A DNA stretch of 64,000 nt, from assembly GCA_965200965.1 (NCBI GenBank), contig OZ241744.1:1280001-1344000 (forward strand), written 5' to 3'. A program made the position numbers and the translations under genes. The notes beneath the pieces are model-generated. The model was not told the DNA's origin. It worked only from the letters and a program-made list of their open reading frames with translations, and made no database searches. Positions 1 through 64,000 of the stretch are shown piece by piece (within the stretch, counting starts at the first letter, position 1; each line of letters opens with the position of its first letter). This DNA is from an uncultured Candidatus Binatia bacterium. Its GTDB lineage: Bacteria; Desulfobacterota; Binatia; Bin18.

Positions 1-1088
1 ACTCCCACATTGTCGAACCCGCCGAGCTGTGGCTGACCCGTATGGATAAAAAGTGGCGGGACAAAGCCCCGCGTATTGAAGCGCTGGATGAAACCGGCGA
101 CTATATCGTCATCGACGGGCTGCGCCCACGTCCACTGGCCTTTGAGGGCCCGATGGCCGATCTCAAGGCCCAAGGGCTGGATATCCCCAAACCAAAGGGC
201 TTCAAGTATGCAGAGAACCGGCCCGGCTGCTGGGACCCGGACGAGCGGCTGAAGGACCAGGACTTAGACGGCGTGTCCGGCGAGGTCGTCTACCCGGGGA
301 TCGGCCTGACCCTGGTGCGGGCCCCCGACGCCGAGTATCTGTACGCCTGCTGCCGCGCCTACAACGACTGGCTGGCCGAGTTCTGCCAGCCCCACCCCGA
401 CCGTTTGAAGGGCGTGGGCATGATCCCGTGCCGGGGACCGATTGAGTGGGCGGTCGAAGAAACCGAGCGCTGCGCCAAGCTCGGGCTGGTCAGCGTAATG
501 CTGCCGGCCTGGGTTGATGATCGCCCGTATAATCTGCCCGACTGGGAGCCGCTGTGGGCGGCCATGCAGGACATGGGGCTGATTGCCAGCATCCACATCG
601 GCGGCCGCGACCCCTTTGGCCGTGCCCACGGCCCGGGCGCGGGTGGGATTATCATCGGCATCGTCAAGTTTGAGATGAACGACACCCTGCAACACCTGAT
701 CTGGGGCGGCGCGCCGGTTCGGTTTCCCAAGCTCAAATGGGCCTTGGTGGAGAGCGGTATTGGCTGGATCGGGGCCGCCCTCGGCTTCATGGATCACTGG
801 TGGCAGGACCACAAGGGCTGGATGGACCCCCGGCTGCCCGAACCGCCCAGCACCTATTTTCATCGTCAGTTCTACGCCACTTTCGAGGATGACCGGGCCG
901 GCGTCCTGACCCGCGAACTCATGGGCGTGGAGAACATCATGTGGGGCTCGGACTATCCGCATACCGAGGGCGTATGGCCGTTCTCACGCAAACAGGTGGC
1001 CCAGAATTTCGCCTCAATTCCAGAAGCAGACACCCGCAAGATCGTCCATGACAACACGGCTAGGCTGTACGGCTTTCCGATGGACTAG
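1..1088 (+). CDS. Amidohydrolase_2 family protein, 5' end cut by the window edge
   Basis: Frame is open to the window start ([D]SHIVEP, the first metal motif). C-terminal MWGSDYPH motif. Confidence 0.9.
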   Translation, partial: SHIVEPAELWLTRMDKKWRDKAPRIEALDETGDYIVIDGLRPRPLAFEGPMADLKAQGLDIPKPKGFKYAENRPGCWDPDERLKDQDLDGVSGEVVYPGIGLTLVRAPDAEYLYACCRAYNDWLAEFCQPHPDRLKGVGMIPCRGPIEWAVEETERCAKLGLVSVMLPAWVDDRPYNLPDWEPLWAAMQDMGLIASIHIGGRDPFGRAHGPGAGGIIIGIVKFEMNDTLQHLIWGGAPVRFPKLKWALVESGIGWIGAALGFMDHWWQDHKGWMDPRLPEPPSTYFHRQFYATFEDDRAGVLTRELMGVENIMWGSDYPHTEGVWPFSRKQVAQNFASIPEADTRKIVHDNTARLYGFPMD

Positions 1089-1102
1089 GCGTCGGTCAGC
1101 CC

Positions 1103-1474
1103 ATGCGCGGTGTGTGGCAAAAATTGAGGGTATGGCTCAGCAGGTCGGCCGCATCTCCGCCCCGACTGGCCCGCACCTATACATTTCCCCTGTCGGACTT
1201 CCCCGACGGACAGGGCAGGCCACTGACTGTCGGGGGGAGGCGGCTGGCTGTTTTTCATCTGGGCGGGCGGGTGTTTGCGATTGAGAACACCTGCTCGCAC
1301 AACCGCTCACCCCTGGCCGACGGGCCGGTGTCGGGGACGCTTGTCACCTGCCGGACGCATCGGGCGCGTTTCAGCCTGGAAACCGGCCACGCTGTGCGTG
1401 GTCCGGCCCGCAGACCGCTTCGGACCTATCCGGTGACAGTCTCTGAAGGGCAGGTTGCGATTACGGTCAACTGA
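1103..1474 (+). CDS. Rieske [2Fe-2S] ferredoxin
   Basis: CSH...CRTH motif, RFSLETG. Confidence 0.85.
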   Translation: MRGVWQKLRVWLSRSAASPPRLARTYTFPLSDFPDGQGRPLTVGGRRLAVFHLGGRVFAIENTCSHNRSPLADGPVSGTLVTCRTHRARFSLETGHAVRGPARRPLRTYPVTVSEGQVAITVN

Positions 1475-1510
1475 GCGGCCGCCCACCTGAGCAGACCGAG
1501 GAAACAGGGA

Positions 1511-1960
1511 ATGCCAGCAACACAAGCGTTTTGGGAAACAAAGTCCCTGGCCGAAATGAGTCAGGCCGAGTGGGAATCGCTGTGCGACGGCTGCGGCCGC
1601 TGCTGTCTGCATAAAATTGTGGACAAGGACAGCGGCCAGACCTTTCACACCAACGTGGCCTGCCGTCTCCTTGACCCCCAGACCTGTCGCTGCTCCCACT
1701 ACGCCCAACGCCAACGCTGGGTACCGGAGTGCCGCATCCTCAGCCCGCAGACCGTCGGCCAAGCCGGCTGGCTGCCCCGCAGCTGCGCCTACCGCCGGCT
1801 GCACGAGGGGCGCGGCCTAGCCGGCTGGCATCCGCTCGTCTCGGGCGACCCGGAAACAGTCCATCGGGCAGGGATTTCGGTCCGCGGCTGTGTGGTGTCA
1901 GAAGAACTGGTCCCGCTCGACCGCCTGGACGATCATATTATTGACTGGATTATCTCCTGA
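1511..1960 (+). CDS. ycgN: YcgN/UPF0260 cysteine-cluster protein
   Basis: FWETKSL...EWESLCDGCGRCC and WLPRSCAY signatures. Confidence 0.9.
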   Translation: MPATQAFWETKSLAEMSQAEWESLCDGCGRCCLHKIVDKDSGQTFHTNVACRLLDPQTCRCSHYAQRQRWVPECRILSPQTVGQAGWLPRSCAYRRLHEGRGLAGWHPLVSGDPETVHRAGISVRGCVVSEELVPLDRLDDHIIDWIIS

Positions 1961-1966
1961 GAGTGG

Positions 1967-2254
1967 CTAGCCCCGGGCCCGCCCGGCTTCCCATTCCCAC
2001 GGCAGGGCGTATTTCTTGCTGGTGTTGCAAGCTTTACAGGCCGGAACGATATTGCCCCTGGTTGATCTTCCGCCCCGCACCAGGGGGACTAGATGGTCCA
2101 TGGTCAGTTCGGCGGGCGGAAAATGACCCTGGCAGTAGTGACAGAGACCGGACGCCCGCCTGCGCTTCCACCATTCAGAGCGGCGCAACTCACGCGCCCG
2201 GTTTTTCTCCAGCACGATATCCGAGGTGCTCACCTCAGAAAAAAATGGCTTCAC
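1967..2254 (-). CDS. Small HNH endonuclease family protein
   Basis: CHYC...TMDHLVPLVRGG...N...CKACN. Confidence 0.9.
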   Translation of the reverse strand: MKPFFSEVSTSDIVLEKNRARELRRSEWWKRRRASGLCHYCQGHFPPAELTMDHLVPLVRGGRSTRGNIVPACKACNTSKKYALPWEWEAGRARG

Positions 2255-2256
2255 TC

Positions 2257-2580
2257 TCAGTGCGAGCTTTCCGACGCTGACCCCTCCGCTTGGCCGGCCA
2301 TTCCTCTCTCGCCGCCTTCGGGCATGGTGCCCTGGTCTGCGCCGGCGGTCCCTTCAGCTTGGCCGGCCATTCCTCTCTCGCCGCCTTCGGGCATGGTACC
2401 CTGGTCTGCGCCGGCGGTCCCTTCAGCCCCGGCCTCCTGTTGCGTAGCCTCGGCCGGTTTGGCCTCGCTGCCGACCTGATGCGCGTCAGAACCTTCGTGA
2501 TGCGCAGCCCACAGGGCCGGCGACGGCGCGCTGAGCCCCAGCACAACGGCCAGAGCGGTGACAATTTTTTTCTTCTGCAT
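2257..2580 (-). CDS. Secreted low-complexity acidic protein with a 23-aa tandem repeat
   Basis: ATG at 2580 after GGAGG. Signal peptide MQKKKIVTALAVVLG...ALWA, then a Gly/Glu/Ala-rich tail. Confidence 0.7.
   Translation of the reverse strand: MQKKKIVTALAVVLGLSAPSPALWAAHHEGSDAHQVGSEAKPAEATQQEAGAEGTAGADQGTMPEGGERGMAGQAEGTAGADQGTMPEGGERGMAGQAEGSASESSH
2288..2425. repeat. 2 x 69-bp tandem repeat encoding AEGTAGADQGTMPEGGERGMAGQ
   Basis: Units 2288-2356 and 2357-2425 differ at one synonymous base. Confidence 0.95.
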
Positions 2581-2851
2581 ACCTGCTACCTCCTCCAGGT
2601 TCTTTAATACACCCACTGCCCGGTTGCAGCCTCGGGTGCTCAGGGAAGCCAGAGATAGCCGATTTCCTGACGAGTAACAAGCCCCTTTTTTCCGGGTTGG
2701 TCTGTCCCACCGGCGGGGAAAAAGCCCCGGAGGTGCTGGTAGCGGCAGCACGCCCACAGTGCGGCAAGCCGGGCCTGTCTTCTCGTACTGCTTTTGCTAT
2801 GCTGGCGCTTACCCGCTCCTGATGACCCGCAGGCGGGCCACCGGAGCAGCA

Positions 2852-3985
2852 ATGGAGCACCACGATTGTATTGTTATCGGCACTGGCGGGGTAGGCAGCG
2901 CGGCACTGTTTCACTTGGCCCGGCGCGGTGTGCGCGCCCTGGGAATTGACCGCTTTACACCCGGCCACGACCGGGGCAGTTCACACGGCCACACGCGCCT
3001 CATTCGCTTGGCCTATATGGAACACCCGGACTATGTGCCACTGCTGCGGCGGGCGTATACCCTGTGGGCCGAGCTATCCGAACAGTGTGGGCAGCAGTTG
3101 TATACCGAGACCGGCCTGCTTGAGGTCGGGCCGGCTGATGGTTTTATGGTCCCCGGGGTGCGGGCCAGCGCCCGCGCCCACCGGCTCCAGGTTGATGAAC
3201 TGAGCGCAACGGAGGCCGAACAGCGCTTCCCCGGCTTTCGGGTGCCCCCGAGCATGACCGCAGTGTTTGAGCAACGGGCCGGCTATCTGCGTGTTGAGGC
3301 GTGTGTCCTGGCCCATATCAATCACGCCCAGCGGGCTGGCGCTCGGGTGCGCAGCAACGAAATCGTCCGAGCTTGGCGGACCGACGGGCGGGGGGTGATT
3401 GTCACCACCGACCGGGCCGAGTATGCCGCCGAGCGGTGCATTATCACCGCCGGGGCGTGGGCCGGCCAGTTGTTAGGCGAGCTGGGCATCCCCTTGACTA
3501 TCCGGCGCAAGTCGCTGTTCTGGTACGAGACCGACGATCGTGTCTATGGGGAGCCGGGCTGTCCATGCTATTTTTATGAGACCCCGGAGGGCAATTTTTA
3601 CGGTTTTCCGCCCACCGACGGATTTGGCCTCAAAGTGGCCGAGCACTCGGGCGGACAGTCCGTCAGCGACCCGCTCAGCCTTGATCGGAACGTCTCTGCA
3701 CACGACCAAGACCAAGTTGAGCGCTTTCTGGCCGGCTATCTGCCGGGGGTCAGTCGGCGGTGCCAACACCATGTGGTGTGCATGTACACCATGAGCCCGG
3801 ACGAACATTTTGTGCTTGATCGGCACCCTGAGTATACGCAGGTCGCTTTTGTTGCCGGCCTCTCGGGCCACGGTTTCAAGTTTACCAGCGCGCTGGGCGA
3901 ACTCCTCAGTCAGCTGGCCCTTGACGGTCAGACCTGCTCAGCGGCCGAATTTCTAGGCTGTCAGCGTTTTTTGGCTAGGCGCTGA
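2852..3985 (+). CDS. solA: N-methyl-L-tryptophan oxidase / monomeric sarcosine oxidase family
   Basis: GTGGVG FAD motif, GSSHGHTRLIR, CMYT covalent-FAD Cys, GLSGHGFKF. Confidence 0.9.
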   Translation: MEHHDCIVIGTGGVGSAALFHLARRGVRALGIDRFTPGHDRGSSHGHTRLIRLAYMEHPDYVPLLRRAYTLWAELSEQCGQQLYTETGLLEVGPADGFMVPGVRASARAHRLQVDELSATEAEQRFPGFRVPPSMTAVFEQRAGYLRVEACVLAHINHAQRAGARVRSNEIVRAWRTDGRGVIVTTDRAEYAAERCIITAGAWAGQLLGELGIPLTIRRKSLFWYETDDRVYGEPGCPCYFYETPEGNFYGFPPTDGFGLKVAEHSGGQSVSDPLSLDRNVSAHDQDQVERFLAGYLPGVSRRCQHHVVCMYTMSPDEHFVLDRHPEYTQVAFVAGLSGHGFKFTSALGELLSQLALDGQTCSAAEFLGCQRFLARR

Positions 3986-4437
3986 CGGCGCTTGGCCAAG
4001 AGAGCGGCCAACGCGGCTTCAAGCTCGGGCTTGCCCAGGTCGGGAACACGGAGCTCAGAAAACCGCGGCGGCGGCAGACCAGCCGGTTCTCTGGGTGGTC
4101 TGGCCATGTCTTGGGGGCGACCCAGCACGAAAAAAAGGGTCTTGACCGACGGCGCGCCATACTTGGCCAGCGCCTGGTTCAAGCTGCGCACGATACGGCC
4201 TTTGAGGAACTGGAGTTCCTGGATGACGGCCGGATGAGCGACGGTCACAAACAGCTTTCCGTGCTGCACCTTGCTCGGCCAAGCCCTCGCGGCCACCGCC
4301 CTACCAACCGCTTCCTCCCAGACCTCCCACACCCGGTAGTCCTCCACCCGACCCGCAATCGGCAGGTCTGCTACCAGGCTCTTCAACACCTCGGCGGCTG
4401 AATTCCAGCCCCCTGTGGGGTAGCGGGTGTTTTTCAT
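3961..4437 (-). CDS. DUF721/DciA family protein
   Basis: WEEAVG...LFVTVAHPAVIQELQFLK pattern. Start uncertain. Confidence 0.75.
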   Translation of the reverse strand: MKNTRYPTGGWNSAAEVLKSLVADLPIAGRVEDYRVWEVWEEAVGRAVAARAWPSKVQHGKLFVTVAHPAVIQELQFLKGRIVRSLNQALAKYGAPSVKTLFFVLGRPQDMARPPREPAGLPPPRFSELRVPDLGKPELEAALAALLAKRRQRLAKKR

Positions 4438-4481
4438 ACGCGCTTGCAGTATACGCTGGAAATACAAGGAGATTCAATGAC

Positions 4482-4528
4482 ATACTACTATTAGTGTTTT
4501 TTTCTCTTGACAATACCAGATGTTGTGT
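4482..4528 (+). promoter_or_regulatory. Tandem NrdR boxes (4482-4497, 4513-4528) flanking a TTGACA -35 (4507-4512)
   Basis: ATACTACTATTAGTGT and ATACCAGATGTTGTGT match acaCwAtATaTwGtgt (the first only partly). Starts are 31 bp apart, directly upstream of an RNR gene. Confidence 0.8.
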
Positions 4529-4548
4529 ATGTTGTGTATGTTGTGTAT
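4520..4548. repeat. (ATGTTGTGT)x3 tandem repeat in the nrdJ promoter
   Basis: Three exact 9-bp copies at 4520-4546 plus AT. Confidence 0.95.
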
Positions 4549-4589
4549 AGTGAGCCCATCTCATCCCACGGAGCGGAAAAGAGGAGGAG

Positions 4590-7394
4590 GTGGCTATGGC
4601 GGAGCGAGAACCAAAGATGTGGCAGCAAGACGAGTTCTCAGGCGAGCAGGAGACGGGCGTGATGGGGGCCGAGCCCCCACGACACGCCTCCAGCGGCCTT
4701 CGCCTCAGCCGCCACTTTACCCGGGCGGGTGAGCATCCCTTATCAACGGTTGAGTGGGAGCGGCGCAGCGCTGTTATCTCAGGAGAAAACGGGGAGCGCG
4801 TGTTTGAACAGCACGAGGTTGAAGTCCCCAAAGCCTGGTCTCAATTGGCGACCAATGTCGTTGTCTCAAAATACTTTCGGGGGCCGCTCGGTACGCCCCA
4901 GCGGGAACACAGCGTGCGCCAGCTCATCGGCCGGGTCGTCAAGACCATCACCGCCTGGGGCAAAAAAGACGGCTATTTTACCGACGACAGCGCCCAGATT
5001 TTCAGCGACGAACTCAGCCATCTGTTGGTCACTCAAAAGCTGGCCTTCAACAGCCCGGTCTGGTTCAATGTCGGGGTTGAGCTGCAGCCGCAGTGTAGCG
5101 CGTGTTTTATCCTGTCGGTCAACGACCAGATGGAGTCGATCCTCGATTGGTATCGCAAAGAGGGCCTTATTTTTAAGGGTGGCTCGGGATCCGGGGTCAA
5201 CCTGTCCGGCATCCGCTCGTCCAAAGAGCGCCTGTCGAGCGGGGGGGCGGCCTCTGGGCCGGTCTCGTTTATGCGGGCGGCTGACGCGTCCGCGGGGGTC
5301 ATTAAATCGGGGGGCAAGACGCGCCGGGCGGCCAAAATGGTCGTCCTGAATGTGGACCACCCGGATATTGTCGATTTTATTCAGTGCAAGGCCGAAGAAG
5401 AGCGTAAAGCCTGGACGCTGATTGAAGCCGGCTACGACGCTTCAATTGACGGGGCGGCCTACAACTCGGTCTTCTTTCAGAACGCCAACAACTCGGTTCG
5501 GGTCAGCGATGCCTTTATGCACGCGGTGGTCGATCACCAGCCGTGGTCCACCCGGTTTGTCACCACCGGACAAGAGCACGAGACCTTTGCCGCCGAGGAA
5601 CTGTTACGCAAGATCGCCGAGGCGACCTGGCAGTGCGGCGACCCCGGTATACAGTTCGATTCCACGATCAACGCCTGGCACACCTGCCCCAACAGCGGGC
5701 GGATTAACGCCAGCAATCCGTGCTCGGAGTATATGCACCTTGACGACAGCGCGTGTAATCTGGCCTCACTCAACCTCCTGAAGTTCCTCAAGGACGACGG
5801 CGGATTTGACACCGCGGCCTTCAAACATGCGGTTGATATCAGTATGACCGCCCAAGACATCATCGTTGACAACTCCAGCTATCCCACGCCCCAGATTACG
5901 GAGAACGCCAGAGCCTTCCGCGAACTGGGCCTGGGCTATGCCAACCTGGGCGCGGTGCTGATGTCCCTGGGCCTGCCCTACGATTCCGAGGCCGGCCGGC
6001 AGTACGCCGGCGCGATTACGGCCCTGATGACCGGCCAAGCCTACCTCCAGTCGGCCCGCATCGCCCAACAGCTCGGCCCGTTTGCCGGCTATGCGAGCAA
6101 CCGTGAGCCCATGCTGGCGGTGATTGACAAACATCGCTCGGCCGCCCATCAGCTTGACCCGTCTCTGGTACCGCTGGAACTGTTATCCGAGGCGCGCAGA
6201 GCCTGGGATGAGGCCCTGGCCCTCGGCCAGCGTATCGGCTACCGCAACTCGCAAGCGACAGTATTGGCCCCAACCGGGACCATCGCCTTTATGATGGACT
6301 GCGATACCACCGGAGTTGAGCCGGACATCGCTCTGATCAAGTATAAACGCTTGGTCGGCGGTGGGCTGCTGAAACTGGTCAATACCACGGTTCCCCACGC
6401 GCTGGCGCGACTCGGCTACGCCAGCCGGGAGGTCCAGGCCATTGTTGAATACATTGATGAGCAGGAGACGATTGAGGGCGCTCCGGGATTGCGCGATGAA
6501 CACTTGGCGGTGTTTGACTGCGCCTTCAAACCGCTCCGGGGGAGCCGGACGATCCACCACCTGGGGCATTTGCGGATGATGGGAGCGGTCCAGCCCTTTC
6601 TGTCGGGCGCTATCTCCAAAACGGTCAATCTGTCCAACGATGCCACGGTTGAGGATATTGTTGACACCTATATGGAAGCTTGGTGCCTGGGGCTCAAGGC
6701 GGTCGCTATCTATCGTGACGGGTGTAAGCGGGTCCAACCGCTGGGGACGCATGCCGCGGACACACCGCCGCCCGCGGAATTCAAACAGGAACGGCGACGC
6801 CTGCCTATGGACCGCGCGGCCATCTGTCATAAGTTTGAGGTGGCCGGCCACGAGGGCTATATCCATGTCGGCTTTTATGAGGACAGGGCACCCGGAGAAA
6901 TCTTTATCCGCATGGCCAAGGAAGGCAGCACCATATCGGGCCTCATGGACTCAATCGCGACCCTGACTTCTGTGGCCTTGCAATACGGCGTACCGCTGGA
7001 AACTTTGGTGAACAAGTTTGGCCATGTCCGCTTTGAGCCGTCCGGGTTTACCAAGAACCCGGATATCCCCTACGCAAAATCGCTGATCGACTATATCTTC
7101 CGCTTTCTGGGCACCCGCTTTTTGTCAAGCGATCTGAAACAGGAAATCGGCTTGGCCGAAACGATGGACGCGGTGCAGCCGGCAGACCAGACCGCGGGCA
7201 GCGCCGCTGTCGAGCCGATGGCTGACCGCCCAGTCCTCGCCGAGGAGGCCAAGGTCTCACGCGCCTTCCCGCAGATCGTCCCTTGGCAATCGCAGGCGGA
7301 CGCGCCGAGCTGTGCCGAGTGTGGCTCAATCATGATTCGGAACGGGTCGTGCTACAAGTGTCTCAACTGTGGCTCAACGAGCGGCTGTTCGTAA
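4590..7394 (+). CDS. nrdJ: Class II (B12-dependent) ribonucleotide reductase
   Basis: FNSPVWFN, PQCSACFI, GGKTRRAAKM, NPCSEY, APTGTI, TSCPD-like domain, C-terminal CxxC/CxxC. The ATG at 4596 is an alternative start. Confidence 0.95.
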   Translation: MAMAEREPKMWQQDEFSGEQETGVMGAEPPRHASSGLRLSRHFTRAGEHPLSTVEWERRSAVISGENGERVFEQHEVEVPKAWSQLATNVVVSKYFRGPLGTPQREHSVRQLIGRVVKTITAWGKKDGYFTDDSAQIFSDELSHLLVTQKLAFNSPVWFNVGVELQPQCSACFILSVNDQMESILDWYRKEGLIFKGGSGSGVNLSGIRSSKERLSSGGAASGPVSFMRAADASAGVIKSGGKTRRAAKMVVLNVDHPDIVDFIQCKAEEERKAWTLIEAGYDASIDGAAYNSVFFQNANNSVRVSDAFMHAVVDHQPWSTRFVTTGQEHETFAAEELLRKIAEATWQCGDPGIQFDSTINAWHTCPNSGRINASNPCSEYMHLDDSACNLASLNLLKFLKDDGGFDTAAFKHAVDISMTAQDIIVDNSSYPTPQITENARAFRELGLGYANLGAVLMSLGLPYDSEAGRQYAGAITALMTGQAYLQSARIAQQLGPFAGYASNREPMLAVIDKHRSAAHQLDPSLVPLELLSEARRAWDEALALGQRIGYRNSQATVLAPTGTIAFMMDCDTTGVEPDIALIKYKRLVGGGLLKLVNTTVPHALARLGYASREVQAIVEYIDEQETIEGAPGLRDEHLAVFDCAFKPLRGSRTIHHLGHLRMMGAVQPFLSGAISKTVNLSNDATVEDIVDTYMEAWCLGLKAVAIYRDGCKRVQPLGTHAADTPPPAEFKQERRRLPMDRAAICHKFEVAGHEGYIHVGFYEDRAPGEIFIRMAKEGSTISGLMDSIATLTSVALQYGVPLETLVNKFGHVRFEPSGFTKNPDIPYAKSLIDYIFRFLGTRFLSSDLKQEIGLAETMDAVQPADQTAGSAAVEPMADRPVLAEEAKVSRAFPQIVPWQSQADAPSCAECGSIMIRNGSCYKCLNCGSTSGCS

Positions 7395-7431
7395 GCAACA
7401 ACAGTCGAAGGTGTTGAAGGGAGGATTGTAT

Positions 7432-8154
7432 ATGCCGATATTCGAACGTGGTGATATCAAGCTGTACTATGAAGAGCACGGGGCGGGTTTTCCGGTTTTG
7501 CTCATTGCCCCGGGCGGCATGCGTTCCGCGGTGTCCTTCTGGGATCAGGCCGCCTGGAATCCTATTTCACAGCTCGCCCCCCACTATCGCGTCATCGCTA
7601 TGGATCAGCGCAACGCCGGTCAATCCACCGCCCCGATCAGGGCAGGCGACAGTTGGCACGTCTATACCGAGGATCAGCTCGCCCTGCTCAACCACCTCGG
7701 TGTCGGTCGCTTTCACGTCGCCGGCATGTGTATCGGCGGCCCGTACTGCATGGGCCTCATCGAGGCCGCCCCGCAACGGGTAAGCTCGGCGATTTTATTT
7801 CAGCCAATCGGTCTGTCGGACAACCGTCAGGCATTTTATGACATGTTTGACGGCTGGGCTGAGACCCTCAAGCCGGACCACCCGGAGGTGAGTGCCGAGG
7901 TCTGGGAGACATTCAAAACGTCAATGTATGGTGGGGATTTTCTGTTTAACGTGTCAAAAGAGTTTGTCGCCCGGTGCTCAACGCCTCTCCTGGTCCTGCT
8001 CGGCAACGACCTCTACCATCCAGCCGAAACCTCGCGCGAGATCGCCCGGCTGGCCCAAAACGCCACCCTTATTGAACACTGGAAAGATCCCCCAGATCAG
8101 CCGGCGGCCAAACAGGCGCTAGCAGACTTTCTGGCCCACCACACGCCACGCTAG
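7432..8154 (+). CDS. Alpha/beta hydrolase with Cys nucleophile (GMCIG)
   Basis: DQRNAGQS and G-x-C-x-G. GGAGG RBS before ATG 7432. Confidence 0.85.
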   Translation: MPIFERGDIKLYYEEHGAGFPVLLIAPGGMRSAVSFWDQAAWNPISQLAPHYRVIAMDQRNAGQSTAPIRAGDSWHVYTEDQLALLNHLGVGRFHVAGMCIGGPYCMGLIEAAPQRVSSAILFQPIGLSDNRQAFYDMFDGWAETLKPDHPEVSAEVWETFKTSMYGGDFLFNVSKEFVARCSTPLLVLLGNDLYHPAETSREIARLAQNATLIEHWKDPPDQPAAKQALADFLAHHTPR

Positions 8155-8167
8155 AGAGGAGCATACG

Positions 8168-8629
8168 ATGAGCGAGGCCAACGTTTCCCGACTTCCGCGA
8201 TGGATTGCCGACCACCTGCAACGCTATCTTGAAACCGACGGGACCAACGGCCATATGTGGGACTCCACCCCAGTCGGCGGCCCAGGGCTCCTCCCCACCC
8301 TCCTGTTGACAACCCGCGGCCGTCGCTCGGGCAAGCCCATCACCATGCCGCTGATCTATGGTGAGGCGAACGGCAACTATATCATTGTCGCATCAAAGGG
8401 TGGCGCACGACAGCATCCCGGCTGGTATCTGAACTTGGCTGCCAACCCCCGGGTTGAGGTGCAGATCCTTGACAGACACTTTCAGGCCACCGCCCGCACT
8501 GCTGCCGGGCCAGAGCGGGCCAGCCTGTGGCAACAGATGCGCGAGATATATCCTCCCTACGATGAATACCAGGCAAAAACAGATCGGCAGATTCCGGTGG
8601 TGGTCGTTGAGCCGCTTGGCGAGGGCTAA
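8168..8629 (+). CDS. Deazaflavin (F420H2)-dependent nitroreductase family (Ddn-like)
   Basis: LLLTTRGRRSG, VASKGG..HPGWYLNL, YDEYQAKTDRQIPVV. Confidence 0.9.
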   Translation: MSEANVSRLPRWIADHLQRYLETDGTNGHMWDSTPVGGPGLLPTLLLTTRGRRSGKPITMPLIYGEANGNYIIVASKGGARQHPGWYLNLAANPRVEVQILDRHFQATARTAAGPERASLWQQMREIYPPYDEYQAKTDRQIPVVVVEPLGEG

Positions 8630-8650
8630 GCCACGGTCGGCAGGCTCGGC

Positions 8651-9196
8651 TCAGCCGACCTGCTGTTGGAGCACATAGAGGCCGTCGAGCTCGCGGTAAC
8701 GTTCTCCATAATCGGTGCCATAGCCAACCAGGAAGCCCCGGGGAAGCACAAACCCAATATGATCAACGCCAATTTGGCGCTGGGTCCGGTCTTCTTTTTT
8801 GACCAGCACGCACACCGTCAGCGATCGCGGCCCAGCCTGTCTCAGCCAGGGTATCACGGAGTCAAGCGTCAAGCCGGTGTCCAGAACGGTATCGACCAGG
8901 ATGACATCCTGGTCACGCAGGTCCTGCTCGGGGTCGTGCAACAACCGCACCCGGCCTGAGGAGTTGGTCGTCGGGCCATAGCTGGCGGTCCGGATGAAAT
9001 CAACCCGGACCGGGATATCCATTGCCCGGACAAGGTCGGCCACAAACATGAACGCGCCCTTGAGAATACCGACCACGAGCGGCTCGCGGCCGGCAAAGGT
9101 TTGAGACAGCTGCCGGGCCATGACCCGCACCCGGCCAGCGATCTGGTCCGGGGTGTAGACCAGGGCGAGAGAGGCGGGCAGGCGGGTCTGCATCAT
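8651..9196 (-). CDS. hpt: Hypoxanthine phosphoribosyltransferase
   Basis: GILKGAFMF, SYG, LVDTVLDTGLT, FLVGYGTDY..RYREL. Confidence 0.9.
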   Translation of the reverse strand: MMQTRLPASLALVYTPDQIAGRVRVMARQLSQTFAGREPLVVGILKGAFMFVADLVRAMDIPVRVDFIRTASYGPTTNSSGRVRLLHDPEQDLRDQDVILVDTVLDTGLTLDSVIPWLRQAGPRSLTVCVLVKKEDRTQRQIGVDHIGFVLPRGFLVGYGTDYGERYRELDGLYVLQQQVG

Positions 9197-9264
9197 AGCT
9201 TGTCTCTATCCGCACCGGCTCAGGCTATCCGGCCGGGATCACGAACCCCGACAAACTGGGCCGG

Positions 9265-9453
9265 TCAGTTGCTCCGGGTCAGGGCCATCTGCTCCGGGTA
9301 CATATACGAGATGGCATAGATCACACGCGGGCCAGGGGACTTCCGCATCGCGATCTGTTTGGGCCTCACCTGTGGCGTGATATGCAAAATAAAACCGTTG
9401 CGGGCGGTGAGCAGCCGGGATGGTTTTGGCGTCTGGGGCAGCTTGTCTTCCAT
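9265..9453 (-). CDS. Possible small hypothetical protein (62 aa)
   Basis: ATG 4 nt after the upstream stop, filling the gap before hpt. No homology recognised. Confidence 0.35.
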   Translation of the reverse strand: MEDKLPQTPKPSRLLTARNGFILHITPQVRPKQIAMRKSPGPRVIYAISYMYPEQMALTRSN

Positions 9454-9457
9454 GTCT

Positions 9458-9676
9458 CTAATGCCCCACCTCTTTCTCAAAGGGATCCTCCGCTTCCTCA
9501 GCCTGATCGAGCAGATAGCTCAGTTCGCGGCAGGCTTCATTGACGTGATGGGCAACGGCCAGCAGCGAGCCGTAGGCCTCTTCGTCTGGCTCATACTGTT
9601 TGAGATGCTCGTTGACCATACGCAGGAGGTCGCGCATCTGCTCTTCTGCACTCCAAAGATGCTCGCACGAAGCCAC
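9458..9676 (-). CDS. Small acidic helical hypothetical protein (72 aa)
   Basis: AAGGAGG RBS, GTG start, natural amphipathic composition. Confidence 0.65.
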   Translation of the reverse strand: MASCEHLWSAEEQMRDLLRMVNEHLKQYEPDEEAYGSLLAVAHHVNEACRELSYLLDQAEEAEDPFEKEVGH

Positions 9677-9825
9677 GGCGTCCTCCTTTCAATATTACAG
9701 CGCAGGCATTCTAGCGGACAATCAGCGACCCGCCTAGAGCGGGCCACGGGCACGCCCTGGATTGCAGGCCGCGGCCAAGCTGGATATGCAGACAGAAACA
9801 CCTGCAAGCAAGATGGGAGGACACC

Positions 9826-10599
9826 GTGCGAACATGGCTGCTCAGCGGGATATGGCTCGGTCTGGGACTCCTGGGGCTGCCCGGGGCCGAGGCTCAGGAT
9901 CGGATGAGTCGGGGCATGGGCTACGAAGAGACCATGCGCTGGAGCGAAGCGGTCTCTGAGTACACAGAGTTGCTCAAGGAACAGCCCGAGCACATCGAAG
10001 CGCGCTACCGTCTGGGCGTGGTGTATGAAAAGCTGGGCGTAATTGACACCGCCCTGAACTGGTACCGGGAGGTCTTGAACCACACGCCCGATCATGCAGG
10101 TGCCCGCACCGCCCTGGCCGGCTACTATGTAAAGCGAGGGGCAGAGCTGCGGCGCAACAAGAAGCCGGTTGAGGCCGCCCGGGCGTTTCAGCAGGCCCTA
10201 CACTACGAGCCAGACTCGGCCTCGGTCCATTTTGAGTTGGGTCAGGAGTTGCTCAAAACCGGCCAACAGGACGAGGCGCTTGCAGCCTATCAAGAGGCCC
10301 TTCGGCTTGAGCCGGACATGAGCGCAGCCCATAACCAGCTGGCCAGGGTGTATACCGATAAGGGCCTGTATCAAGAGGCCCGGCAAGCGTATGAAGAGGT
10401 CGTCCGGTTCAACCCGGACGACCCGGAAGCCCATCATGGCCTGGGTGTGGTGTATAGCAAATTGGGCCAACGCGACGAGGCGATTGCTACCCTGGAGAAA
10501 TCGTGGAAGGGCTATTTGAAGCTTGGCCGCCGTGACTTGGCCCGGCCGGCGTTTGAGCTCCAGAAAAAGTTGATGGCCGAACGCCTAGCCGACCAATAA
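9826..10599 (+). CDS. Exported TPR-repeat protein
   Basis: Signal peptide plus repeated A.Y.LG..Y...G....A motifs. Confidence 0.85.
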   Translation: MRTWLLSGIWLGLGLLGLPGAEAQDRMSRGMGYEETMRWSEAVSEYTELLKEQPEHIEARYRLGVVYEKLGVIDTALNWYREVLNHTPDHAGARTALAGYYVKRGAELRRNKKPVEAARAFQQALHYEPDSASVHFELGQELLKTGQQDEALAAYQEALRLEPDMSAAHNQLARVYTDKGLYQEARQAYEEVVRFNPDDPEAHHGLGVVYSKLGQRDEAIATLEKSWKGYLKLGRRDLARPAFELQKKLMAERLADQ

Positions 10600-10603
10600 C
10601 AGA

Positions 10604-11404
10604 CTAGGGCACGCGCAGAGCCGGCAGCAGAGTCCGGCACAGCCGGGTAATGGTCCGGGCAACCGTGGCTCGGACACGCCCTAGGGCGAGCAGGCCGGGC
10701 AGAGAACGGGGGTGGGTCAGAAGCCGGGAGGCCGCCTTGAGGGGGCGGATATCGCCCTCGGGTGTGGTTAGCCCTGTGACAGCCGGCAAGGACATCCCGA
10801 GCGGATCGAGAATCACTCGCAAGGGCAAAAAAGGCAGCGCCCGGGCCTGGGCAAACGCGGCATGAACCCCGCTTTCCATCTCGACCGCAACCGCCCCGGT
10901 GTGTCTGCCGTGGCCGGCTTTTTCCTGGCTGCTGAGCAGCGCCCGCGGGCTGCTCAAGAGCGGTCCGTCTACCACAGCAATGTCGGCCCGCGCAGCCTCG
11001 GCCCGCGCTTGACCCAACAAACCGGGATGGGTGGCAAAGCGGTCGAGTTGCGACGGTGAACCGACTGTAGACATCCGCACCTCGGGTGCCAGCACGAGTT
11101 GGCCCGAAACCAGTTCCGTCCGCAGCGCCCCGGCACAGCCGACGGACACCACGGCCAACAAGGGCGTATCCCAAAATCGCTCAAGGGCGAGCCGTGTCCG
11201 GTACGGGCCAACCCCGCCGGTCATGACCACCACCTCGTGTTGACCCGCCCTTCCCCGCCACACCCGTTTGTCTTCGCGCCTGAGCTGACGCAGGGCGACC
11301 AGCACAGCGTCACTCTCCCAGGACAGCGCGGTAAAAACGGCCAGGGGAAGTGTGTCGGGCATGGGCAGGGGCCAGAGGGTGCGGTCAATGCAGGCAGGTC
11401 TCAA
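10604..11404 (-). CDS. hpnG: Hopanoid-associated nucleoside phosphorylase (HpnG-like)
   Basis: GGVG, VSVGCAGAL, AVEMES. Downstream of hpnA/hpnB. Start may be the ATG at 11362. Confidence 0.75.
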   Translation of the reverse strand: MRPACIDRTLWPLPMPDTLPLAVFTALSWESDAVLVALRQLRREDKRVWRGRAGQHEVVVMTGGVGPYRTRLALERFWDTPLLAVVSVGCAGALRTELVSGQLVLAPEVRMSTVGSPSQLDRFATHPGLLGQARAEAARADIAVVDGPLLSSPRALLSSQEKAGHGRHTGAVAVEMESGVHAAFAQARALPFLPLRVILDPLGMSLPAVTGLTTPEGDIRPLKAASRLLTHPRSLPGLLALGRVRATVARTITRLCRTLLPALRVP

Positions 11405-11423
11405 CTGTGATACAGCGCTGCTG

Positions 11424-12650
11424 CTAGGTATCCCGCCAGCCGAGCCGCCGGCCGGTCCAGGAACGCAGGGCTGAATCGACCGTCATCGCCCCGTATAGGC
11501 TTCCCGCCAGCGGCAGCGTCCACACCCAGCACCGGGGTAGTTCAAAGAAACGAATGGCCGGCCAGTAGACAACTGCGCTCAGTAGCAGGGCTGCGCTGCC
11601 TTGGAGGCTGAGCACTAGGGCTCGCGTGTCCGCTCCGCCCCACAGCGCCCCGCCCACGCACCACACCGGGGGCAGCGCAAACAGCAGCCCTAAGCCAACG
11701 AGGGCACCAAGCAGACGCAGGGCCGAGTGGCCCAGCTCGGTAAAGGCGGTCCTACGCACCATCGTCCAGATTGTACGGAGTTCGCCGTACACGCGTAAGC
11801 TGCTGACCTCGGTTCGGCTCAGGCTCAAACGCACCGCCAGGGGGCAGCGTTTGACCCGCAGGGCCAGATTCAGGTCGTCAATACTCTCGCCTTTGATGCT
11901 GGCAAAGCCACCGATTTTTTCCAGGCCGGCGGCCCTCAGCAACACACACCCGCCGGCCGCGGCGGCAACCCGGTGGTGGGGACTGTTCACCCAGCGCATC
12001 GGATACAAAAGGCTGAAGAAAAAGACAAAGGGGGGAATCAGCAGACGCTCAGCCGGCGACACACATCGCAAACGGGCCATACGGCTGTTGAGGGCCAGCC
12101 CTGCCCACTCGCTCTCGGCAACCAGCCGCCGGACGGAACGCGGAGCGTGATGAATATCGGCGTCGGTCAACAGCACATAGTCGGGACGCGGCAGCGAATC
12201 CCGCGGCTGGGAGGGTGCAATTTCGGTCCCAGGACTGCCCAGACCACAGGCTGCCGCGGCCTGCTCAAGCGCCCAGACTTTTCCGGCCCAGCCGGGCGGG
12301 AGCGGAGCGCCGGAGACGGCGACCAGTCGGTGTGGGGTGTTGAGCCGGTGGCCTGTCTGACGGGCGATCGCAGCGCTTGCGTCGTCCGAACGATCATCAA
12401 CAACAAGAACCGTCAGTTGGCCGGGGTAGTCCTGTTGCAGCAGGGCCGGCAGGGTACGGGGTAAGAGCTCGGCTTCATTGCGGGCCGGTACCAGCACACA
12501 AACGGACGGCCAGCGGTCTGATTGCGCGTCCTCACAATCGGCCGGCTCATCCTCGCCGACCGGCTGAAAATCCCACGGACGAGCGGGATGGAGGAGAATG
12601 CCAAGCCACCCAAGAACCGAGACAGCGCCCAACAAGAGGAGAATATCCAA
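11424..12650 (-). CDS. hpnB: Hopene-associated GT2 glycosyltransferase
   Basis: VPARNEA, VDDRSDD, WAGKVWAL, TDADI, AAAGGC, WTMVRRTAFTEL. TTG start inferred. Confidence 0.85.
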   Translation of the reverse strand: MDILLLLGAVSVLGWLGILLHPARPWDFQPVGEDEPADCEDAQSDRWPSVCVLVPARNEAELLPRTLPALLQQDYPGQLTVLVVDDRSDDASAAIARQTGHRLNTPHRLVAVSGAPLPPGWAGKVWALEQAAAACGLGSPGTEIAPSQPRDSLPRPDYVLLTDADIHHAPRSVRRLVAESEWAGLALNSRMARLRCVSPAERLLIPPFVFFFSLLYPMRWVNSPHHRVAAAAGGCVLLRAAGLEKIGGFASIKGESIDDLNLALRVKRCPLAVRLSLSRTEVSSLRVYGELRTIWTMVRRTAFTELGHSALRLLGALVGLGLLFALPPVWCVGGALWGGADTRALVLSLQGSAALLLSAVVYWPAIRFFELPRCWVWTLPLAGSLYGAMTVDSALRSWTGRRLGWRDT

Positions 12651-12660
12651 GGCCCGCCCT

Positions 12661-13650
12661 CTATGTGATATAGCCAAACTGCCGAAACCAGGACACCGCT
12701 TTGCGCAGCGCCTCACGGACCGGGGTCTGGGGTAAGCCCAGTTCCTCGATCGCCTTGCTCGCATTAAAAAACATCTTCTTCCTGCTCAGTTGTACCCCAA
12801 CCGGGGGAATTGAGGGTTCACGGCCGGGGATCAGCCGCGCCAGCGCCGCATCTGCGTAGGCCGCTCCAAGGGCCAGCGCATACGGAACCTTGAACCCGGG
12901 GGCGGGCCGCCCGGTCAGCTCAGACAACAGCTCCAAGATCTGCCGCAGGCTCAGGTTCTCGTGGCCCAGAATATACTTTTCGCCTATCTGACCTTTCTCG
13001 GCCGCCAGCAGATGGCCCTCGGCCACATCTTCGACATCAACGAGGTTAAGCCCGGTATCAACATAGCCCAGCATCCGCCCGTTCAAAAAATCGACGATCA
13101 GTCGTCCGGTCGGCGTGGGTTTGAGGTCGCCGAGCCCGACCGGGGTACTGGGGTTGACAATCACCACCGGCACGCCCCGGCCGGCGTAGCGCAGGGCGAC
13201 TTGTTCGGCCAGAAATTTACTCCGCTTATAGTGGCCGAGCATATCGGCCAAGGACACCGGCGTATCCTCTCGGCCCGGGCTGCCATCCCCGACACAGCCC
13301 AGCGTTGCCACAGAGCTGGTATACACAATTCTCTCTATGCCGCATTCCTCAGCCGCCCGAAGAACGTGTTCGGTTCCGGTTACATTGCTGTCATACATCT
13401 CTTGCCGATGGCGGACCCACAGCTTGTAGAGGGCCGCCACATGGTAGACCCGGGCGCAGCCAGCCGTTGCCCGACGGACCGCATCAAGGTCGCGCAGGTC
13501 GCCAGCAACAGTCTCCAGGGGCAGCTCGGCCAGCAGGCGACGGTCGGCCCCAGGCCGGACCAGGGCCCGCACCTCGTGTCCGGCCTTGACTAAGGCACGG
13601 GCAACGATTCCGCCCACGAAACCGCTCGCTCCGGTCACCAGCACACGCAT
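12661..13650 (-). CDS. hpnA: Hopanoid-associated sugar epimerase
   Basis: TGASGFVG, HVAALY, YKRSK, KPTPTG, DTGLNLVDV. Confidence 0.85.
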   Translation of the reverse strand: MRVLVTGASGFVGGIVARALVKAGHEVRALVRPGADRRLLAELPLETVAGDLRDLDAVRRATAGCARVYHVAALYKLWVRHRQEMYDSNVTGTEHVLRAAEECGIERIVYTSSVATLGCVGDGSPGREDTPVSLADMLGHYKRSKFLAEQVALRYAGRGVPVVIVNPSTPVGLGDLKPTPTGRLIVDFLNGRMLGYVDTGLNLVDVEDVAEGHLLAAEKGQIGEKYILGHENLSLRQILELLSELTGRPAPGFKVPYALALGAAYADAALARLIPGREPSIPPVGVQLSRKKMFFNASKAIEELGLPQTPVREALRKAVSWFRQFGYIT

Positions 13651-13793
13651 AGTCCCCTCCCCTAGAGGGCTTTGAGCGGGGAGTCAAGAGGCCGGGGCGG
13701 CTTGGTGAGGCGCACATTTTCCACGATCCACACTAGGTTCAGTCTGTCTTTTCTGGTATCTACAAGCAGACGCCTTAATGAAGGAGGAAACTC

Positions 13794-14117
13794 ATGGCTG
13801 AGGTGACGCATGTGTCTGATGAGAACTTTGATGCGGAGGTGCTGCAATCTGAGCTGCCGGTGCTGCTTGACCTGTGGGCACCCTGGTGTGGGCCGTGCAA
13901 GGCTATTGCCCCGACCGTCGAAGCCCTGGCCGGCGAGTACGCCGGGAAACTCAAGGTCGTCAAGCTAAATGTGGACGACAACCCCAAAACCCCGGCCAAC
14001 TACAATGTCCGGGGTATTCCCAACCTGATTCTGTTCAAGGCTGGGGAGGTCCAGGAGCAGATTGTGGGGGCTGTGCCTCGGGCCAAGCTTGAAGCGGCGA
14101 TTAAAAGCCTCGTCTAG
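13794..14117 (+). CDS. trxA: Thioredoxin
   Basis: WCGPC, GIP, strong RBS. Confidence 0.95.
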   Translation: MAEVTHVSDENFDAEVLQSELPVLLDLWAPWCGPCKAIAPTVEALAGEYAGKLKVVKLNVDDNPKTPANYNVRGIPNLILFKAGEVQEQIVGAVPRAKLEAAIKSLV

Positions 14118-15218
14118 TCAGAAGATCGCGCGCCTGGTACTCACATTGAGGGCTAGGCCGATCGCGACCATGACGGTTGACAGGGCCGACCCGCCATAGC
14201 TGACCAGGGGCAGGGGGATGCCGACCACCGGCAGGAGCCCGATATTCATCCCGATATTAAACAGGGTCGGCCAAAAGATGAGTGCCGCCGCCCCAACCGC
14301 GATCAGCGAGCCAAAACGGTCTCGGGCCCGCCGGGCGATGACCAGCAGCCGGATCAACACCAGTCCATACAGGACCAGCAGGCCGACTGCTCCGACAAAG
14401 CCCCACTCTTCGGCAAACACAGCAAACACAAAATCGGTATGGGTCTCGGGCAGAAAATCGAGCCGGTTCTGGGTGCTCTGCAAAAAGCCTTTGCCCCACA
14501 CCATGCCCGAGCCGACCGAGATGGTAGACTGCAACAGATGGTAGCCCGTGCCCAGCGGATCGCGACCCGGGTCAAGAAATGAGACAACCCGCTCTTTCTG
14601 GTAGGGTTGTATCACGAAGGACCACAGCAGCCACAGGCTCGCGCCCAAGAGCATGCCCAACAGGCTCAGCGCGCCCCAGCGTAGCCCCGCGGCAAAGCTC
14701 AGGCTGACAAACAGGAGGACGAACAAGACGACCGTGCCAAGGTTGGGCTGGTACAGGACCAGGGTGGCCGGAATGAGCACCAGGAGGGCGGGGAAGCATA
14801 GATCGCGCAGGACGTAGCCGTTCTGCGGCGCATAGCGGTGGAAAAAGTGGGCAATCACCAGCAGGAGGGCGATTTTGGTGAACTCGGACGGCTGAACAGA
14901 CACCGGACCAAAAACAAGCCAGCGCTGTGCCCCACCCCCAACGGAGCCGATCAGCAACACGAGGGCCAGGAGCGCGAGAGCGCCCGCATACAGCGGATAG
15001 GCCCAGGTTTCAAAACGGTGATAATCAATGCCAGACCCCACCGCCATGCCAATGCAGCCCAGCCCGATCCATAGCAACTGACGGACAAAGGTGGGGCTGA
15101 GTTGGGTACTGCCGGTATAGGTCGCGCTGTACACGGCCAGCACGCCAATAGCGAGCACCAGGAGCGTTAACAAGAGCAGTGGCCATTCAAAATGGGTGAG
15201 AAGCCGCCGGTCAAACAC
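14118..15218 (-). CDS. rodA: Rod shape-determining protein RodA
   Basis: GAQRW, QPSEF, GYHLLQS, LPETHTDF, SYGGS. GTG start at 15218. Confidence 0.95.
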   Translation of the reverse strand: MFDRRLLTHFEWPLLLLTLLVLAIGVLAVYSATYTGSTQLSPTFVRQLLWIGLGCIGMAVGSGIDYHRFETWAYPLYAGALALLALVLLIGSVGGGAQRWLVFGPVSVQPSEFTKIALLLVIAHFFHRYAPQNGYVLRDLCFPALLVLIPATLVLYQPNLGTVVLFVLLFVSLSFAAGLRWGALSLLGMLLGASLWLLWSFVIQPYQKERVVSFLDPGRDPLGTGYHLLQSTISVGSGMVWGKGFLQSTQNRLDFLPETHTDFVFAVFAEEWGFVGAVGLLVLYGLVLIRLLVIARRARDRFGSLIAVGAAALIFWPTLFNIGMNIGLLPVVGIPLPLVSYGGSALSTVMVAIGLALNVSTRRAIF

Positions 15219-17052
15219 CTGCCCCCGCCTTCCGTTGCCGGGCCGAGGAAAAATACGCGCTGAGGACGCGCTGGACCACGGGCGCGGCCGCCTTCCCCCC
15301 TCCAAGGCCAGCGTGTTCAAGAAGACACACGACTGCTATCTGGGGCGCGTCGGCAGGCGCGAAGGCCATAAACCAGGCGTGATCGCGAAAGTGACGGGGA
15401 ACCTGCTGACTGCTCCCGCCGCGGCCGCTGATGGCCTGGGCTGTGCCGGTCTTGCCGGCAACGCGGATGCTTGGCGTCTGGGCCCGTCTCCCGGTTCCAG
15501 AGGCTTGATGGACGACATCAATCATCCCGTCGGTGATTACCTGCAGATGCTCGGCGGCAACTCCGGTCTGCCTGACGGCGTCGGGTGTCTGGCTCTCGAC
15601 CACCCGTCCATCGGTGGCAATGACCTGTTTGACAAGGAAGGGACGGTAGACGGTCCCGCCGTTGGCCACCGCGGCGGCTACCGCGGCCATTTGGAGCGGC
15701 GTTGCCGTGACATACCCCTGGCCGATCACGACCGAAATGGTCTCCCCCAGATACCACGGCTCCCCGACCTGTCGCTGCTTCCAGGCCGGGTCTGGAATAA
15801 TCCCACCGGCTTCATAGGCGAGTCCGATCCCGAGCGGCTCATCCAGACCAAAACGCCGGGCATAGTCGGCGAGGGTCTGAATGCCGAGCTGGCGGCCGAG
15901 TTGGTAGAAGTAGACATCGCACGACTCGGCCAGCGCCCGGCGGAGGTCCACGCTGCCGTGCCCGCCTTGCCGCCAGCACCGGAACCGACGCCCTGCCACC
16001 TGGAGGGAGCCCGGGCAGTAGACGCGGGTGTCGGGGGTGACCACGCCCTCTGAGAGTGCCGCCGCGGCGCTGATCAGCTTGAAGGTAGAAGCCGGCGGAT
16101 ACTGGCCCTGAATGGCTCTGTTTGTCAAAGGATGGAGTTGGTCGGCGCGTAAGGCCGTCCACTCTTCGTCCCGAACCCCACGGGCAAAAACGTTGGGATC
16201 AAATGTCGGGGCGCTGGCCAGGGCGAGCACCTCACCGCTGGACACGTCTAGGGCGACCACCGCGCCAGGCCTTCCGTCCAGTGCATCTTCGGCCTCGTGT
16301 TGCAGCTCAAGGTCAATGGTGAGAACGAGGCTGTGACCGGTCTGCGCCGGCACCTCTTCAAGCGTCGCCAAGTGTTTCCCGTTGGCGTTGACCTCGATCT
16401 GCTGTCCGCCGCTCCGTCCCCGCAGGGCCGCGTCCCAGGTTTTTTCGACCCCGAACTTTCCGATGATATCGCCACGCCGATAGTCGGCCGACTGGTCTAG
16501 CTCGCGCTGACTGACCTCGCCGACATAGCCCAAAAGGTGGGCGGCCAGATTCCCCCTGGTGTAGGCGCGCTTGGAACGCGCCTCAATGCTGACCCCGGGC
16601 AGGTCGTAGTGATGGGACTCGACCGCCAGCATGACCGGCCAGGCAACGTCCCGCGCTACGACGAGCCCCGCGTCGGCAGGCCGGCGCGAGTCGTTGAGCC
16701 AGCGACGCCCGTCCGGCAGGAGATGACCAACGGGCAGATAGCCGGCCAGCGCGTCGAGAGTCCGGTCCACATCGGGTGTATATTCGGGCCAGAGCACGAC
16801 ATCAAAGGAGGGCTGGTTATCAACCAGTGGCCGTCCGAGGCGATCATACAGATTGCCCCGCACCGCGGGGATGCGCTGGAAGCGCAGGCGGTTGCGCGCA
16901 GACCGCTCTCGGAAGTTCTCGCCCTCTTCCAGTTGCAGAAACCACAGACGAGAGAGCAACAGGACCAGCAGGCCGCACATGACAGTGCCCAGTACGCTTA
17001 GGCGAGACACCGCGATGCTGGGGGTATCAAACAGATTGGAAGGGCTGGCCAT
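15211..17052 (-). CDS. mrdA: Penicillin-binding protein 2
   Basis: RG.LYDR, STFK, SCD, KTGTAQ. Confidence 0.95.
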   Translation of the reverse strand: MASPSNLFDTPSIAVSRLSVLGTVMCGLLVLLLSRLWFLQLEEGENFRERSARNRLRFQRIPAVRGNLYDRLGRPLVDNQPSFDVVLWPEYTPDVDRTLDALAGYLPVGHLLPDGRRWLNDSRRPADAGLVVARDVAWPVMLAVESHHYDLPGVSIEARSKRAYTRGNLAAHLLGYVGEVSQRELDQSADYRRGDIIGKFGVEKTWDAALRGRSGGQQIEVNANGKHLATLEEVPAQTGHSLVLTIDLELQHEAEDALDGRPGAVVALDVSSGEVLALASAPTFDPNVFARGVRDEEWTALRADQLHPLTNRAIQGQYPPASTFKLISAAAALSEGVVTPDTRVYCPGSLQVAGRRFRCWRQGGHGSVDLRRALAESCDVYFYQLGRQLGIQTLADYARRFGLDEPLGIGLAYEAGGIIPDPAWKQRQVGEPWYLGETISVVIGQGYVTATPLQMAAVAAAVANGGTVYRPFLVKQVIATDGRVVESQTPDAVRQTGVAAEHLQVITDGMIDVVHQASGTGRRAQTPSIRVAGKTGTAQAISGRGGSSQQVPRHFRDHAWFMAFAPADAPQIAVVCLLEHAGLGGGKAAAPVVQRVLSAYFSSARQRKAGAGV

Positions 17053-17058
17053 CGTTCT

Positions 17059-17664
17059 TTACTCGTTCAAAGGTGAATCGTCTTGTCTTCCTCTCGTCCG
17101 GTTAGGACGGTTCATCTTCAGTGGCTGGCGAGGGGCCAGCAGGGTAAAAACAAGCGGGGTCAGCAGCATGGTCAGGGCCGCGTCCCACGCGACCGAGCTG
17201 AGCTCCAGCCCGGACACTTCAGAGGCCAACGGTCCCAGCCGGCTGAGGCTGAACAGGGTGAGGGTTTTCAAGCCGATGGCCAGCAGAACCAAGCCAAGGA
17301 CGGACACGGGGTTGCTGAGCCACAGACCGCGGGACACGAGGACAACCGCGGCAAATACGACGCTCAGGGCGGCGGCGTGCCGGCCGGCCGGCATACCCGA
17401 ACCGCTGTCGAACAGGTAGCCCAGGAAGAAGACGACGGCCGCCCCGCCGGCCGAAGGATGGGAGAGGACGATGTAGACACACAGAATGAGAAGAATATCG
17501 GGGACAAGCGAAAAGCGGGGGAAAATACTGGTCTGCAAGACAACAACGCTGAAGCCGGTCAGCGCCAGGACACTGAGGGGGCGATCAGGAATCCCTTCAC
17601 TGTCGGGCCTGGTGGGAGCCACCAATGGTGACCAGAACCTCTTCCAGCTTGGCAAATTCAACAT
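17059..17664 (-). CDS. mreD: Rod shape-determining protein MreD; true start probably further downstream
   Basis: Hydrophobic protein with PDIL and GYLFD..SG. Lies between mreC and mrdA. Confidence 0.75.
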   Translation of the reverse strand: MLNLPSWKRFWSPLVAPTRPDSEGIPDRPLSVLALTGFSVVVLQTSIFPRFSLVPDILLILCVYIVLSHPSAGGAAVVFFLGYLFDSGSGMPAGRHAAALSVVFAAVVLVSRGLWLSNPVSVLGLVLLAIGLKTLTLFSLSRLGPLASEVSGLELSSVAWDAALTMLLTPLVFTLLAPRQPLKMNRPNRTRGRQDDSPLNE

Positions 17665-18430
17665 TCAGCCCCACCTCCACGTCCTCAAACATCTCTCCGC
17701 CCTGCGTTCCAATCCGGATGATACTGCCGAGGGGATACCCTTTGGGAAATATGCCTTCCAGCCCAGAGGCAAGCAACACATCACCGACCCGGATATCGGC
17801 TCCTTTAGACACATACTTGAGTCGGGCCTGTCCATTCCCGGTCCCAACGACGACACCTCGCTCGCGTGTCCGCTGTACAAAAGTGTCAATTCCACTGCTC
17901 GGGTCAGGGGCCAGCAGGACCCATGCGGTATGGGTGGTGGTAGCAAAGATCCGTCCGACCACCCCCGCAGGAGCCAGCACCGCCAAGTCTTTTTTCATGC
18001 CACTTTGCACGCCTTTATCAAGGACAAGACGGTCGCCCCACGGCCCACGGCTACGGCCAACCACCCGCGCCGCAACCGTCGGGACCTCGGTTTTGGCCTG
18101 GAGCTCGAGAAGACGCCGGAGGCGTTGGTTGGCCAGTTCCATTTCGCTCAACCGCCGGACGTGCTGTTCCAGATCTTCCATCTTTTGGCGGAGCATCTCA
18201 TTCTCCCGACGAACGGAGCGCAGGTCAAAGTACTGATCCCAGACCTGCTCAACACTATGGGCGATCGTCGTCAGGCCAAGCTGAAATGGAAGCATGGCCT
18301 CGAGTAAGAGTGCACCGACCGGATCAGGCTGAGCCGCAGCGCGGCTATTGAGCACGGCCAACACCACAGCAATGGCCAGGAAAAATCCCCATGACAGAAA
18401 AACCTTGTGCTGACGGATCCAAACATACAT
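17597..18430 (-). CDS. mreC: Rod shape-determining protein MreC
   Basis: TM plus coiled coil (EN..LR), LDKG, GVVGRI, SGLEGIFPKG. Confidence 0.92.
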   Translation of the reverse strand: MYVWIRQHKVFLSWGFFLAIAVVLAVLNSRAAAQPDPVGALLLEAMLPFQLGLTTIAHSVEQVWDQYFDLRSVRRENEMLRQKMEDLEQHVRRLSEMELANQRLRRLLELQAKTEVPTVAARVVGRSRGPWGDRLVLDKGVQSGMKKDLAVLAPAGVVGRIFATTTHTAWVLLAPDPSSGIDTFVQRTRERGVVVGTGNGQARLKYVSKGADIRVGDVLLASGLEGIFPKGYPLGSIIRIGTQGGEMFEDVEVGLNVEFAKLEEVLVTIGGSHQARQ

Positions 18431-18462
18431 AGCAGGTCGCTCAGTCAATGCGGTGTCTGGGG

Positions 18463-19494
<1,032 letters not shown>

Positions 19495-19707
19495 TTATTC
19501 CTTGGACGACAACACCTTGGAGAGCAGGAGAGCCAGTACCTTATTAGCAAAATCAACTCCGAGGATCAAGTCTCACCCGTATAAAACATTTTTCTGTAAG
19601 CGGTCTTTGCAGGGTCTGGCCCGGCAGGTCAGTCTGTTTCGACACGCATGGACAAATCATAACGCTGTATCATAATGTAGGCTACGGAGAGCACAAAGGA
19701 GACAGGC

Positions 19708-21624
19708 ATGCTGGACTTCATGCGACGACGGACTCGCTCAATCGGGGTTAAAATCCTGTTTGGAATCATTGCTCTCGTCTTCATTTTCTGGGGAGTCGGG
19801 GGACAGAATGAGGGCCAAGCCATTGATGCGGTCGCCACGGTTGATGACCATCCGATATCGGCCCGAGACTTTCGGCGCGCCTACGAAAATGTCCAGGCGG
19901 CCTATCGTAACATCTACAAGGAGAAGTGGAACCCGGAACTGGTCCAGACCCTGAACCTCAAAGACCAGACCCTCCAGCAGTTGATCGACATGCGGCTCAT
20001 GGTGGCTGAGGCGCACCGGATCGGGATGACGGTCAGCGACGACGAGGTCCGCGCCTCAATTGCCAAGCTCCCCGCCTTCCAGGCCTACGGCTCGTTCAGC
20101 CCTGAGCGCTATCGACAGGTGTTGCGCAGGTTTCGGATGACGCCCCGCGAGTTTGAAGACGACCAGCGCGCCCAACTGCTGACCGAAAAGTTCCGGGCCT
20201 TCATTCTCAGCACAGTCCAGGTCTCGGAGGATGAACTGCAAGACCTCTTCGCCTCGCGTCAGGACAGGGTCAATCTGCGGTTCGCCAAAATCAACTCGGC
20301 GGCGCTGTTCGACGAGGTGTCGGCCGAAACCGACAGCCTCCGAGACTTCTACAACACTCACAGAGAGTCTTTTCGACAGCCAGAACGGGTCCGCTTTTCG
20401 TATCTGGCCTACCCGGACAATCACTTTCGTTCAGACCTCACGGTCTCGGCCCAAGACATCGAAGCCGTATATCAGCGGGACAAGGACACCCGCTTTGTGA
20501 CACCGGAACGGGTCAGGGCGCGACATATCTTGTTAGGTCTTGAGCCACACGCAAGCGAAGAAGAGAAGACCGTGGTTCGGATGGCGGCGATCGCGCTGCT
20601 CGAGCAGGTCCGCGAGGGTGCCGACTTCGCCGCCCTCGCCCAAGAGCACTCCGACGATACGCAGACTGGCACCAAAGGTGGCGATTTGGGCTACTTGAGC
20701 CGTGGCGCAATGGTCAAGCCGTTTGAGGACGCGGCCTTCAGCCTCGCTGTTGGTGAGGTCAGCGAGCCGGTCGAAACCGAGTTTGGCTTCCACATTATCC
20801 AGCTAGACGATAAACAGCCTGCCCAGCCGCGTCCGCTCGACGAGGTGCGCGACGAGATCCAACAGGAACTGACTGCCCGGCAGAGCCAGGAACGCGCCCG
20901 GCAGGCCGCCCGGGAAGACCGGCAGCGGCTTGAGGCGGACGCCTCGCTGGCCGACATTGCCGAGGCTCGCGGTCTGCAACTCGTCGAAAGTCCGTGGGTC
21001 AGCCGAAACGAAACGCTGCCCGACATCGGCTATCAACCGCAGATCCTGGTGGCCGCCTTCAACACCGAGCTCAACCAAGTCAGCGCACCGGTTGAGGTCG
21101 CCGAAACCACCTATCTCGTCCTGCCACACGAGAGGCAGCCGTCACGCCTGCCAGAGTTTGCCGAGGTGCAGGACGAGGTCGAGATCCGCTACAAGGCCGA
21201 GCGGGCCGAGGCTCTGGCCAGGCAAAAGGCCGAGGGCTGGCTGACACGCGTCACGCGGGACAAGTCTCTGGACCCGCTGGCCGAGGAGGAAAGCCTGGAG
21301 TTGGAAGAGACCGGAGAGTTCACACACCAGGGCAGCTATATTCCAAAGATCGGCAGCCTGCCGGCCCTGAAAAAAGCGGCCTTTCGGCTGACCGACGACA
21401 ATCCTATTGCCCCCGCCGTGTATGTCTGGGGCGGCAGCGCGTTTGTGGTCGAGCTGGTCGAATATATCCCGGCCAACATGGCAGAGTTCGAGCGAGAAAA
21501 AGACAGGCTCCGGCAAGAACTGATCGACCGCAAACAGGCTGAAGCGGACCAGGCATTTCTGCGGCATTTGAAAAAACACGCGGCCATCGAGATGAACCAA
21601 GCGGCCTTACTGCGTATTTCCTGA
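19708..21624 (+). CDS. ppiD: SurA N-domain / parvulin chaperone PpiD
   Basis: MLDFMR N-terminal TM, RARHILL, GGDLG, FGFHII. Confidence 0.9.
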   Translation: MLDFMRRRTRSIGVKILFGIIALVFIFWGVGGQNEGQAIDAVATVDDHPISARDFRRAYENVQAAYRNIYKEKWNPELVQTLNLKDQTLQQLIDMRLMVAEAHRIGMTVSDDEVRASIAKLPAFQAYGSFSPERYRQVLRRFRMTPREFEDDQRAQLLTEKFRAFILSTVQVSEDELQDLFASRQDRVNLRFAKINSAALFDEVSAETDSLRDFYNTHRESFRQPERVRFSYLAYPDNHFRSDLTVSAQDIEAVYQRDKDTRFVTPERVRARHILLGLEPHASEEEKTVVRMAAIALLEQVREGADFAALAQEHSDDTQTGTKGGDLGYLSRGAMVKPFEDAAFSLAVGEVSEPVETEFGFHIIQLDDKQPAQPRPLDEVRDEIQQELTARQSQERARQAAREDRQRLEADASLADIAEARGLQLVESPWVSRNETLPDIGYQPQILVAAFNTELNQVSAPVEVAETTYLVLPHERQPSRLPEFAEVQDEVEIRYKAERAEALARQKAEGWLTRVTRDKSLDPLAEEESLELEETGEFTHQGSYIPKIGSLPALKKAAFRLTDDNPIAPAVYVWGGSAFVVELVEYIPANMAEFEREKDRLRQELIDRKQAEADQAFLRHLKKHAAIEMNQAALLRIS

Positions 21625-21672
21625 CAGCGGAACAGTGATGGTCGTCTTGGTGTCCCCCACAGGAGGTCTTGT

Positions 21673-22122
21673 ATGCCGATATTACAGCCCGGCGATAGCG
21701 CCCCAGCCTTCAGCGTCTTGACCCACCGCGGCCAGGAACTCAGCTTGGCGAGTCTGCATGGTAAAAAGGTAGTATTGTGGTTCTCCCCCAAGGCCGACAC
21801 ACCCGGCTGAACCACCGAGGGTCGCGGATTCCGCGACTAGCACGCCGCGTTTCAAGACCACAACGTCGAAGTCCTAGGGGTGAGCTTTGACAGCGTAGCT
21901 GACAGCGCGGCCTCTGCCCAAAAGTTCGACTTCCCCTTCCCACTGTTATGCGATGCAGACCGCAGCCTCGACTTCGCCTATGGAGCGTGTGACGACGCAG
22001 CGGCCGCGTATGCCAAACGGAGCAGCTATCTGATCGACGAAGAGGGAAAATTTGAGCGCGTCTACGCCAGCGTCAGCGCCCGCTCGCGCCCGACCGAAGT
22101 GCTGGGCGACCTGGTATCGTAA
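21673..22122 (+). pseudogene. bcp: BCP/PrxQ peroxiredoxin, selenocysteine-type (UGA 21808), interrupted by an in-frame TAG (21838)
   Basis: AGGAGG-ATG 21673 reads MPILQPGDSAPAF...WFSPKADTPG(U)TTEGRGFRD(*)HAAF...VLGVSFD, in frame with ORF 21880-22122. Confidence 0.85.
21821..21837 (+). promoter_or_regulatory. Putative SECIS hairpin
   Basis: GTCGCGG-ATT-CCGCGAC perfect stem beginning 10 nt after the UGA. Confidence 0.65.
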
Positions 22123-22182
22123 CTATATGATTGTTATTTGCTCATTATTCAATGATGAATCTCGGACGGCTGGAGGTATTTG

Positions 22183-22542
22183 TTAGAGTTCATCCGGGCT
22201 TTTGCTAATCCATTCCGGAGCGTGCAGAATAACAGGTGCCCGGTCTTCTTTATTCCAGATTGCCGAATCCAGCCCCCAATAAAAGAAATGTACCTTTTTC
22301 CCCGATCTCAAATTCTCGTTGTCCCTTCCAGATTTTGTGTATAATACTACAAGATCGCCAGCCGAAACGGCTTTGTAAGGAAACCAATAGGCTTTGTACG
22401 TTTCAATAGTTGCTTCCCCATCACGGAATCCTGTTTGGATGATTAGGTAGTCTCCGATGTCGGTATTCGCTTTCACTCCCAAAACAAGGCGCTCCTTTTC
22501 CTCATTGCCTTTGTCCTTAATAGATCGAATTTCAACCTTCAT
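22183..22542 (-). CDS. Hypothetical protein, lamin-tail-domain (LTD)-like
   Basis: ATGA overlap with the upstream ORF. YWFP...AGDLVVLYTKSG...FYWGLDSAIWN resembles the LTD consensus. AT-rich. Confidence 0.65.
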   Translation of the reverse strand: MKVEIRSIKDKGNEEKERLVLGVKANTDIGDYLIIQTGFRDGEATIETYKAYWFPYKAVSAGDLVVLYTKSGRDNENLRSGKKVHFFYWGLDSAIWNKEDRAPVILHAPEWISKSPDEL

Positions 22543-22970
22543 CGCTTCACCACCTTTGAAGCAATACCTCCTATGATAAGGGCCACTCCCAGCGTTAGCA
22601 ATATCCACCCATACGACCTGCCCGGCGACCATAGGGAAGGGGTGAGACCAATCAGCGCCGCGCCGACAGTTAAGCACCCTCCAAATATGATATCCTGCGC
22701 GATATTAGTCTTTAACTTTTCGTCTAGCACCGCGGCTCTTTTATCTGCTGCGTGGTATGAATTCTGGATATCTCTCAGATTTCCGTTTTCTTCTTCAAGG
22801 CGATCTATCTCAGCTATTAGCAAACGTTGCGTCGCTGGTGAGGATAGTTCTTCATCTGATAACTGGCGACGGATATTCTCGAATGCTTTTCTAGGTTTTC
22901 CTTTGGTCTGAGGGAGACCAGCCTCTCCCCCAGTATCCTCTGTAATTTCCTGGCTATCTTTCTCAGACAT
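22539..22970 (-). CDS. Coiled-coil protein with two C-terminal TM helices
   Basis: LIAEIDRLEEEN coiled coil, then two hydrophobic segments. AT-rich. Confidence 0.75.
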   Translation of the reverse strand: MSEKDSQEITEDTGGEAGLPQTKGKPRKAFENIRRQLSDEELSSPATQRLLIAEIDRLEEENGNLRDIQNSYHAADKRAAVLDEKLKTNIAQDIIFGGCLTVGAALIGLTPSLWSPGRSYGWILLTLGVALIIGGIASKVVKR

Positions 22971-23155
22971 TTAACGCCCTACATTACTGCTTTCATCATT
23001 ATAACGCCTCAAGCACCAGCCCGTCCTTTTATTGGCCTCGTGCGCTTGCATATCGCGCAACACCACCTCCCCATAATTGGGCAAACGAGTTGGCGGAATG
23101 TCAGCCCCCAGGTTTTCTGCTTGGACACTACATAGAGACATCTCTCTCCCCGCCT

Positions 23156-24319
23156 CTATCCCTCTCGCGCCAGCCGCAGGGCCGCCTCATACACCATGCT
23201 GAGCGGCACATCGTGCTCCCGCGCGCAGCGTTTGCAGTCTTCATATTCAGGGGCGATGTGGATGCGCCCGTCCGGTCGGTGGGCCAGCTTGAGGCCCACC
23301 CGCCCATAGGGGGTCTCAAGGTCTCTGTGTTCGCGCCGCAACGCCAGCCGCTCAACCGGATAGACGCGGATGCCCAGGGTTGAGGTCTCGGCAAAAAGCA
23401 GCCCGCTCAGGCGTTCCCGGTCGGCGACCTCACACAACACCCACAGCAGAATCCCGGGCCGGTTCTTCTTCATGTGGATGGGACACAAAAAGACATCGCG
23501 CGCGCCCGCGGCCAGCGCCCGCTCCATGATATGCTCGTAGAACTCGGGGTTGAGATCGTCAATGTTGGTCTCCAAGACCAGCAGATGATCGGTCCGGGGC
23601 GGCTGATGGCTGTGACCAAGGACCACCCGCAGGACATTCGGACGATCGTCCAGCGTCCGCTCCCCCGCCCCATAGCCGACCGCCTCAATCTGTACGGCGG
23701 GAATGGTTCCAGGCTGGGCGACCGCGGAAAGAATTGCCGCGCCGGTCGGTGTCACCAACTCACTCTGGCCGTCAGCCAAACCCACCGGGAAGCCCTTGAG
23801 GAGTTCAAGCGTGGCCGGCCCAGGAACAGGCAGGATGCCGTGACGCGAGGCCACCAGCCCGCTGCCCAGCGGCAGGGGCGAGACATACACCTGCTCAACG
23901 CCCAGCGCGTGCAGACCGAACGCAGCTCCGACAATATCGACAATCGAATCAACCGCCCCGACCTCATGAAAATGAACCTCTTCGGGCGGGACGCCGTGGA
24001 TGCGGCCCTCGGCTTGGGCCAGGAGGGTAAAAATCCGTAGCGCCGTCTCTTTGACCTGGGGGCGCAAGGCGCTCGCCTGGAGCATATCGGCAAGAGCGCG
24101 AAAGCTGCGCTCGCCCTGCGGCTGCTGGACCTCAACCGCGAATTTCGTCGCCTGAATACCGCTGAGTTGGCGCACGGTCTGACGCAGGCGATAGCCCCTC
24201 AGATCGAGGCTCTCCAGCTCCTGCCGCACGGCCTCAAGCGATACGCCCAGATGCAGCAAGGCCCCGACCGTCATATCGCCACTGATCCCGGCAAAGGCGT
24301 CGAAATAGGCGATTTTCAT
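23156..24319 (-). CDS. larC: Nickel pincer cofactor biosynthesis protein LarC
   Basis: GISGDM, VHFHEVGAVDSIVD, ELVTPTGAA, ETNIDD, MKKNRPG, PEYED. Confidence 0.93.
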   Translation of the reverse strand: MKIAYFDAFAGISGDMTVGALLHLGVSLEAVRQELESLDLRGYRLRQTVRQLSGIQATKFAVEVQQPQGERSFRALADMLQASALRPQVKETALRIFTLLAQAEGRIHGVPPEEVHFHEVGAVDSIVDIVGAAFGLHALGVEQVYVSPLPLGSGLVASRHGILPVPGPATLELLKGFPVGLADGQSELVTPTGAAILSAVAQPGTIPAVQIEAVGYGAGERTLDDRPNVLRVVLGHSHQPPRTDHLLVLETNIDDLNPEFYEHIMERALAAGARDVFLCPIHMKKNRPGILLWVLCEVADRERLSGLLFAETSTLGIRVYPVERLALRREHRDLETPYGRVGLKLAHRPDGRIHIAPEYEDCKRCAREHDVPLSMVYEAALRLAREG

Positions 24320-24708
24320 GGCGCTCTCTTTTGACCGGGAGCATCGCCAGACGTTTCAGACGGAACGACTCTCACTGCCACCAAGTACAAAGTCTGGGGT
24401 GTCCGCTCCAGCGTGAAGCGGACGCGCTGGCCGGGCACACAGACATCGGCCAGCGCCGGGGCGCGCAGCGCAAAACTGTTTGTTTTTGCTGGAAAGAAAC
24501 CGGGGATCGCCTCATGCGCAATCACCACCCGCTGGTCATGGCGCACGACCTGTTTCACCTCTCCATAGCCGACAAACACATCGGGCGGCGGGAGCGGCTC
24601 GCAGGCCGAGCCGCCGAGCGCAGCGAGCAGAAGCCCCAAACGCCAGACCCTCAGGCCGTCCAGACCTGAGGCGGTCCGTCGCTGGCTGGACATGGGACAG
24701 ACTCCCAT
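24316..24708 (-). CDS. CusF-like OB-fold lipoprotein with degenerate metal site
   Basis: Lipobox GSA-C. IAHEAIPGFFPAKTNSF...PGQRVRFTL. Confidence 0.65.
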   Translation of the reverse strand: MGVCPMSSQRRTASGLDGLRVWRLGLLLAALGGSACEPLPPPDVFVGYGEVKQVVRHDQRVVIAHEAIPGFFPAKTNSFALRAPALADVCVPGQRVRFTLERTPQTLYLVAVRVVPSETSGDAPGQKRAP

Positions 24709-24709
24709 T

Positions 24710-25030
24710 TTACTGCATGGCCGAGAACTCGGTCGGAGAGAGCAGTTTATTGATCTGGCTGAGAATGATGCCCCGCAGCCGTTTGCCGACCTCGGCGCGA
24801 CGCGGGTCGCCTGCCCACTTGGCCCATTTCTCCTGGCGTTCGTTCAGGTCCCGGTAGGCCCACAGGTGGCAGACCTCGTTGAGCTGGCCGACCTCGGTGT
24901 ACCAGAATCCCACCGGCTTGAGGCCGTGCTCGGCTACGCCGGGCAGAATCAGGGTTTTCGCCACCTCCAGATATTCCGGCAGACCGCCAAACGCGAGCTG
25001 ATATGTCCGCAGTTCATAGATCATGGTCAC
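24710..25030 (-). CDS. NIPSNAP family protein
   Basis: IYELRTY, GQLNEVCHLWAY, LSPTEFS. Confidence 0.9.
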   Translation of the reverse strand: MTMIYELRTYQLAFGGLPEYLEVAKTLILPGVAEHGLKPVGFWYTEVGQLNEVCHLWAYRDLNERQEKWAKWAGDPRRAEVGKRLRGIILSQINKLLSPTEFSAMQ

Positions 25031-25054
25031 GGCTCCTTGTCACCTCAGGCCCGG

Positions 25055-25915
25055 CTACGCCAGGGCGTTCTTGGCCAGGGCGTCCAACTCGGCCAGCGCC
25101 GCGGCTTCACCGTTGTCACACTCTTGCAGCCAGATGGTAACATGGTCAACGCCCGCGTTCCGGAGTTCGGCCAGCTCTTGGCGGGTCCGAAACTTGCCAG
25201 GAAACCCAAAGGCCAGGACCTTGATTGACTGCGGGTCACGGCCCGCCTGCTCGGCCATCTCGTTCAGGCGTTGGCGGCCGGCTTTGATATCTTCGACCGG
25301 CGACAGGACCGGCATCCAGCCGTCGCCCCACTCCACCACCCGCTTGAACACATACTGCGACGATCCGCCCATGTAGACCGGCGGGTGGGGTTTCTGGACC
25401 GGCTTGGGAAAAGACCGCACGGCCGGAAAGTCATAGTATTTGCCGTGATACTCGGCCTCGTCTTGGGCCCACAGTTCCTTCATGGCCAGGACCCCATCCC
25501 TGGTCTGGCCCCAGCGGTGATCAAAATCCCCGCCCATGATCTCGGTTTCTTCTCTGAGCCAGCCGGCACCAATCCCCAGAATAAAACGTCCGCCCGACAG
25601 CCTATCCAGGGTCGCCACCTCCTTGGCCAGCAGCAGAGGATTGCGCTCAGGAATGAGGCAAATGCCAGTCCCCAACTCAATTGTGCTGGTAACTGCCGAG
25701 GCTCGGGCCAGGGCCACGAAGGGGTCCAGAATGCGCCCGTACTCGTCAGGAATAATCCCGTCCTCAGCCCCCGGATAGGGCGAGGTGGTCTGTATCGGAA
25801 TAATCGGATGCTCTGGCACCCAGTACGAGGCAAAGCCCAGCTCCTCAGTCCGCTTGGCCACAACGGCTGGATCGACAGAGCGGTCAATGGCGAACTCAAA
25901 AATCCCTATCTTCAT
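25055..25915 (-). CDS. LLM-class F420-dependent oxidoreductase
   Basis: WVPEH, LDPFVAL, LAKEVATLDRLSGGRF, PKPVQKPHPP. Confidence 0.9.
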   Translation of the reverse strand: MKIGIFEFAIDRSVDPAVVAKRTEELGFASYWVPEHPIIPIQTTSPYPGAEDGIIPDEYGRILDPFVALARASAVTSTIELGTGICLIPERNPLLLAKEVATLDRLSGGRFILGIGAGWLREETEIMGGDFDHRWGQTRDGVLAMKELWAQDEAEYHGKYYDFPAVRSFPKPVQKPHPPVYMGGSSQYVFKRVVEWGDGWMPVLSPVEDIKAGRQRLNEMAEQAGRDPQSIKVLAFGFPGKFRTRQELAELRNAGVDHVTIWLQECDNGEAAALAELDALAKNALA

Positions 25916-25949
25916 ACCTGTCTCCTTGTGTGTCTCTTCTGTATACCTG

Positions 25950-26711
25950 TCATAGCAGACCGAAGCCTCTGCCGGCCAGGGCCAGACCGAGCAGCCCGCC
26001 AACAAGCGTCAGCCCTATTCCGGTCCACCCCCACTCCAGCGGATAGGGATCGGTGAGGCGGGGGCCGGTAATCCCCGGAATGCTCGGCAAATCGCCATCC
26101 CCGCCGCCAACCTTTAGCTGGGCCTTCATCCCTTTTTCCATATGGTGCGGCACATCACAGTGGACCAGATACGTCCTGCTTCCCGGCGGCACGATAAAGC
26201 CGGCAGTTTTCTGCCCTTTTCCCGCTACCTCCAGGGTGAACATCCCCTGGTCATACAGATAGCGGGGCAGGCCGTGAAGCATCCACTGGTGGCGGACCTC
26301 GTCGGTATTGATCAGGCTGACGGTGAGCTGAGTACACGGCTCGACCGCCCACTCATGCTGATCGTAGGTGAACATCGTGCCCGCAAGCGCAAATTCTTTA
26401 CCGGCGCGGACGGTGATGTGGTGTTCGCCGGCGATGCGTGGACAGCCCCGGGGCAGCTCGTCGGTGTTCTCATTCATGACCATACCGGAGGCGTCCAGCC
26501 GCATAACATGGTGCTCATGCGGCTGGTGGTCGGTGTGGGGCTGCGCCTCCATCTGGCCCTGATGGTCGGCATGGTGGTCGGTCTTCGGCTCGGCCTCCAT
26601 CTGGTGGCCGGTGTGGCCCTGAGGCGCGTGGCTGGACGGCGCGGCGTCCTGGCTCACACCCAGGGCGGGAAACACACCCACGGCAAACACGGCCAGAAAG
26701 AAGAGCGCCAC
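25950..26711 (-). CDS. Membrane-anchored cupredoxin with His-rich linker
   Basis: Signal peptide, His-rich repeat, HQWM...HCDVPHHMEKGM type-1 Cu motif, C-terminal TM. Confidence 0.85.
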   Translation of the reverse strand: MALFFLAVFAVGVFPALGVSQDAAPSSHAPQGHTGHQMEAEPKTDHHADHQGQMEAQPHTDHQPHEHHVMRLDASGMVMNENTDELPRGCPRIAGEHHITVRAGKEFALAGTMFTYDQHEWAVEPCTQLTVSLINTDEVRHQWMLHGLPRYLYDQGMFTLEVAGKGQKTAGFIVPPGSRTYLVHCDVPHHMEKGMKAQLKVGGGDGDLPSIPGITGPRLTDPYPLEWGWTGIGLTLVGGLLGLALAGRGFGLL

Positions 26712-26714
26712 AAG

Positions 26715-28415
26715 CTAGACTCCCTGCAAACGTCGCACCACAGCACGCAGCCCAGCCGCCAGTCCGCCGAGCAAAAGTCCGCTCAGCAGCCCAATCAGCA
26801 CCGCCCGACCCCAGTTCAGGGTCCGGCTCGTAGCCTGTCCGAGTAGACCCGAGTCGTCGAGGGTACCCCAGATCGGGACTTTCCTCTGATAGTAGGCCGG
26901 GCTGAAGAACGGCGTCCAGTCCATGCCTTGCGTCTTTGGCCAGCCGGTTTCGGCCAGGAAGGACTCGTACACAATCGCGCTGATATTGCCGCCCGGATTG
27001 ATGCCGTTGGTGGTCACGCCCTTCCCTCTGTGGTCGTGCAACAGCCACACGCCCGGTCCGTAGTTGTGGAGACCATCGTTGACCGTCCGCAGGTGCAGAT
27101 CGAGCCGTTGAGCGGGTGCCAGCCAGACTACATCACGCGTAATCTGGGCGGCCGGATTATGCTCCACACCATCGTAATGGGTAATCCTGACCTTGTGGCC
27201 GTGGGTGTGCAGAGCAATCCCCTCAACCCCCCCGTTCAGCACGCGCAGTTTCACGTTCTGGTCGGGTTTGACGACCACTAGTGACTCGCGCATGGTGTAC
27301 GGAAACGAACGGCCGTTCAGAACAAAATAATCGGGCGTCTGATCGGTACTATCATAGCCCCGGTTGGTGGCCTCGGCCAGCAACCGGGGGTCATTGGCCG
27401 TCTGAATCATTTCGTGCAGGGTCTGATCCAGGTCCTGGTAGTGCAGGTCATACTCGCGGTCGTAGGTCTGCCGGACAGCCTGCGAAGGAAAGCGCACCTG
27501 TCCGGCACCAGGGTTGAGGGTCTGGACCCAGTTGTTGGGCTGGTTTTCCTCAACCACAAACATCCCCTGTAAGCCCATCACAATATGAACGTTGGGTTGG
27601 ACATGGCAGTGATAAAACATGGTCCCGGTCTGGCGTGGCCTCAGATCATAGGTTCGACTTTGGCCCGGAAGCACCGGTGGTTCACTGGCGACAGGCACAC
27701 CGTCGTTGCCCTCTCCAGCGCTATCGACAAAGGGGTGATCGACCCCGTGCAAGTGGATCGTATGGGGCAAATAGTGGGTGTTCTCCAAGGTAAGCCGCAG
27801 GCGGTCGCCCTGTTCCACCCGAATGACCGGAGCCGGAGCACGCAGGTTGGGGTGAGCCACATCCGTGTCAAAGTTTTCGGTTGCCATGCCACGCGTTTTG
27901 GGGGCAAAGACCCACAGCCCTGGCTCCACTCCAGGGGCGATGGCATAGCGCGGAAAGGGACCTGGAATATCCGGCGAGCGGCCGTTGAGTTCGGCCACTT
28001 CAAGGCGGATATGAATCACGTCAGGGTCCCCGTCTCCGTCCCGGTCTCCGTCTTTGACGACGGTCGTGGGGGTCAGCCGGGTCTGCATCAGGACCGCCAT
28101 CGGGACATTGTTGGTGCCTCTGACAAAGGCGGCCACCTCAGCCGGATTGTCCGGCTCACACACCAGCGATTCCTCAATCGGCACCCCGGCCACGATCTGG
28201 TGTTGGCGCCAGTCTGGATGAAGATTCGGGCAAAACGGCTCGGCCGTGCCGAGCTCCATATCTGCGGTGTCCGGCGGACGCTGATACGAGGATGCTCCGA
28301 GGGCGGCATATAGAAAGTCTTGTACAGTCTGCGGCAGCCACGAGCGCGGCAGCACCAGCACCACAGCGCCGAACCAGACCAGCAGCGACACCGTCAGCAG
28401 ACGAGGCGGAAACAT
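26715..28415 (-). CDS. Two-domain multicopper oxidase, T1 site in domain 1, TM at both ends
   Basis: HTIHLHG and YHCHVQPNVHIVMG in domain 1. LHTHGH and WLLHDH in domain 2. ATG 28415 inferred. Confidence 0.88.
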   Translation of the reverse strand: MFPPRLLTVSLLVWFGAVVLVLPRSWLPQTVQDFLYAALGASSYQRPPDTADMELGTAEPFCPNLHPDWRQHQIVAGVPIEESLVCEPDNPAEVAAFVRGTNNVPMAVLMQTRLTPTTVVKDGDRDGDGDPDVIHIRLEVAELNGRSPDIPGPFPRYAIAPGVEPGLWVFAPKTRGMATENFDTDVAHPNLRAPAPVIRVEQGDRLRLTLENTHYLPHTIHLHGVDHPFVDSAGEGNDGVPVASEPPVLPGQSRTYDLRPRQTGTMFYHCHVQPNVHIVMGLQGMFVVEENQPNNWVQTLNPGAGQVRFPSQAVRQTYDREYDLHYQDLDQTLHEMIQTANDPRLLAEATNRGYDSTDQTPDYFVLNGRSFPYTMRESLVVVKPDQNVKLRVLNGGVEGIALHTHGHKVRITHYDGVEHNPAAQITRDVVWLAPAQRLDLHLRTVNDGLHNYGPGVWLLHDHRGKGVTTNGINPGGNISAIVYESFLAETGWPKTQGMDWTPFFSPAYYQRKVPIWGTLDDSGLLGQATSRTLNWGRAVLIGLLSGLLLGGLAAGLRAVVRRLQGV

Positions 28416-28512
28416 AAGGACTATATGTATGGGGAGATGGCGGCCAGGAAAAGGGGGGCTGAGCTTTTGGCAGCCTGAGCTGGCGGTCCATCCCCCCTCC
28501 CCGACCGGCGGC

Positions 28513-29769
28513 CTAGGGCAGATACTGGGGGGTGAAGCGGGTTGGGACGAGGCTTGAGCGGACCGTGACCAACTCCTGGTCGCCGGCCGCGTTCTCAAAC
28601 TGGAACACACCGGCGATATACTGCTGCGGGGCGCTGAGCGGAATCAGGCGTTCGATGCCGAATAAGGTGCTCGAAATGCTGAGTCTCAACTCTTGAGTTT
28701 CGCCCGGTTCAATCGGAACGTTGGGGTCAACGTTGAGAGGCCCAACAAAATCGCGCGGCCCTGCCGCGGCCTGCTCGTGTTCGCCGCCGTTGACAAAGCT
28801 GGCCATCGCCATCGTGTATTTCTTCACACTGATCGGGCTGTCGGCAACGTTGGTGACCCGGACGCCCATCTCCAGCGTCTCGGTCCCCTCGTCAAAGGTC
28901 GCCCCGGTCGCCCGTACCTCGGCCATTTTCGGTCCTGATGAGATGAAGTCTGGCGTGAACCAGTCGGTCTGCTGCGGCCATCTGACCGGATAGCTCGTCG
29001 TTGCGTAGGTCCAGCCGACCACCAGCATAATAAGCGCAACCCCGGCGATCACATTCATCCACATATGGTCACGCGGAGTAATGAGACCAAGGTCGGGTGC
29101 GTCGTCGTTGGGGGGAATCTGGAGGGTCACGGCCAAGTTTGTGACTGTCCGTTTGGTGAGGGTCCAGTACAGCATCCAGATGATGCCCAGCCCAAAGCCA
29201 AGAAACGACCACCAGACGACAAAGCTGCTGCCATAGCTGCTCAGTTCAATGGTCTCGCCGCTCAGCAGGGTGACCGGAAACTCAAGCGGCGTCGGGCTTG
29301 ACGCGACTGTGACCCATTCAGCCGGGCCGATAAGGGTGCCGGTTCCGTGGATGGCAATCCCGGGATGCACATGCCATTCGCCGGGTTCTTTGCCGATGAT
29401 GACCATGCGGAACTCGTACATGCCACCCTTTTCAACAAAAAATGAGCCGATTGAGGCCTCTCCGTTGACCGTTCGCTCCTTGAGCATGAATACCGGTCCG
29501 GGGACCACCGGAATGATAGAGGCAATCTCCGGGGTGTAGAGCGTGTGCGGCCAAGTCTCCAGGATCTTGACCTTACCGGTGATGGTGACCGGGTCGCCGA
29601 CCTGAATTTCGGTCGGCGACACCGAAACATCGAAAAACGCGGTCGTCAGGTTTTTCAAGAACGGCTCATCCGCGGCCTCGCCGTGGGCAAAAACCCGAGG
29701 AACGCCAATGACGGCAGTCCAGCCGAAAAGCATCAGGCTGAGCAAGACCCGTCCGGTCGGCTTAGTCAT
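28513..29769 (-). CDS. xmoB: Copper membrane monooxygenase subunit B (PmoB/AmoB family)
   Basis: Signal peptide then HGEAADEPFL, G.WHVHP, IGP..W.TV, two central TMs, PQQT, IEPGET. Confidence 0.92.
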   Translation of the reverse strand: MTKPTGRVLLSLMLFGWTAVIGVPRVFAHGEAADEPFLKNLTTAFFDVSVSPTEIQVGDPVTITGKVKILETWPHTLYTPEIASIIPVVPGPVFMLKERTVNGEASIGSFFVEKGGMYEFRMVIIGKEPGEWHVHPGIAIHGTGTLIGPAEWVTVASSPTPLEFPVTLLSGETIELSSYGSSFVVWWSFLGFGLGIIWMLYWTLTKRTVTNLAVTLQIPPNDDAPDLGLITPRDHMWMNVIAGVALIMLVVGWTYATTSYPVRWPQQTDWFTPDFISSGPKMAEVRATGATFDEGTETLEMGVRVTNVADSPISVKKYTMAMASFVNGGEHEQAAAGPRDFVGPLNVDPNVPIEPGETQELRLSISSTLFGIERLIPLSAPQQYIAGVFQFENAAGDQELVTVRSSLVPTRFTPQYLP

Positions 29770-30049
29770 TGACCAGCCTCCTCTCTACCACCCGCAGGCG
29801 TGGTTTCTGCTTGATCCGAATGGCGTCGTCGGCCTGTCCGGTCGGCTCAAGCACCGGGAGCTTGGAGTTTCGACCCGCCGGCCACAGCACAATGAGCCAG
29901 TAGCAGGCCAGACCGAGCAGGACCGCGGTGACAACAGGAGGGGCCATCTCGTCCAGACCCATACCGTGGGCCTGCCCGGGTGACGGCAGGGCGAGCAGGG
30001 CGGCTAGGCTGGCCGACCCGAGCTTGCTCCATTGCGTTGTGCTTGGCAT
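29762..30049 (-). CDS. Unknown small single-TM protein inside the CuMMO operon
   Basis: Starts 7 nt after the xmoA stop and overlaps the xmoB start by 8 nt. Signal peptide GQA|HG, one TM, basic tail. Confidence 0.75.
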   Translation of the reverse strand: MPSTTQWSKLGSASLAALLALPSPGQAHGMGLDEMAPPVVTAVLLGLACYWLIVLWPAGRNSKLPVLEPTGQADDAIRIKQKPRLRVVERRLVND

Positions 30050-30056
30050 GGCGATC

Positions 30057-30860
30057 TCACAAGGTTTTCAGGTAGCGTCTGATCGGCCACACCGCCAGAT
30101 AGCGGCCAATGAACTGGCCGATCCAATACCCCGCAAAGGCGACCGTGCCGCCAAAGACCAGCGAAACATACTGGGTTTCGCCCAAGAAGCTGCGCAGCGC
30201 GCCACGCTCAATCAGGCGCAGGTACTCCGGCGTCTGTGAGCGGATATAGGCGATGCCCTGGACATCGGCGACCGTCACCACATGGTCCATGAAATGGGCC
30301 GGCTGGAGAAAGGGCGACAGGGGCACATAGTTATAGGCCCACACCGCAATCGCCCAGACGTGCGCGCCAATGAGGGAGGTCAGGATAAAGCTCCTGGTTT
30401 TCATCAGGGTCCAGTCCATCAGGATGCCGGCCCCGACAATGGAGATCGGCCACACAAAGTTCATAGGATAGGTTTGGGCCATATCCCACTGAAAATAGCG
30501 CCCTACCCAGGTCGCCAGAAACATGCAGCAGGCGGTGTAGGTTGCCCCGGTGGGGAAACGCCAAGCCACCCACTGGATATATTGCAGGGCAGACGGGATG
30601 ATGATCGTGGCAAAAGCGGTGACTACCGGCCACCACTGGGGATCTTTCCAGTCGGTCCAGAAGTCCCAGTCACCGGCGAACAACTGCTTGGTGATATCCG
30701 CCGCCCCGGCAACGACAAAGATGGCCGTGACCCAGAAGATCAGGTCCCACTTCCAATCGATCCATTTATACTTTTTTTCCAGCAGGGCCTTGAGCTCGAG
30801 CCGTTTTTGGCGTTCGGCCTCGGCTGCCAAGTCTGCTACGGGAGCTGATGCGTCTGCCAT
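30057..30860 (-). CDS. xmoA: Copper membrane monooxygenase subunit A (PmoA/AmoA family)
   Basis: GDWDFWTDWKD..WW, WRFPTGAT, YPMNFVWP, TPEYLRLIERGALRSF. Confidence 0.95.
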   Translation of the reverse strand: MADASAPVADLAAEAERQKRLELKALLEKKYKWIDWKWDLIFWVTAIFVVAGAADITKQLFAGDWDFWTDWKDPQWWPVVTAFATIIIPSALQYIQWVAWRFPTGATYTACCMFLATWVGRYFQWDMAQTYPMNFVWPISIVGAGILMDWTLMKTRSFILTSLIGAHVWAIAVWAYNYVPLSPFLQPAHFMDHVVTVADVQGIAYIRSQTPEYLRLIERGALRSFLGETQYVSLVFGGTVAFAGYWIGQFIGRYLAVWPIRRYLKTL

Positions 30861-30893
30861 GCGTGCCGCCTCTCTGTGCGGGTGATGAAGCGC

Positions 30894-31733
30894 TTAGTCA
30901 GCGGCGACAGGCTGCTCAGCCGGCTGGGCCGGAGCGCCACTCTCGGCGTCTTCCTCGGCCTTCTCAATCTCGAACAGATGGACAATGGTTTCTCCCCACA
31001 CGGCGAACATCCCGCTGGCCAGCCAGCCATAAATCACAAACGGCCAGTGGAACGGCACCGAGAAAATCTCCTCGGAGATCCATAGACTGTGGCCCCATTC
31101 GTTGGCCGCCACCGCCATACATTCCAGGGCCGCGGCCGCAATCAGCAGGGCAAACGACCACGGAAACCCTTTGTCGCGGCCATAGACGCTCGGAATACGG
31201 TAGCGCCCGTACAGATAGGTTCCCACGGCCAGGACAACGGTCAGCGGGAAAAAGAAATAGAACATCGGAATGTGGGTCGGGGTCAGCGCCGTATCACGCA
31301 CCATAGTCTGATGCCACGAAGCGTCCCAGTTCGGCCAGAAGCTGGCCTCCAGATAAATGGACAGGCTGGTCACGCCGACCAAACTCCACAAAATAGCAAC
31401 TCGTCGGACCTGTTCGGACCGGGCCACCGGCTGCCCCTCTATTTCCCGACCGGTGCGGATCAACCAGCCCAACCAGAGGCCGGCAAACGCGCCGATAATG
31501 ATCAACTCCGCCCAGAACAGCGAGCGGTAGTACAGGCTGAACTCCCAACTCGCCGAGTTCAGCCCAGCCGTGAACATATACCAGTAGTTCCAGAACCACA
31601 GAAAAATGTTGGCCGCCATGACCAACCCGCAGCCCCAGAACAGCGGCTTCCAGCCAACCGACCAGTCGGTCGGATTCATTGTCGCCCTATCGCCGGTTCC
31701 AGTCGATACCGATATTGCCTGTGTTTGAGCCAT
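30894..31733 (-). CDS. xmoC: Copper membrane monooxygenase subunit C (PmoC/AmoC family)
   Basis: DASWHQTMVRDTALTPTH, NEWGH..W..EEIF..PFHW. AGGAGG RBS before ATG 31733. Confidence 0.95.
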   Translation of the reverse strand: MAQTQAISVSTGTGDRATMNPTDWSVGWKPLFWGCGLVMAANIFLWFWNYWYMFTAGLNSASWEFSLYYRSLFWAELIIIGAFAGLWLGWLIRTGREIEGQPVARSEQVRRVAILWSLVGVTSLSIYLEASFWPNWDASWHQTMVRDTALTPTHIPMFYFFFPLTVVLAVGTYLYGRYRIPSVYGRDKGFPWSFALLIAAAALECMAVAANEWGHSLWISEEIFSVPFHWPFVIYGWLASGMFAVWGETIVHLFEIEKAEEDAESGAPAQPAEQPVAAD

Positions 31734-31782
31734 AGCCTGTCCTCCTGTCCTTGCTGATATGCTACCTTGAATCTCCCGCGTT

Positions 31783-32355
31783 TCACGCCGGGGCTTCGCC
31801 ATGCTGCCGGGAAACAATCGTGTAGCGGATGGCGGAAAGCGCAACGAAGACCAGCACTCCACCCACAATCAGCCCCGGCACCATCAGGGCCTTATACCAT
31901 GCCGCGACCTGAATGGGAAAGGCCAACAGGTGTGATGCCTGGCCCTCGAGTTCAACCATCACCCGGGCAACATAGTCTGTGCCCTTGGCAAAGACTATCT
32001 CTGTATTCATCACCCCGCGTTCATAAATCCGGGGCGACAGCGACACGACGGCCTGCGACTGGCCGGCTTTATCGGTAGCGATAATTTCGAGCCCAAGGGG
32101 CACGGTCCGTAGCGGCCCCGGGGTCACATCAACAACCATGAGCGCCTTGCCCGCCCGCGGCACTTCTTCACAGTACTCGGCAACCGGGTCAAACTGGGTC
32201 TGATACAGCGTGATATGCAACAGCGACGCCCCAATCTCTCGCCGACAGGCATCGTTTGGCCCACGGTCCCGGTGCGCCTCTGTCGGCATTCCAACCAGCA
32301 GCAGGGCCGCACCAAGTGTCGCCAGCGCTGTTGTGATCCACCCAGCCTCCCTCAT
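31783..32355 (-). CDS. pmoD: PmoD/AmoD family copper protein
   Basis: Signal AEA-like (TEA|H), DAC-x9-HITLYQ, EYCEEVPRAG, LR..P, C-terminal TM. Confidence 0.82.
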   Translation of the reverse strand: MREAGWITTALATLGAALLLVGMPTEAHRDRGPNDACRREIGASLLHITLYQTQFDPVAEYCEEVPRAGKALMVVDVTPGPLRTVPLGLEIIATDKAGQSQAVVSLSPRIYERGVMNTEIVFAKGTDYVARVMVELEGQASHLLAFPIQVAAWYKALMVPGLIVGGVLVFVALSAIRYTIVSRQHGEAPA

Positions 32356-33048
32356 CAGGCTTCATATGGGCCGAAACCAGGCTTGATGTCAAGCGTTTTT
32401 TTAGTCTGGGTTCAGCGCTCCCCGTCAGCCTAGTCATACGGCTGTCCGGTTGTCCAACTGAACTAGGCCGCGGCGGACGATCGTCCGCTCGCTGCTCAAG
32501 ACGGTTGCTCTTGCTAGCACGCTGCAAATAGCACCCCCAGCACGAATCCGAGGACGACGATAGTGGAAAAATAAACGGCGAAGACATCCGCATCGTCCGC
32601 GGCGTGTGGCTCCTGTTGCTCTATTGTGAATGCAAAAAAAGCCACTCAGCTAAATTTACGTCGGCTTCCCATAAGGCTGCCGACATGGTTCCAACCTGTT
32701 GTAACCCACCAATTCGTCCATCTTCGGTCGAGGAATTCGACGGTATGATCGTTGACCTTTTTCATTCCAACCACCTTCAGACCAGTTTCACTCCGGTTTC
32801 ACTGCTCATGCCTTCTTCTCCGCGGGCGGCGGCGTGGCTTGATCTGATACAACTGTGCGCTGGACTGGCTGATTGCGTAGCCAAAGCTCACCGGGACCGC
32901 GTTCCGTAAGTTGCGCCTCTCCTTCAAGGACTTCCAGCGCGACCAAGCGATTCAAGACGAACTCCTCCTCGCTTGCCGCGTCGACCGGTCTTTGTCTATA
33001 CTGCCCATGACTCGCTGGAGACAAGGATTTGCACCTAAGGAGGCGGCT

Positions 33049-34164
33049 ATGCTTTCGGTCTTTTCGGCACCGAGCCACTACATTCAAGGGAAAAACGCCA
33101 CCGCCCAACTGGGCACGGAAATGAAACGGATTGGGCTCGAGGGCCCGGCCCTGATTGTTGCTGGAAAGAGCGCGATTCGGCTGCTGTCCGAGGTCTGGCA
33201 ACAGCATTTGAGCCAAGCCGGGATTCATCACGCTGTGCATCAGTTTGGCGGCGAGTGCTCATATCCCGAGATTGAACGGATCAAGCAAACCGCCCGGGAC
33301 AACACAAGTCGGGTGGTGATTGGGGCGGGCGGAGGAAAAGTCCTGGACGCGGCCCGGGCCGCGGCCGATGACCTCAACCTGCCGGTCGTCAACTGTCCAA
33401 CCATCGCCTCAAGCGACGCGCCGTGCAGCGCACTGTCGGTCATGTACACCGAACAGGGCGTCTTTCAGGAATACCGTTTTTACCGCAAGAACCCCGACCT
33501 AGTGCTGGTTGATACGCAGGTGGTGGCCCAGGCCCCGCCCCGCCTGCTCGTCGCCGGTATGGGCGATGCCCTGGCGACCTGGTTTGAAGCCAGGACCTGT
33601 GTCGAAGGCTATATTCAAAATATGCGTGGCGGCGCGTCAACCCGCAGCGCCGAGAAGCTGGCCGAGCTGTGCTATAATATCCTGGTTGAAGACGGGCCGG
33701 ATGCCCTGCGGGCGGTCGAGAATAACGTGGTCAATCCGGCCTTAGAGCGCTTAGTTGAGGCCAACACCCTGCTGTCCGGTCTGGGCTTTGAATCGTCTGG
33801 ATTAGCGGCCGCCCACGCTGTACATAACGGCCTGACCGAAGCCGCCCAGACCCACCCCTATTATCACGGCGAAAAGGTCGCCTATGGCCTGATGACCCAG
33901 TTGGTGATGGAAGGCAAGCCACGCGCGGTGATCGATCCCGTCCTGCACTTCTGCACCCAGGTCGGTCTGCCGACCACCCTGGCCGAGATCGGTCTTGGGG
34001 CCGATATGCCGCGTGAGCAACTTGAACAGGTCGCCGTCCGCGCCACCGCGGAGGGCGAAACGATCCATAACGAACCGTTTGAGGCCACTCCCGATCTGGT
34101 GGCCGATGCGATTCTGGCCGCGGACGCAATGGGCCGGGCGTGGCAGAGTGCCGCAGCAAGCTGA
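33049..34164 (+). CDS. gldA: Glycerol dehydrogenase
   Basis: GAGGGKVLD, PTIASSDAPCSALSV, AAAHAVHNGLT, HGEKVAYG. Confidence 0.92.
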   Translation: MLSVFSAPSHYIQGKNATAQLGTEMKRIGLEGPALIVAGKSAIRLLSEVWQQHLSQAGIHHAVHQFGGECSYPEIERIKQTARDNTSRVVIGAGGGKVLDAARAAADDLNLPVVNCPTIASSDAPCSALSVMYTEQGVFQEYRFYRKNPDLVLVDTQVVAQAPPRLLVAGMGDALATWFEARTCVEGYIQNMRGGASTRSAEKLAELCYNILVEDGPDALRAVENNVVNPALERLVEANTLLSGLGFESSGLAAAHAVHNGLTEAAQTHPYYHGEKVAYGLMTQLVMEGKPRAVIDPVLHFCTQVGLPTTLAEIGLGADMPREQLEQVAVRATAEGETIHNEPFEATPDLVADAILAADAMGRAWQSAAAS

Positions 34165-34254
34165 TTGGCGGACGCCTCTCTGTGCGCTAACAGGCACTAT
34201 GCAGGACAACACGCTGCCTGGGTCAAGCCGCAGTGAGAGGAGGAAGAAGTCACT

Positions 34255-35178
34255 ATGACAACGGCAAAAACACACATCGGCGCGGAGCGGGACCGAGCGG
34301 TCGGCGCTCTTGTCGGCCTTGCGCTCGGGGATGCCTTGGGTACCACGCTGGAGTTTAAGCGCCGTGACGAGCATCCGCTTGTCACCGACCTCGTCGGCGG
34401 CGGTCCATTCGGCCTCGACCCGGGAGAGTGGACGGACGATACGAGTATGGCTCTCTGCTTAGCGGAATCCATACTTGAATGCGACCGAGTTGAGCCGGCT
34501 GATTTGATGAACCGCTTCGTCGCCTGGTGGCAATCCGGTCATAATTCGGTAACGGGGGAGTGTTTCGACATCGGCATAACAACCAGCTCTGCCTTGCAAC
34601 GTTTCCTGGATACAAACGAATCGCTCTGCGGCAGTACCAACCCCAACAGTGCTGGCAACGGCTCGCTTATGCGCCTCGCTCCCGTCGCGATACGATGGAG
34701 TCGGCAGCCTGCGCAAGCGCGTGAGGCGGCACGGCTTCAGAGTCGGACGACCCACGCTGCCACCCAAGCGGTCGAAGCCTGCGCCTTCTATGCAATGCTG
34801 CTCGTTGAGGCAATCTCGGGCGAATCGAAAGACGCGGTCCTGCGGCCTCGCGGCTGGGAAGGAGACCCTGCTATTGCCGACATCGCTGCCGGCGCATGGC
34901 GAAGCAAGACGCGAAGCGACATTGCCTCAAGCGGGTATGTGATACACACTTTGGAAGCCGCTCTCTGGTCGGTCGGTCAGGCCACATCGTTTGAGCACGC
35001 CCTGATCACTGCGGTCAACCTCGCCGACGACGCCGACACGGTCGGCGCAGTCACCGGACAACTTGCCGGCGCTCTGTGGGGCCTCACAAGTACCTCCGAG
35101 GCGTGGCTGGCCAAGCTCGCCTGGCGGGACCGTATTGAGCGATTCGCGCTTTCCCTCTTCGAGGCTGGGACGCGGTAA
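34255..35178 (+). CDS. ADP-ribosylglycohydrolase (DraG/ARH family)
   Basis: GDALG, WTDDT, CFDIG, GNGSLMR, DADT. Confidence 0.92.
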   Translation: MTTAKTHIGAERDRAVGALVGLALGDALGTTLEFKRRDEHPLVTDLVGGGPFGLDPGEWTDDTSMALCLAESILECDRVEPADLMNRFVAWWQSGHNSVTGECFDIGITTSSALQRFLDTNESLCGSTNPNSAGNGSLMRLAPVAIRWSRQPAQAREAARLQSRTTHAATQAVEACAFYAMLLVEAISGESKDAVLRPRGWEGDPAIADIAAGAWRSKTRSDIASSGYVIHTLEAALWSVGQATSFEHALITAVNLADDADTVGAVTGQLAGALWGLTSTSEAWLAKLAWRDRIERFALSLFEAGTR

Positions 35179-35185
35179 TGTTAAG

Positions 35186-35212
35186 GAGCAAGCGGACCAT
35201 CGACGCTTGCTC
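35186..35212. terminator. Hairpin between convergent genes
   Basis: GAGCAAGCG-N9-CGCTTGCTC. Confidence 0.5.
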
Positions 35213-35296
35213 TTCCGCACCCTCGCTACTGGCGAGCGAACGGCGTCCCGATCCTCTCCTCTGAGGCTGCCTCTGGCTCTGCCCGTCGCCCGCGAC

Positions 35297-37015
35297 TCAG
35301 CCCTCGGGCAGGGCAAACACCAGCAGCGCGCTTCCCTTACTGATAGTGGGGTTTTCACCCACAATGCTGACGACCAGACCGCCCGCCCCGCTGGGGATGG
35401 CCACATACTGGCGGCCACCGACTTTATAGGTGATCGGCTGACCGCGTACCGTTGAGCCGGTCTGGAACTTCCACAACAACTCCCCAGTCGCGTCGTCCAA
35501 GGCCAGCGCATAGCCCTGCTGATTGCCAGTAAACACCAGACCGCCGGCCGTCGCCAGCGCCCCACCGACCATCGGATAGGTGTCTTTATAGCGCCATTTG
35601 ACTTTGCCGCTCGTCGGATCAATGGCCGACAGATGACCATAGGCGGTCCCCAGATCGCCCTGCGTCTCGCCCGGGCCGCCCCCCCAGAACGGGATGCCCT
35701 GGATAAACATTGAGGTCGCTTTTTCCATCTTGCCGCAACTCTCAATCGTCGGCACAAAAATCGCGTGTGCCGTAGGGCTGTAAGCCGCGGCGTAGGAGCC
35801 ATTTTGGCCCCCGACATTGCCAGGACAGATCAACTCAGGGTTGCCGCCCTTCATCGGGACGTATTTGGGGTCAAGCTGCGGCCGGCCGTTTTCATCAAGC
35901 CCCTTGGCCCAGTTCAACTGCTCTACATATGAGGTACCGTGCAGAAATGCCCCACTGTGGCGGTCAAGGATGTACAAAAAGCCGTTCCGGTTCGGCTGGG
36001 CCAGGGCCTTGACGGTTTCTGTCCCGCGTTGGACATCGAGCAGAAACATACCGGTATTCCCGTCATAGTCCCAGATGTCGTGCGGCGTGAACTGGAAATA
36101 CCACTGCAACTCGCCGGTATCCGGGTCCAGGGCAAGCACACAGTTGGTGTACAGATTATCGCCCTCGCGGTTGTCTCCGTTCCAGTCCGGGGACGGGTTG
36201 CCGGTTGCCCAATACAGCAGGTCGGCTTCCGGGTCGTAGGAGCCTGTCACCCAGGTCGGTCCACCACCCTGCTTCCAGGAGTCGCCCTCCCAGGTCTCAT
36301 TCCCGGCCTCGCCCATATTGGGAATCGTGTAGCGACGCCACACCAGATCGCCCGTCCTGGCATCGTAGGCGTCCAGATAACCCCGAATGCCATACTCTCC
36401 ACCGGCGATGCCGATAATGACCTTATCTTTGACGATCAAAGGAGCCGCGGTCACGCTAAAGCCATTGCGATAGTCATCTACCTCGGTATTCCACACCACC
36501 TTGCCGGTCTTGCGATTCAGCGCCAGCACCCGCGCGTCCAGGGTACCCATGTAGAGCAGGTCGCCGGCGATGGCCGGCCCCCGGTTGCCCGGACCGCAGC
36601 AGATCCGCAGGTCCTTGGGCAGCGGATGGTCGTATCTCCACAGCATCTCGCCACTGACCGCGTCAATCGCAAACAGGCTGTTGTAGGCCGCGGTCAGGTA
36701 CAGCACCCCGTCGGCCACCAGCGGAGAGGCTTGCAGCTGGGCCGGAATCCCCGTCTGAAAGACCCAGGCGGCCTGGAGCTGTTTGACAGTGCGGCGGTCA
36801 ATGTCGATTAGCGGGCTGAACCGCCAGCTTTCATAATTGCCGCCGTACATCAGCCAGTCACTCGTGTTCGTCGTCCCCTGGAGCAGCCGCTCGGTAGTTA
36901 CAGACGGCAGACCCTCACCCGCTCCGGCGTGCTGATCGGCCCGCGCACTGACACTCAGCAGCAGCACGACCGCCAGACTGGCTCGACAACTCCACCGCGT
37001 CACAAGGTCCTGCAT
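35297..37015 (-). CDS. PQQ-dependent alcohol dehydrogenase (methanol/ethanol family), likely lanthanide-binding
   Basis: Signal peptide, vicinal CCG..NRG, GGEYG, TGNPSP, HDIWDYDG (DxD). Confidence 0.9.
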   Translation of the reverse strand: MQDLVTRWSCRASLAVVLLLSVSARADQHAGAGEGLPSVTTERLLQGTTNTSDWLMYGGNYESWRFSPLIDIDRRTVKQLQAAWVFQTGIPAQLQASPLVADGVLYLTAAYNSLFAIDAVSGEMLWRYDHPLPKDLRICCGPGNRGPAIAGDLLYMGTLDARVLALNRKTGKVVWNTEVDDYRNGFSVTAAPLIVKDKVIIGIAGGEYGIRGYLDAYDARTGDLVWRRYTIPNMGEAGNETWEGDSWKQGGGPTWVTGSYDPEADLLYWATGNPSPDWNGDNREGDNLYTNCVLALDPDTGELQWYFQFTPHDIWDYDGNTGMFLLDVQRGTETVKALAQPNRNGFLYILDRHSGAFLHGTSYVEQLNWAKGLDENGRPQLDPKYVPMKGGNPELICPGNVGGQNGSYAAAYSPTAHAIFVPTIESCGKMEKATSMFIQGIPFWGGGPGETQGDLGTAYGHLSAIDPTSGKVKWRYKDTYPMVGGALATAGGLVFTGNQQGYALALDDATGELLWKFQTGSTVRGQPITYKVGGRQYVAIPSGAGGLVVSIVGENPTISKGSALLVFALPEG

Positions 37016-37130
37016 AGTCTCCCTCCCTCGGTAGGTGTTCTTCGCACCCGTATTGATACCTGCTTGACACGTTTGGTCAACCAAGGTGAACTGGGGATAT
37101 TATCTTGTCTGAACAGAGGGGGATCAGCGC

Positions 37131-37799
37131 ATGAGCAGCTCAACTGAACTCAACCAAGAACTCAAGCAGGCCATTGAGGCGTTTCAGCAGGAAATGCTGC
37201 CCAAAATCCCAGCCGACATTCGGAGGACGCTCCAGCGTACCACCGAGGACCTGGTCAAAACCGGAATTGCCGACCGCGCCCTGACGGTGGGTGACACGGC
37301 TCCTGATTTCAGTCTGCCAAATGTGCGCGGCGAACAGGTCAGCCTGTCGGGCCTGCTGGACACAGGTCCGGTCGTCCTGGCCTTTTACCGGGGTAACTGG
37401 TGACCCTACTGCAACCTGCAGTTGCAGGCTTACAAAAAACATCTCGCCGCAATACAAGCCTACGGTGCCTCAGTCCTCGCCGTCTCTCCCCAGACGCCGG
37501 ACAACTCTTTGACAATGGCCGAGAAGAACGCCCTGCCGTTTGAGGTCTTAAGCGATGTGGGCAATCGGGTGGCCCGCAGTTTCGGGCTGGTGTTTGCCCT
37601 GGTTGACGAGTTGCGTCCGCTGTACGATCAGATCGGGGCGAAGCTGTCGGATTTCAACGGCGATACCTCATACGAACTGCCCATTCCCGCCACCTATATC
37701 ATTGGCCGGAACGGCGTCATTCAACTGGCGTACGTTGATGCCGATTATACCCATCGGCTTGAGCCGGCAGACATTATTGACCGCCTGGCCGCCACCTAG
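37131..37799 (+). CDS. AhpC/TSA peroxiredoxin-like selenoprotein (UxxC), 222 aa
   Basis: ORFs 37131-37403 and 37422-37799 are in one frame: FYRGNW(U)PYCNLQL, followed by a hairpin. Confidence 0.9.
37409..37428 (+). promoter_or_regulatory. Putative SECIS hairpin
   Basis: CTGCAAC-CTGCA-GTTGCAG, or alternatively CCTGC-AGTT-GCAGG, immediately 3' of UGA 37401. Confidence 0.65.
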
Positions 37800-37816
37800 G
37801 TGCAGTGAGGCAGACC

Positions 37817-38290
37817 TCAGGAGCCGGTCGTGACCTCGACCAGAATCTGATCGGGGTCACGCACATACACAGAGCCGGCCTCTTCAGAGCCGTGCAGCGA
37901 ATGCGGAACCTGTCCGGCTTTCAGTCCGGACACAATTCTCCGGTAGTGTTCGGGACTGGCTTTGAGCGCTACATGATGCATACTGCCCACCCCCCGGACG
38001 GTCCGGGCCGGCCCCTTTTTCGGAAAGTCGAAAAAGGCCAACTGATTACCGCCCCCCATATCCAGGAAGATATGGGTTGAGTTGGGTTCATCCCGGTTGG
38101 TCATGATCCTGGTCAGCCGCATGCCCAACACCCTGGTATAAAACTCAATCGTGGCCTCCAGGTCTGAACAGATCAGGGCCAAGTGATCGACCCCCGCGGT
38201 CGGGACGGTCCCGGCCGGGGCTTCCCCGTGCGGCAAATAGCGCGCTCTCAACTCCCGCCGCCGCGCCTGATAGGCATCGTGTTCTGCCAT
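37817..38290 (-). CDS. VOC/glyoxalase family protein
   Basis: GVDHLAL, FYTRVLGM, HHVAL, YVRDPD..LVE. Confidence 0.9.
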   Translation of the reverse strand: MAEHDAYQARRRELRARYLPHGEAPAGTVPTAGVDHLALICSDLEATIEFYTRVLGMRLTRIMTNRDEPNSTHIFLDMGGGNQLAFFDFPKKGPARTVRGVGSMHHVALKASPEHYRRIVSGLKAGQVPHSLHGSEEAGSVYVRDPDQILVEVTTGS

Positions 38291-38366
38291 AGCTAGCCCT
38301 CCTGGCTCTTGTGTGTACGCGGTTCGGACGCTGAGGGCAAGAAAATGTGTCCCGCATCGAACATCT

Positions 38367-39518
38367 TCACAAGACCTTTTCGTATACCCGATAGGTCTTA
38401 TAGCGCTCCGCCCCCATCCGCTCCAGACCACGGATCATCGGCCAGTTATCCTCAAGAATCCATGAGCATTCCACATACGGATAGCCGTTCTTGGGGGCTT
38501 CCTGCCAGAGTTTGAGATACAGCATGGCGTCCAGTCCTCTGAGACGCACCCCTGGTTTGAGCCCTAACAGCAAGATCCGGGTCGCATTCACCGAGCGGCG
38601 ATACCACAGCAACTTCAGCCAGCCAAACGGCAACAGACGCCCGTTCGTCCGCCGTAGGACTTGATTGTAGTCCGGCAGGGCCAGGGCAAAACCGACTGGC
38701 TGACCCTCTAACTCAGCAATCAGACACAGCCGCGGGTCGGCAATCCGGCGCACCTGTTTGACAAAATGCTCAAGCTCGGCCTGGGTCACTGGGACAAAGC
38801 CCCAGTTGTGCTGCCAGGCTTGTTGATAGAGGGCAAACACTTGGGAGATCTCGGTCTCAAAACGGTGCCGGTTAAGCGGACGGATGGTCACCCGCTGCGC
38901 CCGTTGCAAGCGCTCAACCCCGCGCACCAAACGGGCGGGTGGCGTTGCATCGGCCCGGACATCGATTAGATAGGCGAGCAGATCTTTTGCCTTGCGGTAG
39001 CCGGCAACTTCAATCAACTCGGCGTAGTACGCCGGGTTGTAGGGCATCATCAGCATCGGCGGGTGTTCAAAGCCGTCAACGAGCAGCCCACACATCTCAT
39101 TGGTCGAGAAATTCATTGGACCGTGGATATGGCTCATACCCCGTTCGGCGACCCAGCCCTCCGCGGCACGCAGCAGAGCCGAAGCAACGGCCGGGTCAGC
39201 GACACTCTCGAAGAAGCCAAAAAAGCCGACCGGCCGTTTATGGAACGAGACGTATTGGTGGTTCACAATAGCCGCGATGCGGCCAACCACCTCTTTGGCC
39301 CGCAGGGCGAGAAAATACTCGACCGCAGCGTGTTGATGAAAGGGGTGCTTGGCGGGGTTCAGCAGATTCTTGAGGTCAAGCAGGAGGGGAGGAACCCAGG
39401 CCGGCTCATGGCGGTGCAGACGATCGGGAAGACTCAGAAAAGAACGGCGCGCCGAGCGTCGCCGAACTGGGATCACCCGCACCCCTTGCTGGTCCCGGTC
39501 ACCCAAGGCTCCGCCCAA
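38367..39518 (-). CDS. bcerS: GNAT-like N-acyltransferase, bacterial ceramide synthase-like
   Basis: WVPPL, GRIAAI, GFFGFFE, GPMNFS.NE.CGLLVDGF, ECSWILEDN. Directly after spt. Confidence 0.75.
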   Translation of the reverse strand: MGGALGDRDQQGVRVIPVRRRSARRSFLSLPDRLHRHEPAWVPPLLLDLKNLLNPAKHPFHQHAAVEYFLALRAKEVVGRIAAIVNHQYVSFHKRPVGFFGFFESVADPAVASALLRAAEGWVAERGMSHIHGPMNFSTNEMCGLLVDGFEHPPMLMMPYNPAYYAELIEVAGYRKAKDLLAYLIDVRADATPPARLVRGVERLQRAQRVTIRPLNRHRFETEISQVFALYQQAWQHNWGFVPVTQAELEHFVKQVRRIADPRLCLIAELEGQPVGFALALPDYNQVLRRTNGRLLPFGWLKLLWYRRSVNATRILLLGLKPGVRLRGLDAMLYLKLWQEAPKNGYPYVECSWILEDNWPMIRGLERMGAERYKTYRVYEKVL

Positions 39519-39523
39519 ACGGT

Positions 39524-40720
39524 TTAGACCGCTACCTGGCTGCGAATACCCAGATGGTGGCGGCCACGATCAAAGGCGTCAAGCACAAAATCAATCTGCT
39601 CGTCGGTATGCGTCGCCATCATCGAAATCCGCACCCGACAGGAGAGGTCGGGCACTGCTGGGGGAATGACCGGATTGGTAAAAATCCCGTCGTCATAGAG
39701 CGATTTCCACAGCAGCCAAGTCTCAATCGGCTGACCAGTGACGACAGGAATGATCGGGGTTTCGCTGACGCCGATATTATACCCCAGGCTCTTCAGCCCA
39801 TCCTGCATCCGGCAGGTGTTACGCCACAGGGCTTGCCGTCGCTCGGGCTCTGCCTTAATCACATCAAGGGCGGCCAAGACCGCCGCCACCGAAGCCGGCG
39901 GCATACTGGCACTAAAAATCAGGGAGCGGGCATGGTGCTTGAGGTAATGAATAACTGGCTCAGGTCCGGCCACTACGCCGCCGATAGACGCCAGGGATTT
40001 TGAGAATGTCGCCACAATCAGCATGGCCTGGTCTTCGAGGCAATAGTGTTCGGCAGTCCCGGCACCCCGCTCGCCTAGCACGCCAAAACCGTGGGCGTCG
40101 TCAAGCAGAATGTCGGCTTCGTAGCGCTCGGACAGGCGGACCAACTCTGGCAGGTCCACAACATCACCGTCCATGGAAAAGATCCCGTCGGTGACAATGA
40201 GCTTTCCGGCCTCCCTCGTGCTGCGGGCCAGCTGTTGTTCGAGAATGATCAGATCGTCGTGCGGGTAGCGGTGGACCGTACCGTAGGCCAAGCGGGCACT
40301 ATCAACCAGACTGGCGTGGTTGAGCTTGTCGAGATACAGATAATCTCCCCGTCCGATCAGACCAGCCACCACGCCCAAATTTGTCTGATAGCCGGTGCTG
40401 AACACCAGCGCCGCTTCTTTGTTGAGAAATCGGGCTAAGCGGTCTTCCAGTTCTTCGTGCAGGTCAAGCGTGCCATTCAGAAAACGGCTCCCAGTACAGC
40501 CGCTCCCGTAGCGCTGCAAGGTGTCGGCCGCAGCTTCAATGACCTTGGGGTGGTGGGTCAGGCCCAAGTAATTATTGGACCCCATCATGATCTTGGGCTC
40601 GCCATTCACCGTCACCTCTGTCCCGTCAGAGGCTTCAATGGGCAGAAAAAAGGGATAATATCCCCCGGCCTGTGCTTCCCGAGCCCGCGTAAAGCGAGCG
40701 CATTTGTCCAGCAGTTTCAT
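39524..40720 (-). CDS. spt: Serine palmitoyltransferase (AOS family)
   Basis: GSNNYLGL, GSRFLNGTL, DDAHG, TFSKS, FSAS.PP. Ceramide-gene context. Confidence 0.85.
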   Translation of the reverse strand: MKLLDKCARFTRAREAQAGGYYPFFLPIEASDGTEVTVNGEPKIMMGSNNYLGLTHHPKVIEAAADTLQRYGSGCTGSRFLNGTLDLHEELEDRLARFLNKEAALVFSTGYQTNLGVVAGLIGRGDYLYLDKLNHASLVDSARLAYGTVHRYPHDDLIILEQQLARSTREAGKLIVTDGIFSMDGDVVDLPELVRLSERYEADILLDDAHGFGVLGERGAGTAEHYCLEDQAMLIVATFSKSLASIGGVVAGPEPVIHYLKHHARSLIFSASMPPASVAAVLAALDVIKAEPERRQALWRNTCRMQDGLKSLGYNIGVSETPIIPVVTGQPIETWLLWKSLYDDGIFTNPVIPPAVPDLSCRVRISMMATHTDEQIDFVLDAFDRGRHHLGIRSQVAV

Positions 40721-40818
40721 CTAGCCCCCCCCCTTCTCCCTCCTGGTGATATGCTCAGAATTCCCAACGGGGAGCCGTATCGGACAACTCCACCCCTTCC
40801 CTCGGTTCATATGTACTC

Positions 40819-41832
40819 CTACAGCCAGCCTTGTTCTCGATACCACGCGGCCGTGCGTGTCAAGCCTTCGGGCAGGGGTATACGCGCTTCAAAGCACAAG
40901 TCCTGTCGGGCGGCTGCGGTTTCACACAACCAGCCAGAGGCCAGCAACTCCTGAACTTTGTCTCGATTAAAGATCGTTGTCCGCCCCATCATTGCCGCGC
41001 CCCACTCACTGCAACGAGCAGCCAGCCGCACCACCCAGTGGGGCACACCCACCGTGCGGACCCGCCGCCCGAGTGCCTGGGCGATCCCAGTCGCCAACTC
41101 TGCCCGGCTGTAGGACCGCGCTTCGGCAATATGATAGATACCCGCCACCTTGGCGAGGGTAGCGGCTCGAATCAAAGCGTCCACCAAATCATGGACATGG
41201 GTGAACTGGAAAAGCCCCCCGGACCCTCTGGGCATGGGAAAGATCCCCCGCATAGCCAGTTGAAACAGCAGGAAAAAGTCCCGGTCGCGTGGTCCGTACA
41301 CCACCGGCGGGCGCAGGATCACGACCTCGGACTCATCCATTAGCGCACGGCATGCCAACTCTCCGGCTAATTTGCTGCGTCCATAGGCCGTCAGTGGCCG
41401 GGGGTCAGCGTCCACACTAACCGGCTGGTCGTCTCGGGCCGGGCCAACCGCAGCCAGGGAACTGAGATAGACGAGCCGACATGGACATGACGGAGCGGCC
41501 CGAATAGCCTCCACCAGCGCCCTCGTCCCCTGCCCATTGACCCGCTCATAGACGGCTGCGGCGCGTGCTTTGGTAGCCGCGGCGATGTGAAAGATCACAT
41601 CAACACCGGCAACAGCCCGAGCCAGGACTGCCGCATCCCTCATATCGCCCTGAATACACTCCACGCCGCGCACCCTCAGCCGCGCCACATCGTCCGTCTT
41701 ACGGACCAGGGCTCGCAGGTGGAACGGCTGTGGGGTGAGTGTATCAAGCAAGTGGGAACCAACAAAGCCCGTCCCCCCCGTAATCAAGACCCGGCTGCCC
41801 GGGGCCATAACTGTCCGCTGTGTTTGCCCCAC
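40819..41832 (-). CDS. NAD-dependent epimerase/dehydratase, ceramide reductase CerR-like
   Basis: TGGTGFVG, SSLAA, YGRSK, RPPVVYGPRD. Upstream of spt. Confidence 0.75.
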   Translation of the reverse strand: MGQTQRTVMAPGSRVLITGGTGFVGSHLLDTLTPQPFHLRALVRKTDDVARLRVRGVECIQGDMRDAAVLARAVAGVDVIFHIAAATKARAAAVYERVNGQGTRALVEAIRAAPSCPCRLVYLSSLAAVGPARDDQPVSVDADPRPLTAYGRSKLAGELACRALMDESEVVILRPPVVYGPRDRDFFLLFQLAMRGIFPMPRGSGGLFQFTHVHDLVDALIRAATLAKVAGIYHIAEARSYSRAELATGIAQALGRRVRTVGVPHWVVRLAARCSEWGAAMMGRTTIFNRDKVQELLASGWLCETAAARQDLCFEARIPLPEGLTRTAAWYREQGWL

Positions 41833-42045
41833 CCATGTGTCCAGAAATTCAACGCGGTCGTTCCCATATACCAGATTCAGAGACGTTTACCAAGCAGTAT
41901 TGGCCCACGCTCAAAAATCCCACCGCCTTCCGATTTACCCGAGCCGTCCACCTCGCCCGACTCTTGACACTCTGACCGAGCCCCATTTAGTCTTCCCCCA
42001 GCGGTTGATATCCGAATCAACTCCAAAACCAGGACACCTAGCCGC

Positions 42046-43185
42046 ATGTCTGAACTCGCTCCTGTCAGCCTACCAGCGGTCACAGCCGTTCCGCTTAGTG
42101 CGGCCGACTATCGGCGTCGGTTTGCCAGTGCTTTTCAGCCCCAGCCGTGGAAGTATTGGAGCGACATGCTGGCCTCCGCCGGCCTGGGTTGGGGATTTTT
42201 TGGCTTGAGTCTGTATGCACCGCTCGGTTCTGTGGCCTATCTGGGGTGTAGCGGTGTCGCTATCCTGGCCCTGCTGCGGGCCGTGCTGTTTATTCACGAA
42301 CTCGCCCACCTCAAACGTCGCGCCGTGCCCGGTTTTGAAACCGCTTGGCTCATCCTGGTCGGCCTTCCGCTCATGGTACCCAGCGTCATGTATGATCCGC
42401 ACGGCGATCACCATCGCCAGGCAACTTTTGGCACCCCGGATGACCCCGAATACCTGCCGCTGGCCCACGCCCATCCGCTCGGACTTGTCTGGTTTGTTGT
42501 GCAGGTCAGCATTGTTCCGGTCTTGCTGGCCATGCGCTGGGGTCTTATTGGCCCGCTCGCGGCGTGTCTGCCGTGGCTGCGTCGTTGTGTCATCCGCCAT
42601 GCCTCAAGCCTCGTCATCAACCCCCACTATCGTCGGCCGCTGCCCTCAAAACAGCAGCGAACCCGCTTCGCCACCCAAGAAGCCGGAGCGGGCATCGTAT
42701 TCTGGAGTGTTGCGCTTGGCTGCTATCTGGGCTGGATTCCGCCCGCCTGGCTACTCCAGTGGTCCCTGACCGGAGCCGGCATCCTGGCCGTCAATCAAGT
42801 CCGAACCCTGGCCGCCCATCGCTACGTCAGCCAAGGTCGGGCCGTCACTACGGTTGACCAGGTCCTGGACTCGATCACGCTCCGGAGTTACTCGCTCAAT
42901 GCTGATCTCTGCTTGAAGAGGAGGTCAGCATTGTTCACCGTGCTGACCGCTGCGGCCGCTCCGGTCGGGCTCCGCTACCATGCTCTGCACCACTTTCTGC
43001 CCACCGTTCCCTACCACAGCTTGGGCGTCCTGCACCGCCGACTTGAGGTCGAACTAGGCCAGGACTCGCCGTACCGGCAGACCTACCAGAGCGGCATTGT
43101 GTCGGCTATCTCTGCCCTCGTCCGGCGCGGCTCACCGGAGATGACGCCGGACCAGCAGGGTGAGAATCGCCAAGCCGCCCAATAA
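42046..43185 (+). CDS. Membrane fatty-acid desaturase family protein
   Basis: His boxes HELAH, HGDHH and HALHH plus TM segments. Confidence 0.9.
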   Translation: MSELAPVSLPAVTAVPLSAADYRRRFASAFQPQPWKYWSDMLASAGLGWGFFGLSLYAPLGSVAYLGCSGVAILALLRAVLFIHELAHLKRRAVPGFETAWLILVGLPLMVPSVMYDPHGDHHRQATFGTPDDPEYLPLAHAHPLGLVWFVVQVSIVPVLLAMRWGLIGPLAACLPWLRRCVIRHASSLVINPHYRRPLPSKQQRTRFATQEAGAGIVFWSVALGCYLGWIPPAWLLQWSLTGAGILAVNQVRTLAAHRYVSQGRAVTTVDQVLDSITLRSYSLNADLCLKRRSALFTVLTAAAAPVGLRYHALHHFLPTVPYHSLGVLHRRLEVELGQDSPYRQTYQSGIVSAISALVRRGSPEMTPDQQGENRQAAQ

Positions 43186-44079
43186 AAAAGGATGGCGACG
43201 CTGGCGCGCGGTCGGCCGCCAAGCAAGCCCGGCATGGCGGCCGACCTTCCACGCCACATAGGGCAACCAGTCATCAAATGTCAGCCCGGATTTGAGCAAC
43301 CACAGTGCGTAGCGGCCTCTGGCCAAGACCCGTCGGGCCTTCCAGTCCCAGCGCATCCAGCAACGGTGTCGGGGCGAGAGCGTCACCTGCCAAGCAGCAG
43401 CCCGGCCCGATTCAGAAACGGCCAGTTCCCCGCGACGCTCCAACTCGGACAAGGCGTGCCCGGCAACCCAGCCGTAGCGCTCAGCCGCCGCGCTGTAGAG
43501 GGCCTGGATCGTAGCAGGTTGCTCGGCGCGTAACTCCGCCCTGTAGGTCTCTCGAAAACCACATTGCCACAGCTCAGCGGCCTCAAACCGGGCCGGCAAC
43601 AGGGCCGTCATCCGCCCAACCAGGGTCAGGCTGGCCTCAACACAGGCGCTGACAACGCAGTCACGGCAGGCTTCATCACGGCTATAGACCAGCCGCGTCG
43701 GCTGACAGAAGCGTCCCCAGATGCTCGCGTGCAGGCTGCGGGGAGAGACGCCAGCCACAAAATCGCGCATCGAAATCACCGCGTACTTGGCCCGCACCGT
43801 GTGCGGCCTACCCCCGACCTCCAGATACAAGACATTTGGCGGCAGAACGGCATTCACGACGGCCAGCATCCGTGAGGCAAAGACGGCCGGGTAGCTATCG
43901 ACCAAGACGTAGAAATCCAACACGCCCTGGCTCGTGTGGTGGCGGAGACACGAGCCGTAGAAGAGGACGGCGGCAACGGCCGAGCCGTGACGGCGGCGGA
44001 TCTCGTCGGTAGCGGCCCGTGCCGCCTCGGAGGTGGGCAGGCCGAGTTCCTGGTCCACAATTTCGTATAAGGCGCTCAT
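43132..44079 (-). CDS. Nucleotidyltransferase-fold protein (Tam41-like / CpgC-like)
   Basis: LFYGSC...LDFYVLVDSY, LPPNV, AKYAV, TY.AELR.E. Confidence 0.7.
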   Translation of the reverse strand: MSALYEIVDQELGLPTSEAARAATDEIRRRHGSAVAAVLFYGSCLRHHTSQGVLDFYVLVDSYPAVFASRMLAVVNAVLPPNVLYLEVGGRPHTVRAKYAVISMRDFVAGVSPRSLHASIWGRFCQPTRLVYSRDEACRDCVVSACVEASLTLVGRMTALLPARFEAAELWQCGFRETYRAELRAEQPATIQALYSAAAERYGWVAGHALSELERRGELAVSESGRAAAWQVTLSPRHRCWMRWDWKARRVLARGRYALWLLKSGLTFDDWLPYVAWKVGRHAGLAWRPTARQRRHPFLLGGLAILTLLVRRHLR

Positions 44080-44100
44080 CGGGCGTGCGCTTGCGTTGTG

Positions 44101-45054
44101 TCAGGTCTGGATAAATCGGAGGCGTCGGTCGGCTTCAACACGAACTAGGCGGCCCTCTTTGGGCCCAAACAACTCTCCATCAATGACGATCCCACAGTCA
44201 AGCCGTATCTGGAGTTGATGCACATTGTGACTCACATAGCCGGCGAGCGACCCGTCAGGCCGGGGCGGGCGGCCCTGGACAATGCGGAGTGGGGCGAGCA
44301 GCCGCCGAGGTGCCCCTTCCGCAACCGCGGTGCAGTGAATAGGGGCCTCTTCTCGCCCCCAGAACGGCCGCAGTGCCATGAGTGAGTTCAGGGTCGTGGC
44401 AAAAGCGAACAAAAACGGGCCTGAGCCGAGCGGCCGAGCGTCAAGCCGGATGTCCAGGTGGTCGCGGCTCAGGACACCGCGGGAGGAGCCCAGCAGCGCC
44501 CGCAGCGCGACTAGTCCTATGATCGCTCCAGACGTCAGCGGCCCCTGAAAATAGCGGTTGGGCAGAAGGCGGTGTTTGAGTTCCGTGGTTCGATAGATCA
44601 CCCCCGCCCCAAAGAAGAAACCGTACTGCACAGCCTCGTCCGGCCCCAGCTCAACGCGCAAGACCGGGCGTTCCACCACGCTCTGGCCAAGGCTGGCCTG
44701 CCGGACGACTTTCAGCAGGCGAGACAGGGCGGAGAGCGGGTTTGGATGGCTGCCGATATCAAGCGCCCCGGCGTTGGTTCGTCCACCTTTCAACGGAGCA
44801 ATCAGGGGCAGACGGGCAAACATCGGGGCGCTCAACAGCGCAGTCAGCACACGCTGCAGGGTGCCGTCCCCGCCACACACGACCAACACCCCAATACCGT
44901 GGCCAGCCAAGCGCGCGACCGCCTCTTCAACCCTCAACTGCGGACCTGTCTCAACATGCACGACATCGGCCTGCCGCTCACACAGCGCCCGCAGCCGAGC
45001 CATGCGACCAGGATTTCTGCCAGCCTGGGTATTGCTCAAAACGCCGATACGCAT
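44101..45054 (-). CDS. DAGK-family lipid kinase (ceramide kinase CpgB-like)
   Basis: N..AGRN, GGDGT, GGRTN, DGE. Confidence 0.8.
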   Translation of the reverse strand: MRIGVLSNTQAGRNPGRMARLRALCERQADVVHVETGPQLRVEEAVARLAGHGIGVLVVCGGDGTLQRVLTALLSAPMFARLPLIAPLKGGRTNAGALDIGSHPNPLSALSRLLKVVRQASLGQSVVERPVLRVELGPDEAVQYGFFFGAGVIYRTTELKHRLLPNRYFQGPLTSGAIIGLVALRALLGSSRGVLSRDHLDIRLDARPLGSGPFLFAFATTLNSLMALRPFWGREEAPIHCTAVAEGAPRRLLAPLRIVQGRPPRPDGSLAGYVSHNVHQLQIRLDCGIVIDGELFGPKEGRLVRVEADRRLRFIQT

Positions 45055-45081
45055 GAAGCCTGCCGTGCGGTGGGCGAAGGC

Positions 45082-46335
45082 TCACCCGACAGTTTCCGAT
45101 TCTTGCCAAGTCTGAATCGGCTGGCCGCGCCAGACCTGGCCACACGCCTGGAGCAAACGCACGCTATGAAACGCGATTGAACACAGCGTCCAAACCGCCA
45201 CCAAAACCAAGCCCCAATCCGGTCGGCCGCCCAGCATCGCCACGGACAGCAAGATGAGATTCGGGTTGCGCCGAGCTGTGATCGTCCGGAAAAATGAATC
45301 AATAGGCCGCCAGCTGTGGATTTCCATCTTGAAGACCAGGAGAAAAACGCCCTCCAGCAGACGCCCCAGCACATAGCCAAGCAGGGTAATCATGAGCGCC
45401 GGTCCCAGCCAGACCGCGCCACTGGGCAGCCCCAGCGCCCACGCCAGATACCAAAAAGGCGGGTGGACCAGATCAAGACCGTGGTCAAGCACATGGCCAA
45501 TTTTGCTCGAGGTGAGGCTGACCCGCGCCAGCTTGCCGTCAACGGTATCCAGAAAGGTCATCAGCCAAGCCGCCAGCAGTCCGAAGCCAAAAGAGCCGGC
45601 AGCAAACAGCCAAGTGCTCAGAACGACCAGCAGCCAACTCAGGCCGGTCACCGCATTCGGTCGCACGCCAGCCCGGGCCAAGACACGGACAAGGGCCTGG
45701 GCCGGGCGGGGCCAGACCCATGTGGTGACCACATCGGTGATGCCTTTGTATGAGGCCCGGAAAAGACACGCTTCGAGTTCGTCAATTCGCCGTGGCTGAA
45801 TGGGAAGGATGTAAGGAGCAGCGGATTTTCGGAGGGCGGGATTGTAGACCGGCACCAAGTCGCTCGGCGTAAGACTGTGTAGACCGTGGGAGCCGACCGT
45901 TTGCAAGGCTTCGGCCCCGGATAAGAGGGCCAGGGCTGTGCTCCAGTTTTGTGCATTGACCCGGGCCGCAACAGCGAGCGGCTGGTCAGCCGAGGCGAGC
46001 AGGACGCTGTTAGGGGTGGTGGGCGAGTCAAGCAGGGTGTGGATCAGACGTTCATCAAACACATAATCGGCGCGCACGAGAAGAACCTCCCGGCCCTGCG
46101 CTCGGAATGCGGCTCGGGGGCCGATGCCGATCCGGTCGGCCGCTATTCCAGCCGCTTCCAACGCCCGACGCAGGCGCTCCGCGCCGGAAAGTCCCCAGAT
46201 TTTGAGTTCGGGCTGGTCTGGATCGGTAAGTATCCAGACGGCGGTTTGCGGCCCACTCGTCACTTTGCCCATATCTGTATCCCAAGCGGTCTTATCATAG
46301 CCGGCAGATGTGGTATAGGCAGACCGATGCGGCAT
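45082..46335 (-). CDS. CDP-alcohol phosphatidyltransferase (CpgA-like)
   Basis: YKGITDVVT, PNAVT, DTVDGKLAR.....S..G..LDHGLD, TARRNPN. Confidence 0.85.
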   Translation of the reverse strand: MPHRSAYTTSAGYDKTAWDTDMGKVTSGPQTAVWILTDPDQPELKIWGLSGAERLRRALEAAGIAADRIGIGPRAAFRAQGREVLLVRADYVFDERLIHTLLDSPTTPNSVLLASADQPLAVAARVNAQNWSTALALLSGAEALQTVGSHGLHSLTPSDLVPVYNPALRKSAAPYILPIQPRRIDELEACLFRASYKGITDVVTTWVWPRPAQALVRVLARAGVRPNAVTGLSWLLVVLSTWLFAAGSFGFGLLAAWLMTFLDTVDGKLARVSLTSSKIGHVLDHGLDLVHPPFWYLAWALGLPSGAVWLGPALMITLLGYVLGRLLEGVFLLVFKMEIHSWRPIDSFFRTITARRNPNLILLSVAMLGGRPDWGLVLVAVWTLCSIAFHSVRLLQACGQVWRGQPIQTWQESETVG

Positions 46336-46407
46336 GGGTCACAGCGGCGACTATGGCGCGATTTTCACAACCGCCAACAGAGAGACCCCCACCGTCTGGA
46401 GGAACAG

Positions 46408-46921
46408 ATGACCGGACAAGAACTGAGAGACCTGCAGGCGTCCCTCAAGCAGCAGTATGCAGACCGGCCCGAATCCGCCCGTGTCACCCTCAAAGCCCAG
46501 GCTCGACTAGGCCAGGGCGTCACCTGCACGCTTGAAACCGGCCAAGCTTTGGTTGAGGCCAAGCTGCATCCGGCAACGGGCGGTGACGGTCTGTCGGCCT
46601 GCTCGGGAGATATGTTGCTGGAAGCGCTGGCCGCCTGTGCCGGGGTCACGCTTGGGGCGGTGGCCATGTCCATCGGGGTGAGCCTGCGCGACGCAACGAT
46701 CCCGGCCAAAGGAGACCTGGACTTTCACGGCACCCTGGGCGGTGGCCAAGGACGCTCTGGTCGGTTTTACCAGCATTCGGCTCAGCTTCGTTATTGATTC
46801 TGAGGCCGAGCCAGAGCAACTGGCGACCCTCCTCAAACTGACCGAGCGTTACTGCATCGTGTACCAAACCTTGTCCGGCAGCCCCGACTTGTCTGTGTCA
46901 AGCACGCTTCAGGAGAGCTGA
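46408..46921 (+). pseudogene. OsmC family protein with a +1 frameshift near 46741
   Basis: ACSGDMLLEALAAC...GDLDFHGTLG continues in the +1 frame as VAKDALVGFTSIRL...LTERYCIVYQTL...*. Confidence 0.85.
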
Positions 46922-47004
46922 GCCGCGCCGGCGGCTGACGATCGCTCCAAAGCCGACGTATTGCCGACCCAGACAGGCTCAGCACCTCCACAACGGTCGT
47001 CAGC

Positions 47005-47979
47005 ATGGCGTTTACTCTGGCCCATCTCTCAGACCTGCACGTCACCCAAACCCGTTTCCACTCCCTCCCGCCGCGGCTGAACAAACAGACGATCGGCTGG
47101 CTCAAATGGCTTGTGCGACGCCGCTCCGAATATCGTCCCGATATCTTAGAAGCGCTCATCGCCGACCTGCACAGCCAACGGCCGGATCATACGGTGATAA
47201 CCGGAGACCTGACCAACCTCGGCCTTGAGACCGAGTTGCGCTCAGCCTTGAGCTGGCTCGAGCGACTGGGCGAGCCCCAGCACGTCACCCTCATTCCGGG
47301 CAATCACGATACCTACACGCCAGCCTCAGTCTCCAACCTCCAGACGCATTGGCAGGCCTACCTACGCTCAGATACCCCACCGGCCAAGTCCACATTTCCG
47401 GATGGGTTTCCGATCCTGCGTGTGCGCGGACCGGTCGCCCTCCTCGGACTATCGAGCGTTGGTCCGACCGGGCTGTTGTCCGCCACCGGCCGGGTTGGAC
47501 CGTCCCAGCAGGCCCGTCTCGGCCGCCTCCTCCAACACCTCAAACACCGAGACATCTGCCGGGTCGTCCTGATACATCATCCGCCTACCCGGGCCGGTTT
47601 GTCGCCGCGGCGGCGTTTACACGATGCCCGGACCCTCCGCCGGCTGCTGGCCGAGTCAGGGGTTGATCTGGTGCTACACGGCCATACCCATACCACCACC
47701 CTGACCCATATTGCGGCCCCGTACCGGGCGGCGATTCCGGTTGTCGGGGTTCGCTCAGCCTCAGCCCTGGGTCACAAGCTCAAACGCAGCGCTCAGTACC
47801 ATGTGTATACCCTGACACCCGGCCAGACCGAGTGCCCCGCGGCCCGCTTTCAGATCAACCTCAGCATCCGTGCTTACGACCCTGACTCCGGGCACTTTCA
47901 CCAGCGTGGCCCCTATCCACTCGCCCCGTTTGAAAAAAAGAGTCTGCCGGCTGATGTATTTTCGGTCATTTCAGCGTAA
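47005..47979 (+). CDS. Calcineurin-like metallophosphoesterase
   Basis: SDLH, TGDL, PGNHD, HHPP, HGHTH. Confidence 0.92.
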   Translation: MAFTLAHLSDLHVTQTRFHSLPPRLNKQTIGWLKWLVRRRSEYRPDILEALIADLHSQRPDHTVITGDLTNLGLETELRSALSWLERLGEPQHVTLIPGNHDTYTPASVSNLQTHWQAYLRSDTPPAKSTFPDGFPILRVRGPVALLGLSSVGPTGLLSATGRVGPSQQARLGRLLQHLKHRDICRVVLIHHPPTRAGLSPRRRLHDARTLRRLLAESGVDLVLHGHTHTTTLTHIAAPYRAAIPVVGVRSASALGHKLKRSAQYHVYTLTPGQTECPAARFQINLSIRAYDPDSGHFHQRGPYPLAPFEKKSLPADVFSVISA

Positions 47980-48016
47980 GAAAGGATGAACAGCGTGGAA
48001 CACAAGGAGGATCTCT

Positions 48017-49117
48017 ATGATGCCGATCGCGCAACGGCTCCGTTGGCCAGTGTCTCTCCCGTTCCTTGCGGCCCTCCTGATCGCACCTGCCCCAAGCCTG
48101 GGCACTGACGATCCGATTCACCAAGCCCTGTCAGCCGTCGTCCATATTCGCGCGCAGATTCCCCCGAGCGCTCGAACCGCCCGTTTTCTAGGAACCCAGC
48201 GCGAAGCGAGCGGCATTGTCATTGACGCCGAGGGCTTGGTCCTGACCGTTGGCTACATCCTGCTTGAAGCCGAACAGGTTGCCGTCACCAGCCTGAACGG
48301 CCGACCGGTCAGGGCCACTGTTATCGGCAATGATTATGACACCGGCTTTGGCCTGGTGCGGGCCTCGCACCCCCTCCCCGTCCCGCCGATTCCGCTCGGC
48401 CTGTCGGCCGAGTTGGCCGAGCGAGCCGAGGTCCTGGTGGCCAGCTATGGCGCGGCGGAAGCCGTTCTCCCGGCACTGGTAACTGCGCGGCAGGAGTTTA
48501 CCGGCTATTGGGAATACCTGTTGGAAGACGCGATTTTTACCTCCCCCCCGCACCCCAATTTTGCCGGAGCGGCGCTGATCGGGCCAAGTGGGCATCTGCT
48601 CGGTATCGGCTCGCTCTTTGTCGGCAACGCATTTCAAGGCGGACCGGGCGAGCGGCGGCTGCCCGGCAATATGTTCATTCCGATCGACCGGCTGAAGCCG
48701 ATTTTGCCTGACCTGCTGGCCACCGGCCGGACGTCAAAGCCGCCCCGTCCCTGGCTGGGGCTGTTTACCGAAGAGGTCGGCGGCCATTTATTCATCTCCG
48801 GCACGATTCCCGAGGGACCCTCAGCCCAAGCCGGCCTGAGGGCGGGTGATATTATTGTCGGAGTCGGGGACAAGACGGTCAGCGACCAAGCCGAGTTCTA
48901 CCGCGCAGTCTGGGCCCGAGGAGAAGCTGGAGTAGAGGTCCCGCTCCAGATTTTGCGCCAGTCGGCAATTCAGACCCTGTCGGTGCGGTCGCTGGACCGC
49001 GATCGCTATTTTCAGCACAACCAGGACCGCCACGGTCCCGGCCCGGACACCGCCCAATCCGCAAAAGTCCAAGCCGGGCCCTGGCCGGAGTTGCTCCTCA
49101 GACCCTGGAGCGGCTAG
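48017..49117 (+). CDS. S1C/HtrA-like PDZ protein with non-canonical catalytic residues
   Basis: SGIVID, LTVGY, PNFAGAAL, C-terminal PDZ. The His and Ser of the triad appear replaced. Confidence 0.8.
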   Translation: MMPIAQRLRWPVSLPFLAALLIAPAPSLGTDDPIHQALSAVVHIRAQIPPSARTARFLGTQREASGIVIDAEGLVLTVGYILLEAEQVAVTSLNGRPVRATVIGNDYDTGFGLVRASHPLPVPPIPLGLSAELAERAEVLVASYGAAEAVLPALVTARQEFTGYWEYLLEDAIFTSPPHPNFAGAALIGPSGHLLGIGSLFVGNAFQGGPGERRLPGNMFIPIDRLKPILPDLLATGRTSKPPRPWLGLFTEEVGGHLFISGTIPEGPSAQAGLRAGDIIVGVGDKTVSDQAEFYRAVWARGEAGVEVPLQILRQSAIQTLSVRSLDRDRYFQHNQDRHGPGPDTAQSAKVQAGPWPELLLRPWSG

Positions 49118-49170
49118 AGAGCTTGTGGAGCTATAGAACAGCAGCGGATATCGCAAGGGAGGAATCAGAC

Positions 49171-49653
49171 ATGCGAAGGAATGCAAGGTGGTCCACATCC
49201 CATATCACCGCCGTGGTCTTCAGCCTGGCCTTTACCCTTATCCCCGCCGCCGTCCACGCCCAAGGCGGCTCGGGTTTTGGGGTTGGCTCGGGCAGCAACC
49301 CCTGGGACGATAACTCGCGCACCCCGTTTGAAATCAATATGAGCGGCTTTCTCAACACCAAACCCGAGGAGGGCAATATCGAAGTCGTCACCCTGGGGAT
49401 TAGTTCCTTTGGCACCCAGTACCAATACGAAATTATGGACATTGCAGCCCCCAACTATCCCCAGATGAGCACCAGAATGATCCTCCAAAAAGTCGGTCAA
49501 CGCGGCATCGACTTCAACCTGATCGGCCCCAGGGCCCTGCTGTCCAAAGTCGCCCAGTCGCCACCTGGCACACCGCTCAAAATTGTCGGCCTGTTTGAGC
49601 AGAACCGCCAGCGCCTGCGGCTGATGGAGGTCAAGGTGGTGGGCATGGAGTAA
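49171..49653 (+). CDS. Exported hypothetical protein
   Basis: GGAGG RBS, signal peptide VHA|Q. Confidence 0.7.
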   Translation: MRRNARWSTSHITAVVFSLAFTLIPAAVHAQGGSGFGVGSGSNPWDDNSRTPFEINMSGFLNTKPEEGNIEVVTLGISSFGTQYQYEIMDIAAPNYPQMSTRMILQKVGQRGIDFNLIGPRALLSKVAQSPPGTPLKIVGLFEQNRQRLRLMEVKVVGME

Positions 49654-49775
49654 GCGCCGGACGAGGAAGACAGAGGCCGGCAAAGACGGCCCAGCACCAC
49701 TTGCCCCGCCGGGCGGGTCTGTTGTATACGCAACAGCAAGCGATTGACGCAAAACAACCGGAGGAGGAATGACAC

Positions 49776-51509
49776 ATGGCGACATATGATATCCAACTCA
49801 AGGGCGGAACCGTTGTTGACGGCACCCTGGTCCCGCGTTACCAAGCCGATGTCTGGATCAAGGACGGGAGCATTGCCCAGATCGGCGGGCGGGCACCGGG
49901 TTCGGCAAAACAGGTCATAGACGCCGATGGCCTGATCGTGGCCCCCGGCTTTGTTGACCTGCACACCCACTACGACGCCCAGATCCGCTGGGACCCGTAC
50001 TGCACAATCTCAGGCTGGCACGGCGTGACCTCGGTCGTGCTGGGCAACTGCGGCTTTGGCTTTGCCCCGGTCAAATCCGATTTTCGGGAACGCTCAATGC
50101 TGACCATGACCCGCACCGAAGCCATCCCCTATGACGCGATGAAAGCCGGCATGGCCTGGGACTGGGAGACCATACCCGAGTACCTTGACTCCCTGGACCG
50201 CTCGCCCAAGGGCGTGAACTGCATTCAGTACATGCCGACGGCCTCGCTGATGACCTACGTCATGGGTCTGGAGGCGGCCAAGAGCCGGCCGGCGACCGCG
50301 GCCGAACGCCGGGAAATGCAGCGTCTGCTTGACCAGGGCATGGACGCCGGCCTGTGCGGCTTCTCCATCCAACGCCTCGGTCCCGACTCGACCCAGGCCG
50401 ATTACGACGGCTCGCCAATGGTCACTGATATCATGGACGACGCCGACATTCTGAACTTGGCCGAGGTGCTCCGCAAACGGGACGAGGGCTTTATCCAGAT
50501 CACCCAATCAACCGGAGCCATCAAAAAAGACCTCGCCTTTCTCGAAAAACTGGCCGAAGTCGCCCAGCGCCCGATCCTGCATAACGTCATTGTTGCGGCC
50601 CGCAAAGACCCCAACGTTCACCGCCGCAGCCTGGACTGGCTGGAGCGCTGCCGCCAGCGCGGTCTGCCGATTTTCGGGCAGACCGGCACCCACCGAACCG
50701 GCTTTGCCTTTACCCTGGAGCACTGGAATCTGTATGACGCCAGCCCGGCTTGGCGCGAGCTGACAACCGGCACAAAGCGGGAAAAACTGGCCAAAATGAA
50801 AAATCCGGCCCTGCGCGAAGCGGTTAAACGCGAAACCGAAGAGGCCGACCGCAAACTGCAAGTCATTCAGGCCGGCGTCGGCGGGGCGATCCCGACCCTG
50901 CTCGTCCAGAGCACCAACAACCAGACCGAGCTGGAGCAATACGTCGGCAAATCGATCGGCCAGATCGCCGACGAGCAGGGAAAAGACCCGATTGACACCA
51001 TGCTTGACCTGTCCATTGCCGGCGACCTCAACGTTGAGTTCCTCGGCCCCAACCGCGGCTTTAACGCCGACTACACCGCGGAGATGATTAACGACTCGCG
51101 GTTCACCTTCCCCGGCGCATCCGACGGCGGTGCCCACACCAAGTTCTTCACCGGCGGCGCGTTCACGACCGATTTTCTCCGCTGGCTGGTGCGTGACGAA
51201 CATAAGATCAGCCTCGAAGAAGCCCACTATCGGCTGTCGGCCCTGCCGGCCCACGCGGCCGGCTTCCGCGACCGCGGCACCCTGCGCGAAGGAGCCGCGG
51301 CAGACATGGTAGTCTACAACCTGGACGAGCTGGACATTGAGCCCGACTGGGTCGGAGAGATAAGCTACGACTTCCCCGGTGGCGAGTGGCGGCGCGTACA
51401 GCGGGCCAAGGGCTATCACGCCATTATTGTCAACGGCCAGACCACCTTTGAAGATGGCCGCTGCACGGGCAACACCTCGGGCAAGCTGCTGCGCCACGGC
51501 CACGCCTAA
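49776..51509 (+). CDS. N-acyl-D-amino-acid deacylase family amidohydrolase
   Basis: PGFVDLHTHYDAQ, GNCG, SDGGAH. Confidence 0.92.
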   Translation: MATYDIQLKGGTVVDGTLVPRYQADVWIKDGSIAQIGGRAPGSAKQVIDADGLIVAPGFVDLHTHYDAQIRWDPYCTISGWHGVTSVVLGNCGFGFAPVKSDFRERSMLTMTRTEAIPYDAMKAGMAWDWETIPEYLDSLDRSPKGVNCIQYMPTASLMTYVMGLEAAKSRPATAAERREMQRLLDQGMDAGLCGFSIQRLGPDSTQADYDGSPMVTDIMDDADILNLAEVLRKRDEGFIQITQSTGAIKKDLAFLEKLAEVAQRPILHNVIVAARKDPNVHRRSLDWLERCRQRGLPIFGQTGTHRTGFAFTLEHWNLYDASPAWRELTTGTKREKLAKMKNPALREAVKRETEEADRKLQVIQAGVGGAIPTLLVQSTNNQTELEQYVGKSIGQIADEQGKDPIDTMLDLSIAGDLNVEFLGPNRGFNADYTAEMINDSRFTFPGASDGGAHTKFFTGGAFTTDFLRWLVRDEHKISLEEAHYRLSALPAHAAGFRDRGTLREGAAADMVVYNLDELDIEPDWVGEISYDFPGGEWRRVQRAKGYHAIIVNGQTTFEDGRCTGNTSGKLLRHGHA

Positions 51510-51517
51510 CCCCCACC

Positions 51518-51541
51518 CCTCCGGGCCGCGCGGCCCGGAGG
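51518..51541. terminator. Perfect 24-bp palindrome after the deacylase gene
   Basis: CCTCCGGGCCGCGCGGCCCGGAGG is its own reverse complement. Confidence 0.65.
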
Positions 51542-51764
51542 TCTCTCAGAGAAATGAATCCAAGGGTCGTTGAAGCTCATGTTCAGAAATGGGGAACACG
51601 GACTCCACAATTGTTCGGGCCTATTGAATTTTGCGTATTTCGAGAGTTGAGAGACATAATTTATTTTAAACAAATGCACGTTTTGGATGGAACAGTCGCC
51701 TAGCCCCGTGAACAGGATATCTGTCCCGACATCTTATACCTCGATTCGCTGAAGGAGGCCCCGT

Positions 51765-53348
51765 TCAGCAGATCCCAAGTCTCTCCGCGAGTGCCTGAAA
51801 CTCCTTGAACGCCTCCGGCCCGAATTGCTGACGAGCTCTTGAGGCAGCATGGTTATCCCTCACTGCCTCGGAGAGACACCCCCACCTAACAGGAGTACCA
51901 TCGGGCACAGATTCTCGCTCGCCGGCTACCAGACTACGGATCTTTTCAATGAGCCGCGCCGAAAGTCCTAAGGCACCGGATGTATAGAGAAACTGTTCTC
52001 CGGTCATCAGACCAATGGACGGCACATCGTCCACAGGCTTATCGTCCACAGGTTCACGCAAGTCATCGAGAGTTGGGGGCGCTCCGAGGTCCAAGACCTG
52101 CTCCTCGGAGACAAACTCTGTCCAGTTCCCGGGGCGCAGGTAACCCCCGGCTTTAGAGAGGTAAGAGGAGTGCGTACCGGAGTACGAAAGCACGAGTTGA
52201 AGTTTCGCTCGGGTCATCGCGACATAGAGCTTGGACAGGTCTCGAAACCGTTCACGCTCTGGCGTGACGGGATTGGGAATCACTCCATTGCTGACGTTGA
52301 CGACGCATACCAAGTCGAACTCGAATCCCTTTGCCTGCTCCAGGTCTGAGAGGAACGAAGACGCGCACACTGAGACAAGATCCTTGATGAGCGTGGCCAG
52401 AGGACGGTTCAGTGTAAGGACGAGAATGTTTCCGCTGGGATAGCGTTCAGCAAGCGCGACTGCCCGTCTGACGACGATACACGTCTTGCCCGTCCCCGAC
52501 ACTCCCACAAGCTTGGCCGGACCGGAGAACTCAGCCTTGGCTACTCGCTCCTGCTCCGGGTGCATGAATACCATCCAGTCCCGGTAGTCAGCTGTCTGTA
52601 CGAAGTGCTTGAAGAGCTCTGCATACTGCGGTGAATCGGTCGGGATAGTCCGCAGATATTCGCCGTGCTTGATCTCGGTCTCCGGTTTTGGAGGCGCAAC
52701 CTCTCCCCGGAACAGAAGCATCCGCGTTTGGGCAGCCTTGAGATTGCCTTGCCGGAGTAGAACGAAGATGTCGTGGATAGCCACGCTGCGCTCTCTATCT
52801 TCTATAGCCTTGGCAATCTCAACGATCTCGTCCTCATCACTGATTGATTCGAACTCCTCGATCCGACGAACGATTCCTCTTGGGAGGGATTCAACCAGGA
52901 AATCAAAATCGGCCTCTGCCAGCTTTTTGTAGAGCTTCCCATATGAGTAGTCAGAAGAGCCCTGCACACGGGTCTTCGGATCGAAATTATCATCGGACTT
53001 GGCGGCCTTGATGAGCCTTCCCTTCGTGTCCACGACCGGCGCAAATCCTCGGTTGCGCTCAAGCCACTTTTCGCAGTCATCGTGAGAGCCCGCATAGAGG
53101 AGGTAACAAAAGGCATCATCAACCACCGTGAGAAGGCGACAGAACCCAGCCAAATCATATTTGCGGCATTTGGGAACTCGATTCTCACCGTGCTTCGTCA
53201 GAGCGATACCCTCGAAAGGGTCCTGGCAACCACTCGCGATACGTCCAATAACCATCTCCACGGTCTTGGCGGCCTTCTGGTAAGGACCGCCTCTTTTATA
53301 GAGGGCTCGGAGGCTTGGCAGAAGGTCTCTGTCTTGACTGTACTTCAT
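51765..53348 (-). pseudogene. UvrD-like SF1 helicase with RelE-like N-terminus, internally deleted
   Basis: MHPEQ, GVSGTGKT and VLTLNRPLA are followed within about 20 aa by AKGFEFD and LYVAMTRA. Walker B and motifs III-IV are missing. Atypical codon usage. Confidence 0.75.
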
Positions 53349-53626
53349 AGCTTCACAAGAGCCGGCACCAGCCGTCCACGACACTCTCAGATGTCATACC
53401 CTCCCTCGTGTTCGCCAGCGGCGACGCAATCTGAAGATCGGGTTTGAGCGGCCCCATAGAGAAACCCTCGGCAAAGGTCATAGGGTGAGAGGGCACTCAT
53501 GGTGCCTCTTCCTGATACCGGCAGACTGTAATAGAATTTTTGGGACAAGGCAAGATTGTAGAGCCAAACCGCTATCCCTATCTCCGGTTAGTGACGTATA
53601 ATCCGTCTCTCCTGAAGGAGGGAGAC

Positions 53627-54826
53627 ATGCCGAGAGCCCTGGACGATATCCGCATCCTTGACCTGACCCATGTCGTCAACGGTCCCTACGCCACCCTGAT
53701 GCTCAGCTTTCTGGGTGCCGACATCATCAAGCTCGAACCGCCGGGCCAAGGCGAGAAAGCCCGATCCCTGCTGCCGCTCCGCGATGTTGCCCACGAGAGT
53801 TTTCTCTTCATCATGCTGAACTCCAACAAGAGAAGCATCACCCTCAACCTGAAAACCGGGCGGGGCAAGACCCTCTTCCTGCAACTCATCCCTCGCGTTG
53901 ACGTGGTCGTCGAAAACTTTGCCCTCGGCGTGATGGACAAACTGGGGCTGGGCTACGAGGTCTTACGTCAGCACAACCCCCGGCTGGTGTATGCGGCCAG
54001 CACCGGCTACGGCCGGAACGGCCCCTACAGCAACTATCCAGCCTTTGACTCCATTATTCAGGCCATGTCGGGCCTGATGAGCAGCACCGGAGAGCCTGAC
54101 GGTCCGCCGATGAAAGCCGGCCCGCCGGTCATGGATGTCCTGGGCGGGATTCATCTCGCAACTGGCGTGATTGCCGCCTTACGGCAACGTGACCGGACCG
54201 GCCAGGGACTCTTTGTTGAAACCTCCCTGTACGACGCCGCTCTCGGCCCCATGATCGCCCAAATCTCAAGCTTCCTCTCCTACGGCGGGACCTACCGGCG
54301 CGAGGGCAACGCCTCTCCCAACCGGCGCATCTCTCCCTATAACTGCTATCCGGCCAAGGATGGCCACATTTTTCTGCTGACCCTGGATGAGCCGCGCTGG
54401 CGCGCCCTGTGCCGGCTGATGGCCTGCCCGGAGCTGGCCGACGATCCCCGCTTTGCCACCAATCGGGCCCGCCGCCAGCACGCCGCGGAGGTAGATGCCC
54501 TGGTCAGCGCCTGGACGCTGCGCCACCCCAAACACGACATCATGGAGCGCTGTTCGGCAGCCGATATTACCTGCGGTGTGGTCAAGGATATTGGCGAACT
54601 CATTACCGATCCGCATATCCGAGCCCGGGGCCGGCTCCAGGATATCAAGCACCCGACCGCAGGACAGATGACTGTCCTGGGCTCGCCGTGGTGGATTGAT
54701 GAGCGACCGCTCGGTATTGACGCGCCAAGCCCCAGCCTGGGACAGCATAATGAGCAGGTCTACACCGAACTGCTCGGCCTATCAGCCCAAGAACTCGCCC
54801 AGCTCAGAGACCAGCAAGTGATATAG
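53627..54826 (+). CDS. Family III (CaiB/BaiF) CoA transferase
   Basis: ILDLT..GPY, GADIIKLE, NSNKRSITLNLK, VENF, LGQHN. Confidence 0.93.
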   Translation: MPRALDDIRILDLTHVVNGPYATLMLSFLGADIIKLEPPGQGEKARSLLPLRDVAHESFLFIMLNSNKRSITLNLKTGRGKTLFLQLIPRVDVVVENFALGVMDKLGLGYEVLRQHNPRLVYAASTGYGRNGPYSNYPAFDSIIQAMSGLMSSTGEPDGPPMKAGPPVMDVLGGIHLATGVIAALRQRDRTGQGLFVETSLYDAALGPMIAQISSFLSYGGTYRREGNASPNRRISPYNCYPAKDGHIFLLTLDEPRWRALCRLMACPELADDPRFATNRARRQHAAEVDALVSAWTLRHPKHDIMERCSAADITCGVVKDIGELITDPHIRARGRLQDIKHPTAGQMTVLGSPWWIDERPLGIDAPSPSLGQHNEQVYTELLGLSAQELAQLRDQQVI

Positions 54827-54837
54827 CGGCCCGGCCC

Positions 54838-55497
54838 TCAGCGCCGATCGATATCGTAGATCCGCACGGCCTCGGTGTCGCTAATCCAGCCGACCTCGGC
54901 GTGGCGCTCCCGCAGCCGAAATCGGTCCCGGGGCAAGCCGGCAAAAAATTCATCCACACCCTCTCGGAACGGGTCGGCAAACACCGCCCGGCCGTGGGGA
55001 GCCAGGACCGTTTGCATCAGGGCCCGTACCCGGGCGGCGTTCTCCAGATCGTAGTGGACATCCCCGCCCACAATCCAATCGTAGCAACCAAGGGTCCGAA
55101 GACTGCTCGAGTCGTGCAGACAACAGCAAAGTGTGTGAATGGCGGCAACGTCATTGAGCGCGCAGTTGAGATCAACCAGGGACAGCGCGTCGGCCACATG
55201 GTCCAGCGCAGACACCCGGGCACCCAGCTTGGCCAACACCACACTCTCCAGCCCGACCCCGCAGCCAACAACCAGGACGCGCCGGCCACGGATTTGCTCG
55301 AGTGCCACCTGGCCGGCCACATAGCGCGCGACAGCCAAGCCCGTCGGCCACACAATGTTCCAGTATTCATTAGCGCCGCAGTAGGCACAGGCCGGAAAAT
55401 CCGGCCGCCAGTTGCAAATCTCTATCAACTCAACCGTCAAGGCGTCGGTAATCGCATAGCTGAGTTGTATCTGCTCATAGACAGGGGGCTTGGCCAT
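54838..55497 (-). CDS. Class I SAM methyltransferase (Nnt1/METTL21-like)
   Basis: YWNIVWP, GCGVGL, GGDVHY. Confidence 0.8.
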   Translation of the reverse strand: MAKPPVYEQIQLSYAITDALTVELIEICNWRPDFPACAYCGANEYWNIVWPTGLAVARYVAGQVALEQIRGRRVLVVGCGVGLESVVLAKLGARVSALDHVADALSLVDLNCALNDVAAIHTLCCCLHDSSSLRTLGCYDWIVGGDVHYDLENAARVRALMQTVLAPHGRAVFADPFREGVDEFFAGLPRDRFRLRERHAEVGWISDTEAVRIYDIDRR

Positions 55498-55627
55498 GTC
55501 CGGTGTATATCCGAAGGGCCAAACCCTGCGCAAGGCTGGGCGAGCCCACTCCGAGAACAGCGCCCCGTCTTGTACAGCCAGGGCGGGCACGCTACCCTTT
55601 GTCCACACCCACGAAGGAGGACCGCAC

Positions 55628-56473
55628 ATGGAGAAGCTCAGCGTAGAAGGGCTAGCGTATGTAACAGCCCAGATGAACTATCTGGCCGACGATATGGAGG
55701 AAAAGCCAGTCTACTATCTCTACCCTCCCCCTCCCGGCGTTCCCCAGCGTACCGGTCGCTCCATCACACATGCCATGCCGATTCACGATGCCCGGTCGCT
55801 TGTCGGCCACTTTTCTCTCGACGCCCAAGGGCTGAGCTTCACCCGCCGGCAGACCCGGGTCGGCAATTTTTACGACCCCCAAGAGGTGCAGCGCGTCTAC
55901 TACCCCGAAGTCGCCGAGTTGGTGACCTGCCTCACCGGAGCCGAAAAGGTCCTGGTCTTTGACCATAATGTGCGCAGTACGCCGCGGGCGCAGCAGAAGC
56001 AGGACGGGGCCCGCGAGCCAGTGCTGTCGTGTCACAACGACTATACGGTGGTCTCAGGCCCACAGCGCGTCCGCGATCTGTTGCCCGCCCACGAGGCTGA
56101 AGAGCGCCTCAAACATCGCTTTGCCTTTATTAACGTCTGGCGGCCGATTCGCGGTCCAGTCCAGGATACCCCACTGGCGGTGTGCGACGCCCAGAGCATC
56201 AGTCAGGGCCATTTTGTGGCCACCGATCTCAAGTACCCGGACCGGACCGGAGAGGTCTACTCCGTCTCCTACCAGCCCGGACATCGCTGGTATTATGTCT
56301 CGGACATGCAGCCCGATGAGGCTCTGCTGTTCAAGTGTTACGACTCGCGGACAGACGGCACCGCTCGCTTTACCGCCCACAGCGCGTTTGAGAATCCGGC
56401 CAGTCCGGCCGATGCCGTCCCGCGTGAGAGCATCGAGGCTCGGACGATTGGGTTCTTTGTCCCCGAAGCATAA
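55628..56473 (+). CDS. CmcJ/NvfI (AsaB-like) oxidoreductase
   Basis: FDHNVR, HNDYT, NVWRPI, PLAVCDA, KCYDS, RESIEAR. Confidence 0.88.
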   Translation: MEKLSVEGLAYVTAQMNYLADDMEEKPVYYLYPPPPGVPQRTGRSITHAMPIHDARSLVGHFSLDAQGLSFTRRQTRVGNFYDPQEVQRVYYPEVAELVTCLTGAEKVLVFDHNVRSTPRAQQKQDGAREPVLSCHNDYTVVSGPQRVRDLLPAHEAEERLKHRFAFINVWRPIRGPVQDTPLAVCDAQSISQGHFVATDLKYPDRTGEVYSVSYQPGHRWYYVSDMQPDEALLFKCYDSRTDGTARFTAHSAFENPASPADAVPRESIEARTIGFFVPEA

Positions 56474-56581
56474 GGCCTTGGCAGGCTGGGATCAGAAGAC
56501 GCTGCCGGCTTACGCCTCTTTGGATAGTATTTGCCATGATACTATCTGAACAAGGGAAATGATGACACAGGAGAGAATACG

Positions 56582-57334
56582 ATGGCAGGATTAGTTGAAG
56601 GCAGAGTCGCCCTGGTCACCGGCGGGGGATCGGGCATTGGCAGACAGGCATGTTTGGTCTTCTCGCGCGAAGGAGCCCAGGTAGTGGTGTGTGATGTGGT
56701 ACTTGAGGGCGGGGAAGAAACGGTCAGCCAGATCAGGCAGGCCGGTGGACAGGCGATGTTTATTCAGGCCGATGTCGCCCAAGCCGCGGAGGTCGAGGCC
56801 GTTGTCGCCAGGACGGTTGAAACCTACGGTCGTCTCGATTGCGCGTATAATAATGCCGGGATTGCCGGACGGACGGCGCGGGTCGCCGATGATAGCGAAC
56901 AGAACTGGGACCGCGTCCTGTCGATTAATCTCAAGGGGGTGTGGTTGTGCCTCAAATACGAAATCGCCCACATGCTCACGCAGGGCAGCGGGGCCATTGT
57001 CAACACCGCGTCTGACGCCGGGCTGATCGGCCTCAGACGGGCCGGTGCGTATGTGGCCAGCAAACACGGTGTGGTCGGTCTGACCAAGACGGCGGCCCTG
57101 GAATACGCCACCTCCAACATCCGGGTCAACGCCGTATGTCCGGGACCGATTGACACGCCCATGCTGCGGGGAGCGAGTGAGCGTGTGATCGACGCTATGG
57201 CCACGGCACAGCCCAACGGCCGCCTGGGGCAGCCCCGGGAAATTGCCGAGGCCGCGGTCTGGTTGTGTTCCGACGCGGCCTCGTTTGTGACCGGACATCC
57301 CATGCCGGTGGACGGCGGATATCTCGCCCAGTAA
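56582..57334 (+). CDS. SDR family oxidoreductase
   Basis: TGGGSGIG, NNAG, YVASK. Confidence 0.93.
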   Translation: MAGLVEGRVALVTGGGSGIGRQACLVFSREGAQVVVCDVVLEGGEETVSQIRQAGGQAMFIQADVAQAAEVEAVVARTVETYGRLDCAYNNAGIAGRTARVADDSEQNWDRVLSINLKGVWLCLKYEIAHMLTQGSGAIVNTASDAGLIGLRRAGAYVASKHGVVGLTKTAALEYATSNIRVNAVCPGPIDTPMLRGASERVIDAMATAQPNGRLGQPREIAEAAVWLCSDAASFVTGHPMPVDGGYLAQ

Positions 57335-57362
57335 AACCGGCGGAGGGGCCAAGGTCGCCGAG

Positions 57363-58164
57363 CTATAAGCTCGAAAAAGAAACCTTAAACCCGGACCGCT
57401 CCTGGCTGCTCTCTTCAACCAACACGCCCTGAGCGCTGGTATAGCTGCTTGGTGGGTAATACAGATAGCCGGTCAGGCGGGTACCTGGAGCGAGCCTCTG
57501 GCTGCTGAGGGGCGAAACAGGGAACGGCCTTGCGACGGCCTGGAGCGCCTTGACCTGTTCGCCGGCCGCGGTCAGGAGCACGACCTGATCGGACTCCAGA
57601 AGATAGGGCTCATCGGTGGCATTGGCAATCTCTACCCGGACGGGAAGAACATCGGTCACAATGTGGCCAAACTCCAACTGAGAATCAAAGCCTTCGAGCG
57701 GGGTGACGGCCACTTGTACCGAACCCGGCGGAATACACGGCTTGTGGCGGTGCAAGATCTCCGTTGTGGCGATAAAACGTTCGTAAAAGTATTCAGGAAA
57801 TCTCTGGTTCATGGCACCAAAGCCGGCCAAGCCGCCATACTCGCTTGTGACATCAACGCCGTCGTCCGTACAGCTCAGTTGGACCCGGGCAATGTCTTCA
57901 CCGCCCTGGCGTAAGCGTGTGCCCTCCAGCAGCCCTAGCCGCTCCGGGGTGGCCATGATGAACCGGGTCGGCGTGTAGCCCACATCTTTGAGGATGTTGT
58001 AGGCAATGCGGTTGGCCTGCTCAACAGGTGACCATGACTTTGGGGACATGGGGAGCGAAGCGAGGCGAGAAGGGAGCACGCGGCGTGGTCGTGCTGCAAG
58101 CGGTCAGCAGGACGGTACTCAGACCGAGAGTGAGTCGAGACGCAGCAGACCAGTTCCACACCAT
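57363..58164 (-). pseudogene. Lipoprotein of unknown function with a frameshift near 58030
   Basis: ATG 58164 gives MVWNW...VLLTA|C lipobox, ending KVMVTC*. The body (VEQANRIAY...) continues in another frame. Confidence 0.6.
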
Positions 58165-58197
58165 AGGCTATCCCTTCTGTCCGGGCGTGAACTTGAC

Positions 58198-58398
58198 CTA
58201 GCCCTCGTTCAGATAGGGTGTACACAGCTTGTCAATATCTTCGGGCGAATCCCGATGGATCTCTCGGCACGCGTTATACTTGGCCAACGGTGCGCCACGA
58301 ATGGCGATACGCTGACTGTGATCCCGGGCCCCACAGGCCAGACACAGGCCGGAGCCGAGCAGCAGCGCAAGTCCCAGGCTCAGGTGCAACACGGACAT
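58198..58398 (-). CDS. Small putative lipoprotein (66 aa)
   Basis: Hydrophobic signal ending CLA|C, plus two further Cys. Confidence 0.55.
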   Translation of the reverse strand: MSVLHLSLGLALLLGSGLCLACGARDHSQRIAIRGAPLAKYNACREIHRDSPEDIDKLCTPYLNEG

Positions 58399-58526
58399 TC
58401 TCCCAGCACCCTTTTTCACTGCCGAAACCATGCCCAGAAACGGGCCACACGGCCAAGTGCCCCGGACGGGAGTGCCCGTCCGGGGGATGGTGACAGCCGC
58501 CAACATCGGCTAGGCTGGGCCGAGGT

Positions 58527-59801
58527 ATGGATGCTGCACGCCCGCCCCGCCCCGCCCAACCTCCTAGACCGTGGTACACGAGCTATGCCGGGGTCATTGT
58601 GCTGATCGGGGTGCTGGTCAATCTGACGACGAGTTTCCTTCAATACGCGCCAAACCTGACCCTGCCAGCGATACAGGCTAGCCTGTCTCTATCGTATACC
58701 CAGGCCGGCAGCCTGGTCACGGGGGCCTGGATGTTGCGCGTTCCGTGCTCTTTTTTGGCCGGGATGCTCAGCACCCGCTATGGCAGCCGGCACCTGATCG
58801 GCCTGAGTACGCTGATCGCCGGGGCGTCCATGCTGCTGTTAGGGGGGGCGAGCCATTTCTGGATGGCGCTGGCGGCGACCTGCCTGATGGGGGCGGCAAC
58901 CGGCATCGCCATTATTCCGACGATGGGCCTGCTCGGGCCCTGGTTTGACTCACGCACGCGGGGGCTGGCCGCCGGCCTGGCCTCGGCCGGTGGCAGCGGT
59001 GCCTTTGTAGTAGCCGGCCTTGTGGTCCCCGCCCTGACATCCGCCTACCTGACATTGGGCTGGCGTTACGCTTGGGCGGTGTTTGGCCTCGCCACGGTCC
59101 TGATTGGCGCGGCGGCCCTGGTCTATGTGCGAGAACGGCCAGCCGGGGCACTCCCGGCCATGTCGGCCGCGGGGCCGTCGCCGGGTCGGCGATGGCCGGT
59201 CGAGGTGTACCGCAATCCCCTGGTGTGGTTGATGAGCTTCATGGTGTTTTGCTCGGGCTGGTCGCAGGGCGTCTTTAATACCTTTCTGGGTGCCTATCTG
59301 TCTGAGGAGAACGGTGTCGATCTGACGGTCGTTGGACATTTGCTCATCCTGATCGGGGTGCTCAGCATTGGTAGCGGGATTGTCTGGGGACGGGTGTCGG
59401 ACTGGATCGGACGCAGCTTGGCGTTTCTGTGCGTTTTTGTGGTCCAGGGGGTCGGGCTGGCTCTGGTCTGGCTCAATCCTGTCCCGGGCGCTTTGGTAAT
59501 TGCCGCGGTGCTCATCGGCCTTACCCACCGCGCCACCTTCACCATATGCGCCGCCTCAGCCGGCGACTTTGTGCCGGTTCACCTGTCCTCGGCCGCCTTC
59601 GCCCTGATGTCCACCGGGGCCGGCTCGGGAGTGATGCTGTCACCGAGCATTGCCGGCGGCTTAGCTGACGCCAGCGGCAGCTTACAGGGAACTTTTGCCG
59701 TAGCGCTCGGCGGCTCGCTGGGCGGTGCCCTTGGCAGCACGCTGTTGTATGGGATAATGCGGCGTATGTGCTTGAGAAAGGACGAGAGCGATGGACGATA
59801 A
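58527..59801 (+). CDS. MFS transporter
   Basis: About 12 TMs, G.LS.RYG.R and GRVSDWIGR motifs. Confidence 0.9.
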   Translation: MDAARPPRPAQPPRPWYTSYAGVIVLIGVLVNLTTSFLQYAPNLTLPAIQASLSLSYTQAGSLVTGAWMLRVPCSFLAGMLSTRYGSRHLIGLSTLIAGASMLLLGGASHFWMALAATCLMGAATGIAIIPTMGLLGPWFDSRTRGLAAGLASAGGSGAFVVAGLVVPALTSAYLTLGWRYAWAVFGLATVLIGAAALVYVRERPAGALPAMSAAGPSPGRRWPVEVYRNPLVWLMSFMVFCSGWSQGVFNTFLGAYLSEENGVDLTVVGHLLILIGVLSIGSGIVWGRVSDWIGRSLAFLCVFVVQGVGLALVWLNPVPGALVIAAVLIGLTHRATFTICAASAGDFVPVHLSSAAFALMSTGAGSGVMLSPSIAGGLADASGSLQGTFAVALGGSLGGALGSTLLYGIMRRMCLRKDESDGR

Positions 59802-60408
59802 ACAGCGCGCCGCTGCTAACGAGCGCCAACGCCAGGCTTTTGATAGAGTCTATCCCTCCTTTCTGGTACCCCTGCCGCAGGATGTGCTTGAGCGAATGGG
59901 ACGCATTATTGCGGCCGCGGCTATCCGGCCCAATGAGACCGTCCTAGATGTCGGGACCGGAACCGGGGCACTGATTCCCCAGATCCGAATCTGTCGGCCC
60001 GGTCGGATCGTCGCCTGCGATTTGTCTGGGAAAATGCTGGAGCAGGTGGCAGAGCGCTATCCCGAGGTCGAGCGTCACCAGTGCGATATCGCCGATCTGT
60101 CCCTGCCGGCAGTGTGTGTTGATGTGGTTTTTATGAACGGCATGTACGGCAACATTGCCGATAAAACCAAGGCCCTCGGCAATATCGCGCGGATGCTGCG
60201 GCCGGGCGGGCGGGTCGTGATTAGCCACCCGGAAGGCCGAGCCTATGTTGAGCGTCTAGTCAAAACCGACCCCTATCCAGTGACACCGCTGCCCAATGAG
60301 GAAGAAGCCCATACGTTTTTGGGCACGTTTGGGCTGAGGATTGGTCACTACACCGACGAAGAACGCCTGTTGATTGTGGTGGCGGTCAAAACGAAGGCAC
60401 CAGCCTGA
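59791..60408 (+). CDS. Class I SAM methyltransferase
   Basis: VLDVGTGTG, DLS..ML, LRPGG. Confidence 0.9.
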   Translation: MDDKQRAAANERQRQAFDRVYPSFLVPLPQDVLERMGRIIAAAAIRPNETVLDVGTGTGALIPQIRICRPGRIVACDLSGKMLEQVAERYPEVERHQCDIADLSLPAVCVDVVFMNGMYGNIADKTKALGNIARMLRPGGRVVISHPEGRAYVERLVKTDPYPVTPLPNEEEAHTFLGTFGLRIGHYTDEERLLIVVAVKTKAPA

Positions 60409-60439
60409 CCCCCACACCCGCCCATCAGGAGTGTATTAT

Positions 60440-60850
60440 ATGCCTGCGCCATTCTCCGGCGGTTGTTTGTGTGGCAGCGTCCGTTATGCGTGTTCGATGG
60501 AACCCTTGGCCACGCTGAAATGTCACTGTCGTGATTGTCAGCGAAACAGCGGAAGCGGCTTTGCCATTGTGTTGGCGGTCCAACGCGCCTCGCTCACGTT
60601 CCAGCGTGGCCGGCCCAAGCGGCACCCGACGCGCGCCGACAGCGGGAACACCGTGTGGAGCGAGTTCTGCCCCACCTGCGGCTGCCAGTTGTTCGCCGGC
60701 AGTTCGGCCAATCCAGACTTTTATGGCATCAAGGTGAGCAGTTTGGATGACTCCGGCTGGGTCACACCGACGGGCGATATTTGGACGGACAGTACTCAGC
60801 CGTGGGATTATCTGGACCCGGCGCTGCCAAAAGCTCCACAGAATCTGTAG
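60440..60850 (+). CDS. GFA (CENP-V) family protein
   Basis: GGCLCG, CHCRDCQR, FCPTCG. Confidence 0.92.
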   Translation: MPAPFSGGCLCGSVRYACSMEPLATLKCHCRDCQRNSGSGFAIVLAVQRASLTFQRGRPKRHPTRADSGNTVWSEFCPTCGCQLFAGSSANPDFYGIKVSSLDDSGWVTPTGDIWTDSTQPWDYLDPALPKAPQNL

Positions 60851-60867
60851 TGGGTCAGTCTCCGCGG

Positions 60868-61584
60868 TCAGTCTTCCTGGCCGTGGGTCACGCCGGCGGC
60901 CTGCAAAGCGTGTAAGCGTTGGCCAACCTCCTCGGCATTGGGAGCGTAGGGGGCAAGTTCCAGGAAGGTCTGGTAGGCCGCGATAGCGTCTTGGCGCTGA
61001 CCCTGGCCGGCCAGCGCCTCGCCCAGATTGGCATAGGCGGGAGGATAGTCCGGGTCCAGGCGAACCGCCACCCGCCAAGCCGCGATTGCCCCGTCAACAT
61101 CGCCTTTTTGCGCCAGCAGATAGCCGTAGTTACTGTGCAGAGCAGCGGACTCGGGCACCAGCCGCAGGGCGGCCCTATAGGCCTGCAAGGCACCGTCCAT
61201 CTCTCCCTGTTGGCGCAGGGTATCGCCGAGGTCGGCAAAGGCGTTAGCGTTGTGCGGGTCAAGCTTGGTCGTGGTCAGCAGATGGGTAAGCGACTCTTCT
61301 AACTCGCCCCGGTCGCGGAGGGCCAGGCCAAGCAGATAGTGGGCTTGGCTCAGGTTTGGGTCATGGATCAGCGCCTCGCGCCAGTGGGTCATAGCCCGGT
61401 CAATTTGGCCACTCCGGTACATTTTCTCGGCGACAATAAGCGAGGCTTGGGCCAAGGTCTGCTGACGCTCTTGGGGCGTGAGCCCACGGCCTTGGGCCAA
61501 GGCCGCCGCGCCCGTCACCAGCAGGCCAAGCACCCCGGCTAGGCCAAGCGCGCGCGTGGTTCTCTGAATGTCCAGGACAGCCAT
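60868..61584 (-). CDS. Exported TPR protein
   Basis: Signal peptide plus several TPR repeats. Confidence 0.88.
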   Translation of the reverse strand: MAVLDIQRTTRALGLAGVLGLLVTGAAALAQGRGLTPQERQQTLAQASLIVAEKMYRSGQIDRAMTHWREALIHDPNLSQAHYLLGLALRDRGELEESLTHLLTTTKLDPHNANAFADLGDTLRQQGEMDGALQAYRAALRLVPESAALHSNYGYLLAQKGDVDGAIAAWRVAVRLDPDYPPAYANLGEALAGQGQRQDAIAAYQTFLELAPYAPNAEEVGQRLHALQAAGVTHGQED

Positions 61585-61589
61585 TGGCC

Positions 61590-62921
61590 TCAGGCCACTG
61601 CACCGGCTTTTTTGGGATCAATCCAGCCCGCCTCGCGCATCAACTCTTGGACCTGCGCGGTGTCCGCGGCGGTGGGCAGGACCTCTTCCAGGTGGCGGGC
61701 ATATGCCTCTTGACCCAGCAGATCTCCGTGGACACTGTACGGCTGGCCGGCGGAATCGCCAATCTGACGACCAAAGGTCATAGCAGGAATATACAGCTTG
61801 GGCTGATCCTCGTCCACCAGCAGGTTGAGGGTTGTCAACCAGACCGAGACATTCCTGATAGAACAGGCGGCGCGCACACTCGTTGAGTCGCTCCATGTCC
61901 GCCGGCTCAGCCGACATGTTCTCATCAAAGCGGCCTTTGACCCCCCAGACATACGCCCAGTGGGCCGACGAGGAGTGATCGGTGCCAACAGGTCATAGGC
62001 CACCGGCAGCCATTTATTAAAATACTTCTGGATGAGGGGGACGGGGATTTTTTGGGCGCGCAGGAGGCGCTTGAGGCCGGTGTGGCCGGTACCGAGGTGG
62101 AACTGTTCTTCTTTGAGCATCAGCCCGATGCTGCGGGCAAACGGAGCAAAGGCCGAAAAACTCTCCATTTTGAACTGATACTTGCCGTCCCGGTCAAGAA
62201 ACTCGGTAAAGGCGTACATATCCAGCCAGTTGCGGATGGCCTCATTAAATGCCCCCAGCAGGCGTGTTTTTTTGAAGGCCCGCCGCTCCAGTAGCTTCTG
62301 CGCCTCGAGCTTGCCGCTGGTGCCAAAATACCTCACCAGCAAATAGGCCATCTGCCAAGCGTGGCACGTCTCTTCGCAGATAATGCGGGCTGGGCTGCGG
62401 CGGTCAAAGTCGGACGGCGCGGTATCGAACAGCGCACGCTGTTGCTCGGTTGATGCAAACTCGGTGTCGCCCTGCACCCGAATCAGGTTGAGCAGCGCAT
62501 CCCGAATCCGTTGGTCGGGCACCTCCAGGAGATTTTCCCATCTTTTGTGGCCGGCGTAGGCCCCAAACTCGATCTCGGACTGATCCAGCCGGCCAAACTT
62601 GATCTCCCCCTGATAATCGCCCAATTCCCCGACATCCAGCCCAATATCTTTTTGCCAGCTTTTGAACAGGTCCATCCAGTAGTTGTACTTGAACTGGGGC
62701 GACACCCGGTTGAGCATCTCAACATCGGCCCCTGCCGAAAAAAACATATCGCCCACCCCGCGCAGCACCAGGACGGACACCTCAGCGTCAAACCGGGCGC
62801 ACAGAATCGCCCGGTCCAACTCAGTCATCATCTCGTAGGAATAGGTATTGGCCGGCGGATTATCACATTCAAGAAGCGCAATGCCGTGCTGGGTGGAATA
62901 GCGGACCAGGGGCTGCTCCAT
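61590..62921 (-). pseudogene. Chimeric remnant: enoyl-CoA hydratase N-terminus fused to a BoxB/PaaA-like di-iron epoxidase, with two compensating frameshifts
   Basis: NPPANTY...FSAGAD (crotonase), then WMDLF..WQKDIG, GDTEFASTEQQ, EETCH, EEQFH. The natural DLFGTDHSSSAHWAYVWG segment is out of frame between about 61988 and 61830. Confidence 0.8.
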
Positions 62922-63000
62922 GCCTGTCTCCTTCTGTCACAGCGGGCCGTAAGGTCACTCACAGGAGCGTCTGAGTCTGGCAAAAAACTTTTTCTCATGC

Positions 63001-63030
63001 CTTGACCCCGGTCTGACGGGGCTTACATTT
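63001..63030 (+). promoter_or_regulatory. Possible sigma32-type heat-shock promoter
   Basis: CTTGAC...CTTACATTT about 60 nt upstream of the hsp20 pair. The spacer contains a CCCCG/CGGGG inverted repeat. Confidence 0.4.
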
Positions 63031-63090
63031 GGCCCAGACAGCGAGGACCGGTCCCCCGCGGAGATCACAGTCACACGAAAGGAGTTTCTC

Positions 63091-63540
63091 ATGGCACGCT
63101 TCCAATTCTCCCCTGAATTTGACCCTCTGAACGCCCTGCTGCGCCTCCAGCGCGAGTTTGAGCAGGTGTTTGAAAACCCCCGGGGCTTTGACATGAGCCT
63201 GTCGGGACGGGGGGTCTTCCCGCCCGTCAACATCCTGCAAGACGCCGAGGGTACCTATGTCGTCCGCTTTGAGATGCCCGGCGTGGCGCTCCAGGATATC
63301 AGCATCGAAAGCCACGGCCGCACCCTGGTCCTGAGCGGCAAACGGGACGCCTCAACCGACCCTAACGGCGGCTTCCACCGGCGCGAACGCGGTGCGGGCC
63401 AGTTCTCCCGCTCGTTCCAACTCCCGACCGAGCTGGACCTTGACCGGGCCGAGGCTTCCTACAAGCAGGGCCTCTTGACCCTCCGCATCCCCAAACACGC
63501 CGCGGCAAAACCCCGGCAGATCATCATTGAGGCGGCCTAG
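63091..63540 (+). CDS. Hsp20/alpha-crystallin small heat-shock protein
   Basis: FPPVNI, MPGV, RRER..GQFSRSF.LP, GLLTLRIPK, KPRQI. Confidence 0.93.
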   Translation: MARFQFSPEFDPLNALLRLQREFEQVFENPRGFDMSLSGRGVFPPVNILQDAEGTYVVRFEMPGVALQDISIESHGRTLVLSGKRDASTDPNGGFHRRERGAGQFSRSFQLPTELDLDRAEASYKQGLLTLRIPKHAAAKPRQIIIEAA

Positions 63541-63585
63541 GCCAAGACGGCCGCCCAGATCGACCACCAGGAGGAGGACAGACTC

Positions 63586-63984
63586 ATGGCAGAACAAGAA
63601 CTGACCACCCAGCAGAAACAAGAGATGCAAGCCGAAGAACAGACCCGACCGGGCCGGACCTACCTGCCACCGGTCGATATTTTCGAGACCGATAACGCCC
63701 TGTGGCTGTGGGCCGACATGCCCGGCGTGCAAGAAGACTCAATCGAGATCAATGTGGACAGAAACATGTTGTCAATTGAGGGCCGGGTTGGCCTGGAAGA
63801 CTACCGGGACTTGGCCCCGGTCTACATCGAGTACCGGGTCGGCAACTACCAGCGCCGTTTCACCCTGTCCAACGCGATTGACACCAACAAAATCCACGCC
63901 CGGCTGACCGACGGTGTCCTGGAACTCGAACTGCCCAAGGCCGAGAACGCCAAACCCCGGCGGATCGCTATCCAGACCGGCTGA
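63586..63984 (+). CDS. Hsp20/alpha-crystallin small heat-shock protein
   Basis: PPVDIFE, ADMPGV, Y.RRFTL, GVLELELPK, KPRRI. Confidence 0.93.
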   Translation: MAEQELTTQQKQEMQAEEQTRPGRTYLPPVDIFETDNALWLWADMPGVQEDSIEINVDRNMLSIEGRVGLEDYRDLAPVYIEYRVGNYQRRFTLSNAIDTNKIHARLTDGVLELELPKAENAKPRRIAIQTG

Positions 63985-64000
63985 CAGCCTCACCGGGCAC

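What the first reader, a model, noticed from the sequence alone, without database searches (positions are those of the whole stretch)
38367..47979. Ceramide / anionic sphingolipid biosynthesis cluster outside the well-studied lineages
Seen: cpgA-like, cpgB-like and cpgC-like genes form one operon, and cerR-like, spt and bcerS-like form another. A desaturase and a metallophosphoesterase are adjacent. Known: Caulobacter makes ceramide with Spt, bCerS and CerR, and ceramide-phosphoglycerate with CpgA (CDP-alcohol transferase), CpgB (ceramide kinase) and CpgC. Inference: this organism makes phosphosphingolipids. The dedicated ACP, acyl-ACP synthetase, CpgD and LptFG paralogues are not in this window, so the headgroup may differ.
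Basis: partly seen in the sequence, partly recalled or inferred. Interest (0 to 1): 0.72.

Follow-up and report, generated by a model that had tools for sequence, protein, structure and literature searches.

The report
Binatia phosphosphingolipid pathway, split in two
These genes are half of a gene set that likely lets an uncultured Binatia bacterium make Caulobacter-type acidic sphingolipids; the other half lies 345 kb away and adds enzymes predicted to decorate and export the lipid further.

Summary
Observation confirmed. All eight genes are present. Seven are the best hits of genes in loci with the published Caulobacter order; the desaturase has one unlinked counterpart there. The AOS enzyme groups with Spt, not BioF. 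The organism is most likely Ca. Binatia.

CpgD, with every glycerate-contact residue kept, a CC_1153-like transferase and a second LptF/G lie at a second locus 345 kb away. That locus is contiguous with this one in seven relatives. The core headgroup is therefore likely ceramide (di)phosphoglycerate. Only AcpR, AasR and LptC2 were not found; the Spt is closest to the Bacteroidota type.

Differences from Caulobacter: a fused LptF-G that likely arose separately, an MsbA-like exporter, a divergent second CDP-alcohol transferase, GT8-like/ELM1 and GT4 transferases, and an altered GpmA paralogue. That paralogue sits within 9.4 kb of cpgD in 48 of 48 cpgD-bearing Nitrosomonadaceae genomes.

No lipid was measured. 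This scan already reported the same cluster in another Binatia genome and the mutase link in Nitrosomonas. Verdict: new variant of a known system, moderate interest.

The parts
38367..39518 (-). bCerS-like GNAT N-acyltransferase (ceramide synthase)
   Evidence: PF00583; best hit of the bCerS-position gene in 3 of 3 Caulobacter-order loci, 38-41%; no paralogue in the genome
39524..40720 (-). Serine palmitoyltransferase, closest to the Bacteroidota-type model
   Evidence: NCBIfam SerpalmtaseCFB 516 bits (cut-off 640 not reached) against BioF 398; best PDB match SPT 3a2b, E 3.5e-125; in the Spt clade, SH-aLRT 99; the genome's BioF is a separate gene in a bio operon
40819..41832 (-). CerR-like NAD(P)H reductase
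   Evidence: PF01370; best hit both ways with the CerR-position gene of G113, G123 and G143; its best hit is the spt-adjacent gene in 5 of 5 genomes
42046..43185 (+). DesA-type desaturase/hydroxylase, likely the CC_0202 counterpart (N-acyl hydroxylation)
   Evidence: PF00487, three His boxes; single homologue in 3 of 5 genomes: unlinked in G113 and G123, next to cpgD in Nitrosomonas G044; identity with CC_0202 rests on a recalled OmpA neighbour
43132..44079 (-). CpgC-like protein, Tam41/Mmp37 (CDP-DAG synthase) fold
   Evidence: best hit of the CpgC-position gene, 32-34%; family profile hits Tam41, E 2e-4; 21 of 60 members hit PF09139; model pLDDT 92.9, Foldseek to Tam41 E 2.6e-9
44101..45054 (-). 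CpgB-like ceramide kinase
   Evidence: PF00781, GGDG motif at residue 61; best hit of the CpgB-position gene, about 30%; single copy in the genome
45082..46272 (-). CpgA orthologue (CDP-alcohol phosphotransferase); likely start 46272 (396 aa), longest ORF starts at 46335
   Evidence: PF01066; 45% to the CpgA-position gene against 32-34% for the second paralogue; its family orthologues nest in the CpgA clade
47005..47979 (+). Metallophosphoesterase, CC_1158 counterpart
   Evidence: PF00149; best hit both ways with the gene at the CC_1158 position in G113, G123 and G143, best hit in the locus of G043, none in Nitrosomonas G044

Best explanation
This is the synthesis half of a Caulobacter-type ceramide-phosphoglycerate gene set in a likely Ca. 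Binatia bacterium, whose other half lies 345 kb away; together they likely make ceramide, add a phosphoglycerate headgroup, decorate it further and export it to the outer membrane beside LPS. Steps, all inferred from orthology and none measured here: (1) Spt joins serine to an acyl donor, likely acyl-CoA, since no AcpR or AasR was found; bCerS N-acylates, CerR reduces, and the desaturase likely hydroxylates the N-acyl chain. (2) CpgB makes ceramide-1-phosphate. (3) CpgC, a Tam41-fold enzyme, is predicted to activate it with CTP (CDP-ceramide) on the way to CPG. (4) CpgD makes CDP-2-D-glycerate and CpgA transfers it to give CPG2, helped by the CC_1153-like and CC_1158-like proteins. (5) The second CDP-alcohol transferase, the GT8-like/ELM1 and GT4 transferases, a kinase-like protein and a 2OG oxygenase likely add optional decorations. 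(6) An MsbA-like ABC transporter likely flips the lipid and a single-chain LptF-G likely extracts it with the shared LptB. The altered GpmA likely serves phosphoglycerate handling for this pathway.
For: Ten proteins of three loci with the published Caulobacter gene order find their best hit in these two loci: seven in the window, two in the second locus, and CpgA's second hit there as well (nine genes as best hits). Reverse best hits were shown for CerR and the phosphoesterase and for CpgD in 4 of 5 other genomes. Spt clade. CpgC has the Tam41 fold. CpgD keeps G12, R16, K26, N90, T93, N110, D112, M147, K161, S170 and W201, while the genome's next paralogue, in a phosphonate cluster, lacks N90, T93, N110, M147, K161 and W201. 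Both halves are on one contig in G011, G012, G014, G015, G016, G020 and G024. The ABC transporter co-occurs with CpgC: 22 both, 14 neither, 5 discordant of 41; among the 15 genomes outside the order it is in exactly the 4 with CpgC. A Pseudomonas plasmid carries ABC and GT-A/ELM1 inside a self-contained sphingolipid cluster. LPS genes, with their own msbA and lptFG, are elsewhere.
Against: No lipid, enzyme or expression data. The Caulobacter comparison uses unnamed Caulobacterales stand-ins, not C. crescentus itself. Spt is below every NCBIfam SPT cut-off, and the tree had no Bacteroidota Spt and no labelled Kbl. CpgB is only about 30% identical, and Caulobacter CpgB also phosphorylates DAG in vitro (PMC10331486). 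CpgC's chemistry is unknown even in Caulobacter (PMC12275187). Caulobacter-type LptF2/G2 hit the housekeeping pair better than the fusion, so the fusion's cargo rests on position alone. LptC2 and CC_1167 were not found.
Confidence: 0.8

Rival explanations
1. The window makes ceramide and CPG/CPG2, but the extra genes of the second locus (MsbA-like ABC, GT8-like/ELM1, GT4, kinase-like protein, fused LptF-G) modify and export an LPS or other glycolipid and only sit nearby.
For: An ELM1 protein is needed for LOS core synthesis in Acinetobacter (PMC10936431, passages). The fused LptG half groups with Binatia housekeeping LptG. G015 has a second fused LptF-G + ABC + GT4 copy with no cpg genes in 18 kb (L292). 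GT-A is in only 13 of the 24 genomes with CpgC.
Against: The LPS operon has its own msbA, waaA and lpxK. ABC presence tracks CpgC. The same ABC and GT-A/ELM1 genes sit inside a plasmid-borne Pseudomonas sphingolipid cluster and beside cpg genes in Pelobacter-, alpha- and gammaproteobacterial loci.
Confidence: 0.12
2. The headgroup is not glycerate-based: CpgD and CpgA act on another phospho-alcohol (glycerol, inositol, choline), giving a different anionic sphingolipid.
For: AcpR and AasR were not found and there is a second, very divergent CDP-alcohol transferase. COG1213 cytidylyltransferases are promiscuous (PMC12275187).
Against: All five residues named as glycerate contacts are kept in Binatia CpgD. 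It is 44-48% identical to CpgD-position proteins. A phosphoglycerate-mutase paralogue is in the same locus.
Confidence: 0.06
3. The AOS enzyme is BioF or Kbl and the neighbours serve glycerolipid metabolism; no sphingolipid is made.
For: It does not reach the curated SPT cut-offs; BioF scores 398 and Kbl 351 bits. No Kbl row was labelled in the tree.
Against: It groups with locus-linked Spt proteins, apart from BioF and HemA. The genome has a separate BioF in a bioF-A-D-B operon. It sits between cerR and bCerS orthologues.
Confidence: 0.02

Closest known systems
Caulobacter crescentus sphingolipid/CPG2 locus CC_1168-CC_1152 (Spt, bCerS, CerR, CpgA-D, CC_1153, CC_1158, LptF2G2C2); PMC11324152, PMC9393093, PMC12275187, PMC13228409, bioRxiv 10.64898/2026.04.12.717747
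   Same: Counterparts of spt, cerR, bCerS, cpgA, cpgB, cpgC, cpgD, CC_1153 and CC_1158; cpgA-cpgB-cpgC co-oriented; a second LptF/G beside the genes; LPS also encoded; a likely CC_0202-type hydroxylase.
   Different: No AcpR, AasR, LptC2 or CC_1167 found. Spt is closer to the Bacteroidota model. LptF-G is one 808-aa chain whose G half is not sister to Caulobacter-type LptG2 (p-AU 0.006). There is an MsbA-like ABC where Caulobacter has the CC_1166 flippase. Extra genes: second CDP-alcohol transferase, GT8-like/ELM1, GT4, kinase-like protein, 2OG oxygenase, altered GpmA.
Bacteroidota-type serine palmitoyltransferase (PDB 3a2b/8guh; NCBIfam NF047600)
   Same: Best solved-structure and profile match (421 bits against 288 for the next); no dedicated ACP, consistent with acyl-CoA use described for Bacteroidetes Spt in PMC11324152.
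   Different: Below the NF047600 cut-off (516 of 640); clustered with bCerS, cerR and cpg genes, whereas Bacteroidota genes are described as unlinked (PMC11334938).
Nitrosomonas/Azotobacter/Pseudomonas luteola predicted CPG2 clusters (PMC11324152 Fig. 7)
   Same: Predicted CPG/CPG2 synthesis; Nitrosomonadaceae carry the same cpgD-desaturase-altered gpmA block.
   Different: Those carry AcpR and AasR and proteobacterial-type Spt (paper); the Nitrosomonas genome tested has no CC_1158 homologue and a single LptFG pair.
Tam41/Mmp37 CDP-DAG synthase (PDB 6ig2, 7ecd)
   Same: Fold of the CpgC-like protein and the YGS...D nucleotidyltransferase motif.
   Different: 13-14% identity, TM about 0.5; lipid substrate presumed to be ceramide-1-phosphate, untested.

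Membership tests
Bacterial ceramide synthesis (Spt/bCerS/CerR) | AOS enzyme falls in the Spt clade, not BioF/Kbl/HemA | tested here: met
   Quick tree of 52 rows, 38-row Spt side with SH-aLRT 99; labels; no labelled Kbl and no Bacteroidota row in the tree
Bacterial ceramide synthesis (Spt/bCerS/CerR) | Reaches a curated SPT equivalog cut-off | tested here: not met
   NF047600 516/640, NF047599 383/500, NF047603 305/670; no NF047600 pass in any of 41 Binatia-class genomes, so these models do not cover the lineage
Bacterial ceramide synthesis (Spt/bCerS/CerR) | bCerS and CerR orthologues present and linked to spt | tested here: met
   adjacent in the window
Rhodobacteria-type (AcpR/AasR-dependent) ceramide pathway | Dedicated AcpR and AasR | tested here: not met
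   tblastn of stand-in AcpR finds only the housekeeping ACP (E 2e-4); AasR finds only generic ligases at 24-32%
Caulobacter CPG/CPG2 pathway | CpgB, CpgC, CpgA, CpgD, CC_1153 and CC_1158 counterparts | tested here: met
   forward best hits from 3 of 3 Caulobacter-order loci; reverse best hits tested only for CC_1158 and CpgD (other genomes)
Caulobacter CPG/CPG2 pathway | CpgD residues that bind CTP and 2-phospho-D-glycerate | tested here: met
   numbering taken from stand-in L112, which matches all 12 residue numbers named in PMC13228409 and PMC12275187
Caulobacter CPG/CPG2 pathway | CPG/CPG2 lipids present in the cell | not testable with these tools
   needs lipidomics
Caulobacter LptF2/G2/C2 sphingolipid transporter | Second LptF/G pair in the sphingolipid locus | tested here: met
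   fused, next to cpgD
Caulobacter LptF2/G2/C2 sphingolipid transporter | Orthology with LptF2/LptG2 | tested here: not met
   G half groups with Binatia housekeeping LptG (SH-aLRT 89 and 99); one clade with Caulobacter-type LptG2 rejected, p-AU 0.006, 21 rows, quick tree, group chosen; F half unresolved
Caulobacter LptF2/G2/C2 sphingolipid transporter | LptC2 | tested here: not met
   one clear LptC plus a weak match in an 863-aa frame; stand-in LptC2 finds nothing
Cofactor-dependent phosphoglycerate mutase (GpmA) | Phosphohistidine core (RHG, Arg62, ERHY, His-Gly-Asn) | tested here: met
   TIGR01258 293 bits, NF010713 305.2/305; alignment to 1e58
Cofactor-dependent phosphoglycerate mutase (GpmA) | Lys99 and Arg115-Arg116 (1e58 numbering; their substrate-binding role is recalled) | tested here: not met
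   Lys kept in 0 of 13 and Arg-Arg in 1 of 13 cluster-clade rows, against 16 of 16 housekeeping rows

The most novel reading that the evidence does not exclude
Binatia build a larger anionic sphingolipid than CPG2: a second, lineage-specific CDP-alcohol transferase and GT8-like/ELM1/GT4 transferases extend ceramide-phosphoglycerate into an LPS-like glyco-phosphosphingolipid. It is flipped by its own MsbA paralogue and exported by a single-chain LptF-G recruited separately from Caulobacter's. The altered GpmA, inherited with cpgD in Binatia and Nitrosomonadaceae, is the dedicated phosphoglycerate enzyme that the CpgD paper asked for, either a 2-phosphoglycerate supplier or a phosphatase on a lipid-linked intermediate.
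Probability: 0.35. Interest if true: 0.62.

Novelty: new variant of a known kind. Interest (0 to 1): 0.4.

Why it matters
It extends the ceramide-phosphoglycerate pathway, worked out only in Caulobacter and predicted in Proteobacteria, to an uncultured lineage found in sponge metagenomes, and pairs it with a Bacteroidota-type Spt that needs no dedicated ACP. Two open points become testable. PMC12275187 asks whether a dedicated enzyme supplies phosphoglycerate for CPG2; the altered GpmA is a candidate. It also leaves CpgC's mechanism open; the Tam41 fold predicts a CDP-ceramide intermediate, though the Tam41 likeness itself is already in print (PMC11324152 S1 Text). A natural single-chain LptF-G and signs of repeated Lpt recruitment bear on how sphingolipids reach the outer membrane. 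The core is known, and this scan has reported the cluster before in another Binatia genome, so surprise is moderate.

Tried and rejected
Idea that this organism lacks LPS and replaces it with sphingolipid: rejected. LpxC is in 39 of 41 genomes including this one, and lpxB-msbA-waaA-lpxK-like genes are present.
Idea that the second CDP-alcohol transferase is the essential partner of CpgC: weakened. Of 17 loci from a neighbouring genus that span its position, 10 are intact, 6 hold only remnants and 1 is in two frames, while cpgA, B and C stay intact; these loci are kin and several may share one deletion.
Idea that the cluster GpmA is an ordinary mutase supplying 2-phosphoglycerate: lowered after the residue check.
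Idea that the fused LptF-G is the LptF2G2 orthologue: rejected for the G half.
Single-sequence fold of CpgC failed (pLDDT 42.5); redone with 60 sequences.
No PDB match for the kinase-like ORF or a clear one for the GT-A domain (E 0.48); Atlas leads only: APH-like and GT8 in 27-37% of cluster members.
The promoter scan was at chance level (2 found, 2.8 expected).
No RNA holder listed.
The careful Spt tree did not finish; all trees are quick trees without bootstrap.
C. crescentus itself could not be fetched; stand-ins were used.
The Stankeviciute 2022 paper was not held.
Full report
OBSERVATION. cpgA-cpgB-cpgC are 27 and 21 nt apart, cerR-spt-bCerS 98 and 5 nt; the desaturase overlaps cpgC tail to tail by 54 nt. 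G+C is ordinary for the window. The window lies in a one-contig 3.62-Mb genome, 99.3% complete, 5.7% contaminated. The closest CpgC-like loci in named records (64-86% identity) are titled Ca. Binatia or Binatota, so the organism is most likely Ca. Binatia. Twelve runs hold half or more of the sampled words; four are labelled sponge metagenome, all from the one study that may be the source, so habitat support is thin.

ORTHOLOGY. C. crescentus could not be fetched. I drew 151 genomes of the order of a Hellea genome (41 had CpgC) and fetched 15 loci. Several show the order published for CC_1164-CC_1152. Three of them (L112, L113, L115) were searched against all ORFs of this genome. CerR, Spt, CpgC, CpgB, CpgA, the CC_1158-position phosphoesterase and bCerS hit the window's genes best (31-33, 40-41, 32-34, 30-32, 45-46, 39-43 and 38-41%). 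The CC_1153-position and CpgD-position proteins hit a second locus best. Reverse searches gave the locus gene as best hit for CerR in 5 of 5 genomes and for the phosphoesterase in 4 of 5, with none in Nitrosomonas G044, as PMC11324152 reports for N. eutropha. Reverse hits were not run for CpgA, CpgB, CpgC or bCerS; CpgB, CpgC and bCerS have no paralogue in this genome.

SPT. NCBIfam ranks the Bacteroidota SPT model first (516 bits, cut-off 640), ahead of BioF (398) and Kbl (351). The best solved match is SPT 3a2b (E 3.5e-125). In a quick tree of 52 AOS proteins it lies on the 38-row Spt side (SH-aLRT 99), apart from BioF and HemA; the careful search did not finish, and no Bacteroidota Spt or labelled Kbl was included. 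The genome's BioF is another gene, in a bioF-A-D-B operon. AcpR was not found: stand-ins hit only the housekeeping ACP. AasR hit only generic ligases. PMC11324152 states that Bacteroidetes Spt uses acyl-CoA, so acyl-CoA use is the likely reading here.

THE SECOND LOCUS. A family search found four LptF/G matches: a housekeeping pair at 3.43 Mb and one 808-aa LptF-LptG fusion at 971-973 kb. Around it (G000:C1:960578-973426, L036) lie a MobA-like transferase (CC_1153-like), a second CDP-alcohol transferase, an MsbA-like ABC transporter, a GT-A/ELM1 fusion, a GpmA paralogue, a 2OG oxygenase, a kinase-like ORF, a GT4 and a CpgD-like cytidylyltransferase. The two loci are on one contig stretch in seven genomes of five other genera (G011, G012, G014, G015, G016, G020, G024), so the split is likely a rearrangement in this genus. 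Using stand-in L112, whose numbering fits every residue named for C. crescentus CpgD, the Binatia protein keeps G12, R16, K26, N90, T93, N110, D112, M147, K161, S170 and W201. The next paralogue, in an aminoethylphosphonate cluster, lacks six of these.

CPGC. A 60-sequence profile hits Tam41 (E 2e-4), 21 of 60 members hit PF09139 at E up to 1, and the model (pLDDT 92.9) matches Tam41 structures best (E 2.6e-9, TM about 0.5). The Tam41 likeness of CC_1161 is in PMC11324152 S1 Text. A CDP-ceramide intermediate is my inference; the term found 0 papers.

WHAT DIFFERS. (a) The fused LptF-G matched in 23 of 41 genomes, all in this order, and 0 of 15 outside it at E 1e-60; 22 of the 23 have an open frame of at least 734 aa. 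Its G half groups with Binatia housekeeping LptG, and a clade with Caulobacter-type LptG2 is rejected (p-AU 0.006); the F half is unresolved. In G036 the locus-linked pair groups with that genome's own other pair, which suggests repeated recruitment. Its cargo is inferred from position only. (b) The second CDP-alcohol transferase matched at 53% or more in 17 of 41 genomes, all in this order, and forms a distant clade. That tree left out 22 near-duplicate loci and did not contain the window's own CpgA, only its family orthologues. The gene is decayed in 7 of 17 loci from a neighbouring genus, so it is accessory. (c) The ABC transporter tracks CpgC (22 both, 14 neither, 2 CpgC only, 3 ABC only; only 33 candidates were scored per genome; kin are not independent). 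Two of the three ABC-only genomes carry it beside the desaturase or spt. The GT-A domain is in 14 of 41 genomes, 13 with CpgC. A Pseudomonas plasmid carries both inside a sphingolipid cluster. Against this, ELM1 works on LOS in Acinetobacter, and G015 has an extra LptF-G/ABC/GT4 copy without cpg genes nearby. (d) GpmA: this genome also has GpmI and ApgM, so the cluster copy is extra. In 61 Nitrosomonadaceae genomes, 51 have a second, weaker-scoring dPGM and 48 have CpgD; in 48 of 48 they are on one contig within 9.4 kb (median 2.4 kb); 3 have the mutase without a CpgD match and 10 have neither. Thirteen cluster copies from Binatia and Nitrosomonadaceae form one side of a branch (SH-aLRT 95); the cluster-adjacent copy of G043 falls outside it. 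A local duplication in Nitrosomonadaceae is rejected (p-AU 8e-11; only 2 cluster rows from that family). The catalytic core is intact, but Lys99 is kept in 0 of 13 and Arg115-Arg116 in 1 of 13, against 16 of 16 housekeeping rows (their role is recalled). It may be an altered mutase or a phosphatase.

DESATURASE. It has one homologue in 3 of 5 genomes tested: unlinked and next to an OmpA-like gene in G113, and between cpgD and gpmA in Nitrosomonas G044. PMC11324152 describes CC_0202 as an unlinked DesA-family ceramide hydroxylase. That CC_0201 is OmpA-like is recalled, so the identity is likely, not shown.

LPS. LpxC is in 39 of 41 genomes, and lpxB, msbA and waaA/lpxK-like genes form an operon at 1.99 Mb (the last two by sequence look). 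The sphingolipid would sit beside LPS, as in Caulobacter.

LITERATURE SEEN. PMC11324152: parts 1-4 of 9, S1 Text whole, passages of S2 Table; one supplement unreadable. PMC12275187: parts 1-2 of 4. PMC13228409: parts 1-2 of 5. bioRxiv 10.64898/2026.04.12.717747: parts 1-2 of 4, supplements closed. PMC9393093, PMC10331486, PMC11334938 and PMC10936431: passages (20, 47, 46 and 130, 112). Searches with 0 papers: Binatia + sphingolipid, Binatota + sphingolipid, CDP-ceramide, phosphoglycerate mutase + ceramide + Caulobacter + Nitrosomonas. Stankeviciute et al. 2022 was not held. Its species tables and the supplements of PMC11334938, which I did not search, may already list Binatia genomes under other names.

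EARLIER SCAN NOTES. The same cluster and second locus were reported in another Binatia genome (e1-774516, e1-774513), and the altered mutase in Nitrosomonas (e1-5269756) and elsewhere (e1-9768411). These are not independent support; the tests above are my own.

VERDICT. A real, conserved CPG/CPG2-type pathway, complete at genome level, with a variant acyl-donor step, variant transport and extra tailoring genes. New variant of a known kind; interest 0.4.

Noticed in passing
window 28513-31868 (-), with 26715-28610 (-): Three membrane-protein genes that look like a pmoC-A-B/amoCAB-type copper monooxygenase operon, followed by a multicopper-oxidase-like gene (judged by eye, no family scan; such operons are recalled as described in Binatota).
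   Followed up: no
window 10604-13650 (-): HpnA-, HpnB- and phosphorylase-like genes, likely hopanoid-associated (by eye).
   Followed up: no
window 46409-46920 (+): OsmC-like gene between cpgA and the phosphoesterase, lying in two reading frames; pseudogene or assembly error.
   Followed up: partly
window 48017-49117 (+): An HtrA-like protease/PDZ gene follows the phosphoesterase here and in most Binatia loci; no role in the pathway is known.
   Followed up: no
L226 (G000:C1:3050000-3066000): Aminoethylphosphonate-type cluster (decarboxylase-like pair, AEP aminotransferase, cytidylyltransferase) beside MMPL, ArnT-like and HpnI/J/K-like genes; could modify a lipid with phosphonate.
   Followed up: partly
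G044 (L149, L153): This Nitrosomonas genome has only one LptF/G pair, next to a CC_1153-like gene, so one pair may serve both LPS and sphingolipid.
   Followed up: no
L286 (NZ_CP073662.1, Pseudomonas sp. JS425 plasmid pPNP1): A whole CPG-type cluster with AcpR, AasR, LptF/G, ABC and GT-A/ELM1 on a plasmid, near an intI1/sul1 region; bCerS is interrupted by an IS5 element. A second Pseudomonas plasmid has the same GT match.
   Followed up: partly
L046 (CAXQPB010000161.1): A contig titled Nitrosopumilus carries this bacterial cluster and its Spt groups with Binatia-class proteins; likely misbinned.
   Followed up: partly
L107, L139, L140, L141, L046: In other genomes the GT-A/ELM1 protein has a methyltransferase-like middle domain (by eye) that is missing in this genus.
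   Followed up: no
G030:C1:776079-778295 (L168, L173): A second, separate LptF-G fusion (753-aa frame) that groups with housekeeping Lpt proteins.
   Followed up: partly
L292 (G015:C16:40000-58000): Extra fused LptF-G + MsbA-like ABC + two GT4 with no cpg genes detected in 18 kb.
   Followed up: no
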